Source of the DNA: an uncultured Bacilli bacterium
Lineage (GTDB): Bacteria; Bacillota_I; Bacilli_A; RF39; UBA660
Assembly: GCA_947629205.1 (NCBI GenBank)
Contig: CANRCV010000002.1
Coordinates: 5,958-69,957, forward strand
Direction of reading: 5' to 3'
DNA length: 64,000 nt
Part shown: piece by piece, positions 1 through 64,000 of the stretch
How positions within the stretch are numbered: the stretch's first letter is position 1
How the letters are laid out: each line of letters starts with the position of its first letter
Made by a program: the position numbers and the translations under genes
The notes under the pieces: model-generated
The model's database searches: none
Told to the model about the DNA's origin: nothing
The model's input: only the letters and a program-made list of their open reading frames with translations

Positions 1-1
1 A

Positions 2-442
2 AAATATAATATTAGTGGTGTTCATAAAAATATTGATGACGATACAACAAAATCTTTAATCCCATTACATAGAGAATCGAATGGTACTATTCGTATTTTT
101 AATATTATGCCTACCATTTTGAAAAACCTCGAAATTGGTGGTTTATTATGCATTGATGAAATAGATGTAAAATTACATCCATTATTATTCAAAAAAATTG
201 TGCAAATGTATATGGATAAATCAATTAATAAAAATAATGCTCAATTAATTTATACAGCTCATTCAACATTCTTATTTAACAGCAATGATTTAAGAAGAGA
301 TCAATTATATTTGGTTGATAAAGATGAAGAAGGTAAATCTAAATTATATTCCTTGTCTGCATTTAGAAATTTACGTACTGACTCAGATTATGAGAAAAAA
401 TATCTTTCTGGTCAATTTGGTGCTATTCCATACGAAAAGTAG
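2..442 (+). CDS. AAA-family ATPase (AAA_21/ABC-like), C-terminal fragment; gene begins upstream of window
   Basis: Frame open from nt 2; motifs LLCIDEIDVKLHP and QLIYTAHS typical of AAA_21 ATPases; stop 5 nt before RloB-like gene. Confidence 0.7.
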   Translation, partial: KYNISGVHKNIDDDTTKSLIPLHRESNGTIRIFNIMPTILKNLEIGGLLCIDEIDVKLHPLLFKKIVQMYMDKSINKNNAQLIYTAHSTFLFNSNDLRRDQLYLVDKDEEGKSKLYSLSAFRNLRTDSDYEKKYLSGQFGAIPYEK

Positions 443-447
443 GTGTT

Positions 448-1140
448 TTGATGGGTAGTGATAATTTACATGTAAGAAGAACTGCAGAAAGAAAAAGAAG
501 AAAAGAAAATATAATAAAACAGAAATCAAGCAATTGGTTAGTTGTTTGCGAAGGAACCAAGACGGAACCAAATTATTTTGAAAAAGCTGTTGAGGAAATA
601 AACAAAGAAATAGAGGATGAGTACAAATTAAAGGTAAAAGTGGTTGGAAAGGGTATGAATACAACCTCTTTAGTTAAAGCAGTGGATTTACAAGTTAAAA
701 TAGATAAATACGCTACATCTATAGTTCCCTATGGAAAAATATTTGTGGTATTTGACAAAGATAGTTTTGATTCAAAAGATTTTGATGAAGCTATACAAAT
801 GTGTAAAGATAATGAATATATACCATTATGGTCAAATCAAGCCATAGAATTTTGGTTTCTTCTACATTTTCATTGTATTTACTCAAAAATGGACAGAACG
901 GAATATGCTAAGAAATTAAACGAATATTTTAAAGAAAAAGGATTGAATTATAAATACAAGAAAAATGATGATCATATTTATAACCTTTTGTGTGAGTATG
1001 GTTCTTTAGATAATGCAAGAAAAAATGCCAAAAAGATTAGTTATGAACATCAAAATGATAAACCATCACTAGCAGAAAGTTGTACACAAGTACATAGATT
1101 CTTTGATGAAATAGATGAAAGACTTAAAGAGTTAGAATAA
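448..1140 (+). CDS. RloB-like protein (Toprim-like partner of AAA_21 ATPases; AbiLii-like)
   Basis: N-terminal WLVVCEGTKTEPNYFE signature of RloB family; tightly coupled to upstream ATPase. Confidence 0.65.
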   Translation: MMGSDNLHVRRTAERKRRKENIIKQKSSNWLVVCEGTKTEPNYFEKAVEEINKEIEDEYKLKVKVVGKGMNTTSLVKAVDLQVKIDKYATSIVPYGKIFVVFDKDSFDSKDFDEAIQMCKDNEYIPLWSNQAIEFWFLLHFHCIYSKMDRTEYAKKLNEYFKEKGLNYKYKKNDDHIYNLLCEYGSLDNARKNAKKISYEHQNDKPSLAESCTQVHRFFDEIDERLKELE

Positions 1141-1169
1141 TTTATTTATTTTCTATAATAGAAATAGAG

Positions 1170-1211
1170 TCGAGGAGAAGCACTAAACGTTTAGTATTTC
1201 CTCGATTTTTT
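1170..1211 (+). terminator. intrinsic terminator after ATPase/RloB pair
   Basis: tcgagga...tcctcga stem followed by TTTTTT. Confidence 0.6.
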
Positions 1212-1226
1212 ATGTTATTAAAAAAA

Positions 1227-1259
1227 TTAAGTAAGATTTAAGCAAGATTTAAGTAAGAT
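1227..1259 (+). repeat. 3 x 11-nt tandem repeat TTAAG(T/C)AAGAT
   Basis: ttaagtaagat ttaagcaagat ttaagtaagat read directly. Confidence 0.9.
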
Positions 1260-1284
1260 GCATTAAATCTTACTTACTTTTTTT
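1250..1284 (+). terminator. terminator hairpin whose 5' arm is the third tandem repeat unit
   Basis: taagtaagat / atcttactta 10-bp stem, 7-nt loop, then CTTTTTTT. Confidence 0.55.
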
Positions 1285-1293
1285 GATAACCTT

Positions 1294-1300
1294 TGTCGAA
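1294..1300 (+). promoter_or_regulatory. Spo0A-box-like site TGTCGAA (within TTTGTCGAATC) upstream of STAS/sigma operon
   Basis: Exact match to the B. subtilis 0A-box consensus TGTCGAA, 54 nt upstream of the 1354 start; same 11-mer recurs at 9382-9392(-) and 16386-16396(-). Confidence 0.4.
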
Positions 1301-1353
1301 TCTGTTTAAAAAAATAAAAATTTGTTCTATATTTCATTTAGCAGGTGATATAA

Positions 1354-1686
1354 ATGTTCGAAATGGATTTAGAATACAATAAAGGAATTTTATTTGCTAG
1401 AATGAGTGGGTACTTAACCAAAAATAATTCTTCTAAAATTAATAACTATTTAGTGCCTGTGATTTTAAAGCATAAAATAAAATATTTAGTCTATAACTTA
1501 TTTGAACTTAAAAAGATTGATGAACGAGGTGTACAAGCCATATTAAATACCAAATGTGCTATTAAAACCAATAAAGGAAAAATTTATTTATGTGAGGTAT
1601 CTAATGAGGTTGGTAAAAGTTTAAAACATTTGCATATTAAACAAACGGATGATGAAAAAACAGCTTTACTATTAATGGAAGCCTAA
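1354..1686 (+). CDS. STAS-domain anti-sigma-factor antagonist-like protein (SpoIIAA-like, atypical)
   Basis: 110 aa. Aligns by eye to SpoIIAA (…YLVYNLFELKKIDERGVQAIL… vs …IVLNLEDLSFMDSSGLGVIL…). Immediately precedes a sigma factor. Confidence 0.55.
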   Translation: MFEMDLEYNKGILFARMSGYLTKNNSSKINNYLVPVILKHKIKYLVYNLFELKKIDERGVQAILNTKCAIKTNKGKIYLCEVSNEVGKSLKHLHIKQTDDEKTALLLMEA

Positions 1687-1700
1687 AAGGAGAGAAAGTT

Positions 1701-2351
1701 ATGTCAATAGAAGATTTAATAAAAAATCATACTGGACTTATTTATAAAATAGCTAATCAATATTTTTATGGTGTTGAAAAAGAAGATTTATTTCAAAGTG
1801 GAGTTATAGGACTTTTAAATGCTTATAAAAATTATCAAAAAAATGCATCTGTTAAATTTTCGAGTTATGCATTTAAATATATTTTTGGTGAAATGTATAA
1901 TTTGGCTATGCAAAAACAAATAAAAATAAGTAGAGATTATTTAAAACTTTATCATACGATTGAAAAAGCTAGATATACAATTGTTCAAAAAAAAGGAATG
2001 TTTCCAACGAATGAAGAACTTTCTATATTTTTAAATATTCCTTTAGAAGAATTAGAACATGCTCTATATGTTGGATCTATTACTGTAAGTAGTTTAGATA
2101 AATCTTCTAAAGAAGAACGTAGTTTTTATGAAACAATTGCTGAAGAAGAAAAAATGCCCATTGAAGATAAAATTGTTTTATTGGAAAGTATAGAAAAATT
2201 AAATGAAGAAGAAAGAAAAATAATTGAATATCGTTATTTTGAAGATTTAACGCAAACGGAAATTGCTAGAAAATTAAAAAAAACCCAAGTAATGGTTTCT
2301 CGTTATGAACAAAAAGCAAAAGATAAAATGCGTGAATATATAGCAAGTTAA
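1701..2351 (+). CDS. sigma-70 family RNA polymerase sigma factor, SigF/SigG/SigB-like (group 3)
   Basis: Regions 2-4 recognisable: FSSYAFKYIFGEM (region 2), LTQTEIARKLKKTQVMVSRYEQKA (region 4 HTH); RBS AAGGAGAG. Confidence 0.8.
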   Translation: MSIEDLIKNHTGLIYKIANQYFYGVEKEDLFQSGVIGLLNAYKNYQKNASVKFSSYAFKYIFGEMYNLAMQKQIKISRDYLKLYHTIEKARYTIVQKKGMFPTNEELSIFLNIPLEELEHALYVGSITVSSLDKSSKEERSFYETIAEEEKMPIEDKIVLLESIEKLNEEERKIIEYRYFEDLTQTEIARKLKKTQVMVSRYEQKAKDKMREYIAS

Positions 2352-2509
2352 ACTTTTTCTAATTCTTTTGTTTTATTATAATTTTCTATATATTTGGTTA
2401 AAATATAAACAACAAGATTATTTAAACTCCTTTGTTCTTCTAAAGCTATCATGTCTAACTCCCTTTTTAAATCTTCATCAATTCTTACATAAATCACATC
2501 TTTATTCAT
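2348..2509 (-). CDS. ribbon-helix-helix (CopG/Arc-like) small DNA-binding protein, 53 aa (below ORF-track cutoff)
   Basis: Hand translation MNKDVIYVRIDEDLKRELDMIALEEQRSLNNLVVYILTKYIENYNKTKELEKV. AGGAG 9 nt upstream of the ATG. Beta-strand + two-helix pattern typical of RHH. Its stop overlaps the sigma-gene stop by 4 nt. Confidence 0.6.
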   Translation of the reverse strand: MNKDVIYVRIDEDLKRELDMIALEEQRSLNNLVVYILTKYIENYNKTKELEKV

Positions 2510-2632
2510 GGTTTTGGTCTCCTTATTTTAAGCATATTATACTTTTTATAAAATCAATACTTGCAATATGCTATCATTTCTTGATATTATATTATATAGA
2601 AGAATAGAGTACTTGGAAAGGAAGTAGTAAAA

Positions 2633-4516
2633 TTGGAAAGAAAATATAAAAAATATTTAGTTATAGTAGGATTATTAATTGTTTTAGGGGCCATTACGGG
2701 AGTTAGTTATTCTTGGTGGACATCTACTGCAGAACAAACAGGAGTAAATCAAATTCAAAGTGATTGTTTAAAAATATCTTATACAGATGAAAACCCTATA
2801 AAATTAGATACAACGTATCCTTTAACAGATAAAGAAGGAGAGGCCTTAACTCCTTATACATTTACTATACAAAATACTTGTTCTAACGCTATAGATTATA
2901 CTATAAATTTAGGTATAAGTGATAGTAATACTTTAAATGATGAATATGTTGCTGTCAAGTTAAATGATAATACCAAAAGAATATTAAATAGTTTAGAAAA
3001 AGCTAATATAAAAAACTATACTAAATCTTATGAACTAGCAAAAGGAATATTAAATGGAAATGATTCAAAAGAATATAGTTTAAGACTATGGATGGATGAA
3101 CATGTAACAGTAAGTGATGATACAACAAATAAAACATTTGGAAGTAAAGTCGTAGTAGAAGCAACATTAAATACACTAGCAAAAGTATATACAGATGATA
3201 CATTAAATGGAGCAGATCCAGTAATAAAAGATAATTTAATACCAGTAAAAATAGATAAAGACAATGGAACAGTAAAAAAAGCAAATATAGAAGAAGAATG
3301 GTATGATTATTCTAAGAAAGAGTGGGCAAATGCTGTTATATTAAAAGACAATGGTACTATAGAAGAAGATGGAACTATCAAAGAAGAGAGTATAGAAAGT
3401 TATTTTGTATGGATACCAAAATATAAATATAAAATCTTTGATATGGGAAATTATGAAACACTTGAAACAGTAGTTGAAGATAAAGGAGCAAATACACCAA
3501 TAGAAATTGAATTTGGAATCTATGATACAGTAGATAACACAATAGAGTGTACTACACCACCAAGTGGTGAAAATGGTTCATGTGCAATAGATAAATGGAT
3601 GACACCATCAGCATTTACTGCATTTGGTACAAACGGATTTTGGGTAGGTAAATTTGAAACTGGATATGATGGAGTAACAAGTGCAACAGAAGCTATGCAA
3701 CACAATGAATTGGCAGCAGAAAAAGTTATTATCAAACCCAATGTATATAGTTGGAGAAACATAACAGTTAAAAATATGTTTGATACAAGTTATGCTTATC
3801 AAAGAGAATTAGATAGTCATATGATGAAGAATACCGAATGGGGTGCAGTAGCATACTTACAACATAGTAAATATGGTAGTGGAGAAAGTGTAAGAATCAA
3901 TAATAATTTTGGATATGTAACAGGCTATGCAGCTTTGAATGAACCAACGATTGGATATACTGGAACAAATGAAAAAGAAAATATATATGAAACCCCAAGC
4001 GGATTAGGGCAAGATGGAACATACACAATAAATTACACAAATCCAAAAAGTAAAGTAGCAAGTACAACAGGAAATTATACAGGCATTTATGATATGTCAG
4101 GTGGAGCTTGGGAATATGTAATGGGAGTAATGAAAGGAACAAATAACATTGACTTTACTTTTGGTCAAAGTGGATTTGATACTGGTTTGTTTCCATTTAA
4201 TAATCAAGAAGGTAGTTCTAAATACTATGATATTTATAAATATGGAGCTGATATGACCAATTGGGGAAGAAGAATACTAGGAGATGCAACAGGAGAGATG
4301 GGACCATTTGGAAATAAAAAATATGGTAATCAAACAAGAACAATTTCTTCTTGGCATGATGATGTTGCATACTTTATTAATAACATTTCTCCTTGGTTTC
4401 TTCGTAGTGGTGCTTCCTATAATGGCATTGATACTGGTGTTTTTGCATACACCTTAACCTCTGGTAGCACAACTGAAACAACGAGTTTCCGTATTGTCCT
4501 TTCTCCACAAAACTAA
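2633..4516 (+). CDS. membrane-anchored protein with C-terminal FGE-sulfatase/SUMF1-like (C-type-lectin fold) domain, paralog P1
   Basis: TTG start; N-terminal TM helix. Motifs KNTEWGAVAYL, GNYTGIYDMSGGAWEYVMG and FRIVLSP resemble the FGE-sulfatase signatures (EWEYAAR / GNVWEWV / GFR). Confidence 0.7.
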   Translation: MERKYKKYLVIVGLLIVLGAITGVSYSWWTSTAEQTGVNQIQSDCLKISYTDENPIKLDTTYPLTDKEGEALTPYTFTIQNTCSNAIDYTINLGISDSNTLNDEYVAVKLNDNTKRILNSLEKANIKNYTKSYELAKGILNGNDSKEYSLRLWMDEHVTVSDDTTNKTFGSKVVVEATLNTLAKVYTDDTLNGADPVIKDNLIPVKIDKDNGTVKKANIEEEWYDYSKKEWANAVILKDNGTIEEDGTIKEESIESYFVWIPKYKYKIFDMGNYETLETVVEDKGANTPIEIEFGIYDTVDNTIECTTPPSGENGSCAIDKWMTPSAFTAFGTNGFWVGKFETGYDGVTSATEAMQHNELAAEKVIIKPNVYSWRNITVKNMFDTSYAYQRELDSHMMKNTEWGAVAYLQHSKYGSGESVRINNNFGYVTGYAALNEPTIGYTGTNEKENIYETPSGLGQDGTYTINYTNPKSKVASTTGNYTGIYDMSGGAWEYVMGVMKGTNNIDFTFGQSGFDTGLFPFNNQEGSSKYYDIYKYGADMTNWGRRILGDATGEMGPFGNKKYGNQTRTISSWHDDVAYFINNISPWFLRSGASYNGIDTGVFAYTLTSGSTTETTSFRIVLSPQN

Positions 4517-4531
4517 AAAAGAGGTGTATAT

Positions 4532-6439
4532 ATGAATTTAGAAGATAAAAATGTAAAGAAAAAAATAATGATTGGTATAGGTATAGCTTTTGTAATATTA
4601 GTGGTAGTAGGAACTAGTTTAGCATTATGGTCATTTAATACCAAACAAACAAGTATAAATGAATTAAATAGTTCATGTTTAAAAATAAGTTTAAAAGATG
4701 AAAATGATGCTATTACTTTAGAAAAAGCTCATCCAATAACAAATGATGAAGGAGAAGCTTTAACACCTTATACATTTACTATTCAAAACACTTGTACAAC
4801 AAGTATTTCCTATAATGTTAATTTAGGAATTACAGAAAATTCAACTCTAAATGCTAAATATATAGCAGTAAAATTAGGGGAAGATGAAAAGAAAATTTTA
4901 AATGCATTTACTCCAGCTACATTAGATAATTATAGTGAAGCATATACACTTAAAACAGGAACATTAAGTGGAAAAGATTCAATTACTTATGATTTAAGAT
5001 TATGGATGGATGAAACCACAGAAGGTGAAGAATCCATGAATAAAACCTTTGAAAGTAAGATAGTAATAAGTGCTAGTTTAAATGAATTAGCAGTACTATA
5101 TAAAGAAGATTTATTAAATGGTGCAGATCCAGTATTAGATGAAGAGGGAAAATTAATTCCTGTTACAATAAGTGAAGATAATGGGAAAGTCACCAAAGCC
5201 GATTTAGATACAGAATGGTATAACTATGAAGATCAAAAGTGGGCGAATGCTGTTATTTTAACTGAAAGTGGGAAAAATAAAAATTATAAAGAATTTGATG
5301 AAATCTTAGAAGAAGATATCGAAAGTTATTTTGTATGGATACCAAAGTATCGATATCAAATATTTGATTTAGGAAAATATACAGATGCAAATGGATCATT
5401 AAATGAGAATGCAGCTCAAACAATAGAAATAGAATTTGGACTTACTGATACACAAGATGATGAAAGTAAAAAAGAATGTGCAACACCAAATAAAAGTGGA
5501 GCAGATGGACAATGTGATGTAGGTGATTGGATGACGCATCCAGCCTTCACAGCGTTTGAAGGTTCAAAAGGAATGTGGGTAGGTAAATTTGAAACGGGAT
5601 ATGATGGAGCAACAAGTACAACAGAAGCTGAGCAACATAATGAAATAGCAGAAGATAAAGTAATTATAAAGCCCAATGCATATAGTTGGACAAACATAAC
5701 AATAAAAAATATGTTTGATACAAGTTATGCTTATCAAAGAGAATTAGATAGCCATATGATGAAGAATACAGAATGGGGAGCAGTAGCTTACCTGCAACAT
5801 AGTAAATATGGTAGTGGTGAAAGTGTAAGAATTAATAATAATGGGAACTGTGTAACAGGGTATGCTGCGAAAACTGAACCAACTGTTGGATTTACTTCAT
5901 ATACCGACTATGAAAGACCAAGTGAATTAGGAAAAGACGGAACAAATACAGTAAACTATACAAATCCAGAAAGTAGGGTAGCAAGTACAACTGGAAATTA
6001 CACTGGAGTATACGATATGTCTGGTGGTTGTTGGGAATATGTCATGGGTGTAATAAAAGGATCAAATGGTAGTGGATTTACATTCGGTTCAAGTGGATTT
6101 AGTACCACAACTTTTCCTTTTAAAACTGGAGAAGAAAAATCACAATATTATGATGTTTATGATTATGGTACAAGTGAAGGAACTTACAATCGAAGAATTT
6201 TAGGAGATGCCATAGGAGAGATGGGTCCATTTGGACGAAAGATTTTCGGTTCTCAATCGAGAAGACTCACCTCTTGGTATGACGATGAGGCCTGGTTTGC
6301 TTATTCTACCTACCCTTGGTTCACTCGTGGTGGCGATTTCAACCTTGGTTCTGGCTCTGGTGTCTTTAACTTCCGTCGTCTCAATGGAGGAGTGAACGTC
6401 GGCCATGGTTTCCGTATCGTTCTTGCTCCAACTAAATAA
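4532..6439 (+). CDS. FGE-sulfatase-like domain membrane-anchored protein, paralog P2
   Basis: Same architecture as P1 (TM, N-domain CLKISL…, central YFVWIPKYRYQIFD block, C-terminal GNYTGVYDMSGGCWEYVMG…GFRIVLAP); RBS AGAGGTG. Confidence 0.7.
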   Translation: MNLEDKNVKKKIMIGIGIAFVILVVVGTSLALWSFNTKQTSINELNSSCLKISLKDENDAITLEKAHPITNDEGEALTPYTFTIQNTCTTSISYNVNLGITENSTLNAKYIAVKLGEDEKKILNAFTPATLDNYSEAYTLKTGTLSGKDSITYDLRLWMDETTEGEESMNKTFESKIVISASLNELAVLYKEDLLNGADPVLDEEGKLIPVTISEDNGKVTKADLDTEWYNYEDQKWANAVILTESGKNKNYKEFDEILEEDIESYFVWIPKYRYQIFDLGKYTDANGSLNENAAQTIEIEFGLTDTQDDESKKECATPNKSGADGQCDVGDWMTHPAFTAFEGSKGMWVGKFETGYDGATSTTEAEQHNEIAEDKVIIKPNAYSWTNITIKNMFDTSYAYQRELDSHMMKNTEWGAVAYLQHSKYGSGESVRINNNGNCVTGYAAKTEPTVGFTSYTDYERPSELGKDGTNTVNYTNPESRVASTTGNYTGVYDMSGGCWEYVMGVIKGSNGSGFTFGSSGFSTTTFPFKTGEEKSQYYDVYDYGTSEGTYNRRILGDAIGEMGPFGRKIFGSQSRRLTSWYDDEAWFAYSTYPWFTRGGDFNLGSGSGVFNFRRLNGGVNVGHGFRIVLAPTK

Positions 6440-6456
6440 AAAAATAGGTGATGTAA

Positions 6457-7920
6457 ATGAAATTACAAAAGTTTATTAAAAATAAAAAGCAAAAACAAAT
6501 TTTAATTGGTGCAATTATAGGAATTATTGTACTAATTGGTGGTATAACTTTATACCGTACTTTTGCTTTGTATAAAGAAGAAAAAACTTTTGATATATTA
6601 CAAGGTCAAGTGCCTGATTTTAGTGGTATTTATAAAGAAAAACTACTAAATGGAGCATATCCAGTATTAGATGAAGAGGGAAAGTTAATACCAGTTATTA
6701 TAGGGAACAATGGAAAAGTAACAAAAGCTAGTCTAAACTCTAAATGGTATAAATATGGAGATAAACAGTGGGCAAATGCAGTGATTTTAAAAGAAGGAGT
6801 AGAAACTCCAGAAGATAATGCAGAAATAGATGAAAGTAACATTGAAAGTTATTTTGTATGGATACCAAAGTATCGATACAAAATCTTTGATTTAGGAGAC
6901 ACTTATACAGGATTAGCTACTGTTCAATCTGGTAAAGCACAACAAATAGAAATAGAATTTGGACTTACTGATACACAAGATGAAAAAGAAAACGAATGTG
7001 TAGCACCAGAAAGTGGATCGAATGGTGAATGTAAAAAAGATTATTGGATGACACATCCAGCATTCACAACATTTGGTACCAATGGTTTTTGGGTAGGTAA
7101 ATTTGAAAGTAGTAATGCTGGTAATAAAGTTCAAATAAAACCAAATGTGGTGAGTTGGAAAAGTATAAATATAAAAACTATGTTTGATACAAGTTATAAT
7201 TATCAAAGAAACTTAGATAGCCATATGTTAAAAAATACGGAATGGGGAGCAGTTGCATATCTATCCCATTCAAAATATGGAACTTGTAATAATAATCAAT
7301 GTACTGAAGTAAGACTTAATAATAATAGTGGTTATGTAACAGGATATGCAGCAAAGACAGAACCAACAACTGGATATAATGCTTACAATAGTTATGAAAA
7401 TAAAACACCAACACAAGATGGAAATAGTACAATAAATTATACGAATTCATTAAGTCAAGTTGCAAGTACAACTGGAAATTACACTGGAGTATATGACATG
7501 AGTGGAGGAGCTTGGGAATATGTGATGGGTGTAATGAAAAATGCAAATAATAATGGTCTATCACTTAGTTCAAGTGGATTTACTTTAAATGATATTCCAT
7601 TTAAAACTGATGAAGAAATAGATTATTCAAAATATTATGATGCTTATGAGTATAGTTCAGTTTACACAACTTATAATAAAAGAATTCTAGGAGACGCAAC
7701 AGGAGAATTAGGACCATTTGAGCAAAAAAGATATAATAATTCAACAAGAATAATTTCCTCTTGGTACGATGATGAATCCTATTATCTTTATAGACCTTGG
7801 GCGGTTCGTGGTGGTGTTTTCTCTTATGGTATTGGTTCAGGGATATTTGCTTTTGATCAAAATGAAGGTGTTGGACTAGAACTTGTAACTTTCCGTGTAG
7901 CTCTTGCTCCAACTAATTAA
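6457..7920 (+). CDS. FGE-sulfatase-like domain membrane-anchored protein, paralog P3 (lacks N-domain of P1/P2)
   Basis: N-terminus MKLQKFIKNKKQKQILIG… shared with P4 and P5; C-terminal GNYTGVYDMSGGAWEYVMG…FRVALAP. Confidence 0.7.
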   Translation: MKLQKFIKNKKQKQILIGAIIGIIVLIGGITLYRTFALYKEEKTFDILQGQVPDFSGIYKEKLLNGAYPVLDEEGKLIPVIIGNNGKVTKASLNSKWYKYGDKQWANAVILKEGVETPEDNAEIDESNIESYFVWIPKYRYKIFDLGDTYTGLATVQSGKAQQIEIEFGLTDTQDEKENECVAPESGSNGECKKDYWMTHPAFTTFGTNGFWVGKFESSNAGNKVQIKPNVVSWKSINIKTMFDTSYNYQRNLDSHMLKNTEWGAVAYLSHSKYGTCNNNQCTEVRLNNNSGYVTGYAAKTEPTTGYNAYNSYENKTPTQDGNSTINYTNSLSQVASTTGNYTGVYDMSGGAWEYVMGVMKNANNNGLSLSSSGFTLNDIPFKTDEEIDYSKYYDAYEYSSVYTTYNKRILGDATGELGPFEQKRYNNSTRIISSWYDDESYYLYRPWAVRGGVFSYGIGSGIFAFDQNEGVGLELVTFRVALAPTN

Positions 7921-7978
7921 AAAGAATTAAGAACAATCTGTTCTTGAAAAAATATATAAACTATAATATAATCAAAAC

Positions 7979-8049
7979 GTAAGTGCTACCAAATTAAATA
8001 GCACTCACATGGTTGTTTGCACTATACCTTTAATAGGTTGGTGCTTTTT
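7979..8049 (+). ncRNA. candidate small RNA, copy 1 (inside 91-nt direct repeat 7967-8057)
   Basis: Promoter TTGAAA(7944-7949)-17 nt-TATAAT(7967-7972). Hairpin gtaagtgcta…tagcactcac. Terminator agcacta-t-acct / aggt-tggtgct followed by TTTTT. Confidence 0.45.
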
Positions 8050-8183
8050 ATATTGATTGAAATAAAACATTATGATAAAAACGCTTTTATAGTTGTAAAT
8101 GAAAAAAACGTTCAAAATGGGTTTATCAAACAATCGTTTTCTCTATTGTAAAGAATAAATAAGAAAAAGGAAGAAAATTGATT

Positions 8184-9017
8184 TTAATTTTCTTCTTTTT
8201 TGATATTTTCAATTTGATTAAGAGTTAAACCAGTATATTTAGTGATTAAATCTATATCTAAATGATCTTCAAGCATCTTTTTAGCTGTTTCTTTTTTTGC
8301 TTTTTGTCTACCTATTTCTTCAAAACCACAATTATCAAGATATTCTTTGTCATAGTATAACCATTGATTTAGAAATGCTTGATAGTTATCAATTTTATCA
8401 TTTACCTTCTTCATCATTTCACTCTCCCCATAAACCTTTTCTCTGGCTTTCTTGTCTTCACATACAAAGATATACAAAAGCCATCGTAAATCCCTTTCAT
8501 TTAACTTTTCAATTTCATTATAATCGATTTCATTTAATAAATCTATATTTATATCAAAGATTTCGATATTTTTGTTACGAATCATATGATATTTTGTATC
8601 CATTATAATACTATGATAGATAAATTCACCTTTGTTAAAGATATCATAGTTATTAAGGTTTATTTGAATAATCGGTTTGATTTTGGGATAGTTTTCTCCG
8701 GGTTTGATTTGAGTTAAATAAAGTTGTGCTATATAACCTGTATTTTTAGTTTGTAACTCTAAACTATTATTATAATTAATCTCAATATTTACAATATGTT
8801 CATTAGTAGAATACACAGCATCTGCTTCTTGCTTCTTTATGCTTTCGTTGATATTGATTTCATCATTTAAAAGTTTTAGATTGTTTACGACATAGTCTTT
8901 TGATAAATCTAAAACAGAAGCAATGATACTTGCAACATACTCCTTACAATCTTCTTCCTTTAATAATTTTTTCGCATACTCATCTTTTAAGAATTTAACT
9001 TCTTTCGTTTTTGTCAT
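8184..9017 (-). CDS. Rpn-family / PD-(D/E)XK nuclease family putative transposase
   Basis: EADAVYSTNEHIVNIEINYNN (D…E.x core), YIAQLYLTQIKPGENYPKIKPIIQINLNNYDIF, C-terminal TGLTLNQIENIKKE helix typical of the family. Confidence 0.6.
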   Translation of the reverse strand: MTKTKEVKFLKDEYAKKLLKEEDCKEYVASIIASVLDLSKDYVVNNLKLLNDEININESIKKQEADAVYSTNEHIVNIEINYNNSLELQTKNTGYIAQLYLTQIKPGENYPKIKPIIQINLNNYDIFNKGEFIYHSIIMDTKYHMIRNKNIEIFDINIDLLNEIDYNEIEKLNERDLRWLLYIFVCEDKKAREKVYGESEMMKKVNDKIDNYQAFLNQWLYYDKEYLDNCGFEEIGRQKAKKETAKKMLEDHLDIDLITKYTGLTLNQIENIKKEEN

Positions 9018-9085
9018 ATACCTGTTCCTTTCAAAAATACCAAAACCTACTTGCTAAAAGTAAAAATATTTACTATAATCAAAAT

Positions 9086-9156
9086 GTAAGTGCTACCAAA
9101 TTAAATAGCACTCACATGGTTGTTAGCACTATACCTTTAATAGGTTGGTGCTTTTT
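9086..9156 (+). ncRNA. candidate small RNA, copy 2 (inside direct repeat 9074-9164); convergent with and overlapping 3' end of the 29-aa ORF
   Basis: Promoter TTGCTA(9051-9056)-17 nt-TATAAT(9074-9079); same two hairpins and T-run as copy 1 (89/91 nt identical). Confidence 0.45.
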
Positions 9157-9244
9157 ATATTGATAGTTGTAAGATTACAATAATCAATAAGATTATAATT
9201 ACTAGAAGAAAATATATTAAAGTTAACATAGATTCTTTTTTCAT
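9155..9244 (-). CDS. 29-aa hydrophobic peptide, type I toxin-like
   Basis: Hand translation MKKESMLTLIYFLLVIIILLIIVILQLSI; GGAGG 8 nt upstream; about 100-nt 5' UTR; not in ORF track (too short). Confidence 0.45.
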   Translation of the reverse strand: MKKESMLTLIYFLLVIIILLIIVILQLSI

Positions 9245-9351
9245 AACCTTTTCCTCCATTTCTTAACCTTTCATGAATCAACCAAAACCCAAAGAGAAAG
9301 CTAATACTCTAAAGTAAAAAGTAAGCACCATTAATTTGGTAACGGTGAGTT

Positions 9352-9392
9352 ATTATAATGTATCTTTTTTAAAATACAAGGGATTCGACAAA
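9352..9392 (-). promoter_or_regulatory. sigma-A-type promoter with adjacent Spo0A box driving the toxin-like ORF
   Basis: Minus strand reads TTTTGTCGAATC-cc-TTGTAT-16 nt-TATAAT. Confidence 0.45.
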
Positions 9393-9444
9393 ACATGTCA
9401 AAACTTTCTTAAAAAAAGACAAAATGTGAGAATAAAGAAAATTT

Positions 9445-9473
9445 GTATAAAAAATAGAAAAACTTTCATACTA
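9445..9473 (+). promoter_or_regulatory. forespore sigma-G/sigma-F-type promoter of the spoVA operon
   Basis: GTATA-17 nt-CATACTA matches GHATR-N17/18-CATXHTA; 20 nt upstream of spoVAC start. Confidence 0.55.
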
Positions 9474-9492
9474 AAAATGGAGGTTTATTCGA

Positions 9493-9930
9493 ATGAATAA
9501 AGATGAATACAATAAGTTAGTCAAAAGACTTACCCCAAAGGAAAATAAAACTAAAAATGCTATTATCGCTTTTTTAACAGGAGGTTTTATTGGAGCTTTT
9601 GCAGAAATACTTTCGATGGTAATTATGTCCTGTTTTGCTATTTCTAAAGTAGAAGCTTATCAATGGACTTGTTTAATTGTTATTTTTATGGCTTGTCTTT
9701 TTACTTGTTTTAATTTTTTTGATAATTTGGTAACAAAAGCTAAAGCTGGTCTTATATTACCTACAACTGGTTTTGCTCATTCTGTTATGAGTTCTGCTCT
9801 TGATTATAAAAGAGATGGACTTATTACCGGAGTAGGTGCTAATTTTTTTAAACTAGCTGGTAGTGTCATTTTATATGGAATTGTCAGTGGCTTTTTCTTT
9901 GCTCTTTTGGGGGTGATGATTTATGGCTAG
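9493..9930 (+). CDS. spoVAC: stage V sporulation protein AC
   Basis: 145-aa membrane protein, AFLTGGFIGAFAE and PTTGFAHSV motifs; operon with spoVAD/E. Confidence 0.85.
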   Translation: MNKDEYNKLVKRLTPKENKTKNAIIAFLTGGFIGAFAEILSMVIMSCFAISKVEAYQWTCLIVIFMACLFTCFNFFDNLVTKAKAGLILPTTGFAHSVMSSALDYKRDGLITGVGANFFKLAGSVILYGIVSGFFFALLGVMIYG

Positions 9931-10897
9931 TTTTCAATTTTCTAATGTGTATATAAAAGATAGTTTTACAATAGCAGGGCCTTTAGAAAGTGAAGGACAA
10001 ATTCATAAATTTGATTTAACAATGGATGATTATTATTACCATGAAAAAACATTTTTGTCTGCTGAAATAAAAATGCAAAAAGTAGTTGTAGATAATTTAT
10101 TATATCGAAATAAATTAAATCAAAAGATAGATTTATTAATTGGAGGAGATTTATCCAATCAACTTACCATTACCAATTTTGCTATGAAAGACTTTTCTAT
10201 TCCTTTTTTAGGAGTATATAATGCTTGTGCTACTTTTGCTGAAAGTTTAGCTATAGCAAGTACTTTTATAGAAGCTGGTTTTATTAAAAATGCTATTGTG
10301 ATAACCAGTAGTCATAATTTAAATGCTGAACGTCAATTTCGTTTTCCAATTGAATATGGTGCTCCTAGAGCAAAAACAACAACTTTTACAGCTACGGGAG
10401 CAGTAGGAGCTTTACTAACAAATGTACCAAGTTCTATTAAAATAGAATCTGCAACAATTGGTAAAATAGAGGATTATGACCAAAAAGATGCTACGCATAT
10501 GGGGGCTGTTATGACTCCTGCTGCTGTAAGTGTTTTAATGGATCATTTAAAGGATTTAAAAAGAACGGTTGATGATTATGATGTTATTTTAACTGGAGAT
10601 TTAGGAGAAATAGGTACAGAAATTTTTAAAGAATTTTTAAAAATCAATTATAATATAAAAATTAAAAATCATATCGATGCTGGTTGTGAAATTTTCTTAA
10701 AAAGTCAAGAGGTTTATTCTGGTTCTTCTGGTCCCGTTACTTTACCTTTAGTTTTATTTAATAAAATTTTAAAAAATAAAAAGTATAAAAAAATTTTACT
10801 TATTGCTACGGGTTCTTTGCATTCAAAAGATACAACCAATCAAAAGAAAACAATTCCTAGTATTGCTCATGCCATTAGTTTGGAGGTGTTAACATGA
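9923..10897 (+). CDS. spoVAD: stage V sporulation protein AD
   Basis: 324 aa, thiolase/ketoacyl-synthase-like fold motifs (GVYNACATFAESL), overlaps spoVAC and spoVAE. Confidence 0.85.
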   Translation: MASFQFSNVYIKDSFTIAGPLESEGQIHKFDLTMDDYYYHEKTFLSAEIKMQKVVVDNLLYRNKLNQKIDLLIGGDLSNQLTITNFAMKDFSIPFLGVYNACATFAESLAIASTFIEAGFIKNAIVITSSHNLNAERQFRFPIEYGAPRAKTTTFTATGAVGALLTNVPSSIKIESATIGKIEDYDQKDATHMGAVMTPAAVSVLMDHLKDLKRTVDDYDVILTGDLGEIGTEIFKEFLKINYNIKIKNHIDAGCEIFLKSQEVYSGSSGPVTLPLVLFNKILKNKKYKKILLIATGSLHSKDTTNQKKTIPSIAHAISLEVLT

Positions 10898-11244
10898 AAA
10901 TTTTATGTGCCTTTTTATTTGCGGGAACTCTTTGTTTTCTTGCTCAAGTAGTACTCGATAATACAAAATTAACCCCTGGTCATGTAACCAGTTTATTTAC
11001 CATTTTAGGAGCTTTTTTCGGTTTTATTGGATTATATGATACTTTTATTTCATTTGCAGGAGGAGGGGCAACTATTATTATTTCTAATTTTGGTTATTCT
11101 TTATATAAAGGAGCTTTTTTAGGTTTTCAAGAACAAGGTTTGATTGGATTATTTTCAAATATTTTAAAATATAGTTCTTGTGCTATAGCAGGAGTTGTTC
11201 TATTTGCTTTTGTTCTTACTCTTATTTTTAAACCAAAAGATTAA
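10894..11244 (+). CDS. spoVAE: stage V sporulation protein AE (AEB-type)
   Basis: 116-aa polytopic membrane protein directly after spoVAD. Confidence 0.8.
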   Translation: MKILCAFLFAGTLCFLAQVVLDNTKLTPGHVTSLFTILGAFFGFIGLYDTFISFAGGGATIIISNFGYSLYKGAFLGFQEQGLIGLFSNILKYSSCAIAGVVLFAFVLTLIFKPKD

Positions 11245-11322
11245 TTGTTCTTAGTAACAATTTTTTTCATTTAAGGCACTTTTATGATAAAATGAATATA
11301 TTACAGTAAAGAAGGGTTTTAG

Positions 11323-12186
11323 ATGGAAACAAAATTTCAAAATATAAAAAAAGCGGGTTTATTAGGTATTTTAGGAAATTTATTTTTAGCTATTATAAAA
11401 ATGGGGATTGGTCTTATTTCCAAAAGTCAAGCAATGCTTGCTGATGCTTTTAATTCTTGTAGTGATGTATTTTCTTCTTTTATGACGATGATTGGAAATA
11501 AAATTGCTAGTAAACCAAGTGATGAAGACCATCATTTAGGACATGGAAAAGCCGAATATATATATTCTATGTTTATTGGTCTTGCTATGTTTTTTCTTTC
11601 CTTTTCATCATTGAAATCTTCTTTTCTTTCTTTACTCTTTCATAAAAAGTTTACCTTTTCTTTAGGTTTAGTCCTTGTTTGTTTCATTACCATTTTTATT
11701 AAATTTTTATTGTTTTTGTATACCTCTTTTCTTTGTAAAAAATATAACAATATATTACTTCGAGCTAATGCCAAAGACCATCGAAATGATTGTATTATTA
11801 CCCTTTGTACTCTTTTATCTTGTTTATGTTCTTTAAAAAATTGGTATATCTTTGATGGTCTTGTTGGTATTTTCATTTCTTTATGGATTTTTTATACCGC
11901 ATTACAAATATTTATAGAATGTTATCAAGTATTAATGGATAAAGCAATGGATGAAGAAACAAAAGAAAAAGTTTTAGACATTATAAAAACATATCCAGAA
12001 ATTAAAAAAATCAATCACTTTAATGCTACTCCGGTTGGATATCGTTATCAAATTTCTTTTACTATTTTTGTAGATGGTCATTTATCGACTTTTGAAAGCC
12101 ATGCCATTGCAGATCGTTTAGAAGATGAAATAGAAGAAAAAATAGAAGAGGTTTATTTAAGTGTCATTCATGTAAATCCTCTATAA
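11323..12186 (+). CDS. cation diffusion facilitator family transporter
   Basis: LADAFNSCSDV, HHLGHGKAE motifs, 6 TM + cytoplasmic C-domain. Confidence 0.8.
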   Translation: METKFQNIKKAGLLGILGNLFLAIIKMGIGLISKSQAMLADAFNSCSDVFSSFMTMIGNKIASKPSDEDHHLGHGKAEYIYSMFIGLAMFFLSFSSLKSSFLSLLFHKKFTFSLGLVLVCFITIFIKFLLFLYTSFLCKKYNNILLRANAKDHRNDCIITLCTLLSCLCSLKNWYIFDGLVGIFISLWIFYTALQIFIECYQVLMDKAMDEETKEKVLDIIKTYPEIKKINHFNATPVGYRYQISFTIFVDGHLSTFESHAIADRLEDEIEEKIEEVYLSVIHVNPL

Positions 12187-12206
12187 AAAAAATAGAAAGT
12201 ACTTTT

Positions 12207-12536
12207 CTATTTCGTTCTTGTTTCTTTTTGACTTGCTAAGATTTGTTCTAGTCTTTTCAGTTCATGTTGATAAAATAAATATTTTTCTTTTTGGAGTTCT
12301 TTTGATGTAGTTGATAAAGTCTCTTTATATAGATCAATCATTTCTTTTATATTATCATTTTCATGTTGAATAGACTTTTTTTTCATTTCTTCAATTTCTT
12401 CTTCAATTGCTGTATTTTTTAATCTTTCCAGTTCACTTTTGTATAACGCTTTTTTATCACTATCTTGTTCTTGTTTTATAGCTTCTTCATAGTAAGCAAT
12501 AATGGTTTGTATATCCATATTTTCATCTTTTTTCAT
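12207..12536 (-). CDS. coiled-coil hypothetical protein (109 aa)
   Basis: Start moved to the internal ATG (MKKDENMDIQ…), because the longer ORF overlaps the nifJ start and promoter; E/K-rich heptad-like sequence. Confidence 0.4.
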   Translation of the reverse strand: MKKDENMDIQTIIAYYEEAIKQEQDSDKKALYKSELERLKNTAIEEEIEEMKKKSIQHENDNIKEMIDLYKETLSTTSKELQKEKYLFYQHELKRLEQILASQKETRTK

Positions 12537-12672
12537 CGTATTCTCATCTCTCTTATCAATATTATAAAAAGAATTTTTAAAATTTACAACTTTTGTAAGA
12601 CTTTTTGACATATTTTTACTAAGAAAAGAAATTGATTCGTGGTATAATGTAAGAGAATGCGAGGTGTTTGAT

Positions 12673-15600
12673 ATGAAAAAAGTAATGGATGCCAATAAAA
12701 TGTGTTCCAATATTGCTTATTTGTTTAGTGAGGTAGCAGCCATCTATCCCATTACACCCTCCAGTCCAATGGCTTCTAATATTGATTTTTTAAATCATAC
12801 CGATAAAAAAAATTTATTTAATCAAAAGGTCGAATTAGTAGAAATGCAAAGTGAAGCAGGAGCAGCAGGAGCTATGCATGGGGCTTTAATTACGGGTTCT
12901 TTAGCAACTACTTTTACAGCCAGTCAAGGTCTTTTATTAATGATACCCAATATGTATAAAATGGCTGGAGAACTTTTACCCGGAGTTATTCATGTAGCAT
13001 CAAGAACGGTTGCTACGCATGCTTTATCTATATTTGGAGATCATAGTGATATTTATGCTACACGTCAAACAGGTTTTTGTATGCTTGCCTCTACCAATAT
13101 TTTAGATGTCCAAGTAAACGCTGCTGTTGCTCATTTAGCGAGTATAGAAGGATCACTACCTTTCTTACATTTCTTTGATGGCTTTCGTACAAGTCATGAA
13201 CTACATAGTATTGAACCTATAGAAGATACGGAATTTTTAAAATTAATTCCTTATGAAAAAATAAATGAATTTAAAAATAGAATGCTAAATAATGTAGATC
13301 ATCCTATAGAAAAAGGACTTGCTTCTAATGAAGATATTTATTTTCAAAGTATGGAAGCTAGAAATCCTTACTATAATGCTATGCCTGATATTGTAAATAC
13401 TTATATGGAGAAAGTAAATAAAATTTGTAAGACTGATGTAAAACCTTTTAATTATTATGGAGATTTAGAGGCAACACGAGTAATTGTTGCTATGGGAAGC
13501 GTATGCGATACCATAAAACTTGTCATTGAAGAAGAAAATAAAAAGGGAGAAAAACTGGGATTAGTAGAGGTCCATTTATATCGTCCTTTTAGTACGAAAT
13601 ATTTAAAACAAGTCTTACCGAAAAGTGTGCAAAAAATCGCTGTACTGGATCGTACTAAAGAAGCGGGTAGTATAGGAGAACCTCTTTATTTAGATGTTTT
13701 AGCAGCTTTAAAAGATGAAAATATTGAAATTGTGGGTGGAAGATATGGTCTTTCTAGCAAAAATACCACTCCAAGTGCTATTTATAGTGTTTATCAAATG
13801 CTTAAAGAACCAAAAGAAAATTTTACCATTGGTATAGAAGATGATGTAACCAATTTAAGTTTAAAAATGGAAAACTATCATTTACCACTTGATGCACAAG
13901 AAATTGTAATCTATGGTTTTGGTAGTGATGGTATGGTGAGTGCTAGTAAAGATCTTTTAAGTTTAATCCTTACCAAATTAGATAAATATGGAGATGGATA
14001 CTTTGAGTATGATTCGAAAAAAAGTGGAGGAGTCACCGTTAGTCATTTAAGAATTAAAAACCATGAATTCTTTTCGCCTTTTTATTGTACAAATCCCAAA
14101 CTAGTAGTGGTTACCAAAGATGAATATTTTAAAAAATATTCGATGTTAGATTCTATTCAAGAAAATGGTCTATTACTTATTAATACGACGGATAAAATAA
14201 AATTACAAGAAAAGATAAGTAATGAAGATATAGAAATTATTCAAAAGAAAAATATAAAAGTATATGTGATTAATGCTTCTAAATTAGCAGAAGAAAATCA
14301 TATTAAAGGTAAAATTAATAAAATTATGGAAGTTATTATCTTAAAACTACTAGGATTTTCTAATGCTTTAGAATTGGTTCGAGATGAATTAGAAGAACTA
14401 TTTAAAAATAAAGGAAAAGAAATGATTTTAAATAATCAAAATGCTTTAGTAAATGCTCTTGATTCTTTAGAAGAAATTTCTTTGGACCATAAAAGTTATG
14501 ATAAAGTAAAACCAACAAGTGTTTTTGAAAAAATCATGGCAAGAGAAGGCAATCGTATTAAAGTAAGTGAACTGGGAAGTAGAGCTTCTGGTACTTTTAT
14601 GGGTGGAAGTTCGAAATTAGAAAAAAGAAAAATTGCTGATAAAGTAGTCAAATGGATTCCTGAAAATTGTATAGAGTGTGGAAGATGTAGTTTTGTCTGT
14701 CCTCATGCTGTTATTCGTTCTTTTAAAGTTGAACAAAATGATGTAGGAATCCCTTTATTCGAAAATAAAAAGTATCATTATTTGGTAAGCATTAGTGAAG
14801 AAAATTGTACGGGCTGTGGATTATGTATTAATACTTGTCCTGGATTAAAAGGAAAAAAAGCTTTAGAATGGGGAGACTATGACGAAGAAAAACAAAAACA
14901 AAGTGAGTATTATTTTAACGAATATGAAAACCCAGATAGCACAAATAAACAAACCGTAAAAGATTTAAGTTTTGTTCGTCCCTATTTTGAATTTCCAGGA
15001 TCTTGTGCTGGTTGTGGAGAAACTGCCTATATTCGTTTACTAACTCAACTTGTAGGAAAAAAATTAGTGATTGCCAATGCGACAGGGTGTTCATCTATTT
15101 ATGGTGGAAGTATTCCTTCAACACCTTATACAATTCCTTGGGCAAATTCTTTATTTGAAGATAATGCCGAATTTGCTTATGGTATGTATATTTCTTATAA
15201 ACAAAAAAGAAATCAAATTGAAACAATTATGAAAAAAGCCCTTCCTGCTGTACCCGATACTTTAAAAGAAAAGTTTAGATTATGGTTAGAAAATAAAGAA
15301 GATTTTGATAAAACGTATCCATTAAAAGAAGAATTTAAAAATAGTACGATTCCTAAAGATTTAAAAGATTTATTGGAGTATATACCTGCTCGTTCTATTT
15401 GGGCAATTGGAGGAGATGGTTGGGCCTATGACATTGGTTTTGGAGGAATTGATCATATTTTATCGAGTAATGAAAAAATTAAAATTTTAGTTTTAGATAC
15501 AGAGGTTTATTCCAATACTGGAGGACAAATGTCTAAATCATCAAAAGTAGGACAAGTAGCAGAATTTGCTGATTATGGTAAAAAGAATGCTAAAAAAGAT

Positions 15601-16029
15601 TTATTTAAAATTGCTATGTGTTATCCAAATTGTTATGTAGGTAGTATTTGTTTAGGAGCAGATTTTATGCATACCATTAAAACATTAAAAGAAGCTGAAG
15701 AACATGATGGACCAGCTATTGTCATTGCTTATGCTCCTTGTATTGAACATGGTATTCATGGAGGACTTTCTTGTACAACGCAAGAACAAGCTTTAGCAGT
15801 AGAGGTTGGGTACCAACTTTTAATGCGTTATCACCCTAAAGAAAAACAATTGTATTTGGATTCAAAAACACCTGATTTTACTAAATACGATCAATTTTTA
15901 GATAATGAAACGCGCTATCATGCTTTAAAAATTAAAGATGAGGCATTAGCTAAAGAATTATTAGAGTGTAATAAACAAAATGCTATAGAACGATATACTT
16001 ATTATAAAGAAAAAAGCATAAACAATTAA
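12673..16029 (+). CDS. nifJ: pyruvate:ferredoxin (flavodoxin) oxidoreductase
   Basis: About 1118 aa; two 4Fe-4S motifs CIECGRCSFVCP / CTGCGLCINTCP; TPP-binding GGDGWAYDIG; GAGGTG RBS 6 nt before the ATG at 12673. Confidence 0.9.
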   Translation: MKKVMDANKMCSNIAYLFSEVAAIYPITPSSPMASNIDFLNHTDKKNLFNQKVELVEMQSEAGAAGAMHGALITGSLATTFTASQGLLLMIPNMYKMAGELLPGVIHVASRTVATHALSIFGDHSDIYATRQTGFCMLASTNILDVQVNAAVAHLASIEGSLPFLHFFDGFRTSHELHSIEPIEDTEFLKLIPYEKINEFKNRMLNNVDHPIEKGLASNEDIYFQSMEARNPYYNAMPDIVNTYMEKVNKICKTDVKPFNYYGDLEATRVIVAMGSVCDTIKLVIEEENKKGEKLGLVEVHLYRPFSTKYLKQVLPKSVQKIAVLDRTKEAGSIGEPLYLDVLAALKDENIEIVGGRYGLSSKNTTPSAIYSVYQMLKEPKENFTIGIEDDVTNLSLKMENYHLPLDAQEIVIYGFGSDGMVSASKDLLSLILTKLDKYGDGYFEYDSKKSGGVTVSHLRIKNHEFFSPFYCTNPKLVVVTKDEYFKKYSMLDSIQENGLLLINTTDKIKLQEKISNEDIEIIQKKNIKVYVINASKLAEENHIKGKINKIMEVIILKLLGFSNALELVRDELEELFKNKGKEMILNNQNALVNALDSLEEISLDHKSYDKVKPTSVFEKIMAREGNRIKVSELGSRASGTFMGGSSKLEKRKIADKVVKWIPENCIECGRCSFVCPHAVIRSFKVEQNDVGIPLFENKKYHYLVSISEENCTGCGLCINTCPGLKGKKALEWGDYDEEKQKQSEYYFNEYENPDSTNKQTVKDLSFVRPYFEFPGSCAGCGETAYIRLLTQLVGKKLVIANATGCSSIYGGSIPSTPYTIPWANSLFEDNAEFAYGMYISYKQKRNQIETIMKKALPAVPDTLKEKFRLWLENKEDFDKTYPLKEEFKNSTIPKDLKDLLEYIPARSIWAIGGDGWAYDIGFGGIDHILSSNEKIKILVLDTEVYSNTGGQMSKSSKVGQVAEFADYGKKNAKKDLFKIAMCYPNCYVGSICLGADFMHTIKTLKEAEEHDGPAIVIAYAPCIEHGIHGGLSCTTQEQALAVEVGYQLLMRYHPKEKQLYLDSKTPDFTKYDQFLDNETRYHALKIKDEALAKELLECNKQNAIERYTYYKEKSINN

Positions 16030-16055
16030 TGTCTATGCTTTTTAAATACCCAGTT

Positions 16056-16081
16056 GAAGCAGTCCCCTGAAAGACTGCTTC
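16056..16081. terminator. 9-bp hairpin after nifJ (no clear T-run)
   Basis: gaagcagtc-ccctgaaa-gactgcttc. Confidence 0.35.
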
Positions 16082-16244
16082 TAAAAGAATAAAAAGGGGT
16101 TGACTAGTGTGATACTAGCACCAATTCGCCATAAGTGAATTGGTGATTTATATCCTAATGGAAAACAATGTATTTGTCAATACTTTTTTTTAAAAAATTA
16201 AAAATTTTTTTAAAATTGTAAATTTTGGTATAAATAAATGCCCT

Positions 16245-16349
16245 TAAAAAAACAAAAATTGTGTTAGAAAGAAAACCAAGAAACAAACTTAAGATCAACC
16301 AAAACCCATAGACCTGAAAAATGAAATTGGCTTTTCTTTCTAAACACAA
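16245..16349 (-). ncRNA. candidate small RNA carrying the GGGTTTTGGTTGAT box
   Basis: Minus-strand promoter TTTTGTCGAATC-ta-TTGTAA-16 nt-TATAAT (16356-16396). Long stem gtgtttagaaagaaaagcc / ggttttctttctaacac, followed by a T-run. Confidence 0.4.
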
Positions 16350-16473
16350 GTCTGTATTATAAAGAATTAAAAATATTTTACAATAGATTCGACAAAACTA
16401 GATAAAACTTATTTAAAAACTATACATTTGTTCTCCTCTTTGTTATAATAACTATAAGAAGGAAGATAAGGAT

Positions 16474-18453
16474 ATGGAATTAAAAGACTTAAAAGGAATG
16501 GGACCAAAAACAATAGAATATCTTCATAAACTGAATATTTTTTGTGTAGAGGATTTAGTAGAATTTTATCCTTATCGTTATCAAGTTTATCAAGAAATGC
16601 ATTTAAAAGAAACGAATAATGAACAAACCATAATGATTAATGCAACAATTGAATCGACTCCTAAAATTAGTTATATAAAACGTAATTTTAATCGATTATC
16701 TTTTAAAGCTCTTAGTGATTCTTATTTAATTAATGTAACGATTTTTAATCGAGGATTTTTATATAAAAATTTAGAGGTAGGAAAAGAAATTTTTTTAATA
16801 GGAAAATACAATGTTAAAAAAAATAGTTTTATTGCTAGTACAATAAAGTTAAGTCCTTTAAAAAAGATGCAAATTGAACCTATTTATCATAAAATTCAAG
16901 GACTTAAAAACAAACAAATGCATGATTTTATTTTACAAGCGTTACAAAACAAACCAAAACTAGAAGATTATATACCCTTTGATTTACAAGAAAAATATCA
17001 TTTTTTAAGTAAAGAAGAAGCTTTACAAGAGATTCATACTCCAAAGGATGCCGTAAAATTAAAACAAGCTAAATTACGTCTTATTTATGAAGAGTTATTT
17101 GTCTTTATGTTAAAAATTAATTTTTTAAAAGTAAGAAATCAGGAAATTATAGGGATTTCGAAAGAATTTCCCCAAGAAAAAATAGAAGAATTTATCACAC
17201 ACTTGCCTTTTTCTCTAACAAAAGATCAAATAGAAGCCACCAAAGAGTGTTTATTCGATTTAAAAAGTAAGAAAAAAATGAATCGTTTATTAGAAGGAGA
17301 TGTTGGGTGTGGTAAAACAATTGTAGCTACCATTTTGATGTATGCTTGTTTTCTTAGTGGGTATCAAAGTGCTTTAATGGCCCCAACAGAAATTTTAGCC
17401 AAACAACATTTTCAAACTATAAATGATTTACTTGCCCCTTATCAAGTTCGTGTTGCTTTATTAATTGGTGGTCAAACAAAAAAAGAACATAATGAAATTA
17501 TAAGCCGTTTACAAAAAGGTGCTATTGATATTGTTATTGGTACCCATGCTTTAATTAGTGAAGATGTTTTATTTTCCAATTTAGGATTAGTTATCACGGA
17601 TGAACAACATCGATTTGGAGTGAATCAAAGAAAGAATTTACAAAATAAAGGAAGAGAGGTAGATACTCTATATATGAGTGCTACTCCTATTCCAAGAACA
17701 TATGCTTTAACTATTTATCAAGATATGGAAACCAGTTTAATTAAAACAAAACCAAGTGGTAGAAAAGAAATAAAAACGTATGTGAAAAAAGAAAGTGAAT
17801 TAAAATCAGTTTTAATGGCGATTTTAGAAGAAATTAAAAAAGGGCATCAAATATATGTTGTAGCTCCTTCCATAAATGATGAGGAAAGTGATAAGTATGA
17901 TGTTGATACTTTAAAAAAGAAATTTGATGATGCCTTTTTAAAGAAAGTTAAAATAGAGGTAGTTCATGGTAAAATGAATTCGAAAGAAAAAGAAGGTATT
18001 ATGCAACGTTTTATAAATGGAGAGACAAAAATTTTAATTGCTACCACCGTAATTGAGGTAGGAGTCGATGTTAAAAATGCTACAACGATGGTTATTTTTA
18101 ATGCTGAAATGTTTGGACTGGCTACTCTTCATCAATTAAGGGGAAGGGTTGGAAGAAATGAAATGGATTCTTATTGTTATTTAATTAGTAATGAAGATAA
18201 TGAACGTTTAAAAGTATTAGAACAAAGTAATGATGGATTTTATATTAGTGAACAAGATTTTTTAATGCGTAAAGAAGGAGATTTATTTGGAACGAGACAA
18301 AGTGGAGATATGAGTTTTAAAATAGCTGATTTAAAAAGAGATTTTAAAATTGTTTTACAAGCCAAAAAAGATAGTGCTACTATTTTAGAACAAAAAAATC
18401 AAATGGAGGAAAAATATAAGAAAGTAGTAAGAAGCGTTATAAGTATTGATTAA
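16474..18453 (+). CDS. recG: ATP-dependent DNA helicase RecG
   Basis: GDVGCGKT Walker A, DEQHRFG, wedge domain N-terminus. Confidence 0.9.
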   Translation: MELKDLKGMGPKTIEYLHKLNIFCVEDLVEFYPYRYQVYQEMHLKETNNEQTIMINATIESTPKISYIKRNFNRLSFKALSDSYLINVTIFNRGFLYKNLEVGKEIFLIGKYNVKKNSFIASTIKLSPLKKMQIEPIYHKIQGLKNKQMHDFILQALQNKPKLEDYIPFDLQEKYHFLSKEEALQEIHTPKDAVKLKQAKLRLIYEELFVFMLKINFLKVRNQEIIGISKEFPQEKIEEFITHLPFSLTKDQIEATKECLFDLKSKKKMNRLLEGDVGCGKTIVATILMYACFLSGYQSALMAPTEILAKQHFQTINDLLAPYQVRVALLIGGQTKKEHNEIISRLQKGAIDIVIGTHALISEDVLFSNLGLVITDEQHRFGVNQRKNLQNKGREVDTLYMSATPIPRTYALTIYQDMETSLIKTKPSGRKEIKTYVKKESELKSVLMAILEEIKKGHQIYVVAPSINDEESDKYDVDTLKKKFDDAFLKKVKIEVVHGKMNSKEKEGIMQRFINGETKILIATTVIEVGVDVKNATTMVIFNAEMFGLATLHQLRGRVGRNEMDSYCYLISNEDNERLKVLEQSNDGFYISEQDFLMRKEGDLFGTRQSGDMSFKIADLKRDFKIVLQAKKDSATILEQKNQMEEKYKKVVRSVISID

Positions 18454-18493
18454 AGAAAAAAAGTTAAATATAATGATACTAGGAGGAATCGAT

Positions 18494-19117
18494 ATGAATC
18501 ATTTTGAAATAAAAGAAAAAGCCAAACAAATTGTGCATGAAAATTTATGGAATTTTTGGAAAGGGTATTTAGTTGTTTTTGCTATTTCCTTTTTGTGTAC
18601 TTTCGTACTAAATCTTTTACTAAATGAAGAAAGTGTTCTTTATAGTGCTGTAAGTTTAGTTCTATCCTTTTTTACAGCAACATTATCCGTGGGATTTTAC
18701 TCTTATTTAATGAAACTCGTAAGAAATGAAGAGTATAGTAAAGAAGATTTATTTCGCTATATAGGAAAAGTTTTACCGATTGCAGCGATTGGAATTATTA
18801 CGAGTATTTGTGTCATTTTCTGTAGTCTTTTCTTTATTATTCCTGGAATTATTGTAGCTCTTGGTTATGCAATGAGTTATTATATTTATGTTGATACAGA
18901 AGAAGAAAAACGTCCAATGGAATATTTAGCAGATAGTAAAATGTTGATGCAAGGGTATAAATGGGATTATTTTTGTTTCATGCTTAGTTTCTTTGGTTGG
19001 ATCCTTGTAGGAATTCTTACTTTTGGAATTGCTATTATTTGGGTATATCCCTATGTATGTGTTTCTCAAGTTCTTTATTATGATGCTTTGAAAGAAAAAA
19101 AATCACATGAAATGTAA
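18494..19117 (+). CDS. DUF975-like integral membrane protein
   Basis: Start placed at MNHFEIKEK after the AGGAGG RBS; multi-TM protein. Confidence 0.45.
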   Translation: MNHFEIKEKAKQIVHENLWNFWKGYLVVFAISFLCTFVLNLLLNEESVLYSAVSLVLSFFTATLSVGFYSYLMKLVRNEEYSKEDLFRYIGKVLPIAAIGIITSICVIFCSLFFIIPGIIVALGYAMSYYIYVDTEEEKRPMEYLADSKMLMQGYKWDYFCFMLSFFGWILVGILTFGIAIIWVYPYVCVSQVLYYDALKEKKSHEM

Positions 19118-19189
19118 AGTGATGAAAAAATAACTACAAATTGTTAAAAAGAGTTTGACAAAGAAGCAAATTCATTATATGATTAAAAT

Positions 19190-19297
19190 AGCATGATACC
19201 CTATCATGCTAACCTTTCATACATTCTTATGATTTTATATGAGAATGTATCAACCAAAACCCCCTGAAGAGAAAGCCTTACCGCTTTCTCCTTTTTG
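19190..19297 (+). ncRNA. candidate small RNA with the C-rich single-stranded box ATCAACCAAAACCCCC
   Basis: Promoter TTGACA(19155-19160)-17 nt-TATGAT(19178-19183). Hairpins agcatgata-ccc-tatcatgct and atacattct…agaatgtat. Terminator gagaaagc-cttacc-gctttctc + CTTTTT. Confidence 0.5.
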
Positions 19298-19427
19298 TGC
19301 CAAAGGGAGGTTTTGGGAATGATCGAATATAAAAATACATCTTAATAAAAATTTTTAGGGAAAAATTTTTTGCAGATGGTAATGTAGACTTCTTATAAAA
19401 ATAAAAAAGGTTAGCAATGATAGGGTA
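19197..19427. repeat. 21/22-nt inverted repeat pair flanking about 190 bp
   Basis: taccctatcatgctaaccttt (19197-19217) vs aaaggttagcaatgatagggta (19406-19427); one 1-nt indel. Confidence 0.85.
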
Positions 19428-19435
19428 GTGGTTAT

Positions 19436-19741
19436 ATGTGTGCAAAGATTACAATGCATGCACGAAGAAGAATACATGAACGCTTTTTAGAAAAAAATCG
19501 TTGCCATAATTCAGTAAAATTATTTAAAAATGCACTAAATTATGGGTATGGGATAGGGGATTTTAAAGAGTCAAAAATAAAACAATACATGTGTTCTCAT
19601 CGGCGTAAAAATAATATTAAAATCTATAATGGATATGTTTTTATTTATAGTAAAAATAATAAAACGTTGTATACGGTTTGGAAAGTTCCAGATATATACA
19701 TGGATTATGAAAAAGAGTTAAAGAAACAAAAGAAAAAATAG
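19436..19741 (+). CDS. small basic hypothetical protein (101 aa)
   Basis: ORF only; weak RBS; lies upstream of the R-M genes. Confidence 0.4.
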   Translation: MCAKITMHARRRIHERFLEKNRCHNSVKLFKNALNYGYGIGDFKESKIKQYMCSHRRKNNIKIYNGYVFIYSKNNKTLYTVWKVPDIYMDYEKELKKQKKK

Positions 19742-19797
19742 ACTTCTCAAAGATTTTAAAAAATGATATAATGAAGGTAACATCGGGAGGCAAATAT

Positions 19798-22257
19798 ATG
19801 AAAAAACAAACAGAAAATCATATACCAAAAAAAAGAACATATATTAGTTTATTCAGTGGTGCCGGTGTTGGATGTTATGGATTTAAAGAACAAAATTTTG
19901 AATGTATTGCAACATGTGAATTAATGGAATCAAGAATGCAAATTCAAAAATACAATCAAAAATGTAAATACAGTAGTGGTTACATTTGTGGAGATATACA
20001 AGAAGATGAAATTAAAAACAAAATTTTTGCTGAAATTGAAAAATGGAAGACGAAGGAGTTCATTTTAGATGTCGACGTTTTACTGGCAACGCCTCCTTGC
20101 CAAGGAATGTCCACAGCGAATTATAAAAAAAATAATGAACAAAAAAGAAATTCATTAGTAGTGGAAGCTATTAAAATGATCAAAGAAATAAATCCAAAAA
20201 TTTTTGTATTTGAAAATGTTCGAGCTTTTGTAAAAACTATATGTACAGATATGGATGGAATAGATAAACCAATATTAGATGCTATTTTATCTAATTTAAA
20301 TGAAACCTATAATATATCGTATAAAATTATAAACTTTAAAGACTATGGAGTTCCTTCTAGTAGACCTAGAACTTTGGTGATTGGGACCAGAAAAGATTTA
20401 GTAAATCTTTCTCCTTTTAATTTGTTTCCTTTTAAAGAAAAAGAAATAAGTTTAAAAGAAGCTATTGGAAATTTAAAACCTTTAGAAGATTTTGATGCTT
20501 TTGATGAAGAAGATATCTATCATTCTTTTAGAAACTATGATGCTTACATGCGTGAATGGATTCATGATTTAAAAGAGGGTCAAACCGCTTTTGATAATCC
20601 GGAAGAAAAAAAACCTTATAAAATGGTTCATGGTAAAAAAGTCATTTTAAAATCAGAACATCTAGGAAATAAATTTAGAAGATTGGTTTGGGATAAACCA
20701 TGTGCTTGTGTGACAACAAGAAATGATCAATTGGCCAGTATGGATACTCTTCATCCAAGAGACGATCGCGTTTTATCTATTCGAGAATTAATGTGCGTTA
20801 TGACGATACCGAAAACGTTTAAATGGTGTTGTGAAGATACAAGAAAAATAATTACGAAAGAACAAAGAGAAGCTTTTTCTAAAAAAAATGAACTAACAAT
20901 TAGAAGATGTATTGGAGAGGCTGTTCCTACTCGAATTATGGAAAAAATAGCCATAAATATAAAGGATATGTTAGAATATAATGACTTTATTAATGCATCT
21001 GGAAAGTTAGAAAATTATAATAAAAATAATTATTATATAGCTTCCTATCTTTTTGAAAAATCCGTTTCAAATCATAAAGAATCTGGTTCCTTTTATACAC
21101 CACAATCCATTATATTTGATTGTTTAAAGAAATTACAAAACTTAAATTTAAAAAAAATACGCGTTTTAGAGCCTTCCGTTGGAGGAGGAAACTTTGTTTT
21201 GCCTCTTATAAATGCCATTGATCATATTGGAAAAATTGAACTTGATTTAGTAGATAGTAATCCCGATGCTATTAAAGAACTAAAAAAGAAAATCAAAAAA
21301 TATAAAATTGATTCAACAAAAATTAAAATTCATTACTATGTAGAAGATTTTATAGAACATGATATGTCTTTGGGATATGATATTGTCATTGGGAATCCTC
21401 CTTATTTTAAACTAAAAGCTCAAGAATTAGAAAAATATAGAGGTAAGGTGGATGTATCCAGTGGAAATATCTATGGTTTGTTTCTTGAAAAAATTTATTC
21501 CCATGCCGAGAATATCATTATGGTATTACCTAAAAATTTTTTAATGGTTCCGGAATTAGATACACTTAGAAAAAAGTATGAGTCTTATGATATTGTTTCC
21601 TTAATCGATTATGGAGTAGATGGATTTAAAGATGTATTTATTGAAATTATTTCTATTCATTTTCAAAAAAATTATAAGGATAAAATCTATATTGAAAATA
21701 AAAGGGATAAGACAATTTCTTATGTTGATCAAAAATATATTTTTCATGATAAAATGTGGTTAATTTATAGAAATGCATTTTTTGATGAGTATATAAAAAA
21801 GTTTGAACTTGATTATTTTGATTTTTATAGAGATAGACAAATAACGAATAAGTATTTAAAGAAAAAAGGAAAATATCAAGTATTAAGATCTAAAAATATT
21901 ACAGATACTGGAAAAATTATTAGTATTCCCAATTATGATCGATTTATAGATGATCCAAAACCCTTTTTATTTTCTAAATATTTAAATAAGGATGCAATTA
22001 TATTTCCTAATTTTACTTATAATATTCGCGCTACAAAATTACCTAAAAATACTTTGGCTAATGGATCTATTGTAGTTGCTTATCCTAAAAATGGTCAAGA
22101 TATTGAAAAAATAAATACAGAGGTATACTCGACGAAAGCGTTTAGAGAATATTATAGTATTGTTAAGAATAAATCTAGATTTACGATTAATATTGATCGA
22201 AATACTATGTATTATATTGGAAAATTAAAGGAGGATGAACATGTATACGATTTATGA
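19798..22257 (+). CDS. fused DNA methyltransferase: N-terminal C5-cytosine MTase + C-terminal N6-adenine (gamma-class) MTase
   Basis: m5C motifs FSGAGVG, PPCQGMS, FENV, SRPRT, GEAVP. Then m6A motifs FYTPQSI, VLEPSVGGGNF, GNPPYF. Start placed after the GGGAGG RBS. Confidence 0.8.
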   Translation: MKKQTENHIPKKRTYISLFSGAGVGCYGFKEQNFECIATCELMESRMQIQKYNQKCKYSSGYICGDIQEDEIKNKIFAEIEKWKTKEFILDVDVLLATPPCQGMSTANYKKNNEQKRNSLVVEAIKMIKEINPKIFVFENVRAFVKTICTDMDGIDKPILDAILSNLNETYNISYKIINFKDYGVPSSRPRTLVIGTRKDLVNLSPFNLFPFKEKEISLKEAIGNLKPLEDFDAFDEEDIYHSFRNYDAYMREWIHDLKEGQTAFDNPEEKKPYKMVHGKKVILKSEHLGNKFRRLVWDKPCACVTTRNDQLASMDTLHPRDDRVLSIRELMCVMTIPKTFKWCCEDTRKIITKEQREAFSKKNELTIRRCIGEAVPTRIMEKIAINIKDMLEYNDFINASGKLENYNKNNYYIASYLFEKSVSNHKESGSFYTPQSIIFDCLKKLQNLNLKKIRVLEPSVGGGNFVLPLINAIDHIGKIELDLVDSNPDAIKELKKKIKKYKIDSTKIKIHYYVEDFIEHDMSLGYDIVIGNPPYFKLKAQELEKYRGKVDVSSGNIYGLFLEKIYSHAENIIMVLPKNFLMVPELDTLRKKYESYDIVSLIDYGVDGFKDVFIEIISIHFQKNYKDKIYIENKRDKTISYVDQKYIFHDKMWLIYRNAFFDEYIKKFELDYFDFYRDRQITNKYLKKKGKYQVLRSKNITDTGKIISIPNYDRFIDDPKPFLFSKYLNKDAIIFPNFTYNIRATKLPKNTLANGSIVVAYPKNGQDIEKINTEVYSTKAFREYYSIVKNKSRFTINIDRNTMYYIGKLKEDEHVYDL

Positions 22258-23524
22258 AGATTTTCAAAATGTGAGTTATACCAAAGCTAAATTTTTATCA
22301 GACAAATCTTATGCATATGATACGGTATTCTTTGTTTCTAAATTTATAATGAAATTTCAAAAAAATGGTTTATTCGATTTAAAACAAAACATGGAACTTT
22401 TTAATAAATATATCATTGATATGTTTAATAGGAATCCTGCATCAAAGGGAACAAGCAATTATTATTTAGAGGTTTTAAATTTATTAGAATATGCTAATGT
22501 TTTAGAAAAAATAGATCATCATATGTATCAAATTAAGAATTGGGAAGCTTTACGATTTATTAATGAAAGAATGGAAAATGCTTATATCTTTAATTATTTA
22601 GTAACATATCATACTTTTAAAAATGATGGATTATTAGATATTTATAAAAAAATATGTACTACAGATAGTTTAAAAGAAAAAGAAAAATGGATACAAGAAT
22701 TAAATGCTAAAATATCCGTTATCAATGTCAGTGTACAAACACCAGGAACGGTTTGGGAAAAATTAAATACCAAATATGCATTAACGGTATTAAATTTTAT
22801 TAATAAACAAAATTATGTTTCTAGAGAGTTACATGTTCAAAAAGAAATTGCAGATATTGAAAGTATTTCTGTAAATGTTAAAGGAACTAAAACGTATGAT
22901 AATTTACCCAAAAGTAATAATTATTTAAAAAAATTTGATCTTTCTTATGTCAAAGATTTTTTAAAAGATTATTTGTTTATAAAAGAAGAAGAACCTGAAA
23001 CGAGTATTTCTAAAGATGATGTGATTGAAATTAATGAAATGACAAACTTAAAATTAGATTTACTGGATTTACAAAAAGATATAAAGGAAAAGAATACTGA
23101 ATTTACCGGGGAACAATATGTTGAAAATGTGGTACGTTCAAGAAATGCTGGAGCGCAAAGAAGATTTCGAAATAATTTATTTAAACATACAGAAGCAAAG
23201 TGTGCTATTTGTGGATTATCCATTCCAGAACTTTTAATTTCAAGTCATATAAAACCTTATTCCAAGTGTGAAGAGATTTATGATGCGGTGAATTATGAAA
23301 ATGGATTATTAATGTGTCCCATGCATGATGCTCTATTTGAATCGGCAAAATATATAACCATTGATGCAAAAGATGGAACTATAAAAGTCAAAAAGCAATA
23401 TGCACCATTTATGAAAAGCTTCAATTTAACTCCAAAAACCAAAATGGATGCCTCTTTATTAACAGCAGAAAGAAAACATTATTTAGAGTGGCATAATCAA
23501 CAATTTGAAAAGACAAATAAATAG
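22241..23524 (+). CDS. HNH-family restriction endonuclease candidate
   Basis: C-terminal CAICG…SSHIKPYS…NGLLMCPMHDALFE (HNH_2-type motif); translationally coupled to the methyltransferase. Confidence 0.65.
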   Translation: MYTIYEDFQNVSYTKAKFLSDKSYAYDTVFFVSKFIMKFQKNGLFDLKQNMELFNKYIIDMFNRNPASKGTSNYYLEVLNLLEYANVLEKIDHHMYQIKNWEALRFINERMENAYIFNYLVTYHTFKNDGLLDIYKKICTTDSLKEKEKWIQELNAKISVINVSVQTPGTVWEKLNTKYALTVLNFINKQNYVSRELHVQKEIADIESISVNVKGTKTYDNLPKSNNYLKKFDLSYVKDFLKDYLFIKEEEPETSISKDDVIEINEMTNLKLDLLDLQKDIKEKNTEFTGEQYVENVVRSRNAGAQRRFRNNLFKHTEAKCAICGLSIPELLISSHIKPYSKCEEIYDAVNYENGLLMCPMHDALFESAKYITIDAKDGTIKVKKQYAPFMKSFNLTPKTKMDASLLTAERKHYLEWHNQQFEKTNK

Positions 23525-23582
23525 TAAAAAGTAGTTAAGCAGTTAAGCATAAGTGTTTAACTATTTTTTTATAAAAATATAT

Positions 23583-23611
23583 TTGACAACTGTGTATATT
23601 CTGTATATAAT
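23583..23611 (+). promoter_or_regulatory. consensus sigma-A promoter of the GntR/ABC operon with overlapping palindrome
   Basis: TTGACA-17 nt-TATAAT; TGTATATA-N5-TATATACA overlaps -10/+1. Confidence 0.6.
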
Positions 23612-23634
23612 GTATATATACAAAGAGGTGAAAT

Positions 23635-24012
23635 ATGGAAATCATAATCAGTAATTCAAGTGATATTCCAATTTATGAACAAATAAAGGAACAAATAAAA
23701 GTAAAAATTGCATCGAATGAACTTCCAGAAAATGCCCTACTCCCTTCGATTAGAACACTAGCCAAAGATCTGCATTGTAGTGTTATCACGACCAAAAATG
23801 CTTATGAAGAACTAGTAAAAGAAGGGTATATACTAAATGTTCCTTCCAAGGGATTTTATGTTGCTAAAGTAAATAAAGAAATCGTTTTAGAAGAACAATT
23901 AAATAAAATTGAAGATTGTTTAGATAAAGCGATTACCATTGCTAAAATGAATAATATCAAATTAAAAACTTTAAAAGAAATGTTAAGTGTTTTATATGAG
24001 GAGGAAAAATAA
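23635..24012 (+). CDS. GntR-family (YtrA-like) transcriptional regulator
   Basis: LPSIRTLAKDLHCSVITTKNAYEELVKEGYI wHTH. Confidence 0.8.
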   Translation: MEIIISNSSDIPIYEQIKEQIKVKIASNELPENALLPSIRTLAKDLHCSVITTKNAYEELVKEGYILNVPSKGFYVAKVNKEIVLEEQLNKIEDCLDKAITIAKMNNIKLKTLKEMLSVLYEEEK

Positions 24013-24872
24013 TGGAGAATGTTTTAGAGATTAAAAACTTATGTAAAAAATATGATCATTTTGAACTTAAGAATGTATCTTTTTCTTTACCTAAAGGTAT
24101 GATTATGGGTTTTATTGGAGAAAATGGTGCTGGAAAAACCACAACAATCAAAGCCATTTTAAATATCATTCAATCTTATAGTGGAGAAATTAAAATTTTT
24201 GGATTCGATAATCGTGCACATGATAAAGAAATCAAAGAAGAAATTGGAGTTGTTTTAGATGATATGTTCTTTCCTGAAATTCTTACCCCTAATGATATTA
24301 ATAAGGCAATGGAAGGTATTTATAAAAATTGGGATACCAAAATGTTTCATGCCTATTTAAAAGAATTTTCTTTATTACCTAATAAACAAATTAAAACATT
24401 CTCCAAAGGAATGCGAAAAAAACTAGAAATTGCTACCTCTTTATCTCATCATCCTAAACTTTTATTATTAGATGAACCAACATCAGGACTAGATCCAGTT
24501 GCTCGTGCAGAAATTATTCAAATACTACAAAATATCATCGAAAAAGAGGAGTGTTCTATTTTATTTTCGAGTCATATTACAGCTGATTTAGAACAGATTG
24601 CTGATTACATAACCTTTATCCATAACGGAGAAATTATTTTATCGAAAGCTACGAATGAGTTATTAGATAAATATGGGATTGTAAAATGTAGTGAAAAAGA
24701 GTTTAAAGAGATTGATAAAAAAGATTATCTTAAGTATAAGAAATCAAAATATGAATATGAGGTATTAGTTCCTAACAAAAAAGAATTTAAAACCAAATAT
24801 ACTATTTCTGTAATTGATAAAATAACTTTAGATGATTTGATGGTTTTAATGATTAAGGGGGAAGAAGAATGA
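24012..24872 (+). CDS. ABC transporter ATP-binding protein
   Basis: GENGAGKTT, LLLLDEPTSGLD. Confidence 0.85.
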   Translation: MENVLEIKNLCKKYDHFELKNVSFSLPKGMIMGFIGENGAGKTTTIKAILNIIQSYSGEIKIFGFDNRAHDKEIKEEIGVVLDDMFFPEILTPNDINKAMEGIYKNWDTKMFHAYLKEFSLLPNKQIKTFSKGMRKKLEIATSLSHHPKLLLLDEPTSGLDPVARAEIIQILQNIIEKEECSILFSSHITADLEQIADYITFIHNGEIILSKATNELLDKYGIVKCSEKEFKEIDKKDYLKYKKSKYEYEVLVPNKKEFKTKYTISVIDKITLDDLMVLMIKGEEE

Positions 24873-25501
24873 TTGGATTTATAAAAAAAGATTTAGCTAT
24901 GATGAAAAGTAATTTTAAATTGTTAGGAGTCTTAATTCTTGTTTATGCCATAATGGGCTTTATGGGACAAATGGATATCTCTTTTATCTTACCCTTCATG
25001 TGTGTTATGATTATGATTTCCTCTTTTAGTTATGATAACTATAATAAATGGGATGCTTACTCCATTTCTCTACCAAATGGAAGAAACAATAGTGTAAAAT
25101 CAAAATATATAACGACCATTTTAATGACTCTTATGGTTTCTATAATTACTATTCTTTTATCTTTTATGATTTCATTTGTAAATACGAAAACAGTTGATTA
25201 TGAACAAATAGTAGTGACTATGTTTGGTACATTATTTGGAACAATACTTGTTTTAAGTATTATGTATCCAATTATTTATAAATTTGGAGTAGAAAAAGCT
25301 AGAATTGGTATTTTCTTAATTGTTTTTGGTATCGTAATTGTGGGAGGTTTTCTTGTAGAATACATTGATTTTTCTTTTCTTACCAAAACAATATCTCTTT
25401 TAGAAAATTATCTACTATTCATTTTAATCGTCACTATGATTGTTATGGTCTTTATCTCCTATACTATATCGAAAAAAATATTTCGTAAAAAAGAATTTTA
25501 G
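24869..25501 (+). CDS. ABC-2 type transporter permease
   Basis: 6-TM membrane protein, overlaps the ATPase stop. Confidence 0.6.
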   Translation: MIGFIKKDLAMMKSNFKLLGVLILVYAIMGFMGQMDISFILPFMCVMIMISSFSYDNYNKWDAYSISLPNGRNNSVKSKYITTILMTLMVSIITILLSFMISFVNTKTVDYEQIVVTMFGTLFGTILVLSIMYPIIYKFGVEKARIGIFLIVFGIVIVGGFLVEYIDFSFLTKTISLLENYLLFILIVTMIVMVFISYTISKKIFRKKEF

Positions 25502-25600
25502 GAATCACAATTAAAAAAAATTGTGATTTTTTAAATAAGTAACTTAGTAGTAACATACAAAAGAATATAATAAAAAAGAAAAAAGAAAGGAGATTTTAAA

Positions 25601-26275
25601 ATGGAAATTTTAAAAGTAGAAAATTTAACAAAAGTCTATGGAAAAGGTTCTACCAAAGTTGTTGCTTTGGACCATGTATCTTTTACAGTAGAAAAAGGAG
25701 AATTTGTAGCTATTGTTGGAGCCAGTGGTAGTGGGAAATCAACGCTTTTGCATTTAATGGGTGGTGTTGATCGCCCTACAAGTGGAAAAGTTTATATCGA
25801 TGGAGAAGATATCTTTCAATTAAATGATGATAAACTAGCTATTTTTCGTAGAAGACAAATTGGTTTAATTTATCAATTTTATAATTTAATTCCTATTTTA
25901 AATGTAGAAGAAAATATTGCCCTGCCACTTTCATTAGATAATCGTGAGGTTAAGGAAGAAGAAATTGCCTCTTTATTAAAATTATTAGGATTAGAAGCCA
26001 GAAGAAAACACTTACCCAATGAACTTTCAGGAGGACAACAACAAAAAACGAGTATAGGAAGAGCTTTAATTACCAATCCAACTTTAATCTTAGCAGATGA
26101 ACCAACAGGTAATTTAGATTCTAAATCAAGTGATGAAATAGTTGCCTTACTCAAAAAATCAAATAAAGAATTAAAACAAACCATTATTATGATTACGCAT
26201 AATATGGAAATTGCTACATTAGCTGATCGTATTATCAAAATAGAAGATGGAAAAATAGTGGAGGATACGTTATGA
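25601..26275 (+). CDS. ABC transporter ATP-binding protein (MacB/BceA-like)
   Basis: GASGSGKSTLLH, LSGGQQQ, ILADEPTGNLD. Confidence 0.85.
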   Translation: MEILKVENLTKVYGKGSTKVVALDHVSFTVEKGEFVAIVGASGSGKSTLLHLMGGVDRPTSGKVYIDGEDIFQLNDDKLAIFRRRQIGLIYQFYNLIPILNVEENIALPLSLDNREVKEEEIASLLKLLGLEARRKHLPNELSGGQQQKTSIGRALITNPTLILADEPTGNLDSKSSDEIVALLKKSNKELKQTIIMITHNMEIATLADRIIKIEDGKIVEDTL

Positions 26276-28872
26276 ATGTCTTAAACCGTCTTACTTTTCA
26301 AAATTTAAAATTAAATAAAAAAAGAACGATTGTAACGATTATTGGTATTTTATTATCTGTTGCATTAATTACTGCTGTTTCTTCTATTTATGTTAGTTTA
26401 ATTAAATCTTTAATTTCTTATGAAATACAAGAAAAAGGTAATTTTCATGTAGCCTATTATGATGTACCCAAAAGTGAACTTCAAACATTTGAAAATAATC
26501 GTAGTGTAGATTCTTTTTATATAACAAAAAACATTGGGTATGCAACTATTCCTTCAAAAAATGAAAATAAACCCTATGCTTATATTAAAGAATTTACAAA
26601 AGAGTCTTTAGAAAATCTGTCTGTCAACTTAGTAAGGGGACGTCTTCCCGAAAATAAAGAGGAAATACTTATTCCAACTCACTTAAATACCAATGGTCGC
26701 GTAAAACTAAATGTAGGAGATACAATTACTTTAAATGTAGGAACTAGAATGAGTTTAATAGATCATATAGAATTAGAGCAAACAAATCCTTTTCAAGGGG
26801 AAGAAGAAATTTTAAATCCCACTTTAAAAACGTATACGATTGTAGGAGAAATAGAAAGACCTGCTTCGAATATTGAAAGTTATTCTGCTCCTGGTTATAC
26901 TTTCATTAGCTATATGGAGGATAATCAAATAGGGGACTCGGTAGATATTTATGTTAAATATAAAAAAGGAGCTTTAAAAAGTATTTATAAAACAGTTGGA
27001 GATACGATTGGTATTGATGGTAATCTTTATCAAAAAGTGTATGGAGAAAACCAAATGAATGCCAAGTTAATCGATGAATTAGACCAACAATTAAAACAAG
27101 CCAAATATCAAGTAGAATTGAATGATTATTTAATTACTTTAGAAACCAATCCTATTCAAGATAGTGGAATTGGTGGGCTTGGAATTACAGTAATGATTGT
27201 TTTAGCTATTATTGTTTTTACCTCTATTTATTGTATTAAAAATAGTTTTGATATTTCCATTACGGAAAAAATTAAACAATATGGTATGTTACGTAGTATT
27301 GGAGCTACTAAAAAACAAATTCGTCATAATGTTTTTATAGAAGCTACTCTATTAGGAATAGTAGGTATATTCTTAGGTATTTTAGCAGGTACTTTGGCTT
27401 CCTATCTTTTGATATTAATTAGTAACTATTTTTTAAAAGATCAAATTGGTATAGAGTTAGAATTTGCTTTTTCCATAATTTCTTTACTGATAGCTATTTT
27501 ACTTGGTATAGTCACTCTTTATGCTTCGGCTTTTCAAAGTGCTAGAAAAGCATCTAAAGTAAGTCCTATTGAATCAATTCGTAATAGTGCATCAATTCAA
27601 TTGAAATCCAAAAAAATAAAATCTCCTAAATGGATTAAAAGAATTTTTGGAATAGGAGGAGAAATTTCTTTTAAAAACTTAAAAAGAAATAAGAAAAAGT
27701 ATCGTACAACAACCATTTCCATTATTGTTTCGGTATTTGTTTTTATTGCTTTAAGTGAATTTATGCATCTCGCTTTTTCGAGTTTAAAAGAAGAAATGAA
27801 ATTAAGTGAATACAATATAACTTTAAATGCACATAATTATACAGAAGAAATGTATCAAGAATATATTTCAACCGTTCATTTAAATACTGTTTTAAATTAC
27901 ACCATTGAAAGATTTGATTATATTTCTTTTACTGGACCAGCTTTTAATCCAGAATATAAAAATACCCTTCATTTAAAAGAAGAAACAGAAGATGAAAAAC
28001 ATGCTTTACAAGTCATTAGTTTGGGCGAAAAACAATATCGAGAGTATTTAAAAGAATTAAATCTATCCTATGAAGAGGTTAAAGATAAAGGAATTCTTTT
28101 AGATACCATGACGGTTCAATATCAAAGTTCCAATGAAAAAATTCATAAGAAAAAAGTAAGACTTTATAATTTTCAAAAAGGAAGTATTGTAAAAGGAGTT
28201 ATGGAAAATACCCAAAAAGAAGCCAATATTGAAATTGCTTTTGTTACAGAGGTAAAACCATTTGGTTATAAAAATAATGCAGGTACTTTTTTAGTGGTTA
28301 GTGATGCCTTTTTTGATACTTATGCTAGTTCTAAAAATGTAACTATTTATTATCAATCGAGTAATGCAAATGAACTACAAGATACGATTGAAAAAAACTT
28401 AAAAGAAGGAGGATATTCCATTAACAATATGGATGAATCTGTTCAAATGATGAAAAATTTATTTATCTTAGTTGGTATTTTCTTATATGGTTTTATTATT
28501 GTTATTTCTTTAATTGGTATTACAAATATTTTTAATACAATTACAACCAGTATGGAATTAAGAAAACCAGAATTTGCAATGTTAAAAAGTATTGGTATGA
28601 CCAATAAAGAATTTAAAAGAATGATTCATTTAGAAAGTTTGTTTATGGGCGTAAAATCACTATTTTTTGGAATTGTGATTGGTACCATTTTATCCTATAT
28701 TTTGTATCGTTGTTTAGCAGTAGATGAAATTTTATCCTTTACACCACCAATCTTTGCTATTTTCTTATCCATTGTTGTCGTGTTCTTCCTTATTTCTGTT
28801 CTTATGCGTTATTCTATTTTAAAGATTAATAAACAAAATACCATTGAAACCATTCGTAATGAAAATATTTAA
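26272..28872 (+). CDS. FtsX-family ABC permease (two FtsX modules)
   Basis: 866 aa, repeated 4-TM FtsX-like blocks with large extracellular domains. Confidence 0.75.
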   Translation: MNVLNRLTFQNLKLNKKRTIVTIIGILLSVALITAVSSIYVSLIKSLISYEIQEKGNFHVAYYDVPKSELQTFENNRSVDSFYITKNIGYATIPSKNENKPYAYIKEFTKESLENLSVNLVRGRLPENKEEILIPTHLNTNGRVKLNVGDTITLNVGTRMSLIDHIELEQTNPFQGEEEILNPTLKTYTIVGEIERPASNIESYSAPGYTFISYMEDNQIGDSVDIYVKYKKGALKSIYKTVGDTIGIDGNLYQKVYGENQMNAKLIDELDQQLKQAKYQVELNDYLITLETNPIQDSGIGGLGITVMIVLAIIVFTSIYCIKNSFDISITEKIKQYGMLRSIGATKKQIRHNVFIEATLLGIVGIFLGILAGTLASYLLILISNYFLKDQIGIELEFAFSIISLLIAILLGIVTLYASAFQSARKASKVSPIESIRNSASIQLKSKKIKSPKWIKRIFGIGGEISFKNLKRNKKKYRTTTISIIVSVFVFIALSEFMHLAFSSLKEEMKLSEYNITLNAHNYTEEMYQEYISTVHLNTVLNYTIERFDYISFTGPAFNPEYKNTLHLKEETEDEKHALQVISLGEKQYREYLKELNLSYEEVKDKGILLDTMTVQYQSSNEKIHKKKVRLYNFQKGSIVKGVMENTQKEANIEIAFVTEVKPFGYKNNAGTFLVVSDAFFDTYASSKNVTIYYQSSNANELQDTIEKNLKEGGYSINNMDESVQMMKNLFILVGIFLYGFIIVISLIGITNIFNTITTSMELRKPEFAMLKSIGMTNKEFKRMIHLESLFMGVKSLFFGIVIGTILSYILYRCLAVDEILSFTPPIFAIFLSIVVVFFLISVLMRYSILKINKQNTIETIRNENI

Positions 28873-28926
28873 AAAGGCGTTTGGCCTTTTTTGTCTTATG
28901 ATATAATAAAAAAGAAAGGAGTTTTT

Positions 28927-29583
28927 ATGCAAATATTACTTATTGAAGATACCGAATCCATTATTAAGGGACTCGTGTATTCTTTTGAACATAATGAAGA
29001 AACATTAATTGTAAAAACAACTTTAAAAGAAGCAAGAACATTTTTAGAAACCCATCCTCCACTCGATTTAATTATCCTAGATATTACCTTACCAGATGGG
29101 AATGGCCTTTCATTCTTTGAAAGTACGATTAAACACTTACAAATCCCCACTATTTTTTTGACAGCTGATGATGAAGAAGATACGATTGTAAAAGGACTTA
29201 CGATGGGAGCAGAAGACTATATCACCAAACCTTTTAGTACCAAAGAATTAATGGCTAGAGTGCATAAAGTTTTATTACGAAATCAAAAACAAAGTCGTAT
29301 TACCATTCAAGATATCTCTTTAGATTTAGATAAAATGATTTTTTATAAAAAAGAAGAAAAGATAGAGTTAACTCCTTTAGAACTGAAACTATTACATTTT
29401 TTATTTATGAATTTAAATAAAGTGGTTTATCGTACAACTCTTTTAGATAAAGTATGGGAATGGACAGGAAATTATGTAGATGATCATACCATTACGGTTT
29501 ATTTTAAACGGATTAGACAAAAAATAAAGACAGATATTATTAAAACAATTAAAGGAATAGGGTATCGTATTGATGAAGAATAA
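28927..29583 (+). CDS. OmpR-family response regulator
   Basis: Start at MQILLIEDTES after the AAGGAG RBS; DLIILDITLPDGNG; C-terminal winged helix. Confidence 0.85.
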   Translation: MQILLIEDTESIIKGLVYSFEHNEETLIVKTTLKEARTFLETHPPLDLIILDITLPDGNGLSFFESTIKHLQIPTIFLTADDEEDTIVKGLTMGAEDYITKPFSTKELMARVHKVLLRNQKQSRITIQDISLDLDKMIFYKKEEKIELTPLELKLLHFLFMNLNKVVYRTTLLDKVWEWTGNYVDDHTITVYFKRIRQKIKTDIIKTIKGIGYRIDEE

Positions 29584-30781
29584 AGAAAATTTAAAAAAAT
29601 ATTATTGGAAATGTCTATTTCTCTTTTTTGTTCTTTCCATCTTCTTTTTACTCTTAAATCAATATGAATATCAAATTTATACAAAAAATTTTAACAACCA
29701 TATAAATTCGATGATTCATTTAATTCAATCAAAATATCCTACCATTACAGAAGAAGAAATTATTAAAAATTTAAACCAAGAAGAAACCAGTTCTTTTTTT
29801 CAAAAATATGGAATTGATTTAAATACTGATTCCATATTGTTAGAAAATGAAAAAAGTTATCATACGTTTCTTTTTATAAATCTTTTCTTTTTTACAATGG
29901 CTATTTTCCTTTTCTTTGTTTTTTTTATTAAATATAATCGTAAAAGAGATAAAGAAATTAAAAGTATTACCAAATGTATTGAAGAAATTAATCATAAGAA
30001 TTATGAATTACAAATTGATACCATGAGTGAAGATGAGTTATCGATTTTAAAAAATGAAATTTATAAAACTACAATTATGTTAAAAGAAGCAGCAGAAAAT
30101 GCTTTATTGGATAAAAGAAATTTAAAACAATCCTTAGAAGATATATCCCATCAATTAAAAACTCCTCTTACTAGTATTTTAATTATATTAGATAATTTAA
30201 TTGAAGAACCTGATATGGAAGAAAAAATACGTAATGATTTTTTAAGAGATATAAAAAGAAATGTATTAAATATTCACTTTTTTGTTCAATCTTTATTAAA
30301 ACTTTCTAAATTTGATGCGAATACAATCTCTTTTCAAAGAAAAGAACAAAGTGTATATAAAATCATAAAAGAAGCTATTCAAAATGTGGAAACTTTATGT
30401 GATTTAAAAAATATATCTATACAAGTTAAAGGTAAGAAAACTTGTTTATTAAATTGTGATTTTCATTGGCAAGTAGAAGCTATAACCAATATTTTAAAAA
30501 ATTGTATTGAACATTCTAAAGAACAAAGTGAGGTATTAATGGAACTAGAAGAAAATAATGTATATGTTCGCATTACGATACAAGATTTTGGAGAGGGAAT
30601 TAAACCCAAAGATCTTCCTTATATTTTTGAACGTTTTTATAAAGGAGAAAGTAAAAACAAAGAAAGTGTTGGTATTGGACTTGCTCTTTCTAAAAGCATT
30701 ATTGAAAAAGAAAATGGACATATTCGGGTTGTATCAAATGAAACAGGAACAACTTTTATCATTCAATATGCCAAAATATAA
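29570..30781 (+). CDS. sensor histidine kinase
   Basis: H-box ISHQLKTPLTSI, G-box GIGLALSKSI, two N-terminal TM helices. Confidence 0.85.
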   Translation: MMKNKENLKKYYWKCLFLFFVLSIFFLLLNQYEYQIYTKNFNNHINSMIHLIQSKYPTITEEEIIKNLNQEETSSFFQKYGIDLNTDSILLENEKSYHTFLFINLFFFTMAIFLFFVFFIKYNRKRDKEIKSITKCIEEINHKNYELQIDTMSEDELSILKNEIYKTTIMLKEAAENALLDKRNLKQSLEDISHQLKTPLTSILIILDNLIEEPDMEEKIRNDFLRDIKRNVLNIHFFVQSLLKLSKFDANTISFQRKEQSVYKIIKEAIQNVETLCDLKNISIQVKGKKTCLLNCDFHWQVEAITNILKNCIEHSKEQSEVLMELEENNVYVRITIQDFGEGIKPKDLPYIFERFYKGESKNKESVGIGLALSKSIIEKENGHIRVVSNETGTTFIIQYAKI

Positions 30782-30820
30782 AAAAATAGTGTGTTATAAT
30801 ACAAAGTAAGAGGTGGCTTT

Positions 30821-31792
30821 ATGGAAATGTATGAAAAAAGTGGAACGATTTTATATGTTTTAAATGTATTAAAAAAATATAGTAATGAAAAACATCCTTT
30901 ATCTTCAAAAAAGATTCAATACTATATTGAAAAAGACTATCAAGTATATGTAGAATCTAGAACGATTCGTAGATATATACAACTTTTAATTTATAAATTT
31001 CATTATGATATTGAAACGTATGAGATAAATCATAAAGGATACTTTATTCGTCGTTCTTTACATGAGTTTAATAATGGGGAGTTGTCTGCTATTTTAAATA
31101 CGTTTAATTATTCTAATTTTATTCCTTTAAAAAAAGCAACGCAAATTATGGAAAAATGTCTTGATCAAATGGATATTTATGAACAAGAAAAATATAAAAA
31201 TTATACCCTTTCTATGAAAAATACCAGAACCAATAATAGTGAAACTATTAAAAATATTGAAAAAATAAATGAAGCTATCTTTAACCAAAAGAAAATTACT
31301 TTTGCTTATTATAAATATGAATTAAAAGAACAACTGGAATATACTTTTTTAAAAAATATAAAAATCACTCCTTATAAGCTCATTTATGCTTTACAAAAAT
31401 TTTATGTGATCGGTACAGATGAAAATAATAAAAGTTTATTTAGTTATCGTCTTGATCGTATGCAAAATATTGTTCTTTTAAAAGAAATGGCTTCTCATAA
31501 ATTTGATGAAAATGAAATAGATTTTTTTATAAAAAGCAATGTGAATATGCTGTCAGGTGATATGGAAAAAGTAGAAATTGTTTGTGATTTAACTCTATTA
31601 GATAACGTTATTGAATTGTATGGAAAAGAAGTTAAATTAAAAAAAATAGATGATAATACGTTCTATGCTTCTTTTTATACCACGATAAAAGGTTTTCGTT
31701 ATTGGTGCTTGCGTAATATTGAAACTGTAAAAGTTTTATCCCCTAAAAGTTTAGTAAAAGACATTAAAAAAGTAATAGAAGATCATTGTTAA
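30821..31792 (+). CDS. wHTH + WYL-domain transcriptional regulator
   Basis: N-terminal HTH (SSKKIQYYIEKDYQVYVESRTIRRYI); WYL-like core KFYVIGTDENNKSLFSYRLDRMQNI. Confidence 0.6.
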   Translation: MEMYEKSGTILYVLNVLKKYSNEKHPLSSKKIQYYIEKDYQVYVESRTIRRYIQLLIYKFHYDIETYEINHKGYFIRRSLHEFNNGELSAILNTFNYSNFIPLKKATQIMEKCLDQMDIYEQEKYKNYTLSMKNTRTNNSETIKNIEKINEAIFNQKKITFAYYKYELKEQLEYTFLKNIKITPYKLIYALQKFYVIGTDENNKSLFSYRLDRMQNIVLLKEMASHKFDENEIDFFIKSNVNMLSGDMEKVEIVCDLTLLDNVIELYGKEVKLKKIDDNTFYASFYTTIKGFRYWCLRNIETVKVLSPKSLVKDIKKVIEDHC

Positions 31793-31817
31793 AAATAGAG
31801 AAATTTTTAAGTATATT

Positions 31818-31848
31818 GATACCTTTTGTGACCAGGTATCTTTTTTTT
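31818..31848 (+). terminator. intrinsic terminator after the WYL gene
   Basis: gatacct-tttgtgacc-aggtatc + T8. Confidence 0.75.
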
Positions 31849-31979
31849 ATGAAAAAAAGAGTCAAAAATTGAGAAAAAAAGATAAAAAATAGAAAAAAAT
31901 TTAGTGTAAATGCCCATAAATAAAGGAAAGAAAGAGAAAATAGAAGGTATGCTATAATAGCAATAGAAAGAGGTGTTGT

Positions 31980-32177
31980 ATGAAAACAATCAAAATAAAC
32001 AATTATCGTGATGTAGAACAATTAAAATCTTTAGAAGATAAAGAACTAAGAGTAAATTTAGAAACTTGTGAGGCAAGTCAAAGAACAAGAGTTATTGATT
32101 TTTTAGCAGGGATGACTTTTAAAAAGGGGAGTCTTAAAAAAGTAAAAGCTTATGAATATATTGTTCAATTCTTTTAA
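31980..32177 (+). CDS. hypothetical 65-aa protein
   Basis: Preceded by extended -10 TGCTATAAT and RBS AGAGGTG. Confidence 0.45.
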   Translation: MKTIKINNYRDVEQLKSLEDKELRVNLETCEASQRTRVIDFLAGMTFKKGSLKKVKAYEYIVQFF

Positions 32178-32213
32178 TGTTTGTTATAATGGTTTTAGAA
32201 AAGAGAGAGTAAT

Positions 32214-33119
32214 ATGAACCCCAAAAAAGAAATTAAGCATTATGAAGATGAGCAATTTGAAGAAAAAACAGTAAAATATTTAAACTATGTGATGGATAGT
32301 AGTCCTTATTTTGATCCAGATGGTACTTATACAACTAAGGATAGTCCTTTTTATCAAGATATGACTGCGTTTTTAAATCATCAACAAAGTGCATATACCT
32401 ATCAATATCATCATCAACAAGGAAAATGTCATGGTTGGATAGAAGCTACGCATAAAAAAACCAAACAAATACTTTATTTACGTACCGATCAATTTGGATT
32501 TTCTTTTTTTGGACGTAGTGCTTTTTCGGAGCGTTATCCGTATGGGCATTATTTTCATATGATTTTTAAAGATAAAACAAAAAAAGAAAGAGAACAAGAT
32601 TTAAAATTTATTGCTAAATGTGTGAATGATTCCAGAACAATTGGTGGTTCTTTTCTATGGCCGGTGGTACTAGATGGAAACAAATACTCTAGTCATTACA
32701 ATCGAAAAAGAGGAATTGCGAGTTACATAGAAGACCGAGTTGATTTAACATTATGGGAGATTCAAAAATATTATGAAGGAGAAAAAAATCTTATAATAAC
32801 AGAAGAAAGTATAGATAAAGAAGAAATGAAAACTTGGTTGGATTCTTTTGAGACTTTTTCTAACTACGTTCAAATTCTTTGTTTTGATGCTTTTGTGCAT
32901 GATGAAAAAATTATTGATATTGTCAATTCCAATATCGAAAAAAAAGAAATCCACTTTCTTACCGATGAAATGGTTGAAAAAATAAAAGCAGAATATAAAG
33001 AAAATAAAAATTTGAATACCATTAAAAATATTCAAAAGAAAGAAGATTTAAAAAGAGTATTAAATAATGTTAGAATCTTGATTAGAAAACGTTCTAAACA
33101 AATAGAAGGTATAAAGTAG
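32214..33119 (+). CDS. hypothetical protein (301 aa), no family recognised
   Basis: ORF with RBS; conserved-looking block IGGSFLWP…YNRKRG…EDRVDLTLWEIQKYY. Confidence 0.5.
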   Translation: MNPKKEIKHYEDEQFEEKTVKYLNYVMDSSPYFDPDGTYTTKDSPFYQDMTAFLNHQQSAYTYQYHHQQGKCHGWIEATHKKTKQILYLRTDQFGFSFFGRSAFSERYPYGHYFHMIFKDKTKKEREQDLKFIAKCVNDSRTIGGSFLWPVVLDGNKYSSHYNRKRGIASYIEDRVDLTLWEIQKYYEGEKNLIITEESIDKEEMKTWLDSFETFSNYVQILCFDAFVHDEKIIDIVNSNIEKKEIHFLTDEMVEKIKAEYKENKNLNTIKNIQKKEDLKRVLNNVRILIRKRSKQIEGIK

Positions 33120-33134
33120 GAAAGGCGTTTTCTA

Positions 33135-33803
33135 ATGCGTAATCTAACTAAATTTGAAAAAAATATTTCTTTTTCCAAAGACAAATTAATCAACTATGGT
33201 TTTTTAGAAAAAGAAAATACGTTTTTGTATGAAGAAAAAATAGCCAATCATTTTTTAGTACGAGTGGAAATTACAAACAAAATGCAAATTTCACAAGTGA
33301 TCGATACCGATACTTTGGAAGAATATAGTTTAGTTGATGTAGAAGGAATAGAGGGCTCTTTTGTAGGAAAGATAAAAAATGATTATGAAAATATACTAAA
33401 CGATATAATTAGTAAATGTACAACAAAAACGATATTTGTCCAAAAACAAAGTCAAGAACTCATCAAGTATGTGAAAGAAAAGTATCAAGATGATTTAGAA
33501 TTTTTATGGGAAAAATTTTCCAAAAACGCTATATGGAGAAATAAAACCAATCAAAAATGGTATGGTATCTTACTTACGATTCCTAGTGAGAAATTAGGAT
33601 TAGAAAAACAAGGAGAAATAGAAATTTTGGATATTCGATGTCCACAAGAAAATATAGTTAAAGTCATTGATAATCACTCTATTTTTCCTGGTTATCATAT
33701 GAATAAAAACCATTGGATTACCATACTTTTAAATGACAGTATAACAACTGAAGAAATAAAAAAATATATGGATCAAAGTTATCAAATTTCTCTTAAAAAA
33801 TAA
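33135..33803 (+). CDS. MmcQ/YjbR-family protein with N-terminal extension
   Basis: C-terminal FPGYHMNKNHWITILLNDS…MDQSYQ matches the YjbR signature. Confidence 0.55.
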   Translation: MRNLTKFEKNISFSKDKLINYGFLEKENTFLYEEKIANHFLVRVEITNKMQISQVIDTDTLEEYSLVDVEGIEGSFVGKIKNDYENILNDIISKCTTKTIFVQKQSQELIKYVKEKYQDDLEFLWEKFSKNAIWRNKTNQKWYGILLTIPSEKLGLEKQGEIEILDIRCPQENIVKVIDNHSIFPGYHMNKNHWITILLNDSITTEEIKKYMDQSYQISLKK

Positions 33804-33846
33804 AAAAATAGGTGTATAATAAAAGAAGAGAAAGAAGAAATGATTT

Positions 33847-34059
33847 ATGGATAAAATAAAGATTAAAATAAAAGGTATGATGTGTGAAGGTTGTGAAAAT
33901 CGTGTTCAAAATGCTTTAAAAGAAATAAAAGGGGTAGAAAACGTGGAAGCAGATCATAAAACAGGTATGGTAATGATTACGGGAAAAAATATAGAATATA
34001 AAGAAATAAAAGAAACACTAGAAGATTTAGAATATGAAATACTTGAGGAAGAAAAATGA
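33847..34059 (+). CDS. copZ: copper chaperone CopZ (HMA domain)
   Basis: GMMCEGCENRV metal-binding motif. Confidence 0.8.
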   Translation: MDKIKIKIKGMMCEGCENRVQNALKEIKGVENVEADHKTGMVMITGKNIEYKEIKETLEDLEYEILEEEK

Positions 34060-36275
34060 AAAAAATAACTTTATCTATTGATGGAATGACTTGTAGTGCT
34101 TGTTCCAATGGATTAGAAAAGTATTTAAATAAACAAGAAGGTATCTTAAATGCCACTGTGAATTTAGTTTTATCTACGGCATCGATTACATATGATGAAA
34201 AAAAAGTAACTAAAACCAATTTAGATACTTTTATTAAAAAGGCTGGATTTCAAAGTTTAGGGGAATTTAAAGAAATGAAAGTAGAAAAAAAGAATAAAAA
34301 AGAAAAAATTTTATTACTTTTTTTCACGATTCTAGCCCTTTTCTTTTTATATATTTCTATGGGACCAATGCTCCATATCAAAATGATTCCATTTTTCGAT
34401 ATGCATGCGCATCCTAAAAATTATGTTAGCATTTTACTTATTTTAACTCTTTTCTTTTTATTCTATGGAAGAGATATTTTAAAAAATGGATATAAAAATT
34501 TGATTCATAAAACACCTAATATGGATACATTAGTAGGAATTGGTGTTTTAACGAGTTTTTTTTATAGTCTTTATAATCTTTATTTGTTTTTTCAAGGAAA
34601 TAGTGCTATGTTGATGCATTTGTATTTTGAATCTTCTGCTATTGTTCTTTATTTTGTAAAACTAGGAAGAGTTATTGATTATTATAGTAAAGATAAAACC
34701 AAAAGAGCCATTCAAAAACTAGTTGAAATTACCCCCGATATTGCTTATGTAAAAAGAGGAAAAACGATAGAAAAAGTAACTTTAGATGAAATTAAAAAAG
34801 GGGATATTTTAGTTTGTTCTGCTGGAGAAAAGATTGCGGTAGATGGAGAAATTGTAAAAGGAAATGCCCATTTTGATGAATCTTTTATTACGGGAGAAAG
34901 TAAACCTATTTTTAAAGAAAAAGGACAAAAAGTCATTGCGGGAAGTCTTAATTATGATGGGTATTTAGAATACCAAGCTGAAAAAATAGGAAAAGAATCA
35001 ACAATTTCAGAAATTGTTCGTTTTGTAATTGAGGCCTCAAATACAAAAGCCCCAATTTCTAAAATAGCAGATAAAGTTTCTGGAATATTTGTTCCTATTG
35101 TTCTTATTCTTGCTTTTGTAACATTTCTAGTTTCTATCTTTCTAGGAAAGGGTATAGATGCTTCTTTAATTACGTTTGTAACAATTTTAGTCGTGGCTTG
35201 TCCTTGTAGTTTAGGACTGGCAACCCCTCTTGCTATTGTTGTAAGTGAAGGAGTATGTGCTAGTCATGGTATTTTAATTAAAAAAAGTGAAATTTTAGAA
35301 ATTGCTCAAAAAACAACTACAGTGGTTTTTGATAAAACCGGTACTCTTACATATGGAACTTTAAAAATTGCTCATATCAAAAATTTTGGTCATAGAAAGA
35401 ATGATGAAATATTAACCTATGTGGGTAGTTTGGAAGGAAAAACAACCCACCCGATTGGTAAAGCTTTTGTTGAATATTTAGAAAATAAGAAAATAAAACC
35501 ATTCGAGGTGCAAGAATTTCAAAATAAAGCTGGATATGGAATTATGGGTAAAGTAAAAAATCATACCCTTATTGTAGGGAATGCTAAACTTTTACAAAAA
35601 TATAAAATTAAAAATACATATCAACAAGAAGAACAAGAACTATTACAAGAAAAAAATAGTATTTTATATGTAGTTATCGATCAAAAAATCGAAGCTTTAA
35701 TTGGTGTAAATGATATTGTAAGAAAAGAAAGTAAAGAACTGATTGATGCTTTACATAAAAAAGGAATAAGAACGATTATGTTAACAGGAGATCATGAACA
35801 AACGGCGATGCAAATAGCGAATTTTTTACATATAGAAGAGGTATATGCAAGTGTCTTACCTAAAGAAAAAGAAAAATTAATTCAAAAATTAAAAGAAGAA
35901 GGACAATTTGTTTTAATGTGTGGAGATGGAATTAATGATAGTATTGCTCTAACAAGTGCTGATATTGGACTAAGCATTTCAAGTGGGGTTGATGTTGCTA
36001 TGGATGTTGCGGATGTTTTGTTAACCAACAATGATTTAAAAAGTATTTTACAATTATTTTTGATTAGTAAACGGACAATGAGAGTAATTAAACAAAATTT
36101 ATTTTGGGCCTTTTTCTATAATAGTTTAATGCTTCCTATTGCTATGGGACTTTTAACACCAATTGGTATTACGATTAATCCTATGCTTGCAAGTCTTGCT
36201 ATGGTTTTTAGTAGCTTAACTGTTGTATTAAATACTTTAAAATTGAGGAGGATAAAAAATGGCAGAATTTCATGA
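34056..36275 (+). CDS. copA: copper-translocating P-type ATPase
   Basis: GMTCSACS HMA, CPCSLGLATP, DKTGTLT, GDGINDS. Confidence 0.9.
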   Translation: MKKITLSIDGMTCSACSNGLEKYLNKQEGILNATVNLVLSTASITYDEKKVTKTNLDTFIKKAGFQSLGEFKEMKVEKKNKKEKILLLFFTILALFFLYISMGPMLHIKMIPFFDMHAHPKNYVSILLILTLFFLFYGRDILKNGYKNLIHKTPNMDTLVGIGVLTSFFYSLYNLYLFFQGNSAMLMHLYFESSAIVLYFVKLGRVIDYYSKDKTKRAIQKLVEITPDIAYVKRGKTIEKVTLDEIKKGDILVCSAGEKIAVDGEIVKGNAHFDESFITGESKPIFKEKGQKVIAGSLNYDGYLEYQAEKIGKESTISEIVRFVIEASNTKAPISKIADKVSGIFVPIVLILAFVTFLVSIFLGKGIDASLITFVTILVVACPCSLGLATPLAIVVSEGVCASHGILIKKSEILEIAQKTTTVVFDKTGTLTYGTLKIAHIKNFGHRKNDEILTYVGSLEGKTTHPIGKAFVEYLENKKIKPFEVQEFQNKAGYGIMGKVKNHTLIVGNAKLLQKYKIKNTYQQEEQELLQEKNSILYVVIDQKIEALIGVNDIVRKESKELIDALHKKGIRTIMLTGDHEQTAMQIANFLHIEEVYASVLPKEKEKLIQKLKEEGQFVLMCGDGINDSIALTSADIGLSISSGVDVAMDVADVLLTNNDLKSILQLFLISKRTMRVIKQNLFWAFFYNSLMLPIAMGLLTPIGITINPMLASLAMVFSSLTVVLNTLKLRRIKNGRIS

Positions 36276-36585
36276 TTTTTTAAAATTAGATATTCGAGTT
36301 GGTACGATTGTAGATGCCAAAGAATTTTTAGAAGCTAAAAAGAAATCGTATCAATTAAACATTGATTTTGGGCCTTTAGGAAAAAAAGTATCTTCTGCTC
36401 AAATTACAGAACGATATACCCCAAAAGAATTAATTGGTAAACAAATTTTAGCCGTTGTGAATTTTCCTCCTAAACAAATTGGACCATTTCAATCAGAGGT
36501 TCTAGTTTTAGGAACGTATTCAAAAGACGGAGTTATTTTAATTACACCAGATAAAGTAGCAGAAAACGGAGATAAATTAGGATAA
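36259..36585 (+). CDS. tRNA-binding domain protein (CsaA/YgjH-like)
   Basis: FLKLDIRVGTIVDAK…SAQITERY OB-fold signature. Confidence 0.7.
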   Translation: MAEFHDFLKLDIRVGTIVDAKEFLEAKKKSYQLNIDFGPLGKKVSSAQITERYTPKELIGKQILAVVNFPPKQIGPFQSEVLVLGTYSKDGVILITPDKVAENGDKLG

Positions 36586-36641
36586 ATTTAGTTGCAATTT
36601 GTACTTTATATTGTATAATAATGAATAAGGGTGTGTTAGGA

Positions 36642-37322
36642 ATGAAAAAAATTTTTTATTTTATAACTTTATGTCTATTTGCTTTTGCACTTAGTGCTTG
36701 TGGAGTAGAAGAAAATAAAGATGCATTACGTTTTAAAGAAGAATATGAAAGTCTAAATGATACGATGAATGCTTCCAATTTAAAACATAGAAGTGTTACG
36801 ATTTCCAAAGATAATCCTTTTGTTTATCAAACTGCTCAAGAGATTGTAGAAAGAATAAAAAATCAAGAAACATTTTATGTTTATTTTGGTTCTAAATATT
36901 GTCCTTGGTGTCGTAGTGTTATTGAACAAGCTATTTCCTCTGCTAAAGAAAATCATATTGATACCATTTATTATGTAGAGGTATGGGGAAATGATCATGA
37001 AGAAATTTTAAGAGATACCTATACATTAAATAAAAAAGGAAAACCAGTCGTACAAACAGAAGGAAAAGAAGGGTATCAAGAATTACTTACCTATTTTGAT
37101 AATGTATTAAGTGAGTATACTTTAACAGATAAAAACAAAAAAACAGTTTCGACTGGAGAAAAAAGAATTTATTTACCAAATTTTATATATGTAGAAAATG
37201 GAAAATCAATTGACCTGGTAGAAGGCCAATCAAAGAAACAAAAAGATTCTCGTGAAGAATTAACAGATGAAATGATACAAGAGGAAAAAGCCATTTTTGA
37301 TGCCTTTTTTCATCGCAATTAA
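36642..37322 (+). CDS. thioredoxin-fold lipoprotein
   Basis: Lipobox LSAC after the signal peptide; YCPWC redox motif; the upstream ATG lies inside the TATAAT -10. Confidence 0.6.
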   Translation: MKKIFYFITLCLFAFALSACGVEENKDALRFKEEYESLNDTMNASNLKHRSVTISKDNPFVYQTAQEIVERIKNQETFYVYFGSKYCPWCRSVIEQAISSAKENHIDTIYYVEVWGNDHEEILRDTYTLNKKGKPVVQTEGKEGYQELLTYFDNVLSEYTLTDKNKKTVSTGEKRIYLPNFIYVENGKSIDLVEGQSKKQKDSREELTDEMIQEEKAIFDAFFHRN

Positions 37323-37347
37323 ATAAGTAGTAATAGAGGTGGGTCCT

Positions 37348-40300
37348 ATGGGAAAAGAAAGAATTTTAAAAATCATTAGTATGAGTATAACCCTATTTTT
37401 AATAGGGTTTTTATGGCCTTTACAAGCCATTGGGGAAGAAACAATCCCTTATATCAGTAGTAAAAATGCTCCGGTTTTTTATGGAACAAGTGAAATTACT
37501 GTTCCAATAGGAACAGAAATTGATATAGAACATGATGCTCGTTTTCGTCTTTTTGCTAGAGATAATGAAGATGAAGATTTAACACAAGATATTCAAATTA
37601 CCAAAAATACAATTGACTATGAAGAAGATTCTAAAAAAGCCAAAAAAGGAGAATATGAAATTGACTATCAAGTAACGGATAGTGATAACAATACAACAAC
37701 CATGCAAGTTTTGGTACATGTTACAGATACACAAGAAATAAAACTGGAAAAAACCATGTATACGCTACCTTCTGTAGAACATTTAAATACATTAGGTTAT
37801 ACGAGAGGAAATAATCATGATCGTCAAATTATGGGAGTCTTTTTAGATGTTGATGGTGCAGTTGAAATGCGTAAAACAAGTGGTAGTAGTAATGTTTCCT
37901 TAACGGTAACGCTTCATAATAATGATGATCGTTTTGAAAATACTATTAAAGTTGAAAACGTCTATGATAAAAATGGTGATGAGGGTTGGACAACAATTCA
38001 AAATCCCCTTAAAATGGAATCTTTAAGTACATATAATGAAAAAGAAAATAAATCTTTAAGTGAAGAAGAATTTAAAAAACGTTTTGTTTCTACACCAACC
38101 GTAAAAACTTTATTTCAAAATAACGAAAAAGAAAAAGTAGTTTATGAAATTAAATGGAGTGCAAGTGATGCGAAAGTAAAACCTCTTCATTACTATCATC
38201 AAAACGATGGAGAAGCGTATCAAACGCAATTTTTTAAAGAATGGAGAGAAGATACCGATAGTTATGCCATTATAGATGGTTGGTCCGCTATGGCTTTAGT
38301 TCCTTATTTAGATAATCATCGTTTAATTGCTAGTGATGTAGAAAATAACGCATCTAACCATCATTTATTTAATACTTTAGATGAATGGTGTGCATTTTGG
38401 GATACTTTAACTAAAGAGTATGATGAATTAATTGGTTTATCTTATACACCAAATGAAGAATGGAATCAAAATGTAAAGACTAAATTTTATATTCGTGCTA
38501 ATGATAATGGACCAGGTTCTGCTTATTATGCTTATCTTGATTGTATTGGTAGAAATGATATGTCTGTTTACTCTTTATTTGGTATTTGGTGGGGAAATTT
38601 ACATGAAGCTGGACATGGATACCAAGGTAATGTTGGAGCTAGTGGTTATGGACTTCCTATCACTGAGGTAGCTGTTAATATCTTTAGTTACTATATTCAA
38701 ACCCATCATTGGGATGATATTTATAAATTTGGATCAAAAGATGAATGGTTAAGTAAAGCCAAAAAAGAAGAAGAATACAATACCAGTAGAAAAGAACATT
38801 TAGGTTACCAAGACAATGGGAATGGTAATATTGGAGCAGCAGCTATGTTGTATTCTCTTGTAAATATATTAGATTACTTTAATGATGGAGAAAAGGATGG
38901 CTATAAAGAAGCCTATGCCGCTATTAACCAATATTATCGTCAAGTTTATTTTGAAACCAATAAAAAAATAAATACACAAGATGCTTGGGTTCTTGCTTTA
39001 GAAGAGAAATATCATGTTAATTTAGTTCCTTATTTTGAATCATGGGGTGTTAAAATTTCTCAAGATGTAAAAGATACAGTAATGCAAAGTGATGCTAAAG
39101 TCATTTATTATATGGCAGATATGATTCAAGATGATGAAAAAGAACAAAAAATTAAAACAGAGTTAAACAATATTGGAACTTATGACTTAGCAAGTACAGA
39201 AGAATTAGCTTCTATGCAATTAACAGGAAATGTAACTTTAAACTTTCATATTGATGATTTTGATGCTATAAAAGGAAAAACCGTATATATTTATGATGGA
39301 GATAAAATGGTAAAACAATTGGAAATTACAAGTCCAACCATTACTAGTACTTTACCAGTAGGAACGTATAAAGTAGCTTTACCAAAAACACAAGAAGCCT
39401 TAAATTTTGAACATTTTTATCTAACGGTTGTTTATAATCAAAATACGGAAAAAGAGATTTATTATACAAAAATAGATGATTTTGGAGAAGGTTTTCATAC
39501 TACCATTCAAACACGTGGATATCATGGTGAAAACTATCTTCCATTCGTTATTACTTTAGATGGGAGAAATATAAATATTGCTTATAGAGGAACTTGGATT
39601 AAGAATAATGGAGTTTCAGCCGATCAAGTTTTTTCTACTATTTCTATTTATAATACTTTAGGAGAACAAGTTTATACCAAAAGTGTCAATGGAGGAGGAC
39701 AATCTACTTGGATTAATGTAGGAAATGCAACGGAAACGACAAAAGTTGATTTAGGATATAAATTAAAAATTATGTATAAAGGAGATAAAAATGATTTTTC
39801 CTTTATCAATGGTTTAACAAATAAAAAAGAAAATTGGTCTTCTTATTTTGATGATAAGAATGAAATTGTTTTTGATGTAACTAAATATGGTTTAGTTCCT
39901 GAACAACTTGCTAGTCATGAAGAAGAATTAGAAACTGTGTATAAAACTTCTTTAGATCAATATATTCTTAATTTCTTAGAAGAACATCAAAATGATGATT
40001 TATTAAACCTATTTGCTAATCCAAGTAATTACAATCATATAAGTAGTTTAATTCATAAACTATCTGTACAAAATCAAGATGAATATCAAAATATATTAAA
40101 AGAATTATCAACAGGAGATTTCCCTATCGTTTCATTACCAAAAAATGAATATACTTTTGTAGAAAATGAAATGAATTTAGAAGAATTTAAAAAAGAAATT
40201 ACGATTAGGGATACTGAAGATGGTCTAATTTCTATCAATAGTAATAAGGTTCAATTAAATTCGAATGTTGATTGGAATCATGCGGGAACGTATAGTATAA

Positions 40301-40701
40301 ATATTATTGTAACAGATCAACATCAAAATGTAGTTACAAAAACAGTTAAAATTACGATTACGAAAAAAGAAATACTACCTACACCAACTGAGAATAAAGA
40401 AGAAAGAAATACAACAGAAACGAATAAAAATACATCTTTATCTGTTTCCACAAATCAAGTTGTAACAAAAAATTCTACAGCAGCAAAAGAAGAAATAAAT
40501 GAAACAGAGAAGCAAGAAAATACTCAAAAACAAGAAGAAACAAACGAACAAAAAGAAAATCAAACTCTTTTAGAAGAAAATCAAAATACGACGAATCAAA
40601 AGAAAAAGAATTTGGGGATTATTATTGTAGCTTTAGCAATATTAGGTATCATCTTGTTCATTTCTATCAAACATAAAAAAGCTGGAAAAGAGGTACTTTA
40701 G
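37348..40701 (+). CDS. M60-like (enhancin-type) metallopeptidase, surface protein with C-terminal TM anchor
   Basis: WWGNLHEAGHGYQG zinc motif; signal peptide; Ig-like modules; N/E/K/T-rich stalk + TM. Confidence 0.7.
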   Translation: MGKERILKIISMSITLFLIGFLWPLQAIGEETIPYISSKNAPVFYGTSEITVPIGTEIDIEHDARFRLFARDNEDEDLTQDIQITKNTIDYEEDSKKAKKGEYEIDYQVTDSDNNTTTMQVLVHVTDTQEIKLEKTMYTLPSVEHLNTLGYTRGNNHDRQIMGVFLDVDGAVEMRKTSGSSNVSLTVTLHNNDDRFENTIKVENVYDKNGDEGWTTIQNPLKMESLSTYNEKENKSLSEEEFKKRFVSTPTVKTLFQNNEKEKVVYEIKWSASDAKVKPLHYYHQNDGEAYQTQFFKEWREDTDSYAIIDGWSAMALVPYLDNHRLIASDVENNASNHHLFNTLDEWCAFWDTLTKEYDELIGLSYTPNEEWNQNVKTKFYIRANDNGPGSAYYAYLDCIGRNDMSVYSLFGIWWGNLHEAGHGYQGNVGASGYGLPITEVAVNIFSYYIQTHHWDDIYKFGSKDEWLSKAKKEEEYNTSRKEHLGYQDNGNGNIGAAAMLYSLVNILDYFNDGEKDGYKEAYAAINQYYRQVYFETNKKINTQDAWVLALEEKYHVNLVPYFESWGVKISQDVKDTVMQSDAKVIYYMADMIQDDEKEQKIKTELNNIGTYDLASTEELASMQLTGNVTLNFHIDDFDAIKGKTVYIYDGDKMVKQLEITSPTITSTLPVGTYKVALPKTQEALNFEHFYLTVVYNQNTEKEIYYTKIDDFGEGFHTTIQTRGYHGENYLPFVITLDGRNINIAYRGTWIKNNGVSADQVFSTISIYNTLGEQVYTKSVNGGGQSTWINVGNATETTKVDLGYKLKIMYKGDKNDFSFINGLTNKKENWSSYFDDKNEIVFDVTKYGLVPEQLASHEEELETVYKTSLDQYILNFLEEHQNDDLLNLFANPSNYNHISSLIHKLSVQNQDEYQNILKELSTGDFPIVSLPKNEYTFVENEMNLEEFKKEITIRDTEDGLISINSNKVQLNSNVDWNHAGTYSINIIVTDQHQNVVTKTVKITITKKEILPTPTENKEERNTTETNKNTSLSVSTNQVVTKNSTAAKEEINETEKQENTQKQEETNEQKENQTLLEENQNTTNQKKKNLGIIIVALAILGIILFISIKHKKAGKEVL

Positions 40702-41925
40702 TTGAAAGGTAAAAAACGTATTAAATGGATTCTATTTGGTTTACTACTTGTTCTTCTCTTATTTATAATTGGGTATTTTATTCAAGATTATCGTATTCGT
40801 CATGCAAAAATTGAGGTCACATTAGTAGATGATTTAACTCTTAATTTTTTAGAAAAGAAAAAAATAAGTGATTACATTATAAGTATCAATGGAACTATTT
40901 TAAATGATGAAGAAATTGATTCTTCCTCTATTGGTAAAAAACAAATTCATGTCCTATTTAAAAATGAGGATAAAATCAAAGTATCTTATGATTTTGAAAT
41001 TGAGGTAGTGGATCGAGTAGCTCCTATTGTATGGTTAAGTGGTTCTTATACCATTATGAAAAATCAAGATATTGATTTAACAAGTAAAATTTTATGTGGA
41101 GATAATGAAGATGATCATCCTAATTGTTCTATTGTAGGAGAATACGATACTAAAGTAGCAGGTGTCTATCCTTTAGTATTTAAAGCTGTTGATCGAAGTG
41201 GCAATGAAACAAATGAAAAATTTAATTTATATGTAAAAGAACCAAATAAAAAAACGCAAACAAAACCTACAACTCCATCAACACCAAGTTATGTTCCTTT
41301 TCATGAGGTACAAGAAAAATATAAAACTGAAAATACAAAGATTGGTATTGATGTATCGAGTTGGCAAGGAGATATCGATTTTGAAGCTTTAAAAAATGCT
41401 GGTGTTGAATTTATGATGATTCGAGTAGGAGGAACAAGAGGTAGAGATAAAGAATACTTTGTAGATGATTATTTTGTAAATAATATTACCAAAGCAAATG
41501 AATATGGAATCGATGTAGGAATTTATTATTACTCTTATGCAAGTAGTATTGAAAAAGCCAAAGAAGAAGCCTTATGGGTTATTGATCAAATAAAAGGATA
41601 TAAAGTAACTTTACCAATTGCATATGATTGGGAAAATTGGAGCTCTTATAATGATTATCATTTAAGTTTCTTTGGACTTACCTCTATGGCAGAAACTTTC
41701 TTAGATACCATTCATAGTGCTGGATATGAAGGGTTACTTTATAGTAGTAAAAATTATTTAGAAAAATTATGGATGCCTTCTAAATACGAAACTTGGCTTG
41801 CTCATTATGTTAATAAAACCAATTATCAAGGTAGTTATAGAATGTGGCAACATTGTAGTGATGGAAGAGTCGATGGTATAAAAGGCGATGTAGATATCGA
41901 TATTTTATATTTAAATCAAGAATAA
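40702..41925 (+). CDS. GH25 muramidase (lysozyme) with N-terminal TM anchor and Ig-like module
   Basis: GIDVSSWQGDIDF, MIRVG, TTG start after AGAGG. Confidence 0.8.
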   Translation: MKGKKRIKWILFGLLLVLLLFIIGYFIQDYRIRHAKIEVTLVDDLTLNFLEKKKISDYIISINGTILNDEEIDSSSIGKKQIHVLFKNEDKIKVSYDFEIEVVDRVAPIVWLSGSYTIMKNQDIDLTSKILCGDNEDDHPNCSIVGEYDTKVAGVYPLVFKAVDRSGNETNEKFNLYVKEPNKKTQTKPTTPSTPSYVPFHEVQEKYKTENTKIGIDVSSWQGDIDFEALKNAGVEFMMIRVGGTRGRDKEYFVDDYFVNNITKANEYGIDVGIYYYSYASSIEKAKEEALWVIDQIKGYKVTLPIAYDWENWSSYNDYHLSFFGLTSMAETFLDTIHSAGYEGLLYSSKNYLEKLWMPSKYETWLAHYVNKTNYQGSYRMWQHCSDGRVDGIKGDVDIDILYLNQE

Positions 41926-41933
41926 ATTTTAAA

Positions 41934-41967
41934 AATCAACTTTCTGTAAGAAATAGTTGATTTTTTT
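41934..41967 (+). terminator. intrinsic terminator
   Basis: aatcaact…agttgatt stem + T7. Confidence 0.75.
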
Positions 41968-41993
41968 AGTTATGTATACTATTATTTTAGTAG

Positions 41994-42067
41994 GCCGATT
42001 TAGTACAGTGGTAGTACAGATGCATGGTAAGCATCAAAGGGCAGTTCAATTCTGCCAATCGGCACCA
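41994..42067 (+). tRNA. tRNA-Thr (anticodon GGT)
   Basis: Hand-folded cloverleaf: acceptor GCCGATT/AATCGGC, D stem GTAC/GTAC, anticodon stem GATGC/GCATC with loop ATGGTAA, T arm GGCAG-TTCAATT-CTGCC, encoded CCA. Confidence 0.85.
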
Positions 42068-42184
42068 GATTGATACTAAACTCGGACTTTTCAATCAATT
42101 TGATTAGTTCGAGAAATTAAAAAATAAATAAAAACACACTTACAAATAGGTGTGTTTTTAAGTACAATAAACTAATCAATCAAA

Positions 42185-42859
42185 TTATTTCATAAAATGA
42201 TGATGTTTATTTTTTAAAGTACGAGTCGAAATTTCTTCTTTATTTTCTTCTGTAGTTAGTACTTTATCTAACTTTTTACCATGTCTAAAGTTTTGAAAAT
42301 CTTTTAAATGTTCTCGAACAAGTGGAATGATACTTAAAGGTAGTCCAATATAAAAATCTATTTTTTGTTGTTTAATATCTGTAATTTTATAATGACTTTT
42401 TAATTTGGTATCATCTAATATAATGATATTTTCTGTTGTTAGTTTTTCTTGAGCAAATTGTATAAATTCTTTTCTTTTGATAAATGACCAGTAAATGGTT
42501 ACAATTTCTTCATTGTCTTCCATATTATCAACATAAAGTACTGGTTCTCCTAGTTTATGTTTTAAAACAGAATAGAAAAAACTTAAAACAGCTAGTTTAT
42601 CCCCTTTACATCTATGCATTTCTGCTGATCCAATTTGTAACTTAAAATAAGCAGGTGTTAAGGTATAACTAAATGGGATTTTATAGCCCTCTAAATGTTT
42701 TAATACTTGATGTGGTACTTTATGATAGTAAAAGAAATACCCTTTTGCATCAGCATCCATTGATCTTGGATCATAATGAATACGAATATTAAATACATTA
42801 TCTATTAATTTTTTTAATTCTTGTTTTAACTCTGGATAATATTCAATTTCCTTTTCCAT
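42185..42859 (-). CDS. hypothetical protein (224 aa)
   Basis: ORF with RBS GGGGGAGAA; no family recognised. Confidence 0.5.
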   Translation of the reverse strand: MEKEIEYYPELKQELKKLIDNVFNIRIHYDPRSMDADAKGYFFYYHKVPHQVLKHLEGYKIPFSYTLTPAYFKLQIGSAEMHRCKGDKLAVLSFFYSVLKHKLGEPVLYVDNMEDNEEIVTIYWSFIKRKEFIQFAQEKLTTENIIILDDTKLKSHYKITDIKQQKIDFYIGLPLSIIPLVREHLKDFQNFRHGKKLDKVLTTEENKEEISTRTLKNKHHHFMK

Positions 42860-42992
42860 ATTTTCTCCCCCTTTAAAACTAGTAAAAGTATAGCATATTG
42901 TTAAGAAAATGTCAAATTTTATATCTTTGACGTTAATTATAACTACATATTTTTCTTACTTTTAAGCCAAAATAATAGTAAAAGATGATGGT

Positions 42993-44429
42993 ATGTATTT
43001 TTGGGAAAAGCAGTTAGATAAAGAACTTTTGCCAAGTTTGCAACAAGATATATTTGTAGATACTTTAATTATTGGAGGAGGCCTTACTGGTTTAACTACT
43101 CTTTATTATTTACGTCAAGAAAAGAGTATATGTTTAGTAGAAGCTCGTCAAGTTGGCAGTGGTATTACATTAAAAACAACAGGAAAATTAACTTATTTAC
43201 AAAATACCATTTATAGTGATTTAGAAAAAAATATAGATTATACAACAGCACAAAACTATTTACAATCTCAAAGACTTGCTCTTAGTCTTATAAAAGAAAT
43301 CATAGAAAAAGAAAATATTTCTTGTCATTTAGAAAAAGTTCATTCTTATGTATTTACTAATTCTTTAAAAGAAATAAAAAAACTAAAAGCTGAAAAAACT
43401 TTTTTAGAACAAAATAATGTATTAGTAGAAGAAAATACATTTCCTTTAGATATAGAGTATAAAGAATCGATTGGAGTAGAGGATACATATGTTTTTCATC
43501 CCATTGAATTTATTAATCATTTGAAAAAAATAAACAAGAATAAAATTTATGAACAAACAAAAATCATCAAGATAAAACGAAAAAAAGGGATGTATATTTG
43601 TAAAACCGATAAAGGTTTTATAATTAAAGCCAGAAAAGTAATTTTAGCTTGTCATTATCCTTTTTTCTTATTTCCTTTTTTTCTACCTTTAAAATCACAT
43701 ATCGAAAAATCATATTTAATGGTATCTAAAGTTTTAAAAAATCCTAAACTTTCTTGTATTACTGTATCAAATCCTGGATTGTCTATACGGTACTATGAAG
43801 ATAAAACAGGAATTTATGAAATTTGTGTAGGAGGTTCACAAAAAACGAGTGATATACAAAACGAAGAACAGAATTTTAAAGATTTAGAACAACAATTTTC
43901 TTCTAAAAAAAGAATTGTTTGTGAATGGAGTAATCAAGATCTTATTACAAACGATTATCTTCCCTTTATAGGACAAGTGAAAAAAAATATGTATTTAGCA
44001 ACTGGTTATAATACATGGGGAATGACGAATTCTATACTTGCTGCTTATTTAATGAGTAAAAAAATAAAAGAGGGTAAAATGCCTTATGAAGATTTATTTT
44101 CTTTATATCGATGTAATTACTATCAATTAAAAAATAGTTTTAAAACCATTTTTTTCAATCTAAAAGCCTTTTTAAAAAGTAAAAAAATAAACAAAGAATG
44201 GTATCCTTCCACTTTAGTTTTTTCCAAAGATAAAAAAGTAGCTTTCTATAAAGATCAGGAGGGAAATACGCATTCTGTTTATACGACATGTCCTCATTTA
44301 GGATGTAGTCTTTTATTTAATGAAAAAGAAAAAACATGGGATTGTCCTTGTCATAGTTCTCGATTTACACGAGATGGTAAATGGATGGAAGGACCTAGTA
44401 AAAAAGATATCACTTATAAAGTTAAATGA
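42993..44429 (+). CDS. FAD-dependent oxidoreductase with C-terminal Rieske [2Fe-2S] domain
   Basis: IIGGGLTGL dinucleotide motif; CPHLGC…CPCHSSRF Rieske motif. Confidence 0.75.
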   Translation: MYFWEKQLDKELLPSLQQDIFVDTLIIGGGLTGLTTLYYLRQEKSICLVEARQVGSGITLKTTGKLTYLQNTIYSDLEKNIDYTTAQNYLQSQRLALSLIKEIIEKENISCHLEKVHSYVFTNSLKEIKKLKAEKTFLEQNNVLVEENTFPLDIEYKESIGVEDTYVFHPIEFINHLKKINKNKIYEQTKIIKIKRKKGMYICKTDKGFIIKARKVILACHYPFFLFPFFLPLKSHIEKSYLMVSKVLKNPKLSCITVSNPGLSIRYYEDKTGIYEICVGGSQKTSDIQNEEQNFKDLEQQFSSKKRIVCEWSNQDLITNDYLPFIGQVKKNMYLATGYNTWGMTNSILAAYLMSKKIKEGKMPYEDLFSLYRCNYYQLKNSFKTIFFNLKAFLKSKKINKEWYPSTLVFSKDKKVAFYKDQEGNTHSVYTTCPHLGCSLLFNEKEKTWDCPCHSSRFTRDGKWMEGPSKKDITYKVK

Positions 44430-45487
44430 TGCTTTATAATTTCTTGTTCTAATTCTTTAGAATATTCTGCTTTATCTAATACTTGTTTTAAAAAATCATC
44501 CTGTTCAAAGGTATAAAAGGCTTTTTCTAAGTCTTGTTCTGCTAACTTTTTATAATGTAAAAATAGTAAATAAGAATAACAATAAGATGCTAAAACTTGA
44601 GGATTTAGATTTAAACTTTCATCGAGTATCGCTTCATTGATAAAAAAAGAATAATTTTTTTGGTTGATATGTTTAACTAAATCTTCTATTTCAATTTTCT
44701 TTTTCTTTTGATAAAGGGAAATACTGATATTTTGATAGTATAGGATTATAAAATTATTTAAAGCATTTAAAGTAAATTGTTGTTCAGCTATTTCTAATAG
44801 GGAAGAATCAATTCCTTTTTGTTCTTTTAAAAAGAGAGTGGTTAAATATTCATAAAAATATCCCACTAATTCATTTGTATAAGGAAAACGAAAATTTATA
44901 CCATAAATACCATGAGCTAGTTCATGATTTAGACTATATACATCTTCTAAATTTTTCTTTCTTTCTACATAAAAGTAAGCTTGGTGATAAGGAAAAGGAA
45001 AAATAAAAGTACATCCCATAATAGGATTAAAAGTAATTTTTGAAAATTTTAAAAAATGATTTTCTGGTTTTAAATAGTAATCAACTAAAGGTAAATAACT
45101 TTTATTTGGTAACCAAGCAAAAAAATCATGTGTCATTTTGATTAACTGTTTTATAGTAAGAGAAAAATAAGAAAGTTCTTCATATTCTTTCATAGGATCA
45201 AAATCTTTAAGAATAGGTATGGTCTCTAATAGTAAAGAACGGATATTTTTAGGAATTTGAAAATAACTTTTTAAAGTACTTCTTTGTAAAAAGTGATTTC
45301 TATCTACATACAACTCTGGTTTTACAAATGTCATTTTAAATGGATTCATTAAACTTTCCATGTCTTTTGTTGATTGTAAACCTTGATTTATTTTTTGTTT
45401 TTCTTCATATTCATGAAATTGTCTTCTTAATTTTTTATAATATTGTTTTAAAAAAGCAATTTGTTCTATATCCCAATCATATTTCAT
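44414..45487 (-). CDS. putative HEXXH metallopeptidase
   Basis: NHELAHGIYG motif; otherwise unassigned. Confidence 0.45.
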   Translation of the reverse strand: MKYDWDIEQIAFLKQYYKKLRRQFHEYEEKQKINQGLQSTKDMESLMNPFKMTFVKPELYVDRNHFLQRSTLKSYFQIPKNIRSLLLETIPILKDFDPMKEYEELSYFSLTIKQLIKMTHDFFAWLPNKSYLPLVDYYLKPENHFLKFSKITFNPIMGCTFIFPFPYHQAYFYVERKKNLEDVYSLNHELAHGIYGINFRFPYTNELVGYFYEYLTTLFLKEQKGIDSSLLEIAEQQFTLNALNNFIILYYQNISISLYQKKKKIEIEDLVKHINQKNYSFFINEAILDESLNLNPQVLASYCYSYLLFLHYKKLAEQDLEKAFYTFEQDDFLKQVLDKAEYSKELEQEIIKHHLTL

Positions 45488-45574
45488 AATTAATCTTTCC
45501 TTTGTTAAAAATGTATTATACAGAAAGATAAGAAAAATAGCAAATAGTGTGCTATACTTTTAGTAGGTGATTTT

Positions 45575-46438
45575 ATGCTTTTAAGTACGAAATGGAAAGA
45601 TTATGAATGTTTAGATGCAGGAGGAAAAGAAAAATTGGAACGTTTTGGTTCTTATATTTTTAGAAGACCAGAACCTCAAGCTATTTGGAATAAATTCGAA
45701 GATGAAAAATGGCAAAAAGTAGATGGGTACTATCAAAGAAGCAGTGAAGGAGGAGGACATTGGGATTTTTATACGTCTTTACCACCTTTCTGGACGATTT
45801 CTTATGAACATTTAACGTTTAAAGTCTGTCCTACCAATTTTAAACATACAGGTATTTTTCCTGAACAAGCTGCCAATTGGGATTTTATAATGGATAAAAT
45901 AGAACATGCCAATAGAGAAATCAAAGTACTGAATTTATTTGCTTATACTGGATGTGCATCCATGGCTGCAGCCAGTCGTCATGCTAAAGTGGTTCAAGTG
46001 GATGCTTCCCGTGGTATGACTGAATGGGCTAAAGACAATATGAAATTATCTCATTTAGAGAAGGAAGAAATCCATTTTATTGTCGATGATTGTATTAAGT
46101 TTGTTGAAAGAGAAATAAGGCGTGGAAATACATATGATGCTATTATAATGGATCCACCAAGTTACGGAAGAGGACCAAATAAAGAGGTTTGGAAATTTGA
46201 AAATAGTTTATATCATTTAATTGATTTATGTATGAAACTTTTATCCAACAAGCCATTATTTTTCTTAATTAATTCCTATACAACGGGTATTTCTTCTATC
46301 GTGTTAGAAAATATTTTAAAAACAACAATTTTAAAAAAATATCCACATGGTCATATTTGTGCAGGGGAAATAGGACTACCGATTACCAAAGATCATTTAA
46401 TACTCCCTTGTGGAATTTATGGAAGATGGGAAGAATAA
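45575..46438 (+). CDS. class I SAM-dependent methyltransferase (RlmI/Methyltrans_SAM-like)
   Basis: VLNLFAYTGCAS…DASRGM…IIMDPPSYGRG. Confidence 0.65.
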   Translation: MLLSTKWKDYECLDAGGKEKLERFGSYIFRRPEPQAIWNKFEDEKWQKVDGYYQRSSEGGGHWDFYTSLPPFWTISYEHLTFKVCPTNFKHTGIFPEQAANWDFIMDKIEHANREIKVLNLFAYTGCASMAAASRHAKVVQVDASRGMTEWAKDNMKLSHLEKEEIHFIVDDCIKFVEREIRRGNTYDAIIMDPPSYGRGPNKEVWKFENSLYHLIDLCMKLLSNKPLFFLINSYTTGISSIVLENILKTTILKKYPHGHICAGEIGLPITKDHLILPCGIYGRWEE

Positions 46439-46475
46439 AAAAGGGGAAAAAGACATACAATTACTAGGTGATACA

Positions 46476-46964
46476 ATGTCTTATGAAGCAAATCTACTTT
46501 ATCCAGAAATTAAAGTAGAAAAAAAAGATTTAAAGCTAGCAAAAGAGTTATTAGCTTCTTATGCTGGAGAGATTAGTGAAGAAACCGCTGTTCATAATTA
46601 TATATTTCAAATGATGCTTCAATCAAATAAAAAAATAAAAGAAACATTAAAACAAATTGCTATTGTCGAGATGCATCATATTGCTATTTTAGGACAACTG
46701 ATTTTTAAGTTGGGAGTTGTTCCCTATTTTTTAAGTATTAATCATAAAAAAATAGAATGGTTTAGTGGTCACTTTATCAATTATGAAAGAGATTGGAGTG
46801 CTGTAATTAACCAAGATATAAAAGAAGAAATAGAAGCTATTCAAAATTATGAAAAAATAATTCTTCATACGAAGGATCCAAATATAAAAGCCATTTTAAA
46901 ACGGATTATTTTAGATGAAGAAATCCATATTCAACTCTTAAAACAACTAAAAGAAGAAAAATAA
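46476..46964 (+). CDS. ferritin-like / manganese-catalase family (CotJC-like) protein
   Basis: Start at MSYEANLLYPEIKV after the AGGTGA RBS; EMHHIAILG and EEIHIQLL di-metal helices. Confidence 0.5.
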   Translation: MSYEANLLYPEIKVEKKDLKLAKELLASYAGEISEETAVHNYIFQMMLQSNKKIKETLKQIAIVEMHHIAILGQLIFKLGVVPYFLSINHKKIEWFSGHFINYERDWSAVINQDIKEEIEAIQNYEKIILHTKDPNIKAILKRIILDEEIHIQLLKQLKEEK

Positions 46965-47033
46965 AGTACTTTTCTTTTCCTAAATAGAAAAACTCGTGAT
47001 ATAATATCTTTAAGATAGATAGAAGGGGATACA

Positions 47034-48572
47034 ATGGAAAAGTATGATGCCATAATTATTGGAGCAGGAAATGGTGGTTTAATGTCTACCTTAGAGTTAG
47101 CCAAATATGGAAAAAAAGTCTTACTACTAGAAAAAAGTAATAAACCAGGTGGGCTAGCTACGAGTTTTATACGAGGACGTTTTGAATTTGAAGCTTCTTT
47201 ATTTGGACTGAATAACTATGGAAATGAAGAACATCCAGGAGAACTCTACCATTTATTTAAAAAATTAGGTTTACAAGAAAAAGTAGATTTTGTAACGGTT
47301 AAGGAAGCCTATCACGTATATGCAATGGATGAAAATGTTGATTATACAATGCCTTTTGGAATTATGGAATATATGGAAAAAATGGAAGAATATGTTCCAG
47401 GAAGTCAAAATGCCTTAAAAAAATTTTTTGTTTTAGCAGAAGAATCAAAAGAAGCTTTAATCTATATTGAACAAAATAAAAATAAGTTAGATGCTAGTTA
47501 CTTAAAACGTAATTTTCCAGATTTTTTAAAAGTATCAACTCATACGGTAGATAAAGTTTTAGAAGCTATTAAAATGCCTAAAAGAGCGCAAGAAATTTTA
47601 ACATCTTGTTGGGTTTATTTTGGTAGTCCTACAGATAAATTAAGTTTTGTTCACTTTGCTGCTAGTTTCTTTTCTATGATTGCATATGGTTTAAAAATAC
47701 CTTATAAAAAAAGTGGAGAGTTAAGTTTACTTTTAGAAGAAGAAATACGAAAAAATGGTGGAGAAATAAAATATAATTCTATGGTAAAAGAAATTTTATT
47801 TAAAGATCGAAAAATAGCAGGTGTTCATTTAACTAATGGAGAGATTTATGAAACCAATCATCTTATTTGTAATATTTCACCTACTGTTGTGTTTGGTTCT
47901 TTACTACCAGAATCAATGGTACCTATAAATAGTAAAAAACTAGCCAATTCTAGAATTTTAGGAGGAAAAGGGTTTTCAATTTTCTTAGGATTAAATCAAA
48001 GTCCTAAAGATTTAGGATTAGAAAACTATAGTTATATTATTTGTGAAAGCTTAGATTCTCATAAAGAATATTTAAATAAAAGTTCTTTAAAAACATGTAG
48101 TAGTATGGCTTATGTATTAAATAATGCGATTCCATCTTGTTCTGCTAAAGGAACAACGATTTTAGAATTCAATTCTCCTTTAATGCAAGATACTTTTATA
48201 AAAAATGTGACGGAAAAAAATTATTTTGAACTAAAAAGTCGTATAGCAGAATCTATTATTGATGCTTTTGAAAAAACAACAAAAATATCTATTAAACCTT
48301 ATATTGAAGAAATAGAAATTGCTACTCCTATTACATATGCCAGATATACTGGACATCCTGATGGAAGTATTTATGGATACAAGGCAACAGGTATGGATAA
48401 TTTGCTTCCTCGAATGCTTAGTGAAGAAAAAGAAACTTTATTAGAAAACTTACGCTTTTGTGGATCTTTTTCTTCCACTTTAAGTGGATTTGGAGCAACT
48501 TATATGTCTGGACACTTAGCAGCTAAAGGGACTCTAAAAGATATAGAAAAGGAGGAAGAAACATGGAATTAG
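47034..48572 (+). CDS. NAD(P)/FAD-dependent oxidoreductase, phytoene-desaturase (CrtI) family
   Basis: YDAIIIGAGNGGL…LLLEKSNKPGG. Confidence 0.7.
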   Translation: MEKYDAIIIGAGNGGLMSTLELAKYGKKVLLLEKSNKPGGLATSFIRGRFEFEASLFGLNNYGNEEHPGELYHLFKKLGLQEKVDFVTVKEAYHVYAMDENVDYTMPFGIMEYMEKMEEYVPGSQNALKKFFVLAEESKEALIYIEQNKNKLDASYLKRNFPDFLKVSTHTVDKVLEAIKMPKRAQEILTSCWVYFGSPTDKLSFVHFAASFFSMIAYGLKIPYKKSGELSLLLEEEIRKNGGEIKYNSMVKEILFKDRKIAGVHLTNGEIYETNHLICNISPTVVFGSLLPESMVPINSKKLANSRILGGKGFSIFLGLNQSPKDLGLENYSYIICESLDSHKEYLNKSSLKTCSSMAYVLNNAIPSCSAKGTTILEFNSPLMQDTFIKNVTEKNYFELKSRIAESIIDAFEKTTKISIKPYIEEIEIATPITYARYTGHPDGSIYGYKATGMDNLLPRMLSEEKETLLENLRFCGSFSSTLSGFGATYMSGHLAAKGTLKDIEKEEETWN

Positions 48573-49720
48573 ATTTAAAAGGACTTAATAAAGATGCTTT
48601 AAAATTTAAAGAAATAGAAAAAAATAGAGAAAAAATTATTCATGGTTCATCAGCTAATGCTATACCAACGCAATTTAGAGCCAATGAACTTGCTCATTTG
48701 TTTCATCCTCAAAAACAATTTGTAAAAGTTTTAGATATCATAGAAGAAAATAAAAAGACAAAAACGTTTGTGCTTGTTCCAGATATTGATCAAAAAACAA
48801 AAAGACTTGCTTATTTTCAACCAGGTCAATGTATTAGTATTCAAGTATTTATAGAAGATGGTATTTATAAAAGACCATACTCTATTAGTTGTAGTCCTAA
48901 ACAAGTTTTAGATAATAATATGTATACCATTACCATTCAAAGAAAACCAAATGGAATTGTTTCAAACTATTTTCTAGATCATGTAAAAATAGATGATAAA
49001 TTTGAAATTAGTGGTCCATTTGGTGAATTTACGTATGAACCATTAAGAGATGCTAAAAACATCATTGCTATTGTTGGAGAAAGTGGTATTACTCCTATTT
49101 TATCTATGGCAGAAGCCATTTATGATGGCATTTTAAATTGTAAGTTAACTATTCTTTATGGAGTAGAAAAAGAAGAAAATATTTTGTTTTATAAAAGATT
49201 AGAAGAATTAAAAAATAAATGTCATTTTATACAAGTAGAATATTTAGTGAGTGATGAATCAAAATCTTATTATGAACAATTTTCTAAAGATTTAATCGAT
49301 CCTTATTTAGAAAATGAAAACTCCTTTTTTGTAAGTGGACCTCTTGAAATGTATGACTATGTAAATACTTTATTAAAAGATTATCACTTACCTAAAAAAT
49401 ATATTCGTCATGATGCTTTTTTTGGAACCGTTGATATTCGTGGAAATGATTTATATCAAGTAACAGTAGTAATAAAAGAAAAAGAAATAACTATACCATG
49501 TCGTGCTCGTGAAACACTTTTATGTGCTATGGAAAAACATGGTATTACAACCCAAAGTCATTGCCATGTAGGAGAATGTGGTTATTGTCGTAGTAAATTA
49601 ATAGAAGGAACAGTAAAAACGTTTAATGATTCGATTCGAGCTAGTGATAAAGAATTTAAATATATTCATCCTTGTAGTTCTTTTCCTGAAAGTGATGTTA
49701 CAATTGAATTACCTTTTTAA
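48563..49720 (+). CDS. ferredoxin-reductase-type FAD/NAD-binding protein with C-terminal 2Fe-2S ferredoxin domain
   Basis: RPYSIS, GESGITPILS, CHVGECGYCRSKL. Confidence 0.75.
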   Translation: MELDLKGLNKDALKFKEIEKNREKIIHGSSANAIPTQFRANELAHLFHPQKQFVKVLDIIEENKKTKTFVLVPDIDQKTKRLAYFQPGQCISIQVFIEDGIYKRPYSISCSPKQVLDNNMYTITIQRKPNGIVSNYFLDHVKIDDKFEISGPFGEFTYEPLRDAKNIIAIVGESGITPILSMAEAIYDGILNCKLTILYGVEKEENILFYKRLEELKNKCHFIQVEYLVSDESKSYYEQFSKDLIDPYLENENSFFVSGPLEMYDYVNTLLKDYHLPKKYIRHDAFFGTVDIRGNDLYQVTVVIKEKEITIPCRARETLLCAMEKHGITTQSHCHVGECGYCRSKLIEGTVKTFNDSIRASDKEFKYIHPCSSFPESDVTIELPF

Positions 49721-49909
49721 ATAGAAGATAAAAATTTAGTGCAAAAAACTAAATTTTTTTCATTTTTTTTAAAAAATTTACTCCAAAAAAAAGGAAATTA
49801 CAAATTTACGGTGTATATATATTAGTAGAGGGAAGTATTTTTTAGTACTTCTTTTAAATTGCACAAGAACAGGAGGTGAAACGCTATAGTTGCAACAAAA
49901 GAAAACCAA

Positions 49910-50749
49910 TTGGATATACCTAATTTTATGAATGATGCTTTGTTTAAGGTGATTATGACATCTAAGCAAACAAGAGCATTTGCAGTGGAAATCGTGCATG
50001 CTTTAACAGGATTTGATAAAGATTTACTTCGAAAAGCAACATATATTGGTGGAGAAGAAATCAATAAAAAACATTTGCAAGAAAAAAGACAAGCCACTGA
50101 TGTAACCATCACTTTAAATAATGAACAAAAAATTATAGTGGAAATGAATCAATGTGATACAGGTACTATATTTGAAAAAAATGCACTATATTTAATGAGT
50201 CGTATTGTAGAGAATACGAAAAGTGGAAAAAATAGTGTATATCCAAAGTATATCTTAATCAATATTGATAACTTTAATAAATTTGAAACAAAGGAACCAA
50301 TTGTCATATTTCAAGTACGGGATAAAGGAGGAAATGTTGAACACAACATATACACCTCAATCCATTTAATTCTTGAAAATTGTAAAGATAATACTTATAA
50401 TATACCTAAGGAAGTAAAAAAATTCGCAAGACTGATTCATGGGAAAAGAAAGATAGAAAAGTTAGAAAGCGAATATGAAAAAGATACAACCTATAGGGAA
50501 GTGGTAAGGAAGGTGAAAGAATTAAGTATGAATCCAGAATTTTTAGGATATTATGATGTAGAAGAGAAACATAAAGAAGAGATAAAAGATGCAGAGGCAA
50601 CTGGAATAAAAAAAGGTGCACATAATACAGCTATTTCTACAGTTAAGAATTTGCTTAAGTTAAATGTTTTAACAAATGAACAAATAGCGAATTCAACTGG
50701 TTTATCTCTAAACGAAATAAATAAACTAAAAGAAGAAATGCAAAAATAA
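49910..50749 (+). CDS. Rpn-family / PD-(D/E)XK nuclease family putative transposase (second copy; start uncertain)
   Basis: NDALFKVIM N-terminus, ATDVTITLNNEQKIIVEMNQ core, C-terminal TGLSLNEINKLKEE; TTG start or ATG at 49928. Confidence 0.6.
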   Translation: MDIPNFMNDALFKVIMTSKQTRAFAVEIVHALTGFDKDLLRKATYIGGEEINKKHLQEKRQATDVTITLNNEQKIIVEMNQCDTGTIFEKNALYLMSRIVENTKSGKNSVYPKYILINIDNFNKFETKEPIVIFQVRDKGGNVEHNIYTSIHLILENCKDNTYNIPKEVKKFARLIHGKRKIEKLESEYEKDTTYREVVRKVKELSMNPEFLGYYDVEEKHKEEIKDAEATGIKKGAHNTAISTVKNLLKLNVLTNEQIANSTGLSLNEINKLKEEMQK

Positions 50750-50859
50750 ATTTCTTCTTTTTCTATGTTTATTTTTATAACTAAAAAAGAAATAGTTGTA
50801 AAATGCAATAAGTCATGATATTATATAAATATAACTATAGGAAACATATGCAATAAATA

Positions 50860-51300
50860 TTAAATATTTGTTTTAATGATTTTATCAACAGATTCATTAA
50901 ATAGATAAGCAATTTTGCATAGGTTATTTGTAGATATTTTAATTAACCCCTTTTCATATTTGGACAAGCAAGCTTGAGAAACATTTATATTCTTTGCAAG
51001 TTCTTTTTGAGTCACCTTATTTATTTGGCGTAATTTATAAATATTTTTTCCAATAAGAGTGTAGTTGATTTTAGAAATAGACTTGTAATCATCATTTTGT
51101 CTTGTGTTTGTAAGTCCAAATATGTAATCGAAACTAATATTAAAATAATTAATAAAAATATTTAATTTATCAAGAGTCATTATTTTTATATTATTTTCAA
51201 TATTAGCATAATAAGGTCTACTTATTTTTAAAATCTTTGCCATTTTTTCTTGTGAAAGATCTTTATCTTCTCTAATTTCTTTAATTCGATTAAGATTCAT
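50860..51300 (-). CDS. XRE-family regulator with two HTH domains
   Basis: LSQEKMAKILKISRPYYANIEN and VTQKELAKNINVSQACLSKYEKG; divergent from paralog P4. Confidence 0.8.
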   Translation of the reverse strand: MNLNRIKEIREDKDLSQEKMAKILKISRPYYANIENNIKIMTLDKLNIFINYFNISFDYIFGLTNTRQNDDYKSISKINYTLIGKNIYKLRQINKVTQKELAKNINVSQACLSKYEKGLIKISTNNLCKIAYLFNESVDKIIKTNI

Positions 51301-51413
51301 AATTATCACCATAGTTTTATTAAATCATTAATGCTGTTTTTATGCGTTTCTATGTTCCTAATAGTTATATTTTCTTGCAATAAATTAGAAATTATTTTGA
51401 AAAGAGGTATAGC

Positions 51414-52916
51414 ATGAAACTACAAAAATTTATTAAAAATAAGAAACAAAAACAAATTTTAATTGGAACAATTATAGGAATTGTAGTACTTATTGGTGGT
51501 ATTACACTATATCATACTTTTGCTATGTATAAAGAAGAAAAAACTTATAATGTTATAAAAGGAAAAGTACCAGATTTTAGAAATTGTTTAACATTAGGAG
51601 GAGCAACACCAGTTATAAAAGAAGGATTAGTACCAGTAACAATAAGCAATCAAGGAGTAGTTACCAAAGTAAATGAACAATCAAAAGACTGGTATAACTA
51701 TTGTGATAAAGAGTGGGCGAATGCTGTTATCTTAAAAGAAGGAGTAAAAACTCCAGAAGATAATGAAGAAATAAATGAAAATGATATAGAAAGTTATTTT
51801 GTATGGATACCAAAGTATCGATACAAAATATTCAATATGGAAAAATATACAGATGCAAATGGATCATTAAATGAGAATGCAGCTCAAACAATAGAAATAG
51901 AATTTGGAATTACTGATACACAAGATGGAAAAGAAAATGAATGTACAACACCAAATAAAAGTGGAGCAGATGGGAATTGTCATAAAGATTACTGGATGAC
52001 ACATCCAGCATTCACAGCATTTAAAGATTCAAAAGGAATGTGGGTAGGAAAGTTTGAAACGGGATATAAAGATGCAACAAGTACAACAGAAGCCGAACAA
52101 CATAATGAAATAGCAACAAATAAAGTTATTATTAAACCGAATGTGTATAGTTGGAGAAAGATAACAGTAAAAAATATGTTTGACACCAGTTATAATTATC
52201 AAAGAAACTTAGATAGTCATATGATGAAAAATACGGAGTGGGGAGCAGTAGCTTACTTACAACATAGTAAATATGGTAGTGGAGAAAGTGTAAGAATCAA
52301 TAATAATAGTGCATATGTAACTGGATATGCAGCCAAAGAAGAACCTACGACTGGAAGTGGTTCTTACAATAATTATGAAACTCCAACTGGGGGGTTAGGT
52401 ACTGATGGAACATATACAATAAATTACAAAAATCCAGCAAGTCAAGTTGCAAGTACCACAAATAATTATACTGGAATATATGATATGAGTGGTGGATCAT
52501 GGGAATATGTTATGGGAGTAATAAAAGGAGAAAGTGATAGTGGTTATACATTTGGTTCAAGTGGATTTAGTACTAGTACTTTCCCTTTTAAAACTGGAGA
52601 AGAAAAATCACAATATTACGATGTTTATGATTATAATACAAGTGAAACAACTTATAATAGAAGAATTTTAGGGGATGCTACAGGGGAGATGGGGCCATTT
52701 GGGCAAAAACAATATAGTTCACAAACAAGAAATATTTCCTCTTGGTATGATGATGAGGCTTGGTTTGCTGTATCAACTGGCCCTTGGTTCTATCGTGGTG
52801 GACCTTTTAATCGTGGTACGGGCTCTGGTATCTATGCATTAACTCGTCCCACTGGTGGAGTGGATGTCTATGGTGGTTTCCGTATCGTTCTTGCTCCAAC
52901 GAATGAGAACGAGTAA
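51414..52916 (+). CDS. FGE-sulfatase-like domain membrane-anchored protein, paralog P4
   Basis: Same N-terminus as P3/P5, same C-terminal motifs (NNYTGIYDMSGGSWEYVMG…GFRIVLAP). Confidence 0.7.
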   Translation: MKLQKFIKNKKQKQILIGTIIGIVVLIGGITLYHTFAMYKEEKTYNVIKGKVPDFRNCLTLGGATPVIKEGLVPVTISNQGVVTKVNEQSKDWYNYCDKEWANAVILKEGVKTPEDNEEINENDIESYFVWIPKYRYKIFNMEKYTDANGSLNENAAQTIEIEFGITDTQDGKENECTTPNKSGADGNCHKDYWMTHPAFTAFKDSKGMWVGKFETGYKDATSTTEAEQHNEIATNKVIIKPNVYSWRKITVKNMFDTSYNYQRNLDSHMMKNTEWGAVAYLQHSKYGSGESVRINNNSAYVTGYAAKEEPTTGSGSYNNYETPTGGLGTDGTYTINYKNPASQVASTTNNYTGIYDMSGGSWEYVMGVIKGESDSGYTFGSSGFSTSTFPFKTGEEKSQYYDVYDYNTSETTYNRRILGDATGEMGPFGQKQYSSQTRNISSWYDDEAWFAVSTGPWFYRGGPFNRGTGSGIYALTRPTGGVDVYGGFRIVLAPTNENE

Positions 52917-52995
52917 ACAAACAAACAAATTAAAAATCCTTTAATTTAGGCTTTTCTTTTTAAAATACTTGTGCTAAAATACAAATAACAGATTT

Positions 52996-53024
52996 AAGTG
53001 GGCAGAAATTTCCCACTTTTATTA
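52996..53024 (+). terminator. hairpin + T-run between P4 and rimP (P4 terminator or rimP-nusA leader attenuator)
   Basis: aagtggg-cagaaattt-cccactt + TTTATTATT; a possible extended -10 TGCTAAAAT lies just upstream. Confidence 0.45.
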
Positions 53025-53043
53025 TTGATTTTGTGAGGTGAAT

Positions 53044-53310
53044 ATGGAAAATATTTTAAAAAGAATCAGAGAAGAAATTGAAAAAGAATTAAAAAAGAAA
53101 GACATTATGGTGGATTCTATTGAGTTTGTGAAAGAAGGAAAATATTCTTTTTTAAGAATTGTTCTTGATAAAGTAAATGGTATTGATTTAGATACTATCG
53201 TAGATGCAACAAATTTAATTAATCCAATCCTTGATAAATTAGATTTAATCGAGGAAGAATATATTCTTGATGTATTAAGTAAAGAAAGAGGGAATGAAAA
53301 TGAATGCTAA
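53044..53310 (+). CDS. rimP: ribosome maturation factor RimP, N-terminal domain only
   Basis: Position before nusA; FLRIVLDK…IDLDTIVDATNLINPILD…YILDV matches the RimP N-domain; only about 88 aa. Confidence 0.6.
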   Translation: MENILKRIREEIEKELKKKDIMVDSIEFVKEGKYSFLRIVLDKVNGIDLDTIVDATNLINPILDKLDLIEEEYILDVLSKERGNENEC

Positions 53311-54418
53311 AGAATTTTTAAAAGCACTAGATCATATTGTAGAAGAAAAAAATATTAGTCGTGAGGTCGTATTAGAAGCAATGGAACTTGCTCTTGCTAC
53401 TGCCTATAAAAAGAATTTTGATTCTAAAACCAATGTAAGAGTAGATATTAATCCAGATACGGGAGAAATTAAAGTTATTTCTTATTATGTGGTTGTGGAT
53501 GAATATGATGAAGGAACAGAAACAACAGATGAAGAGGGAAATATTGTTCATATTCCACCAACGATTAATGAAGATGCCCAAATCCTTTTAGAAGATGCCC
53601 AAGAGCTTGTGCCTGGAATTAAAGTAGGAGAAACGATTGAAAAAGAGGTAACTCCAAAAGATTTTGGACGTGTTGCTACCTCTACAGCAAAGCAAGTGGT
53701 GAACCAAAAGATTCGTGAAGCAGAGAGAAATAGTATTATCGCTGAATTTGAAGGAAAAGAAGGCGAAATGATGGTAGGAATGCTTGCTATGGAAGATGCC
53801 AAAAATTATTATATTGATTTAGGTAGAACTAGAGGTATTTTACCAAAAAGTGAAATGATTCCAGATGAGGTTGTAACAATGGGTTCTAGTATTAAAGTTT
53901 ATATTACGAAAGTAGAAGCAACAACAAAAGGACCACTTATTTTACTTTCAAGAAAACATTATGGCTTTGTTCGTCGTTTATTTGAAACCGAAATACCAGA
54001 ACTTGCAGATGGAACGATTCAACTTTATGCTTGTGTTCGAGAAGCTGGTATTCGTAGTAAAGTAGCTGTTTATTCAACTAATGAAAAAGTAGATCCAATT
54101 GGAGCTTGTATTGGAGAAAGAGGAAGTAGAATTGCAAATATCTTAAAAGAATTAAATGGAGAACGTGTTGATTTAGTTTTATATAGTGAAGATCCAGAAG
54201 AATTTATTAAAAATGCTTTAAGTCCTGCAAAAGATGTTATAGTAAATATTACAGATCCAGAAAAAAAGGAAGCTTTAGCTATTGTAAATGAAGAGAATTT
54301 AAGTTTAGCCATTGGTAAAAAAGGAAGCAATATTAAGCTTGCTAGTCGTCTTACCAAATATAAAATTGAGGTAAAAACAATGGCTCAAATTAATGAAGAG
54401 GGAAATAAAGCAGAATAA
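53294..54418 (+). CDS. nusA: transcription termination/antitermination factor NusA
   Basis: S1 + two KH domains, conserved operon context. Confidence 0.9.
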   Translation: MKMNAKEFLKALDHIVEEKNISREVVLEAMELALATAYKKNFDSKTNVRVDINPDTGEIKVISYYVVVDEYDEGTETTDEEGNIVHIPPTINEDAQILLEDAQELVPGIKVGETIEKEVTPKDFGRVATSTAKQVVNQKIREAERNSIIAEFEGKEGEMMVGMLAMEDAKNYYIDLGRTRGILPKSEMIPDEVVTMGSSIKVYITKVEATTKGPLILLSRKHYGFVRRLFETEIPELADGTIQLYACVREAGIRSKVAVYSTNEKVDPIGACIGERGSRIANILKELNGERVDLVLYSEDPEEFIKNALSPAKDVIVNITDPEKKEALAIVNEENLSLAIGKKGSNIKLASRLTKYKIEVKTMAQINEEGNKAE

Positions 54419-54431
54419 AGGATGTGATTTT

Positions 54432-54710
54432 TTGAAACAAAGAAAAATACCTTTAAGAATGTGTGTTGTAACGAAAGAACGTTTAGAAAAAAAAGACTTA
54501 ATCCGTATTGTAAGAACACCAGAAGGACTTGTTGAAATTGATTTAACGGGCAAAAAGAATGGAAAAGGTGCTTATGTAAAAAGGAATTTAGAAGTCATAA
54601 AAAAAGCAATGCAAAATAAAATAATAGATAGAGCCTTGGAAATAGAAATACCAACATCTATTTATGAAGAAATATGTAGAATACTAGAAAAGGATGGTGA
54701 AGAAAAATGA
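54432..54710 (+). CDS. rnpM: YlxR/RnpM (DUF448) RNA-binding protein
   Basis: KIPLRMCVVTKE…GKGAYV signature; TTG start chosen after the nusA stop. Confidence 0.75.
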   Translation: MKQRKIPLRMCVVTKERLEKKDLIRIVRTPEGLVEIDLTGKKNGKGAYVKRNLEVIKKAMQNKIIDRALEIEIPTSIYEEICRILEKDGEEK

Positions 54711-56821
54711 TGAATGTTAAGGAATATGCGGAAAGTGTAGATTTATCTGTTGCTGAAGTTCTTAAAAAAGCTCAAGAAATTGGAATAGAGGTTAAAAATG
54801 CCAGTGATGAGTTAAGTGAAGATGATGTCATAATACTTGATAATGCCATTAGTTTAATTAGCACCGATACAGAAGCTACTTTAGAAGATAATGATGATAT
54901 TGATGAAGTTGTCGAAGAAATCATGGAAAGTAGTAAAATTGCTTTAATGAATGATGGTGAAAAGAAACAAAAATTAAAGAAAAAAAGTCAAATGAATAAT
55001 AATCAAGAAGAATATATGACACAAAGAAAAGAAATGTATAAACATAAAGAAAAATTAATGACTAATTCTGTTGATGAAAATGTTATTGTCTACAAAGAAA
55101 ATATGACAGTTAATGATTTAGCACAAGCTTTAGAGGTAAGTGCCAATGATTTAATTAAAAAATTAATGGGACTTGGTTTAATGGTGAGTTTAAATCAATC
55201 AATTGATTTTGAAAATGCTTCTTTAATAGCTATGGAATATAATAAAACTCTTAAAAATGAAGAAACTCAAGATATTTCTAATTTTGAAGAGTATGAGATT
55301 AGTGATAATGATGAAGATTTAGTACCTCGTCCACCTGTTGTGACCATTATGGGACATGTTGATCATGGAAAAACCTCTCTTTTGGATTATATAAGACACT
55401 CTAAAGTTACAGAAACAGAGTTTGGAGGAATTACGCAACATATTGGAGCTTACCAAGTAGAACATCAAGGAAGCAAAATTACGTTTATTGATACTCCTGG
55501 ACATGCAGCATTTACGGAAATGCGTGCTAGAGGTGCAAGTGTAACCGATATCGTTATTATCATTGTTGCTGCTGATGATGGGGTTATGCCTCAAACGAAA
55601 GAAGCCATTGACCATGCCAAAGCGGCCAATGTTCCTATTATTGTTGCTGTCAATAAAATAGATAAACCAGAAGCCAATAAAGAAAGAATTCGTCAAGAAA
55701 TGAGTGAAGCTGGTATTACACCAGAAGAATGGGGTGGAGAATATCCATTTGTAGATATTTCTGCTAAAACAGGAGAAGGAATTGATTTACTTTTAGAAAC
55801 AATTCAAACCATTAGTGAGGTAAGCGTTTTAAAAGCCAATCCAAATCGTTATGCTATTGGGTCTGTTATTGAAAGTAGAATGGATAAAAATATTGGTGGA
55901 GTTGCTTCCCTTTTAATTCAAAATGGTACATTACGTTTAGGAGATCCAGTTGTTGTAGGTACTTGTTTTGGTAAAATTCGTACTATGAAAAATGATTTAG
56001 GAGAATCCATTGTTAGTGCAGGACCCTCTACACCAGTAGAAATTACTGGATTAAGTGGGAATCCAAGTGCAGGAGATCGTTTTATGGCTTTTGAAACAGA
56101 AAGTGAAGCAAAAAGTGTAGCAAGTAAAAGAGAAGCTGCTAAGAAAAATAGCAAAACGAATACAACCTCCCTTAGTTTAGATGATTTATTTAATAAAATT
56201 AATGAAGGTCAAAAAGAAATTAATGTCGTTTTAAAAGCAGATGTAAGAGGGAGCGAAGAAGCCGTACGAAATGCTTTAGAAAAAATAGATGTGGAAGGGG
56301 TAAAAGTTAAAGTTATTCGTAGTGGTATTGGAACGATTACGGAAAGTGATGTCGTACTTGCAAACGCATCAAATGCCATCATTATTGGATTTAACGTTAG
56401 TCCAAGTGGAATAACAAAAGAAATCGCTAAAGAATACAATGTAGATATCCGTCTTTATACTATTATTTATAAAGTCGTAGAAGAAATGGAACTGGCTATG
56501 AAAGGAATGCTAGATCCTGAATTTGAAGAAAAAGAATTAGGTACAGCAGAAATTCGTAAAATATTTAAATTTTCAAAAGTGGGAAATATTGCTGGAACGT
56601 ATGTAACAGATGGAATGATTAAAAATGGAAGCCTTGCTAGACTTATACGTGATGGTATAGTTGTTTATGAAGGAAAAATTGCTAGTGTTCAAAGAGAAAA
56701 AGATGTTGTAAAAGAGGTTAAAAAAGGTTTTGAATGTGGAATTACTTTAGAAAACTTTAGTGATATTAAAGAAGGAGATACTATTGTTTCTTATGAAATG
56801 GTAGAAATAAAAAGAGTATGA
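54707..56821 (+). CDS. infB: translation initiation factor IF-2
   Basis: [21 protein letters not shown] GTPase motifs. Confidence 0.95.
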
Positions 56822-57165
56822 GTATTAAAACAAAACGAATTGGATCTGATATGGCTAAAGTAATTAGTAATATTTTATTAGAAGAAGCAAGAGATACCTT
56901 ATTAAAACAAATTACCATAACAGCAGTAGAGGTAACAAATGATTTATCCTTCGCAAAAGTATATTTTACGAGTTTAAATACAACCATGTCTCATCAACAA
57001 CTAGAAAAAGAAATGGAAGAAGCTCAACCTTTTATTCGTAAGTTAGTAGCAGAAAAAATGGATTTACGAAATACGCCCAAATTAAAATTTTTATACGATG
57101 AATCGATTGATTATGCATCTCATATAGAAGAGGTTATTGAAAAAATACACGAAAACGAAAATTAG
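56818..57165 (+). CDS. rbfA: ribosome-binding factor A
   Basis: Size, position and ITITAVEVTNDLSFAKVYF motif. Confidence 0.85.
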   Translation: MSIKTKRIGSDMAKVISNILLEEARDTLLKQITITAVEVTNDLSFAKVYFTSLNTTMSHQQLEKEMEEAQPFIRKLVAEKMDLRNTPKLKFLYDESIDYASHIEEVIEKIHENEN

Positions 57166-57173
57166 GAGATTCT

Positions 57174-58013
57174 ATGAATGGAATTGTAGTTGTAAATAAA
57201 GAAAAAGGGTATACAAGTCGAGATGTGGTAAACGTCTTAAATCAAGTGTATCATACAAAAAAAATTGGTCATACAGGGACACTTGATCCTATAGCAACGG
57301 GTGTTTTAGTGGTTTGTATAGGAAAGTATACAAAATTAGTTTCTCATCTTACAAGTTATGAAAAAGAGTATGTGGCAACAATTCAGTTAGGAGTTTGTAC
57401 AGATACGTTAGATACAATGGGTACGATTTTAAAACAAGAAAACCCAAGAGTCTTAACGGAAGAAGAAATTCGTAAGGTTCTAAACTCTTTTTTAGGAAAA
57501 AGTATGCAAGAAGTTCCTAAGTATGCTGCCGTTAAAATAAAGGGGAAAAAATTATATGAATATGCAAGAGAACATATCGAAGTAGAACTTCCCAAAAGAG
57601 AAATAGAAATTAAAAAAATTACTTTATTAAATTACGAAGAAAATACAATCACGTTTTCTTGTACTGTATCAAAAGGAACGTACATAAGAAGTCTTATTAA
57701 AGATATATGTGAAAAACTAGGTGTTTTAGGAACAATGTCTAGTTTAGTTAGAACCAAACAAGGAAACTTTCGAATAGAAGAAAGTTATACATTAGAAGAT
57801 ATAAAAAAAGAAACAATACATCCCCTACAATTAGAAGATATCTTTTCCTATCCCATTTATTCCTTAACGGATAGTGAATACAAAAAAGTAAAAAATGGAA
57901 ACTCTTTAGAATTAAAGGAGACGAGTCCTTATGTACTTCTTGCTTATCAAAAAAATGTTATGGCTCTTTATGAAAAGAAAGATACTTTTTATAAGCCAAT
58001 TCTAGTACTATAA
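57174..58013 (+). CDS. truB: tRNA pseudouridine(55) synthase TruB
   Basis: GHTGTLDPIATGVL catalytic motif. Confidence 0.9.
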   Translation: MNGIVVVNKEKGYTSRDVVNVLNQVYHTKKIGHTGTLDPIATGVLVVCIGKYTKLVSHLTSYEKEYVATIQLGVCTDTLDTMGTILKQENPRVLTEEEIRKVLNSFLGKSMQEVPKYAAVKIKGKKLYEYAREHIEVELPKREIEIKKITLLNYEENTITFSCTVSKGTYIRSLIKDICEKLGVLGTMSSLVRTKQGNFRIEESYTLEDIKKETIHPLQLEDIFSYPIYSLTDSEYKKVKNGNSLELKETSPYVLLAYQKNVMALYEKKDTFYKPILVL

Positions 58014-58065
58014 AGTAAAAAGCAAGTGTTAAAATGAATAAAATTTCTTTTTAATCTTGCTTTTA

Positions 58066-58091
58066 ATTTTGTAAATTACATTTTACAAAAT
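58066..58091. promoter_or_regulatory. operator-like palindrome 1 upstream of the DUF4143 ATPase
   Basis: ATTTTGTAAA-ttacat-TTTACAAAAT (10-bp arms). Confidence 0.5.
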
Positions 58092-58104
58092 TGTCTATTT
58101 TAGT

Positions 58105-58132
58105 ATTTTTGTAAATTGTAATTTACAAAAAT
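58105..58132. promoter_or_regulatory. operator-like palindrome 2 upstream of the DUF4143 ATPase
   Basis: ATTTTTGTAAATT-gt-AATTTACAAAAAT (perfect 13-bp arms). Confidence 0.55.
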
Positions 58133-58168
58133 AAAGCTATTTGCTATACTATTTATGGAGGGATATGT

Positions 58169-59359
58169 ATGATAGAAAGACCTGAATATTTAAATCAATT
58201 AATTCAATTTAAGGATAAAGATTTAATTAAAATTGTTACGGGAATAAGAAGATGTGGAAAATCAACTTTATATGAACTCTATATAGAATATTTAAAAAGT
58301 AATGGCATTTCTAATGAACAAATTATCTATCTTAATTTAGAAGATTACACTTTCGATACGATCAAAGATTATAAAGATTTATATGAATACATTGATTCTA
58401 AATTAATAAAAGAGAAACAAAATTATGTTTTTATTGATGAAGTACAAAAAGTAATCGATTTTCAAAAAGCTTGTGATAGCTTATATATAAAGAAAAATGT
58501 AGATCTATATATTACGGGTTCTAATTCAAAATTATTATCAGGAGAACTTGCTACTTTACTATCAGGAAGATATGTAGAAATAAAAATGTTGCCTTTATCT
58601 TTTAAAGAATATATTTCATATGTAGGAGAAAATGATATTCAAAAAAAATATGTTGATTATATTACCAAAGGTTCTTTTCCTTATACATTAATGTTAAAGG
58701 ATACAACGGATATTAAAATGTATTTAGACGGATTATATAATACCGTTATTGTAAATGATATAGCAGATCGAAAAGATATTGCAGATATTGGTATGTTAAA
58801 AGATATCATTAAGTTTATGTTTGATAATATTGGAAATATTTGTTCTAGTACAAGTATCGCCAATACTATGACATCAAGTGGGAGAAAAATATCTGTTCCT
58901 ACTGTCGAAAAATATTTAGAGGCGTTAGTGGAATCTTACGTTTTATATAAAGTACCTAGATACGATATAAAAGGCAAAAACTATTTAATTTCTGGGGCAA
59001 AATATTATGTTAGTGATGTGGGTTTAAGATATTATTTGTTAGGAAGAAAAATAGGCGATGATGGCAGTATTTTAGAAAATATTGTTTATTTAGAATTATT
59101 AAGAAGAGGATATGAGGTTTATATAGGAAAACAAGATATGAATGAGGTTGATTTTGTGGCTATAAATGAAAAAGGAGTAGAATATTACCAAGTAAGTTAT
59201 ACAGTAAAAGATGAAAAAACGTTAGAAAGAGAATTAAATTCTTTAGAAAACATTAATGACCATAATCCCAAATATTTACTTACAACCGATTATGCTCCCT
59301 ATACATCTTATAATGGAATTAAACAAATCAATGTTTTTGATTGGCTTTTAAATAAATAA
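58169..59359 (+). CDS. AAA ATPase with DUF4143 C-terminal domain
   Basis: GIRRCGKST Walker A, VFIDEVQ Walker B, typical about 400-aa architecture. Confidence 0.7.
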   Translation: MIERPEYLNQLIQFKDKDLIKIVTGIRRCGKSTLYELYIEYLKSNGISNEQIIYLNLEDYTFDTIKDYKDLYEYIDSKLIKEKQNYVFIDEVQKVIDFQKACDSLYIKKNVDLYITGSNSKLLSGELATLLSGRYVEIKMLPLSFKEYISYVGENDIQKKYVDYITKGSFPYTLMLKDTTDIKMYLDGLYNTVIVNDIADRKDIADIGMLKDIIKFMFDNIGNICSSTSIANTMTSSGRKISVPTVEKYLEALVESYVLYKVPRYDIKGKNYLISGAKYYVSDVGLRYYLLGRKIGDDGSILENIVYLELLRRGYEVYIGKQDMNEVDFVAINEKGVEYYQVSYTVKDEKTLERELNSLENINDHNPKYLLTTDYAPYTSYNGIKQINVFDWLLNK

Positions 59360-59433
59360 AACATTCTATTATTATAAATTGCTTTTTTTAAACCTTTGTG
59401 TTAAAGTAATACAAAAAAAGAAGGGAAATGCCT

Positions 59434-59949
59434 ATGGAAGAAGAAAAAGTAGCAGAAATAATTTATAATAAGATACGAAATGAAAATATAAAGTATGTCG
59501 AAGAACTTGTATATCAAAATCCTCAATATTTGGAAACAAAAGAGTATATGTCTTATGTTTTAAGTGATTATGATATTTGTGTATTAGATATTCTAAAAGC
59601 AATACAAAATAATGAGGATTTAAATCAAATTTATACATATTCTTTAAATCATTATCTAAAAACAGATATAAATGCTTTTTTAAGTTATGTTTTAATGGTA
59701 AGAGAAATAGGATTAAAAGCAATTACAGATTATATACTCCATTCTAAAAGTGGAGAAGATTTTTCTTGGATTTCTGTTGTTTTAGAATGTTTTACTTATG
59801 AAGAAGGTTTAGAAATTAAAAAAGCATTTTTAAAAGTAATGACTAATTTTATTGATCTTTCTTCCTTACATAATAGTATAATTGATCATTTTTTTAATAC
59901 GATTATGGCTAGTTTAGAAGAAAATGAAAAAAAAGCATTGCATTTTTAA
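59434..59949 (+). CDS. hypothetical protein (about 171 aa)
   Basis: ORF with AAGGGA RBS; no family recognised. Confidence 0.4.
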   Translation: MEEEKVAEIIYNKIRNENIKYVEELVYQNPQYLETKEYMSYVLSDYDICVLDILKAIQNNEDLNQIYTYSLNHYLKTDINAFLSYVLMVREIGLKAITDYILHSKSGEDFSWISVVLECFTYEEGLEIKKAFLKVMTNFIDLSSLHNSIIDHFFNTIMASLEENEKKALHF

Positions 59950-60050
59950 GGGGATTTATAATATAATAATAACGAAGTTTAATCTTAGTTGGAAAATCCC
60001 TTCGATTTCTTACTCAGTTTAAACCGATTTATAAAAAAAGGAGGATTTAT

Positions 60051-60320
60051 ATGACAATTACAAAAGAAGAAAAAGCAGCAATCATTAAAGAATTTGGTAA
60101 AAATGCGAAAGATTGTGGTTCTACAGAGGTCCAAATTGCTATTCTTACAAAAAAAATTAATGCATTAACGGATCATTTAAAAGAACATATTCATGATTAC
60201 CATTCTAAAAGAGGACTTTTAATGATGGTTGGAAAAAGAAGAAAGTTACTAGATTATTTAAAAGAAAATGATGTAGTTTCTTATCGTAATCTAATTGAAA
60301 AACTAAATATAAGAAAATAA
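60051..60320 (+). CDS. rpsO: 30S ribosomal protein S15
   Basis: [11 protein letters not shown]…[10 protein letters not shown]. Confidence 0.95.
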
Positions 60321-60371
60321 TGGCACTTGTTTTTTAAAGTGTCTTTTTTTATGAAAAAATGGAGGTAAAGT

Positions 60372-62555
60372 ATGAAGAAAAAAGTTTTTGAACTTGATTT
60401 TTTAGGAAGAAAATTAATTGTTGAAACAGGAGAATTAGCAAAACAAACGAATGGTTCTGTATTGGTTCGTTATGGAGATACAGTCGTACTTTCTGTTTGC
60501 GTAATGGGTAAAAATACGATTACAGCCGATTTTTTCCCATTAACCGTTTTATACCAAGAAAAATTATATTCTGTTGGTAAAATTCCAGGAGGATTTATTA
60601 AAAGAGAAGGACGTCCTACTGATGAAGCAACACTTGCAGCAAGAATTATCGATCGACCAATACGACCTATGTTTGATGAAAATTTAAGAAATGAAATACA
60701 AGTTATTAATACGGTTTTATCTGTAGATCAAGATAATTCACCTATTATGGCAGCCTTATTTGGTTCTAGTTTATGTTTAGGTATCAGTGATATTCCATTT
60801 GATGGACCTGTTGCAGGGGTTGTTGTTGGAAAAATTGGTAAAGAATTTATTATTAATCCTACCAAAGAAGAATTAGAACAAAGTAGTCTTAATTTAACAG
60901 TAGCTGGAACGAAAGAAGCTATTTGTATGGTAGAAGCTGGAGCAGAGGAATTAAGTGAAAAAGATATGTTAGAAGCCTTACTATTTGGTCATGAACATAT
61001 TAAAACTTTATGTGAATTTGAACAAAAAATCATCGATGAAATTGGTATTGAAAAACAAGAATTAGTAGTAGCTAAAGTAGATGAAGAATTAGAAAAAAAG
61101 GTAAGAGAATATGCTACCAAAGATATGCTTGCTGCTATTCAAATTAAAGATAAATTAGAAAGTTATGCCAAAATTGAAGAAGTCAAAAATCAAACCTTAG
61201 AAAATTTTGCAGAGATTTATGCTGATGATGAAAATATCGAACAAATCTTAAAAGATGTTAAAAAAGTAGTAGATCAAATTGAAGGGGACGAGGTAAGAAG
61301 ATTAATTACGGATAAAAAGATTCGACCAGATGGAAGAAAAATGGATGAAATAAGACATTTAGATGCCCAAGTGGATATTTTACCAAGACCACATGGAAGT
61401 GCTTTATTTACGAGAGGAGAAACGCAAGCTCTTGCTACAACGACTCTAGGAGCCATTGGAGAACATCAAATATTAGATGGACTTGGTATTGAAGATACAA
61501 AAAGATTTATGTTACATTATAATTTTCCTCAATTTTCAGTAGGAGAAACGGGAAGATATGGTTCTCCAGGAAGACGTGAAATTGGGCATGGAGCTTTAGG
61601 GGAAAGAGCTCTTGCTCAAGTAATACCAAGTGAAGAAGAATTCCCTTATACCATTCGTGTCGTTAGTGAAATACTAGAAAGTAATGGATCTAGTAGTCAA
61701 GCTACTATTTGTGCAGGTTGTCTTTCATTAATGGCAGCAGGAGTTCCTATTAAAAAACCAGTAGCAGGTATTGCTATGGGACTTATTACAAATGGCAAAA
61801 AATATACGATTTTAACTGATATTGCTGGACTAGAAGATCATATGGGAGATATGGACTTTAAAGTAGCTGGAACAAAAGATGGTATTTGTGCGTTACAAAT
61901 GGATATTAAAATTAAAGGAGTTACCAAAAATATATTAAAAGAAGCTCTTGCTCAAGCGAAAAAAGCAAGACTTGAAATCTTAGATGTCATGACGGATTGT
62001 ATTAAAGAACCGAGAAAAGAATTATCTGTTTATGCTCCTAAAATTGAAACGTTTAAAATTGAGCCTGAAAAGATTAAAGATGTTATTGGTCGTGGAGGAG
62101 AAATGATTACGAAAATCATTTTAGAAGCAAGTCATGTTGCTACTGTCAATGATAAAGATGCTGTAAAAGTAGATTTAGAAGATGATGGAAGAGTTATTAT
62201 TTACCATACCGATAAAGAAATTATTGAAAAAACCAAAGAAATGATTTTAAATGTTGTACGTGAGGTAGAAGAAGGAGAAATCTATACGGGAGTTGTTACA
62301 AAAGTAGAAGATTTTGGATGTTTTGTAGAACTTTGGGAAGGTTGTGAAGGTTTAGTACACGTCTCTCAACTAGCCCATGAACGTGTAAATAAACCAAGTG
62401 ATTTATTTAAAGTAGGAGATCAAATTGTGGTAAAAAGTCTAGGATATGACAATCGTGGAAGATTAAATTTATCCAGAAAAGAAGCCCTACCTGCTCCTAA
62501 AAAGATAGAAAAAGAAGAAAGTAAAAAAACAAAGAAAAAAGAAAGTAAAAAATAG
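60372..62555 (+). CDS. pnp: polyribonucleotide nucleotidyltransferase (PNPase)
   Basis: Two RNase PH domains, KH and S1 domains, K-rich tail. Confidence 0.95.
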
Positions 62556-62563
62556 GTGGTTTT

Positions 62564-62983
62564 ATGAATCAATTTTATATTTTACAACAAGAATTAAGTA
62601 TAGAAAAACACCAAAGATTATTAGAAAAACAATTACAAGATCAACATAAACAACTCTCTATGTTACAAAACAATTGTCAACATATGGAAGTTATTTTAGG
62701 AAAAAGTCATTACGCTTTAGAACCGGTTCGTCGTTGTTTATGGTGTGGCAAAAGAATTCATTTTTTAGCTAACTATATGGTAGATGCTAGTAATATTTTT
62801 AAAGAATATAATTTAGATGATTATGAAGAATGTGCTCAAAAATTTTATCGTATTCAATTATGTGCTTATGAATTATTACAAAAATGTCCTACTTTATCAC
62901 AAGAAGAATTACAAGAACAATTAAATTCCTATTTTAACTTTATAGAACAAGAAGAAAAGAAATTAGCAAAAAAGATGCCTTAA
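62564..62983 (+). CDS. hypothetical protein (139 aa, Cys-containing)
   Basis: ORF with GGTGG RBS directly after pnp. Confidence 0.4.
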   Translation: MNQFYILQQELSIEKHQRLLEKQLQDQHKQLSMLQNNCQHMEVILGKSHYALEPVRRCLWCGKRIHFLANYMVDASNIFKEYNLDDYEECAQKFYRIQLCAYELLQKCPTLSQEELQEQLNSYFNFIEQEEKKLAKKMP

Positions 62984-62996
62984 AAAACATCTTTTT

Positions 62997-63203
62997 TTAT
63001 TTTACTTTTTCAACTATTTTTTTTACTTCATCGGCAATTTCTTTATCACTTAAATTTAAGGCTATAACGATTTTAGCAAAAGTATCCAATAGAGGCATAT
63101 TTAAATTATTTTCAATTCGAAAGATTGTTTTTCGGTCTATGTTGGTTATTTTTTCTAATTGTTCTTGTGACATATTGATTCTTTTTCGATATTCTTTTAA
63201 CAT
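62997..63203 (-). CDS. XRE-family HTH regulator (68 aa)
   Basis: MSQEQLEKITNIDRKTIFRIENN; divergent from paralog P5. Confidence 0.8.
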   Translation of the reverse strand: MLKEYRKRINMSQEQLEKITNIDRKTIFRIENNLNMPLLDTFAKIVIALNLSDKEIADEVKKIVEKVK

Positions 63204-63227
63204 TTGCTTTCACCTACAAAAATTGTA

Positions 63228-63300
63228 GCAAGTTTGCCACATTCTTACATTGACAAGTATGCCCCATTTGTGTTATTTTTTAATAGGGCAAGTGTGCCTC
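63228..63300 (+). promoter_or_regulatory. three direct operator-like repeats CAAGTNTGCCNC spanning the P5 promoter
   Basis: gcaagtttgccac (63228-63240), acaagtatgcccc (63253-63265), gcaagtgtgcctc (63288-63300); TTGACA at 63250-63255. Confidence 0.5.
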
Positions 63301-63312
63301 AGTGGAGGTATT

Positions 63313-64000
63313 ATGAAATTACAAAGATTTATTAAAAATAAAAAACAAAAACAAATTTTAATTGGAACAATAATAGGAATTATCATACTTATTGGTGGTA
63401 TCACTTTATACCGCACTTTTGCACTATATAAAGCAGAAAAATCTTTTGATGTTATAAAAGGTATTGTGCCTGATTTTAGTAGTGGAGATGTAACGCTTGC
63501 TTTTACAGTAAATAAGAAAACAGAAAGTGGTGTTGCTTTTCCCAATAGAAATGAAGGATTCAAAGCAGATGGTGTTACATGTGAAAATAATGTTTTAGCC
63601 AGTTGGGATGAAGATAATTGGGCATTAAAAATAGAGAATAGTAATAAAAATAGTAGAATAAAATGTACAATAAATTTTAAAAGATATGAAGAAAGTATAT
63701 TAAATGGAGCTTATCCAGTATTAAAAGAGGGATTAGTACCAGTAAAAATTGATGATAATGGAACAGTAACGAAAGCAAATATTGAAGAAAACTGGTATGA
63801 GTATAGTCAAAAGAAATGGGCGAATGCTGTTATATTAGTAGATGGAAAAACTGAAGCAAACTATAAAGAAGGTCAAACTATACCTGAAACAGATATAGAA
63901 AGCTATTTTGTATGGATACCAAAATATAAATACAAAATCTTTGATATGGGGGATTATTCAACATTAACCCAAGAACAAGATAAAAATAATAATGCAGTTG
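63313..64000 (+). CDS. FGE-sulfatase-like family paralog P5, N-terminal part (runs off the window; absent from ORF track because it has no stop)
   Basis: Hand translation MKLQRFIKNKKQKQILIGTIIGIIILIGGITLYRTFALYKAEK…LNGAYPVLKEGLVPVKIDDNGTVTKANIEENWYEYSQKKWANAVIL…IESYFVWIPKYKYKIFDMG; GGAGG RBS. Confidence 0.7.
   Translation, partial: MKLQRFIKNKKQKQILIGTIIGIIILIGGITLYRTFALYKAEKSFDVIKGIVPDFSSGDVTLAFTVNKKTESGVAFPNRNEGFKADGVTCENNVLASWDEDNWALKIENSNKNSRIKCTINFKRYEESILNGAYPVLKEGLVPVKIDDNGTVTKANIEENWYEYSQKKWANAVILVDGKTEANYKEGQTIPETDIESYFVWIPKYKYKIFDMGDYSTLTQEQDKNNNAV

Follow-up and report, generated by a model that had tools for sequence, protein, structure and literature searches.

TaqVP-like lectin-fold proteins of an uncultured Bacilli bacterium are probably surface ligand-binding members of a DGR target family, present without a cassette

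The five paralogs P1 to P5, encoded at three loci in the window (the whole 64,000-nucleotide stretch of DNA analysed here, from a low-GC gut bacterium), are predicted to be surface ligand-binding proteins of a diversity-generating retroelement (DGR) target family that are present without a cassette, a reading we consider probable. The window lacks a cassette and its hypervariable tails have no common template, yet the tails keep a DGR design. We therefore read the proteins as recently orphaned. DGR variable proteins are a known kind; the setting here is new. In the proposed arrangement, a lysine-rich N-terminus and one hydrophobic helix would either fix each protein in the membrane or direct its export, leaving the remainder outside the cell. 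An optional beta-sandwich spacer would come next in P1, P2 and P5, followed by a conserved 430-residue head modelled as a TaqVP-like, FGE-subtype C-type-lectin (CLec) fold. Homology with TaqVP, Mtd and TvpA suggests that a solvent-exposed binding site is formed on this rigid scaffold by the final ~45 residues. In relatives, a downstream template repeat (TR), Avd gene and reverse transcriptase (RT) rewrite the tail by adenine-specific mutagenesis, as demonstrated at two homologous loci, L040 and L013. In the window, binding diversity may come from several diverged copies, from N-terminal module shuffling and from recombination between copies.

A sequence-only reading of this DNA had called five paralogs, and all five open reading frames are present at the positions given. 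Compared with P1, the proteins are 54-61% identical with 43 invariant columns, and a repeat finder recovers the shared blocks as DNA families of 3 to 5 copies. The genes and their parts are as follows.

2633..4516, + strand: P1, 627 aa; N-terminal hydrophobic anchor, beta-sandwich module, TaqVP-like CLec module at ~3200-4513
4532..6439, + strand: P2, 635 aa; predicted helix at residues 6-35, beta-sandwich at residues 50-183 (nt 4679-5080)
~5114-6436, + strand: TaqVP-like module of P2; N-terminal layout from AlphaFold model 1
6457..7920, + strand: P3, 487 aa; anchor and TaqVP-like module at 6625-7917, without an extra N-terminal module
51414..52916, + strand: P4, 500 aa; anchor and TaqVP-like module at 51591-52898
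63313..64000, + strand: P5, cut by the window end; anchor, ~70-aa two-Cys module at 63481-63696, start of the TaqVP-like module

The N-terminal modules are swapped, as had been proposed: P1 and P2 carry an extra ~150 aa, P5 carries an unrelated ~70 aa, and P3 and P4 carry none. The P5 insert has no sequence similarity to the P1 module (BLASTP E = 6.7), and a module of the P5 type is also present in P0133. The extra module of P1 and P2 was modelled as a beta-sandwich, with block pLDDT mostly 69-89 in P2, for which Foldseek returned generic beta-sandwich or pilin-like matches only.

The conserved part of the proteins had been divided into a central block and a C-terminal domain. These model instead as a single 430-residue structural unit. 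A first model, of full-length P2 with a 42-sequence alignment, left the C-terminal half at pLDDT < 50; a 104-sequence alignment resolved the fold. In the resulting model of the P3 module (model 2), pLDDT is 96.6 and pTM is 0.95, confirming the FGE-subtype C-type-lectin fold suspected from sequence. The best Foldseek match in the PDB, over the whole module, is TaqVP of Thermus aquaticus (PDB 5VF4; E = 1e-10, probability 1.0), followed in order by Mtd (E = 5e-3), PorK, TvpA (E = 2.5e-2), FGE and EgtB (the last two at E = 0.03-0.8). TaqVP is also the sole significant PDB match by sequence, with P3 aligning to 5vf4 at E = 6e-4 across the KNTEWG and YDMSGG-WEYV motifs.

In TaqVP the variable region (VR) occupies the last 40 residues, and seven terminal residues are invariant (bioRxiv 10.1101/432187). 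P1-P4 are built in the same order: a wrap region at the N-terminus, an FGE-type CLec domain containing inserts, a VR in the final ~45 residues and an invariant terminal strand. Sequence identity to TaqVP is only 14-16%. A membrane helix at the N-terminus sets the window proteins apart, as does an additional spacer module in three of the five, and five copies lie within 64 kb without TR, Avd or RT. Mtd of Bordetella phage BPP-1 and TvpA of Treponema denticola likewise present a C-terminal variable ligand-binding surface on an FGE-subtype CLec and use AAY-coded variable sites, which are found in the templates of the DGR-linked family homologs. Mtd forms the trimeric tip of a phage tail fibre and TvpA is a lipoprotein, whereas the window proteins have a signal-anchor or SipW-like N-terminus and form a multi-copy chromosomal family with no cassette in the window. 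The sequence-only reading recognised no characterised function for this arrangement. In fact, the module falls within the TaqVP-like class of DGR variable proteins. The homologs at L040 and L013, which adjoin complete cassettes, are true DGR targets.

The same fold superfamily includes enzymes, and P1-P5 could be FGE, EgtB or SUMF1 type enzymes acting on a secreted or cell-wall substrate. Besides the Foldseek matches to FGE and EgtB, the window proteins share with these enzymes the motifs (K/P)-(N/T)-x-E-W, G-x-Y-D-M-x-G-x-x-W-E, R-G-G and a terminal F-R. The FGE-sulfatase signatures noted from sequence stand as to the fold, by structure, but are weak by sequence: PF03781 matches P3 only, below the Pfam cut-off (E = 0.005, 16.9 bits against 23.3), and the other four proteins have no match. 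Among 67 relatives, 16 match PF03781 at E <= 0.01 (best E 1.5e-6). Against an enzyme, the closest structures are non-enzymatic DGR variable proteins, two homologs are DGR targets, and the invariant columns correspond to scaffold motifs of the fold. Conserved catalytic residues are also lacking. Neither the Cu-binding Cys pair of FGE nor the Fe-binding His of EgtB is conserved in the family alignment, where the C-terminal third has no invariant or near-invariant Cys and near-invariant His number only two overall. By an inferred residue-level mapping to FGE, the region that would hold the catalytic cysteines is hypervariable here, without conserved Cys or His. An enzyme identity was rejected on residue conservation and is highly improbable.

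A phage source would make P1-P5 prophage tail-fibre remnants, that is, receptor-binding proteins left by phages. Mtd is itself a phage tail-fibre protein, and the module has structural matches to phage tail-fibre, tail-collar and crAss-like phage proteins; against viral models, Foldseek returned phage tail-fibre and SUMF-like proteins at E = 5e-9 to 1e-6. Phage genes, however, flank none of the three loci, every copy has a membrane helix at its N-terminus, and the genes lie between core operons, in some cases beside neighbours that recur in related MAGs. IMG/VR and INPHARED yielded no family member, and a phage origin was rejected on that ground; it would be very surprising.

The likeness to DGR targets extends to the 3' ends of the genes. 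The last ~140 nt of P1-P4 are VR-like hypervariable tails, and these are depleted of adenine at four-fold sites relative to the rest of each gene.

4367..4507, + strand: VR-like tail of P1, homologous to the TRs of L040 and L013; A fraction 0.23; four-fold-site A 0.18 against 0.65 in the rest of the gene (p = 3e-6)
6290..6430, + strand: VR-like tail of P2; A fraction 0.13, GC 0.51 (the window is 28% GC); four-fold-site A 0.09 against 0.58 (p = 2e-7)
7777..7911, + strand: VR-like tail of P3, the most decayed of the P1-P4 tails; four-fold-site A 0.19 against 0.60 (p = 5e-5)
52758..52898, + strand: VR-like tail of P4; A fraction 0.13, GC 0.50; four-fold-site A 0.18 against 0.63 (p = 2e-6)

Over the last 55 codons of P1-P4, four-fold A is 0.09-0.19 against 0.58-0.65 elsewhere in the genes (pooled Fisher p = 8e-22). 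For calibration, the two proven DGR targets give 0.04 and 0.14, the family median is 0.27 and control blocks give 0.55. Synonymous-site adenine depletion in the last ~140 nt offers a simple test of DGR ancestry when no TR is in view.

The tails are also the most divergent segment in every pair of P1-P4, at 53-57% nucleotide identity (74% for P2-P4). Non-synonymous change affects 40-70% of tail codons against 24-38% in the remaining module. Variation is concentrated at the sites homologous to AAY codons of the TRs, with an entropy of 3.57 bits against 1.76 bits at other tail sites. At these sites NNY codons are enriched in P1, P2 and P4 and not in P3. P2 has NNY at 12 of 13 and NNC at 5 of 13, against a 5% background; P3 has NNY at 8 of 12, no NNC, and Q/E codons. 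Hypervariability at template-AAY positions together with synonymous adenine avoidance indicates that the DGR design is still kept. Synonymous change between the window tails shows no reduction, so ordinary mutation has also shaped them for some time. It is thus only partly explained why adenine avoidance has lasted with no template present.

Complete cassettes occur beside the homologs. At L040, VR and TR align over 142 nt with 15 of 15 mismatches at TR adenines, followed downstream by an Avd-like ORF and a reverse transcriptase with a YMDD motif. At L013, the alignment runs over 141 nt with 12 of 12 mismatches at adenines, and Avd and RT are present. A third locus, L008, has a P3-P5 type N-terminus and a decayed TR relic, and no RT was found there. 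P1-P4 have the CLec fold with a variable region at the extreme C-terminus and the adenine-restricted coding design of such targets; a cognate TR and nearby RT and Avd are what they lack within the 64-kb window. A repeat finder, blastn, a pattern search, nhmmer --max and a six-frame HMM found no TR or TR relic in the window. No RT or Avd was found among the window ORFs by jackhmmer seeded with the L040 RT, Avd and 128-aa ORF, which matched in L013 only.

A cassette elsewhere in the genome could still act on these genes. Under this alternative, the P1-P4 tails are active targets that one or more remote cassettes (RT, Avd and a matching TR) rewrite in trans. Remote targets are known for other DGRs. 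The adenine depletion of P2 falls between the values of the two proven targets, its codons at TR-AAY sites are nearly all NNY, and adenine avoidance is kept despite synonymous divergence. P2 and P4 also carry an identical 26-mer at their 3' ends, where an IMH would lie; a metagenome scan for its exact 23-nt core gave no match. Beyond the empty window, the tails themselves argue against this alternative. They differ from one another at 16-37% of non-variable nucleotides, which rules out one TR serving all of them, so each would need its own TR. The sister paralogs L076 and L034, in the genomes of L040 and L013, mismatch the TR at 20-22% of non-variable sites despite a cassette in the genome. 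P3, and to a lesser degree P1, has variable-site codons that are not derivable from AAY (Q, E, NNA). Rewriting in trans is therefore possible but somewhat unlikely, and recent orphaning remains our preferred account.

A more tentative proposal, which we rate as unlikely, is that the cassette-less copies are not dead relics but a dispersed archive of binding heads that were written by DGRs and are regulated separately. In one form, a remote DGR with several templates may keep rewriting the copies. In the other, recombination between a DGR-linked copy and silent copies may carry new tails from locus to locus. A mosaic pattern of identity and the 3' 26-mer shared by P2 and P4 fit this second form, which, if true, would resemble antigenic variation of the pilE/pilS type fed by a retroelement. 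An archive would also mean that the gradient of adenine depletion across the family, from 0.04 to 0.6, records repeated DGR coupling and uncoupling in small-genome gut Bacilli. If the copies are still diversified or exchanging tails, they would provide a route to rapid surface variation in reduced-genome organisms.

A variable surface or receptor-binding role, suggested earlier from sequence, is the best reading. A K-rich N-terminus with a hydrophobic helix after it is compatible with an anchor that leaves the protein facing outwards. It is possible that the helix is cleaved, which would release the protein instead of anchoring it. As an alternative, P1-P5 could be exported fibre or pilus subunits or tip adhesins with SipW-type or prepilin-type processing, not permanently anchored. 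An [ST]-[FY]-A-x-[FW] motif runs across the family N-termini, like the signals of TasA and camelysin, and the SipW-cognate signal TIGR04088 matches 9 of 40 family N-termini at E <= 1 (best E = 7e-4). Of 67 diverse members, 16 have the type IV pilin motif N_methyl (PF07963), the L040 DGR target among them, and the L069 gene has it too. There is a parallel in the type V pili of Bacteroides, whose DGR-diversified adhesins carry a variable lectin-fold head on a surface-display N-terminal part (bioRxiv 10.1101/2024.11.15.621889), although the pilus type and phylum are different and the window copies have no pilin motif. The prepilin motif G-F-T-L-x-E is absent from P1-P5. No window protein reaches the TIGR04088 cut-off: P1 comes closest at E = 0.25 (11.6 bits against 19), and P2-P5 have no match. 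SipW or pilus-assembly genes were not identified beside the loci. A TasA-like fold for the P1/P2 N-terminal module is not supported by Foldseek, TasA being outside the top 50 matches for the P2 model that includes this module. Processing into fibres or pili is quite unlikely, and we retain surface ligand-binding proteins as the reading of P1-P5.

The family is far larger than the five members first described, with 3,634 clusters at 50% identity. Where a member was traced to a genome, the source was an uncultured gut Bacilli bacterium, and many of these genomes hold numerous copies, with at least nine loci in some MAGs. The bacteria were deposited with the label 'Bacilli' or 'Tenericutes', and one member comes from a MAG consisting of a single 1.31-Mb chromosome. 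A precomputed Pfam domain is missing for most listed members, and the single listed member with a source name is a 'hypothetical protein'. N-terminal modules in diverse members favour a surface role and include Ig-like, fn3, cadherin-like, Laminin_G, CBM and Listeria-Bacteroides repeats. A very large unnamed protein family is given a fold and a probable surface-binding role, and the DGR target scaffold proves far more widespread than DGR cassettes.

All three window loci are flanked by core operons. Locus 1 has STAS-sigma on one side and spoVAC/AD/AE on the other, locus 2 (P4) is directly upstream of rimP-nusA-ylxR-infB-rbfA-truB, and locus 3 (P5) directly follows pnp. Insertion at different places between core operons, as first described, holds in comparison with relatives. 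In L021, STAS-sigma is followed by spoVA with neither an RHH gene nor a family gene between them, while L066, which is syntenic with locus 1 and from the same MAG as L008, has an RHH gene and one family gene at this site. L014 has its family gene at another site inside the syntenic block. The DGR-linked homolog of L013 lies ~4.5 kb upstream of rimP-nusA, against the immediately adjacent P4.

Each window locus is headed by a small divergent gene for a DNA-binding protein, whose domains Pfam identifies as HTH_3 or HicB/RHH.

2348..2509, - strand: RHH gene (HicB/CopG-like), divergent from P1; Pfam HicB E = 1e-4, RHH_5 E = 1e-3
50860..51312, - strand: double-HTH XRE gene, divergent from P4; Pfam HTH_3 E = 3e-24, two domains
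62997..63203, - strand: XRE gene, divergent from P5; Pfam HTH_3 E = 2e-12

From its position, each divergent XRE or RHH gene probably controls its own locus separately. The idea that every locus has its own small regulator is true of the window (3 of 3 loci), but such a gene is optional in relatives (9 of 53 loci). An ORF upstream in L042 looked RHH-like by eye, had no Pfam match and was left out of this count. Over all loci, 10 of 24 XRE-type HTH matches lie immediately upstream of a family gene, a strong enrichment. The RHH gene in L066 is near-identical to that of locus 1, and homologs of the double-HTH XRE gene lie upstream of family genes in L048, L075 and L031.

Five paralogous genes, P1 to P5, occupy three loci in the window. 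Each locus is headed by a small, divergent gene with a DNA-binding domain matched in Pfam.

2348-2509, HicB/RHH gene, small, divergent, heads locus 1
2633-4516, P1, 627 aa, locus 1
4532-6439, P2, 635 aa, locus 1
6457-7920, P3, 487 aa, locus 1
50860-51312, double HTH_3 gene, small, divergent, heads locus 2
51414-52916, P4, 500 aa, locus 2
62997-63203, HTH_3 gene, small, divergent, heads locus 3
63313 to the window end, P5, cut by the window end, locus 3

The sequence-only reading had described these five open reading frames, a small DNA-binding gene at each locus, insertion between core operons and swapped N-terminal modules, and all four descriptions hold. Identity to P1 is 54-61% across the paralogs, with 43 invariant columns in an alignment of the five. 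A repeat search of the window (28% GC) returned the blocks common to P1-P5 as multi-copy DNA repeat families. P1 and P2 carry an extra ~150 aa, P5 another insert of ~70 aa, and P3 and P4 neither; sequence comparison detected no similarity between the P5 insert and the P1/P2 module. Locus 1 is flanked by a STAS-sigma pair on one side and spoVAC/AD/AE on the other, locus 2 lies upstream of rimP-nusA-ylxR-infB-rbfA-truB, and locus 3 follows pnp. These flanking genes are core at all three loci.

An FGE-sulfatase-type C-type-lectin fold had been proposed for the C-terminal domain, with HMM search and structure prediction suggested as the check. The sequence signature is subthreshold: P3 alone of the five matches Pfam FGE-sulfatase (E = 0.005, below threshold). 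[quoted passage not shown] Structure prediction bore the fold out. A full-length P2 model from a 42-sequence alignment resolved an N-terminal helix (6-35), a beta-sandwich (50-183) and the ‘central block’, leaving the C-terminal half unresolved. P3 residues 57-487, modelled from an alignment of 104 diverse family members, reached a pLDDT of 96.6 and a pTM of 0.95. The best PDB structural match to this model is TaqVP (E = 1e-10, probability 1.0), with the whole module aligned, followed by Mtd, PorK, TvpA, FGE and EgtB; Mtd and TvpA are two other DGR variable proteins. The whole-module match indicates that the ‘central block’ and ‘C-terminal domain’, previously treated as two parts, are a single TaqVP-like unit in the predicted structure. 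In the model this unit is an N-terminal wrap region joined to an FGE-subtype C-type-lectin domain, the layout likewise published for TaqVP. The FGE and EgtB matches could be read to mean that P1-P5 are enzymes; with TaqVP ranking above both, we consider this very improbable.

The family extends far beyond the five members first counted. At least 7,974 of the best 8,000 candidates in a word-indexed protein search scored as relatives, and an exhaustive search gave 3,634 clusters (50% identity) at E <= 1e-3, 660 of them at E <= 1e-30. Most matches listed lack a precomputed Pfam domain, and one among them bears a source name (‘hypothetical protein’). In most of those listed the conserved module reaches the C-terminus, and the N-terminal parts before it vary greatly in length. 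A few giant proteins hold several module copies; P0123 (3713 aa) has 5 matched stretches and P0186 (4516 aa) has 10. At least 578 loci were matched in a one-genome-per-species collection. The best 80 of these come almost all from uncultured gut ‘Bacilli’, ‘Tenericutes’ or ‘Erysipelotrichaceae’ MAGs of rabbit, mouse, chicken and human, one of them a single 1.31-Mb chromosome. Several MAGs carry many loci (Lapin-021 bin68 at least 9), with genes arranged singly or in tandem, as in the four adjacent copies of locus L028 and the six on L071. Pfam searches of 67 diverse members turned up N-terminal modules of surface type (Ig-like, fn3, cadherin-like, Laminin_G, CBM, sialidase-N and Listeria-Bacteroides repeats); 16 of the 67 bear the N-methylation motif of type IV pilins and 16 match FGE-sulfatase. 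There are slight hints that many other N-termini may be SipW/TasA-like signals. The P3 model also matched predicted viral structures, namely phage tail-fibre and SUMF-like proteins, which might cast P1-P5 as phage remnants; no family member was found in IMG/VR or GenBank phage records, and we hold this origin to be highly unlikely.

The last 243 nt of every family gene were compared with its own locus in search of a template repeat (TR). At L040, a homolog locus in another genome, the gene is followed after 200 nt by a 142-nt copy of its end, and the mismatches (n=15) all fall at template adenines, mostly in AAC codons. Downstream of the copy are an Avd-like (accessory) ORF and a 342-aa reverse transcriptase (RT) with a YMDD motif. 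L013 has the same cassette, with mismatches at adenines in 12 of 12 cases. Both cassettes are complete (L040, 9588-11676; L013, 9462-11589), and in each a further conserved ORF (128-145 aa) separates the TR from the Avd-like gene. The target protein has a pilin-type N-terminus in L040 and a SipW-like one in L013, where the gene lies ~4.5 kb upstream of rimP-nusA, roughly the place of P4 in the window. L008 and L066 (syntenic with window locus 1) belong to the same MAG, and the L008 gene shares its N-terminus with P3-P5. At 1863-1994, 180 nt downstream of that gene, is a decayed, Asn-rich TR relic of 134 nt, 77% identical to the gene tail, with 16 of 31 mismatches from A and no RT nearby. In the two cassette-bearing genomes, sister paralogs (L076, L034) depart from the TR at 20-22% of the non-variable sites, which argues that paralogs without a cassette are normal for this family.

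In the window itself we found no RT or Avd homolog. Searches for a TR or a relic of one were negative with every method applied, among them unfiltered nhmmer and a six-frame HMM search. Three lines of evidence nevertheless tie the last ~140 nt of P1-P4 (the tails) to DGR-type variable regions. First, across 97 family genes, entropy is 3.57 bits at sites homologous to the AAY codons of the two proven TRs versus 1.76 in the rest of the tail, and P1-P4 are mutually different at these positions. Second, in every pair the tail has diverged more than any other segment (53-57% nucleotide identity, 74% for P2-P4, versus ~70-89% elsewhere), and 40-70% of its codons changed non-synonymously versus 24-38% for the remainder of the module. 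Third, adenine is avoided synonymously. Over the final 55 codons, its frequency at four-fold sites is 0.18 (P1), 0.09 (P2), 0.19 (P3) and 0.18 (P4), compared with 0.58-0.65 in the rest of these genes (p <= 5e-5 for each; pooled p = 8e-22) and 0.55-0.56 in two control blocks from elsewhere in the module. Proven targets gave 0.04 and 0.14 and the family median is 0.27; in some members the depletion is wholly absent. Such a gradient is what one would expect had DGR linkage been lost repeatedly, with mutational decay afterwards.

Codon choice at the variable sites points the same way. P2 has NNY at 12 of 13 sites and NNC at 5 of 13, against a 5% NNC background. P1 and P4 have NNY at 11 of 13 each, the remainder being TTA and ACA in P1 and TGG and GTA in P4. 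P3 is not enriched (NNY 8/12, NNC 0), and its sites include Gln, Glu and NNA codons, which AAY mutagenesis cannot yield. Given the P2 codons, at least one window copy might still be an active target of a remote DGR. Synonymous divergence within the window tails is not reduced, and we think continued targeting rather doubtful. The reading we favor, as probable, is that P1-P5 are orphaned surface-binding proteins. A single TR serving all four tails is ruled out, because the tails mutually differ at 16-37% of non-variable nucleotides.

Identity between the window copies is mosaic, segment by segment. In the signal region, P3, P4 and P5 are 89-91% identical; P1-P5 is the closest pair over the first part of the module and P2-P4 (89%) over the segment after it. 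P2 (6407-6432) and P4 (52875-52900) share an identical 26-nt 3' end, GGTTTCCGTATCGTTCTTGCTCCAAC, and their tails differ upstream of it. Together, the mosaic and the common 26-mer suggest recombination between copies. The 26-mer is placed where the IMH element of a DGR would be expected. Two Rpn-like PD-(D/E)XK ‘transposase’ genes (PF12784) adjoin locus 1 (8184-9017, minus strand) and locus 2 (49910-50749, plus strand), and a role for them in such recombination is conceivable. Direct repeats of 115 nt (7943-8057 and 9050-9164, 90% identical) flank the first of these genes, which itself looks like an insertion.

Seen against relatives, the loci behave like insertions that separate core operons, and the RHH gene moves with the family gene. 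At the place corresponding to locus 1, L066 has STAS-sigma-RHH and then a single family gene. In L021 a single unrelated gene stands between STAS-sigma and spoVAC/AD/AE, and both RHH and family gene are lacking. In L014 a family gene sits at a different point in the block syntenic with window 42993-49720. In terms of gene position, the idea that each locus has its own small putative regulator stands for the window (3/3 loci) and weakens among relatives, where 9 of 53 loci have a divergent HTH or RHH gene upstream. Even so, 10 of the 24 XRE-type HTH matches among ~1,000 called genes of all loci sit directly upstream of a family gene in divergent orientation, an association far above chance. Homologs of the 50860-51312 gene are the XRE genes of L031, L075 and L048.

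The earlier suggestion of a variable surface or receptor-binding system appears right as a predicted role. A K-rich N-terminus and a single helix would place the proteins facing outward, and by homology with TaqVP, Mtd and TvpA the tail would form the ligand-binding site. Binding diversity would come from several diverged copies and not from an adjacent retroelement, and the XRE and RHH proteins may provide locus-specific control. The arrangement is not without characterized kin, as had been thought: TaqVP-like DGR variable proteins are a recognized class, and the G-type pilin domain was noted earlier as a rare variable-region host. The setting is what is new: a family that is very large, unnamed and multi-copy, found in gut Bacilli with small genomes, with signal-anchor, SipW-like or pilin N-termini, candidate dedicated regulators recurring beside its genes, and a measurable DGR footprint although most members are without a cassette.

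Some neighboring genes merit description. At 1354-2351 the STAS (SpoIIAA-like) gene is followed directly by the sigma-factor gene, and no gene for a SpoIIAB-type anti-sigma kinase intervenes, as also in two related MAGs (L066, 6042-7042; L021, 11432-12512). A 139-aa ORF at 62564-62983, between pnp and the locus 3 XRE gene, has no Pfam match. Shortly before locus 1, at the start of the window (107-1140), are an RloB-like gene and a fragment of an AAA_21 ATPase; such pairs are typical of abortive-infection or OLD-type defence.

Follow-up and report, generated by a model that had tools for sequence, protein, structure and literature searches.

The adenine-poor 3' tails of four paralogous genes, P1 to P4, in the DNA analysed here are best explained as DGR variable regions (VRs) by descent, most likely persisting in this genome as orphaned copies, and to this explanation as a whole a probability of roughly 0.85 is assigned. 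Descent from VRs is in itself highly probable, judged from sequence: the tails are homologous to segments that in related gut bacteria are demonstrable VRs, accompanied by a template repeat (TR) and by genes for a MutS-like protein, bAvd and a reverse transcriptase (RT), and it is on this homology that the reading of the initial annotation, which had seen in the tails a signature like that of a DGR variable region, can be upheld. The stretch analysed (hereafter the window) is 64 kb of a 76.7-kb source contig, from a genome that probably exceeds 1 Mb, the chromosome of a related metagenome-assembled genome (MAG) being 1.31 Mb. The features referred to below are as follows.

2633..4516, + strand: P1, a 627-aa membrane-anchored paralog (ORF list and translation)
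4367..4507, + strand: P1 tail, DGR variable region homologue (nhmmer VR/TR profile, 92 bits; codon alignment to proven VR/TR pairs)
4532..6439, + strand: P2, a 635-aa paralog containing the region flagged by the initial annotation
6290..6430, + strand: P2 tail, DGR variable region homologue (12% A, 52% G+C)
6406..6432, + strand: 27-nt 3' end of the P2 tail, TGGTTTCCGTATCGTTCTTGCTCCAAC, identical in pairwise alignment to 52874-52900 in P4
6457..7920, + strand: P3, a 487-aa paralog without the N-terminal beta-sandwich domain
about 7777..7911, + strand: P3 tail, DGR variable region homologue (profile match; two-codon deletion upstream of the PW motif)
7927..7947, + strand: hairpin about 17 nt past the P3 tail (folding of post-VR sequences)
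51414..52916, + strand: P4, a dispersed paralog of 500 aa, separated by 45 kb from the P1-P3 cluster
52758..52898, + strand: P4 tail, DGR variable region homologue (profile match; codon alignment)

P1 consists of an N-terminal transmembrane (TM) helix, a beta-sandwich domain and a C-terminal C-type lectin (CLec)-type domain, and belongs to a family which on database searching was found to number more than 6600 proteins. P4 (entry P0005) is 74% identical to P2; in the databases P2 has no relative closer than 58-60% identity, and genome and metagenome collections hold no closer locus. Look-ups by exact protein found no record of P0001, P0002, P0003 or the PNPase of the window. In all four paralogs the stop codon lies 6-18 nt past the end of the tail. 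The start of the P2 tail had been placed at 6235, which is about 55 nt too far 5' by comparison with the homology to proven VR/TR pairs, beginning at 6290.

The gene bodies of the paralogs contain 41.5-43% A, and the tails 22-23% in P1, 12-13% in P2, 19-20% in P3 and 13-14% in P4, the figure for P2 depending on the span chosen (19% over 6235-6436, 13% over 6287-6430); the P2 tail has a G+C content of 48-52%, compared with 27% in the window as a whole. The two 141-nt segments of the + strand that are lowest in A in the entire 64 kb are 6289-6429 (12.1%) and 52757-52897 (12.8%), and the P3 tail is among the ten lowest. The remaining low-A segments are membrane-protein genes with 45-59% T, compared with 36-40% T in the tails. 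The bodies have an AT skew of +0.19 to +0.25 and the tails one of -0.27 to -0.50, the shift in composition being A-specific. Over the last 117 nt, 70 of the 117 columns vary among the four tails; the other 47 are invariant and comprise 20 T, 16 G, 10 C and a single A. These counts bear out the abrupt A-poor, G+C-rich 3' tail that had been described for all four paralogs and also the A-free scaffold said to be conserved between them, 46 of the 47 invariant columns being non-A.

Arginine is encoded by CGT at 12 of 13 positions in the tails and at 1 of 35 in the bodies; GGA supplies 5 of 30 glycines in the tails and 110 of 179 in the bodies, and TTA 2 of 12 leucines against 76 of 105. At the four-fold degenerate third positions of P1-P4, A makes up 17% in the tails and 61% in the bodies. 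When the tail peptides were redrawn 5000 times with the body codon usage of the paralogs, none of the 5000 redraws was as poor in A as the observed tails (z = -5.9 to -9.0), and the same procedure with window-wide codon usage gave z = -2.5 to -5.1. Because the redraws stay above the observed A, amino-acid composition fails to explain the switch, and the codon counts and the redraws together confirm that, as had been proposed, the synonymous flip to A-free codons goes beyond any effect of the amino acids.

An AlphaFold2 model of full-length P2 had a mean pLDDT of 89, and a model of its C-terminal 306 aa had a pLDDT of 85 and a pTM of 0.86. In a fold search the C-terminal model matched TaqVP best (5VF4; E 1.2e-6, probability 1.00) and then Mtd (1YU0-1YU4; E 0.05-0.35), while the FGE structure 6MUJ reached E 2.6 only; the search with the full-length model was dominated by matches to the N-terminal beta-sandwich and left the tail domain uninformed. 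A profile-sequence search picked out 5VF4 weakly (E 0.27). The Pfam family FGE-sulfatase (PF03781) scored 16.9 bits with P3 (E 0.005), below the cut-off of 23.3, and a Pfam search of P1, P2 and P4 gave no match. The earlier suggestion that the tail lies at the extreme C-terminus of a CLec-type fold is thus in agreement with the model of P2. In TaqVP of Thermus aquaticus, Mtd of Bordetella phage BPP-1 and TvpA of Treponema denticola, the VR likewise forms the extreme C-terminal about 45 residues of a CLec/FGE-sulfatase-like domain, and the variable positions are, as in P1-P4, interspersed with scaffold residues (W, G, R and F) that do not vary. The four paralogs differ from these proteins in sequence, the identity being only 11-16% and no Pfam family reaching threshold; in the TM anchor and beta-sandwich N-terminus, which are specific to the gut-Bacilli family; and in having no adjoining TR or RT in the window.

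Among about 160 related loci, all from uncultured gut Bacilli, at least 10 carry a TR and then MutS-like, bAvd and RT genes directly behind the homologous gene, the TR lying about 215 nt downstream of the target gene and all the genes being on one strand. In locus L030 the VR occupies 1889-2030 and the TR 2245-2386, and the cassette genes behind the TR match MutS_I (E 1.5e-9), bAvd (E 2.8e-21) and RVT_1 (E 3.4e-17); the cassette RT bears the DGR motifs GNYTSQ...YMDD. Mismatches between TR and VR fall exclusively at TR adenines in L030 (16/16), L037 (12/12), L131 (11/11), L146 (13/13) and L155 (14/14), and nearly all of them do so in L137, L139, L149, L152 and L154; such restriction to template adenines is what defines a DGR VR. 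One identical TR is found in five metagenome contigs (L137, L139, L146, L149 and L152), in which the paired VRs differ at 9-18 A sites, and because identical TRs are paired with differing VRs in five metagenomes, DGR diversification is active in nature. The layout of target-VR, TR, MutS_I, bAvd and RT in these relatives is that of the MSL-type cassette ('architecture D'), in which the accessory gene MSL is always accompanied by avd (Wu et al. 2018, Nucleic Acids Res 46:11, PMC5758913). The mechanism by which an MSL/bAvd/RT cassette acts on a CLec variable region is already known.

Across the family, 172 VR-like tails have a mean A content of 18.7%, and A occupies 17% of four-fold third positions in 13 VRs from RT/cassette loci, 23% in 122 cassette-less tails and 58% in gene bodies. 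Most tails in RT/cassette loci have a hairpin of 5-17 bp within a few nt. At least 90% of the family genes at these 160 loci lack a cassette in cis, and few of them match any available TR. At one cassette-less locus the alleles (L001, L163, L164 and L165) are mosaic over the whole C-terminal half, with many non-A changes, a pattern that neither proves nor excludes trans-homing there.

The tails of P1-P4 align with the VR/TR pairs of L030, L037, L131, L154 and L074 codon for codon and without gaps, and a VR/TR profile run with nhmmer scored 83-101 bits against them, a result that is partly circular since the seeds included the same tails. P2 and P4 differ at 50% of the columns that are A in at least three of five family TRs and at 15% of the columns that are never A (p = 2e-4), and all 14 columns that are A in 5/5 TRs vary among P1-P4; ordinary diversifying selection on ligand-contact residues could also cause such faster change at TR-A columns. 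Per 138 nt, A numbers 17-31 in the window tails, 20-23 in proven VRs and 32-37 in TRs, and AAN codons number 1-4, 0-1 and 9-13, respectively. Because both counts are VR-like, the four tails appear to be mutagenised copies rather than templates, P2 and P4 being poorer in A than the proven VRs.

Within the 64-kb window no TR was found for any tail, either by blastn at word size 7 or by nhmmer with the VR/TR profile, the only matches being the four tails themselves; nor was any RT, bAvd or MutS-like/MSL gene found there by tblastn with the L030 proteins or by a scan for RT motifs. All four methods agree with the initial annotation, which had reported no RT, avd gene or template repeat in the window, and in this respect the window, without genes of an MSL-type cassette, is unlike the relatives. 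A degenerate tail pattern (a plain base wherever all four tails agree, 'base or A' at other columns on which P2 and P4 agree, and N at the rest) had 0 matches in viral, genome and metagenome contigs, even the tails of the window being missed; the species is absent from these contigs, so the scan is uninformative on its genome. That one tail might serve as template for another was considered and rejected, all four lying in frame at ORF ends with VR-like A and AAN counts; P2 as the template of P4, or the reverse, was rejected on the ground that the mismatches run both ways.

In the mechanism proposed, the family would consist of membrane-anchored surface proteins, diversified in uncultured gut Bacilli by diversity-generating retroelements (DGRs), and each tail would be the last about 141 nt of the sequence for a ligand-binding domain with the C-type-lectin fold. 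In the cassette-bearing relatives the TR would be transcribed and then copied by the RT, together with bAvd and the MutS-like accessory protein, with misincorporation opposite adenines, and the resulting cDNA would overwrite the VR. Such a process should leave two imprints. The scaffold residues (W, G, R, F, P, L and S) would be held in A-free codons, because any template A would be randomised, and in a genome of 27% G+C this would show as an abrupt switch to NNT/NNC codons; and template AAY codons would be turned into mixed codons, with removal of most of the remaining A. Both imprints are found in P1-P4, in which the composition and the homology to proven VRs are observed directly. The poverty in A had previously been put down to mutagenesis of template adenines, and this stands as one source of it, to which has to be added a second, the A-free scaffold codons, which are present in the template too.

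The abruptness with which G+C rises, over about 50 nt, from a level near 30% to one of 40-52%, might suggest a foreign, G+C-richer segment gained by recombination and having no link to a retroelement, which was the fallback explanation of the initial annotation. The shift is, however, strand-asymmetric and A-specific, with T at 33-40% and an AT skew that falls from +0.2 to a minimum of -0.5, which would not be expected of imported DNA; the boundaries of the tails are those of the VR/TR homology of relatives; the composition is native in the adjoining part of that protein domain; and the identical switch is present in 172 homologous tails across many species. A foreign origin of the tails was accordingly rejected and is effectively refuted by the A-specific, strand-asymmetric nature of the shift. 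Very unlikely, too, is an account that combines constraint on the protein with diversifying selection on the ligand-binding surface, the codon bias having causes unrelated to DGRs, such as translation or mRNA structure. Residues G, W, F, R, S and P, with their low-A codons, are indeed frequent in the tails, and in the species with the homologue P0081 the alleles are mosaic over the whole C-terminal half, which shows that recombination and selection act too; yet the observed A is far below the prediction from the peptides under either codon-usage table, and the homologous segments are proven TR-templated VRs. RNA structure was rejected as the cause, the folding of the tails having z = -0.3 to +1.8 relative to shuffles, and so was an antisense gene: the antisense ORF 7601-7912 is present in the P3 tail only and is a by-product of low A.

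It is somewhat probable that the tails are now orphaned, a target gene having probably been duplicated without its cassette so as to spread copies of the tail; decay looks more advanced in P1 and P3, and P2 and P4 look fresher. A possible but not a probable alternative is that they are still served by one or more remote cassettes, and much the same weight can be given to the particular form of it in which cassettes beyond the 64 kb now rewrite some of the tails, most plausibly those of P2 and P4. This alternative accepts the tails as DGR VRs and departs from the orphan reading solely as to present activity. Remote targets are on record: of 372 DGRs, 45 have a target that is non-adjacent and 10 one more than 100 kb away, and target genes may be several dispersed paralogs in a genome, some of them remote from any RT (PMC5758913). 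The DGR of Treponema denticola, with its seven targets, is a precedent, as are other DGRs whose targets lie more than 100 kb from the RT. P1-P4 resemble these in being several dispersed paralogs in one genome, and L036 and L030 look like such a pair, the L036 VR, on a separate contig of a related MAG, having 14 mismatches to the L030 TR at A and 3 at other bases. The A content of P2 and P4 is the lowest seen (12-13%), and the two share the identical 27-nt 3' end TGGTTTCCGTATCGTTCTTGCTCCAAC, which is located where VR/TR homology ends in the relatives L030 and L037 and which, from this position, is a possible candidate for an IMH-like element. Calculated by hand, one template containing about 42 adenines, together with about 7 drift transitions, would roughly account for the way the P2-P4 columns divide into A/A, A/non-A and non-A/non-A. 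A-free synonymous codons have moreover been retained despite 22-50% divergence at four-fold sites between the paralogs; this A-avoidance, with the low A and the shared end of P2 and P4, would fit continuing DGR constraint. Against this, synonymous divergence is equal in tails and bodies (for P2-P4, for example, 23% and 24% of amino-acid-identical codons), and because of this equality the rewriting of all four tails by one shared template, which would keep scaffold codons identical, is contradicted. Accepted remote targets differ from their TR at A positions only and have a near-identical scaffold, whereas 15-36% of never-A columns differ among the tails of P1-P4 and their synonymous sites are as diverged as those of the bodies. 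A single template for all four would also have to be more than 60% A, given the 70 variable columns in 117, and to accommodate the indel in P3. The scarcity of cassettes in cis and of matches to available TRs among the family genes likewise speaks against active remote targets, as may the lack of any hairpin after P1 or P2 on folding of the post-VR sequences. P4 is followed by a weak one, and the hairpin at 7927..7947 may be either the counterpart of the post-VR hairpin of cassette loci or a terminator for the P1-P3 cluster. Of the four-fold third positions, 11-31% are G or C in the window tails, 40% in cassette VRs and 22% in tails without a cis cassette.

It is rather unlikely that the four tails are all still diversified by unseen cassettes, or that A-free codons are actively maintained in cassette-less paralogs. 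Continued diversification would call for one unusually A-rich template for P2 and P4, or for several diverged templates, and would amount to a multi-target chromosomal DGR network in a gut Bacillus of small genome; active maintenance would make composition by itself the mark of a standing reservoir of VRs open to renewed targeting.

Passages of a study of cyanobacteria (Vallota-Eastman et al. 2020, BMC Genomics 21:664, PMC7517822) describe CLec variable-protein paralogs both in and outside DGR loci, with graded VR/TR homology. These dispersed paralogs, as described there, present the same picture of duplication as the gut-Bacilli family, in a system of another phylum with different N-terminal domains and a different type of cassette. 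The imprint of A-free codons in cassette-less paralogs, conspicuous here at 27% G+C, is not mentioned in those passages.

Descent of the tails from VRs would assign a role, that of DGR-diversified surface binding proteins, to a family of more than 6600 members with no Pfam match and almost no informative names; and since most copies have no adjoining cassette, it raises the question of how these copies divide between live remote targets and relics. Where a genome is very A+T-rich, a DGR VR should be recognisable from the raw sequence by its A-specific dip and A-free synonymous codons, a signal with which DGR targets, past or present, could be screened for independently of any template. The family occurs in uncultured Bacilli from the guts of humans, mice, rabbits and chickens.

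The window is a chromosomal segment of a Firmicute with 27% G+C, in which nusA, infB, rbfA, truB, pnp and recG and a pyruvate:ferredoxin oxidoreductase gene were recognised. It also houses four paralogous genes, whose products each combine a membrane anchor at the N terminus with a large domain at the C terminus; those of P1 and P2 have a beta-sandwich domain in addition:

P1: 2633-4516, plus strand, paralogous gene
P2: 4532-6439, plus strand, paralogous gene
P3: 6457-7920, plus strand, paralogous gene
P4: 51414-52916, plus strand, paralogous gene

Comparison with Pfam gave a single, sub-threshold match for these paralogs, to FGE-sulfatase and for P3 only.

The initial annotation described an abruptly A-depleted tail at the 3' end of each gene, and this is borne out: the A content is 41.5-43% in the gene bodies versus 23% in the P1 tail, 19% in that of P2 (as delimited there, 6235-6436; 13% over 6287-6430), 20% in that of P3 and 14% in that of P4, and the lowest-A 141-nt windows in the entire 64 kb are exactly 6289-6429 (12.1%), followed by 52757-52897 (12.8%). 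The shift is specific to A and is not a general enrichment in G+C; T amounts to 33-40% of the tails, and the AT skew passes from about +0.2 in the bodies to between -0.27 and -0.50. The reported flip in synonymous codon usage is equally clear, CGT accounting for 12 of 13 arginine codons in the tails versus 1 of 35 in the bodies, and GGA for 5 of 30 versus 110 of 179 glycine codons; at four-fold degenerate third positions, A falls from 61% to 17%. Amino-acid composition alone, already judged insufficient in that annotation, is rejected as a cause, none of 5000 draws in which the tail peptides were re-encoded with the paralogs' own codon usage being as A-poor as observed (z = -5.9 to -9.0). The A-free scaffold said to be conserved is also real: just one of the 47 invariant columns in the last 117 nt of the four tails is an A.

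The key to these tails is provided by related gut bacteria. The genes belong to a family that exceeds 6600 proteins; no member bears an informative name, and precomputed Pfam domains are nearly absent. It occurs in uncultured gut 'Bacilli/Tenericutes' metagenome-assembled genomes (MAGs) from humans, rabbits, mice and chickens, a single genome frequently encoding many paralogs. About 160 loci were fetched for comparison. In at least 10, a template repeat (TR) and variable region (VR) pair diagnostic of a diversity-generating retroelement (DGR) is demonstrable directly behind the homologous gene, and several further loci have a reverse transcriptase (RT) gene with or without the remaining cassette genes. 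In locus L030 the last 142 nt of the gene (1889-2030) are repeated at 2245-2386, followed by genes for a MutS_I-domain protein (E 1.5e-9), bAvd (E 2.8e-21) and an RVT_1 protein (E 3.4e-17) bearing GNYTSQ...YMDD; all 16 differences between the copies fall at adenines of the downstream copy. The same holds for L037 (12/12), L131 (11/11), L146 (13/13) and L155 (14/14), and restriction to template adenines is near-exclusive in L137, L139, L149, L152 and L154. Five metagenome contigs share one identical template while their VRs differ at 9-18 adenine sites, so that the system is evidently active in nature. Every cassette of the family has, between TR and bAvd, a conserved protein of about 148 residues:

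MutS domain I gene: L030 2534-2980; also in L037, L068, L110, L124, L131, L137, L154 and L155

It is what Wu et al. 2018 (PMC5758913) call the accessory gene 'MSL', and the cassette corresponds to their MSL-containing 'architecture D'. The sequence AGACTACAATATAA is conserved directly 3' of the template repeat in L030 (2389-2402) and L037 (about 12256-12269), whose TRs are 84% identical, and may be part of a template RNA spacer or priming region.

The window tails align to these VR/TR pairs codon for codon and free of gaps, from just past the conserved SSWY.D motif to FR(I/V)VLAP. Variation among P1-P4 falls in the columns where the family templates have adenine: every one of the 14 columns with A in all five templates is variable, and P2 and P4 mismatch at 50% of template-A columns versus 15% of never-A columns (p = 2e-4). 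With 17-31 A and 1-4 AAN codons, the tails resemble mutagenised copies (20-23 and 0-1 in proven VRs; 32-37 and 9-13 in templates). Their composition is shared by proven VRs, which have about 15% A and 52-54% G+C inside A+T-rich genomes, and by homologous tails across the family (n=172), with a mean of 18.7% A. When the C-terminal 306 residues of P2 were modelled with AlphaFold2 (pLDDT 85, pTM 0.86), the best structural match was the solved DGR variable protein TaqVP (5VF4, E 1.2e-6, probability 1.00), and next Bordetella phage Mtd (E 0.05-0.35). Homology, fold and composition thus support the DGR reading offered initially, and it is highly probable (about 0.9) that the tails are DGR variable regions by descent. 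P1-P4 would be CLec-type DGR variable proteins of an already known kind, whose relatives have the MSL/bAvd/RT cassette.

The signature is proposed to arise, from the known DGR mechanism and the data for window and relatives, as follows. Each template A would be randomised in the target, so that scaffold residues would be held in A-free codons in template and copies alike; against a genome preference for AGA, GGA, TTA, GCA and AGT, this would appear as an abrupt change to CGT, GGT/GGC, CTT, GCT and TCT. The AAY codons of the template, marking the diversified positions, would become mixed codons in the copy, with loss of most of the leftover A. A foreign origin of the tails is rejected: the change is specific to A and asymmetric between the strands, and its limits are those of the VR/TR homology. 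RNA structure is likewise excluded (z = -0.3 to +1.8), as is an antisense gene, since an antisense ORF accompanies P3 only:

7601-7912, minus strand, antisense ORF of 103 aa overlapping the P3 tail

The simplest account of this ORF is the scarcity of A in the tail, which makes stop codons rare in the antisense direction.

The absence of RT, Avd and template repeat from the window, as first reported, was confirmed: blastn (word size 7) and an nhmmer profile detected no fifth tail copy, no ORF has RT motifs, and tblastn of the window with related RT, bAvd and MutS-like protein gave no match. By sequence, then, the window appears to contain nothing able to act on the tails. Degenerate template patterns had no matches in viral, genome or metagenome contigs, collections in which the species is absent and from which the window's own tails were equally unreturned; the nearest database homologue, of P2, is 58-60% identical.

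The main interest of such cassette-less tails lies in whether they still serve as remote targets or persist as fossils in composition only. The four tails are not being rewritten from one common template, and we lean towards their being now orphaned, the target gene having been duplicated and spread without its cassette. This is favoured because synonymous divergence at amino-acid-identical codons is body-like (P2-P4: 23% in tails, 24% in bodies; other pairs similar), variation affects 70 of the last 117 columns, and the P3 tail has a two-codon deletion. The hairpins argue in the same direction: at RT/cassette loci one lies within a few nucleotides 3' of most tails, whereas folding of the post-tail sequence gave none after P1 or P2, a possible terminator about 17 nt from the tail of P3, and a weak one after P4. 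So do the four-fold third positions, with 17% A, 43% T and 40% G+C in 13 VRs of RT/cassette loci, 23% A, 56% T and 22% G+C in 122 tails without a cis cassette, and 58% A in family bodies; the window tails, at 11-31% G+C, fall inside the cassette-less range, and the difference would reflect C/G-to-T decay following cassette loss. Cyanobacteria offer a published parallel, with dispersed CLec paralogs whose VR/TR homology varies in degree (PMC7517822).

A more tentative alternative, to which we give less credence, is that one or more unseen remote cassettes still serve the tails. The P2 and P4 tails have less A than proven VRs and an identical 27-nt 3' end, and A-avoidance has been kept despite substantial synonymous divergence, although that divergence, equal to that of the bodies, runs counter to one common template. 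Distances above 100 kb between a DGR target and its RT are on record (PMC5758913), and in a related MAG the tail of L036, on a different contig from L030, differs from the L030 template by 14 adenine mismatches and 3 others.

Recombination adds to tail variability, since four alleles of one cassette-less family gene from a single species (L001, L163, L164 and L165, 10001-11887) share 97-100% identity in their initial ~900 nt and are mosaic (50-95% identical) throughout the C-terminal half, a further hot spot lying about 450-600 nt 5' of the tail. At 11733-12231 of L036 lies a second family gene of the L030 MAG, with a broken reading frame and, downstream, a degenerate template copy but no RT; it has the look of a duplicate cassette in decay, or of a trans-target. 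The family gene of L068 directly adjoins MSL, bAvd and RT genes while the usual template place is empty, and two to three tail-like segments outside long ORFs (8086-8759), about 2.5-3 kb upstream, have mismatches that are not A-specific.

Both paralog loci are bordered by PD-(D/E)XK_2 genes (Rpn/transposase-like, PF12784), which might be linked to paralog duplication or dispersal:

8184-9017, minus strand, PD-(D/E)XK_2 gene just after P3
49910-50749, plus strand, PD-(D/E)XK_2 gene just before P4

Two products encoded directly upstream of the P1-P3 cluster (1354-2351), a STAS-domain anti-sigma antagonist and a sigma-70-family factor with regions 2, 3 and 4, may regulate these surface proteins. 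At the window edge (107-1140) an ATPase ORF, of which the C-terminal part is present, precedes a gene for an RloB-like protein (PF13707, E 1e-37), in what looks like an OLD/Rlo-type defence gene pair. A probable restriction-modification system at 19771-23524 comprises an 828-aa ORF, which by eye joins a C5-cytosine methyltransferase to a module resembling N6-adenine methyltransferases, and behind it a 429-aa ORF that bears an HNH-like motif. Finally, a 1120-aa cell-surface protein (37339-40701) with the zinc-peptidase motif HEAGHGYQ, M60/enhancin-like by eye, would fit a host-mucus-associated gut organism.
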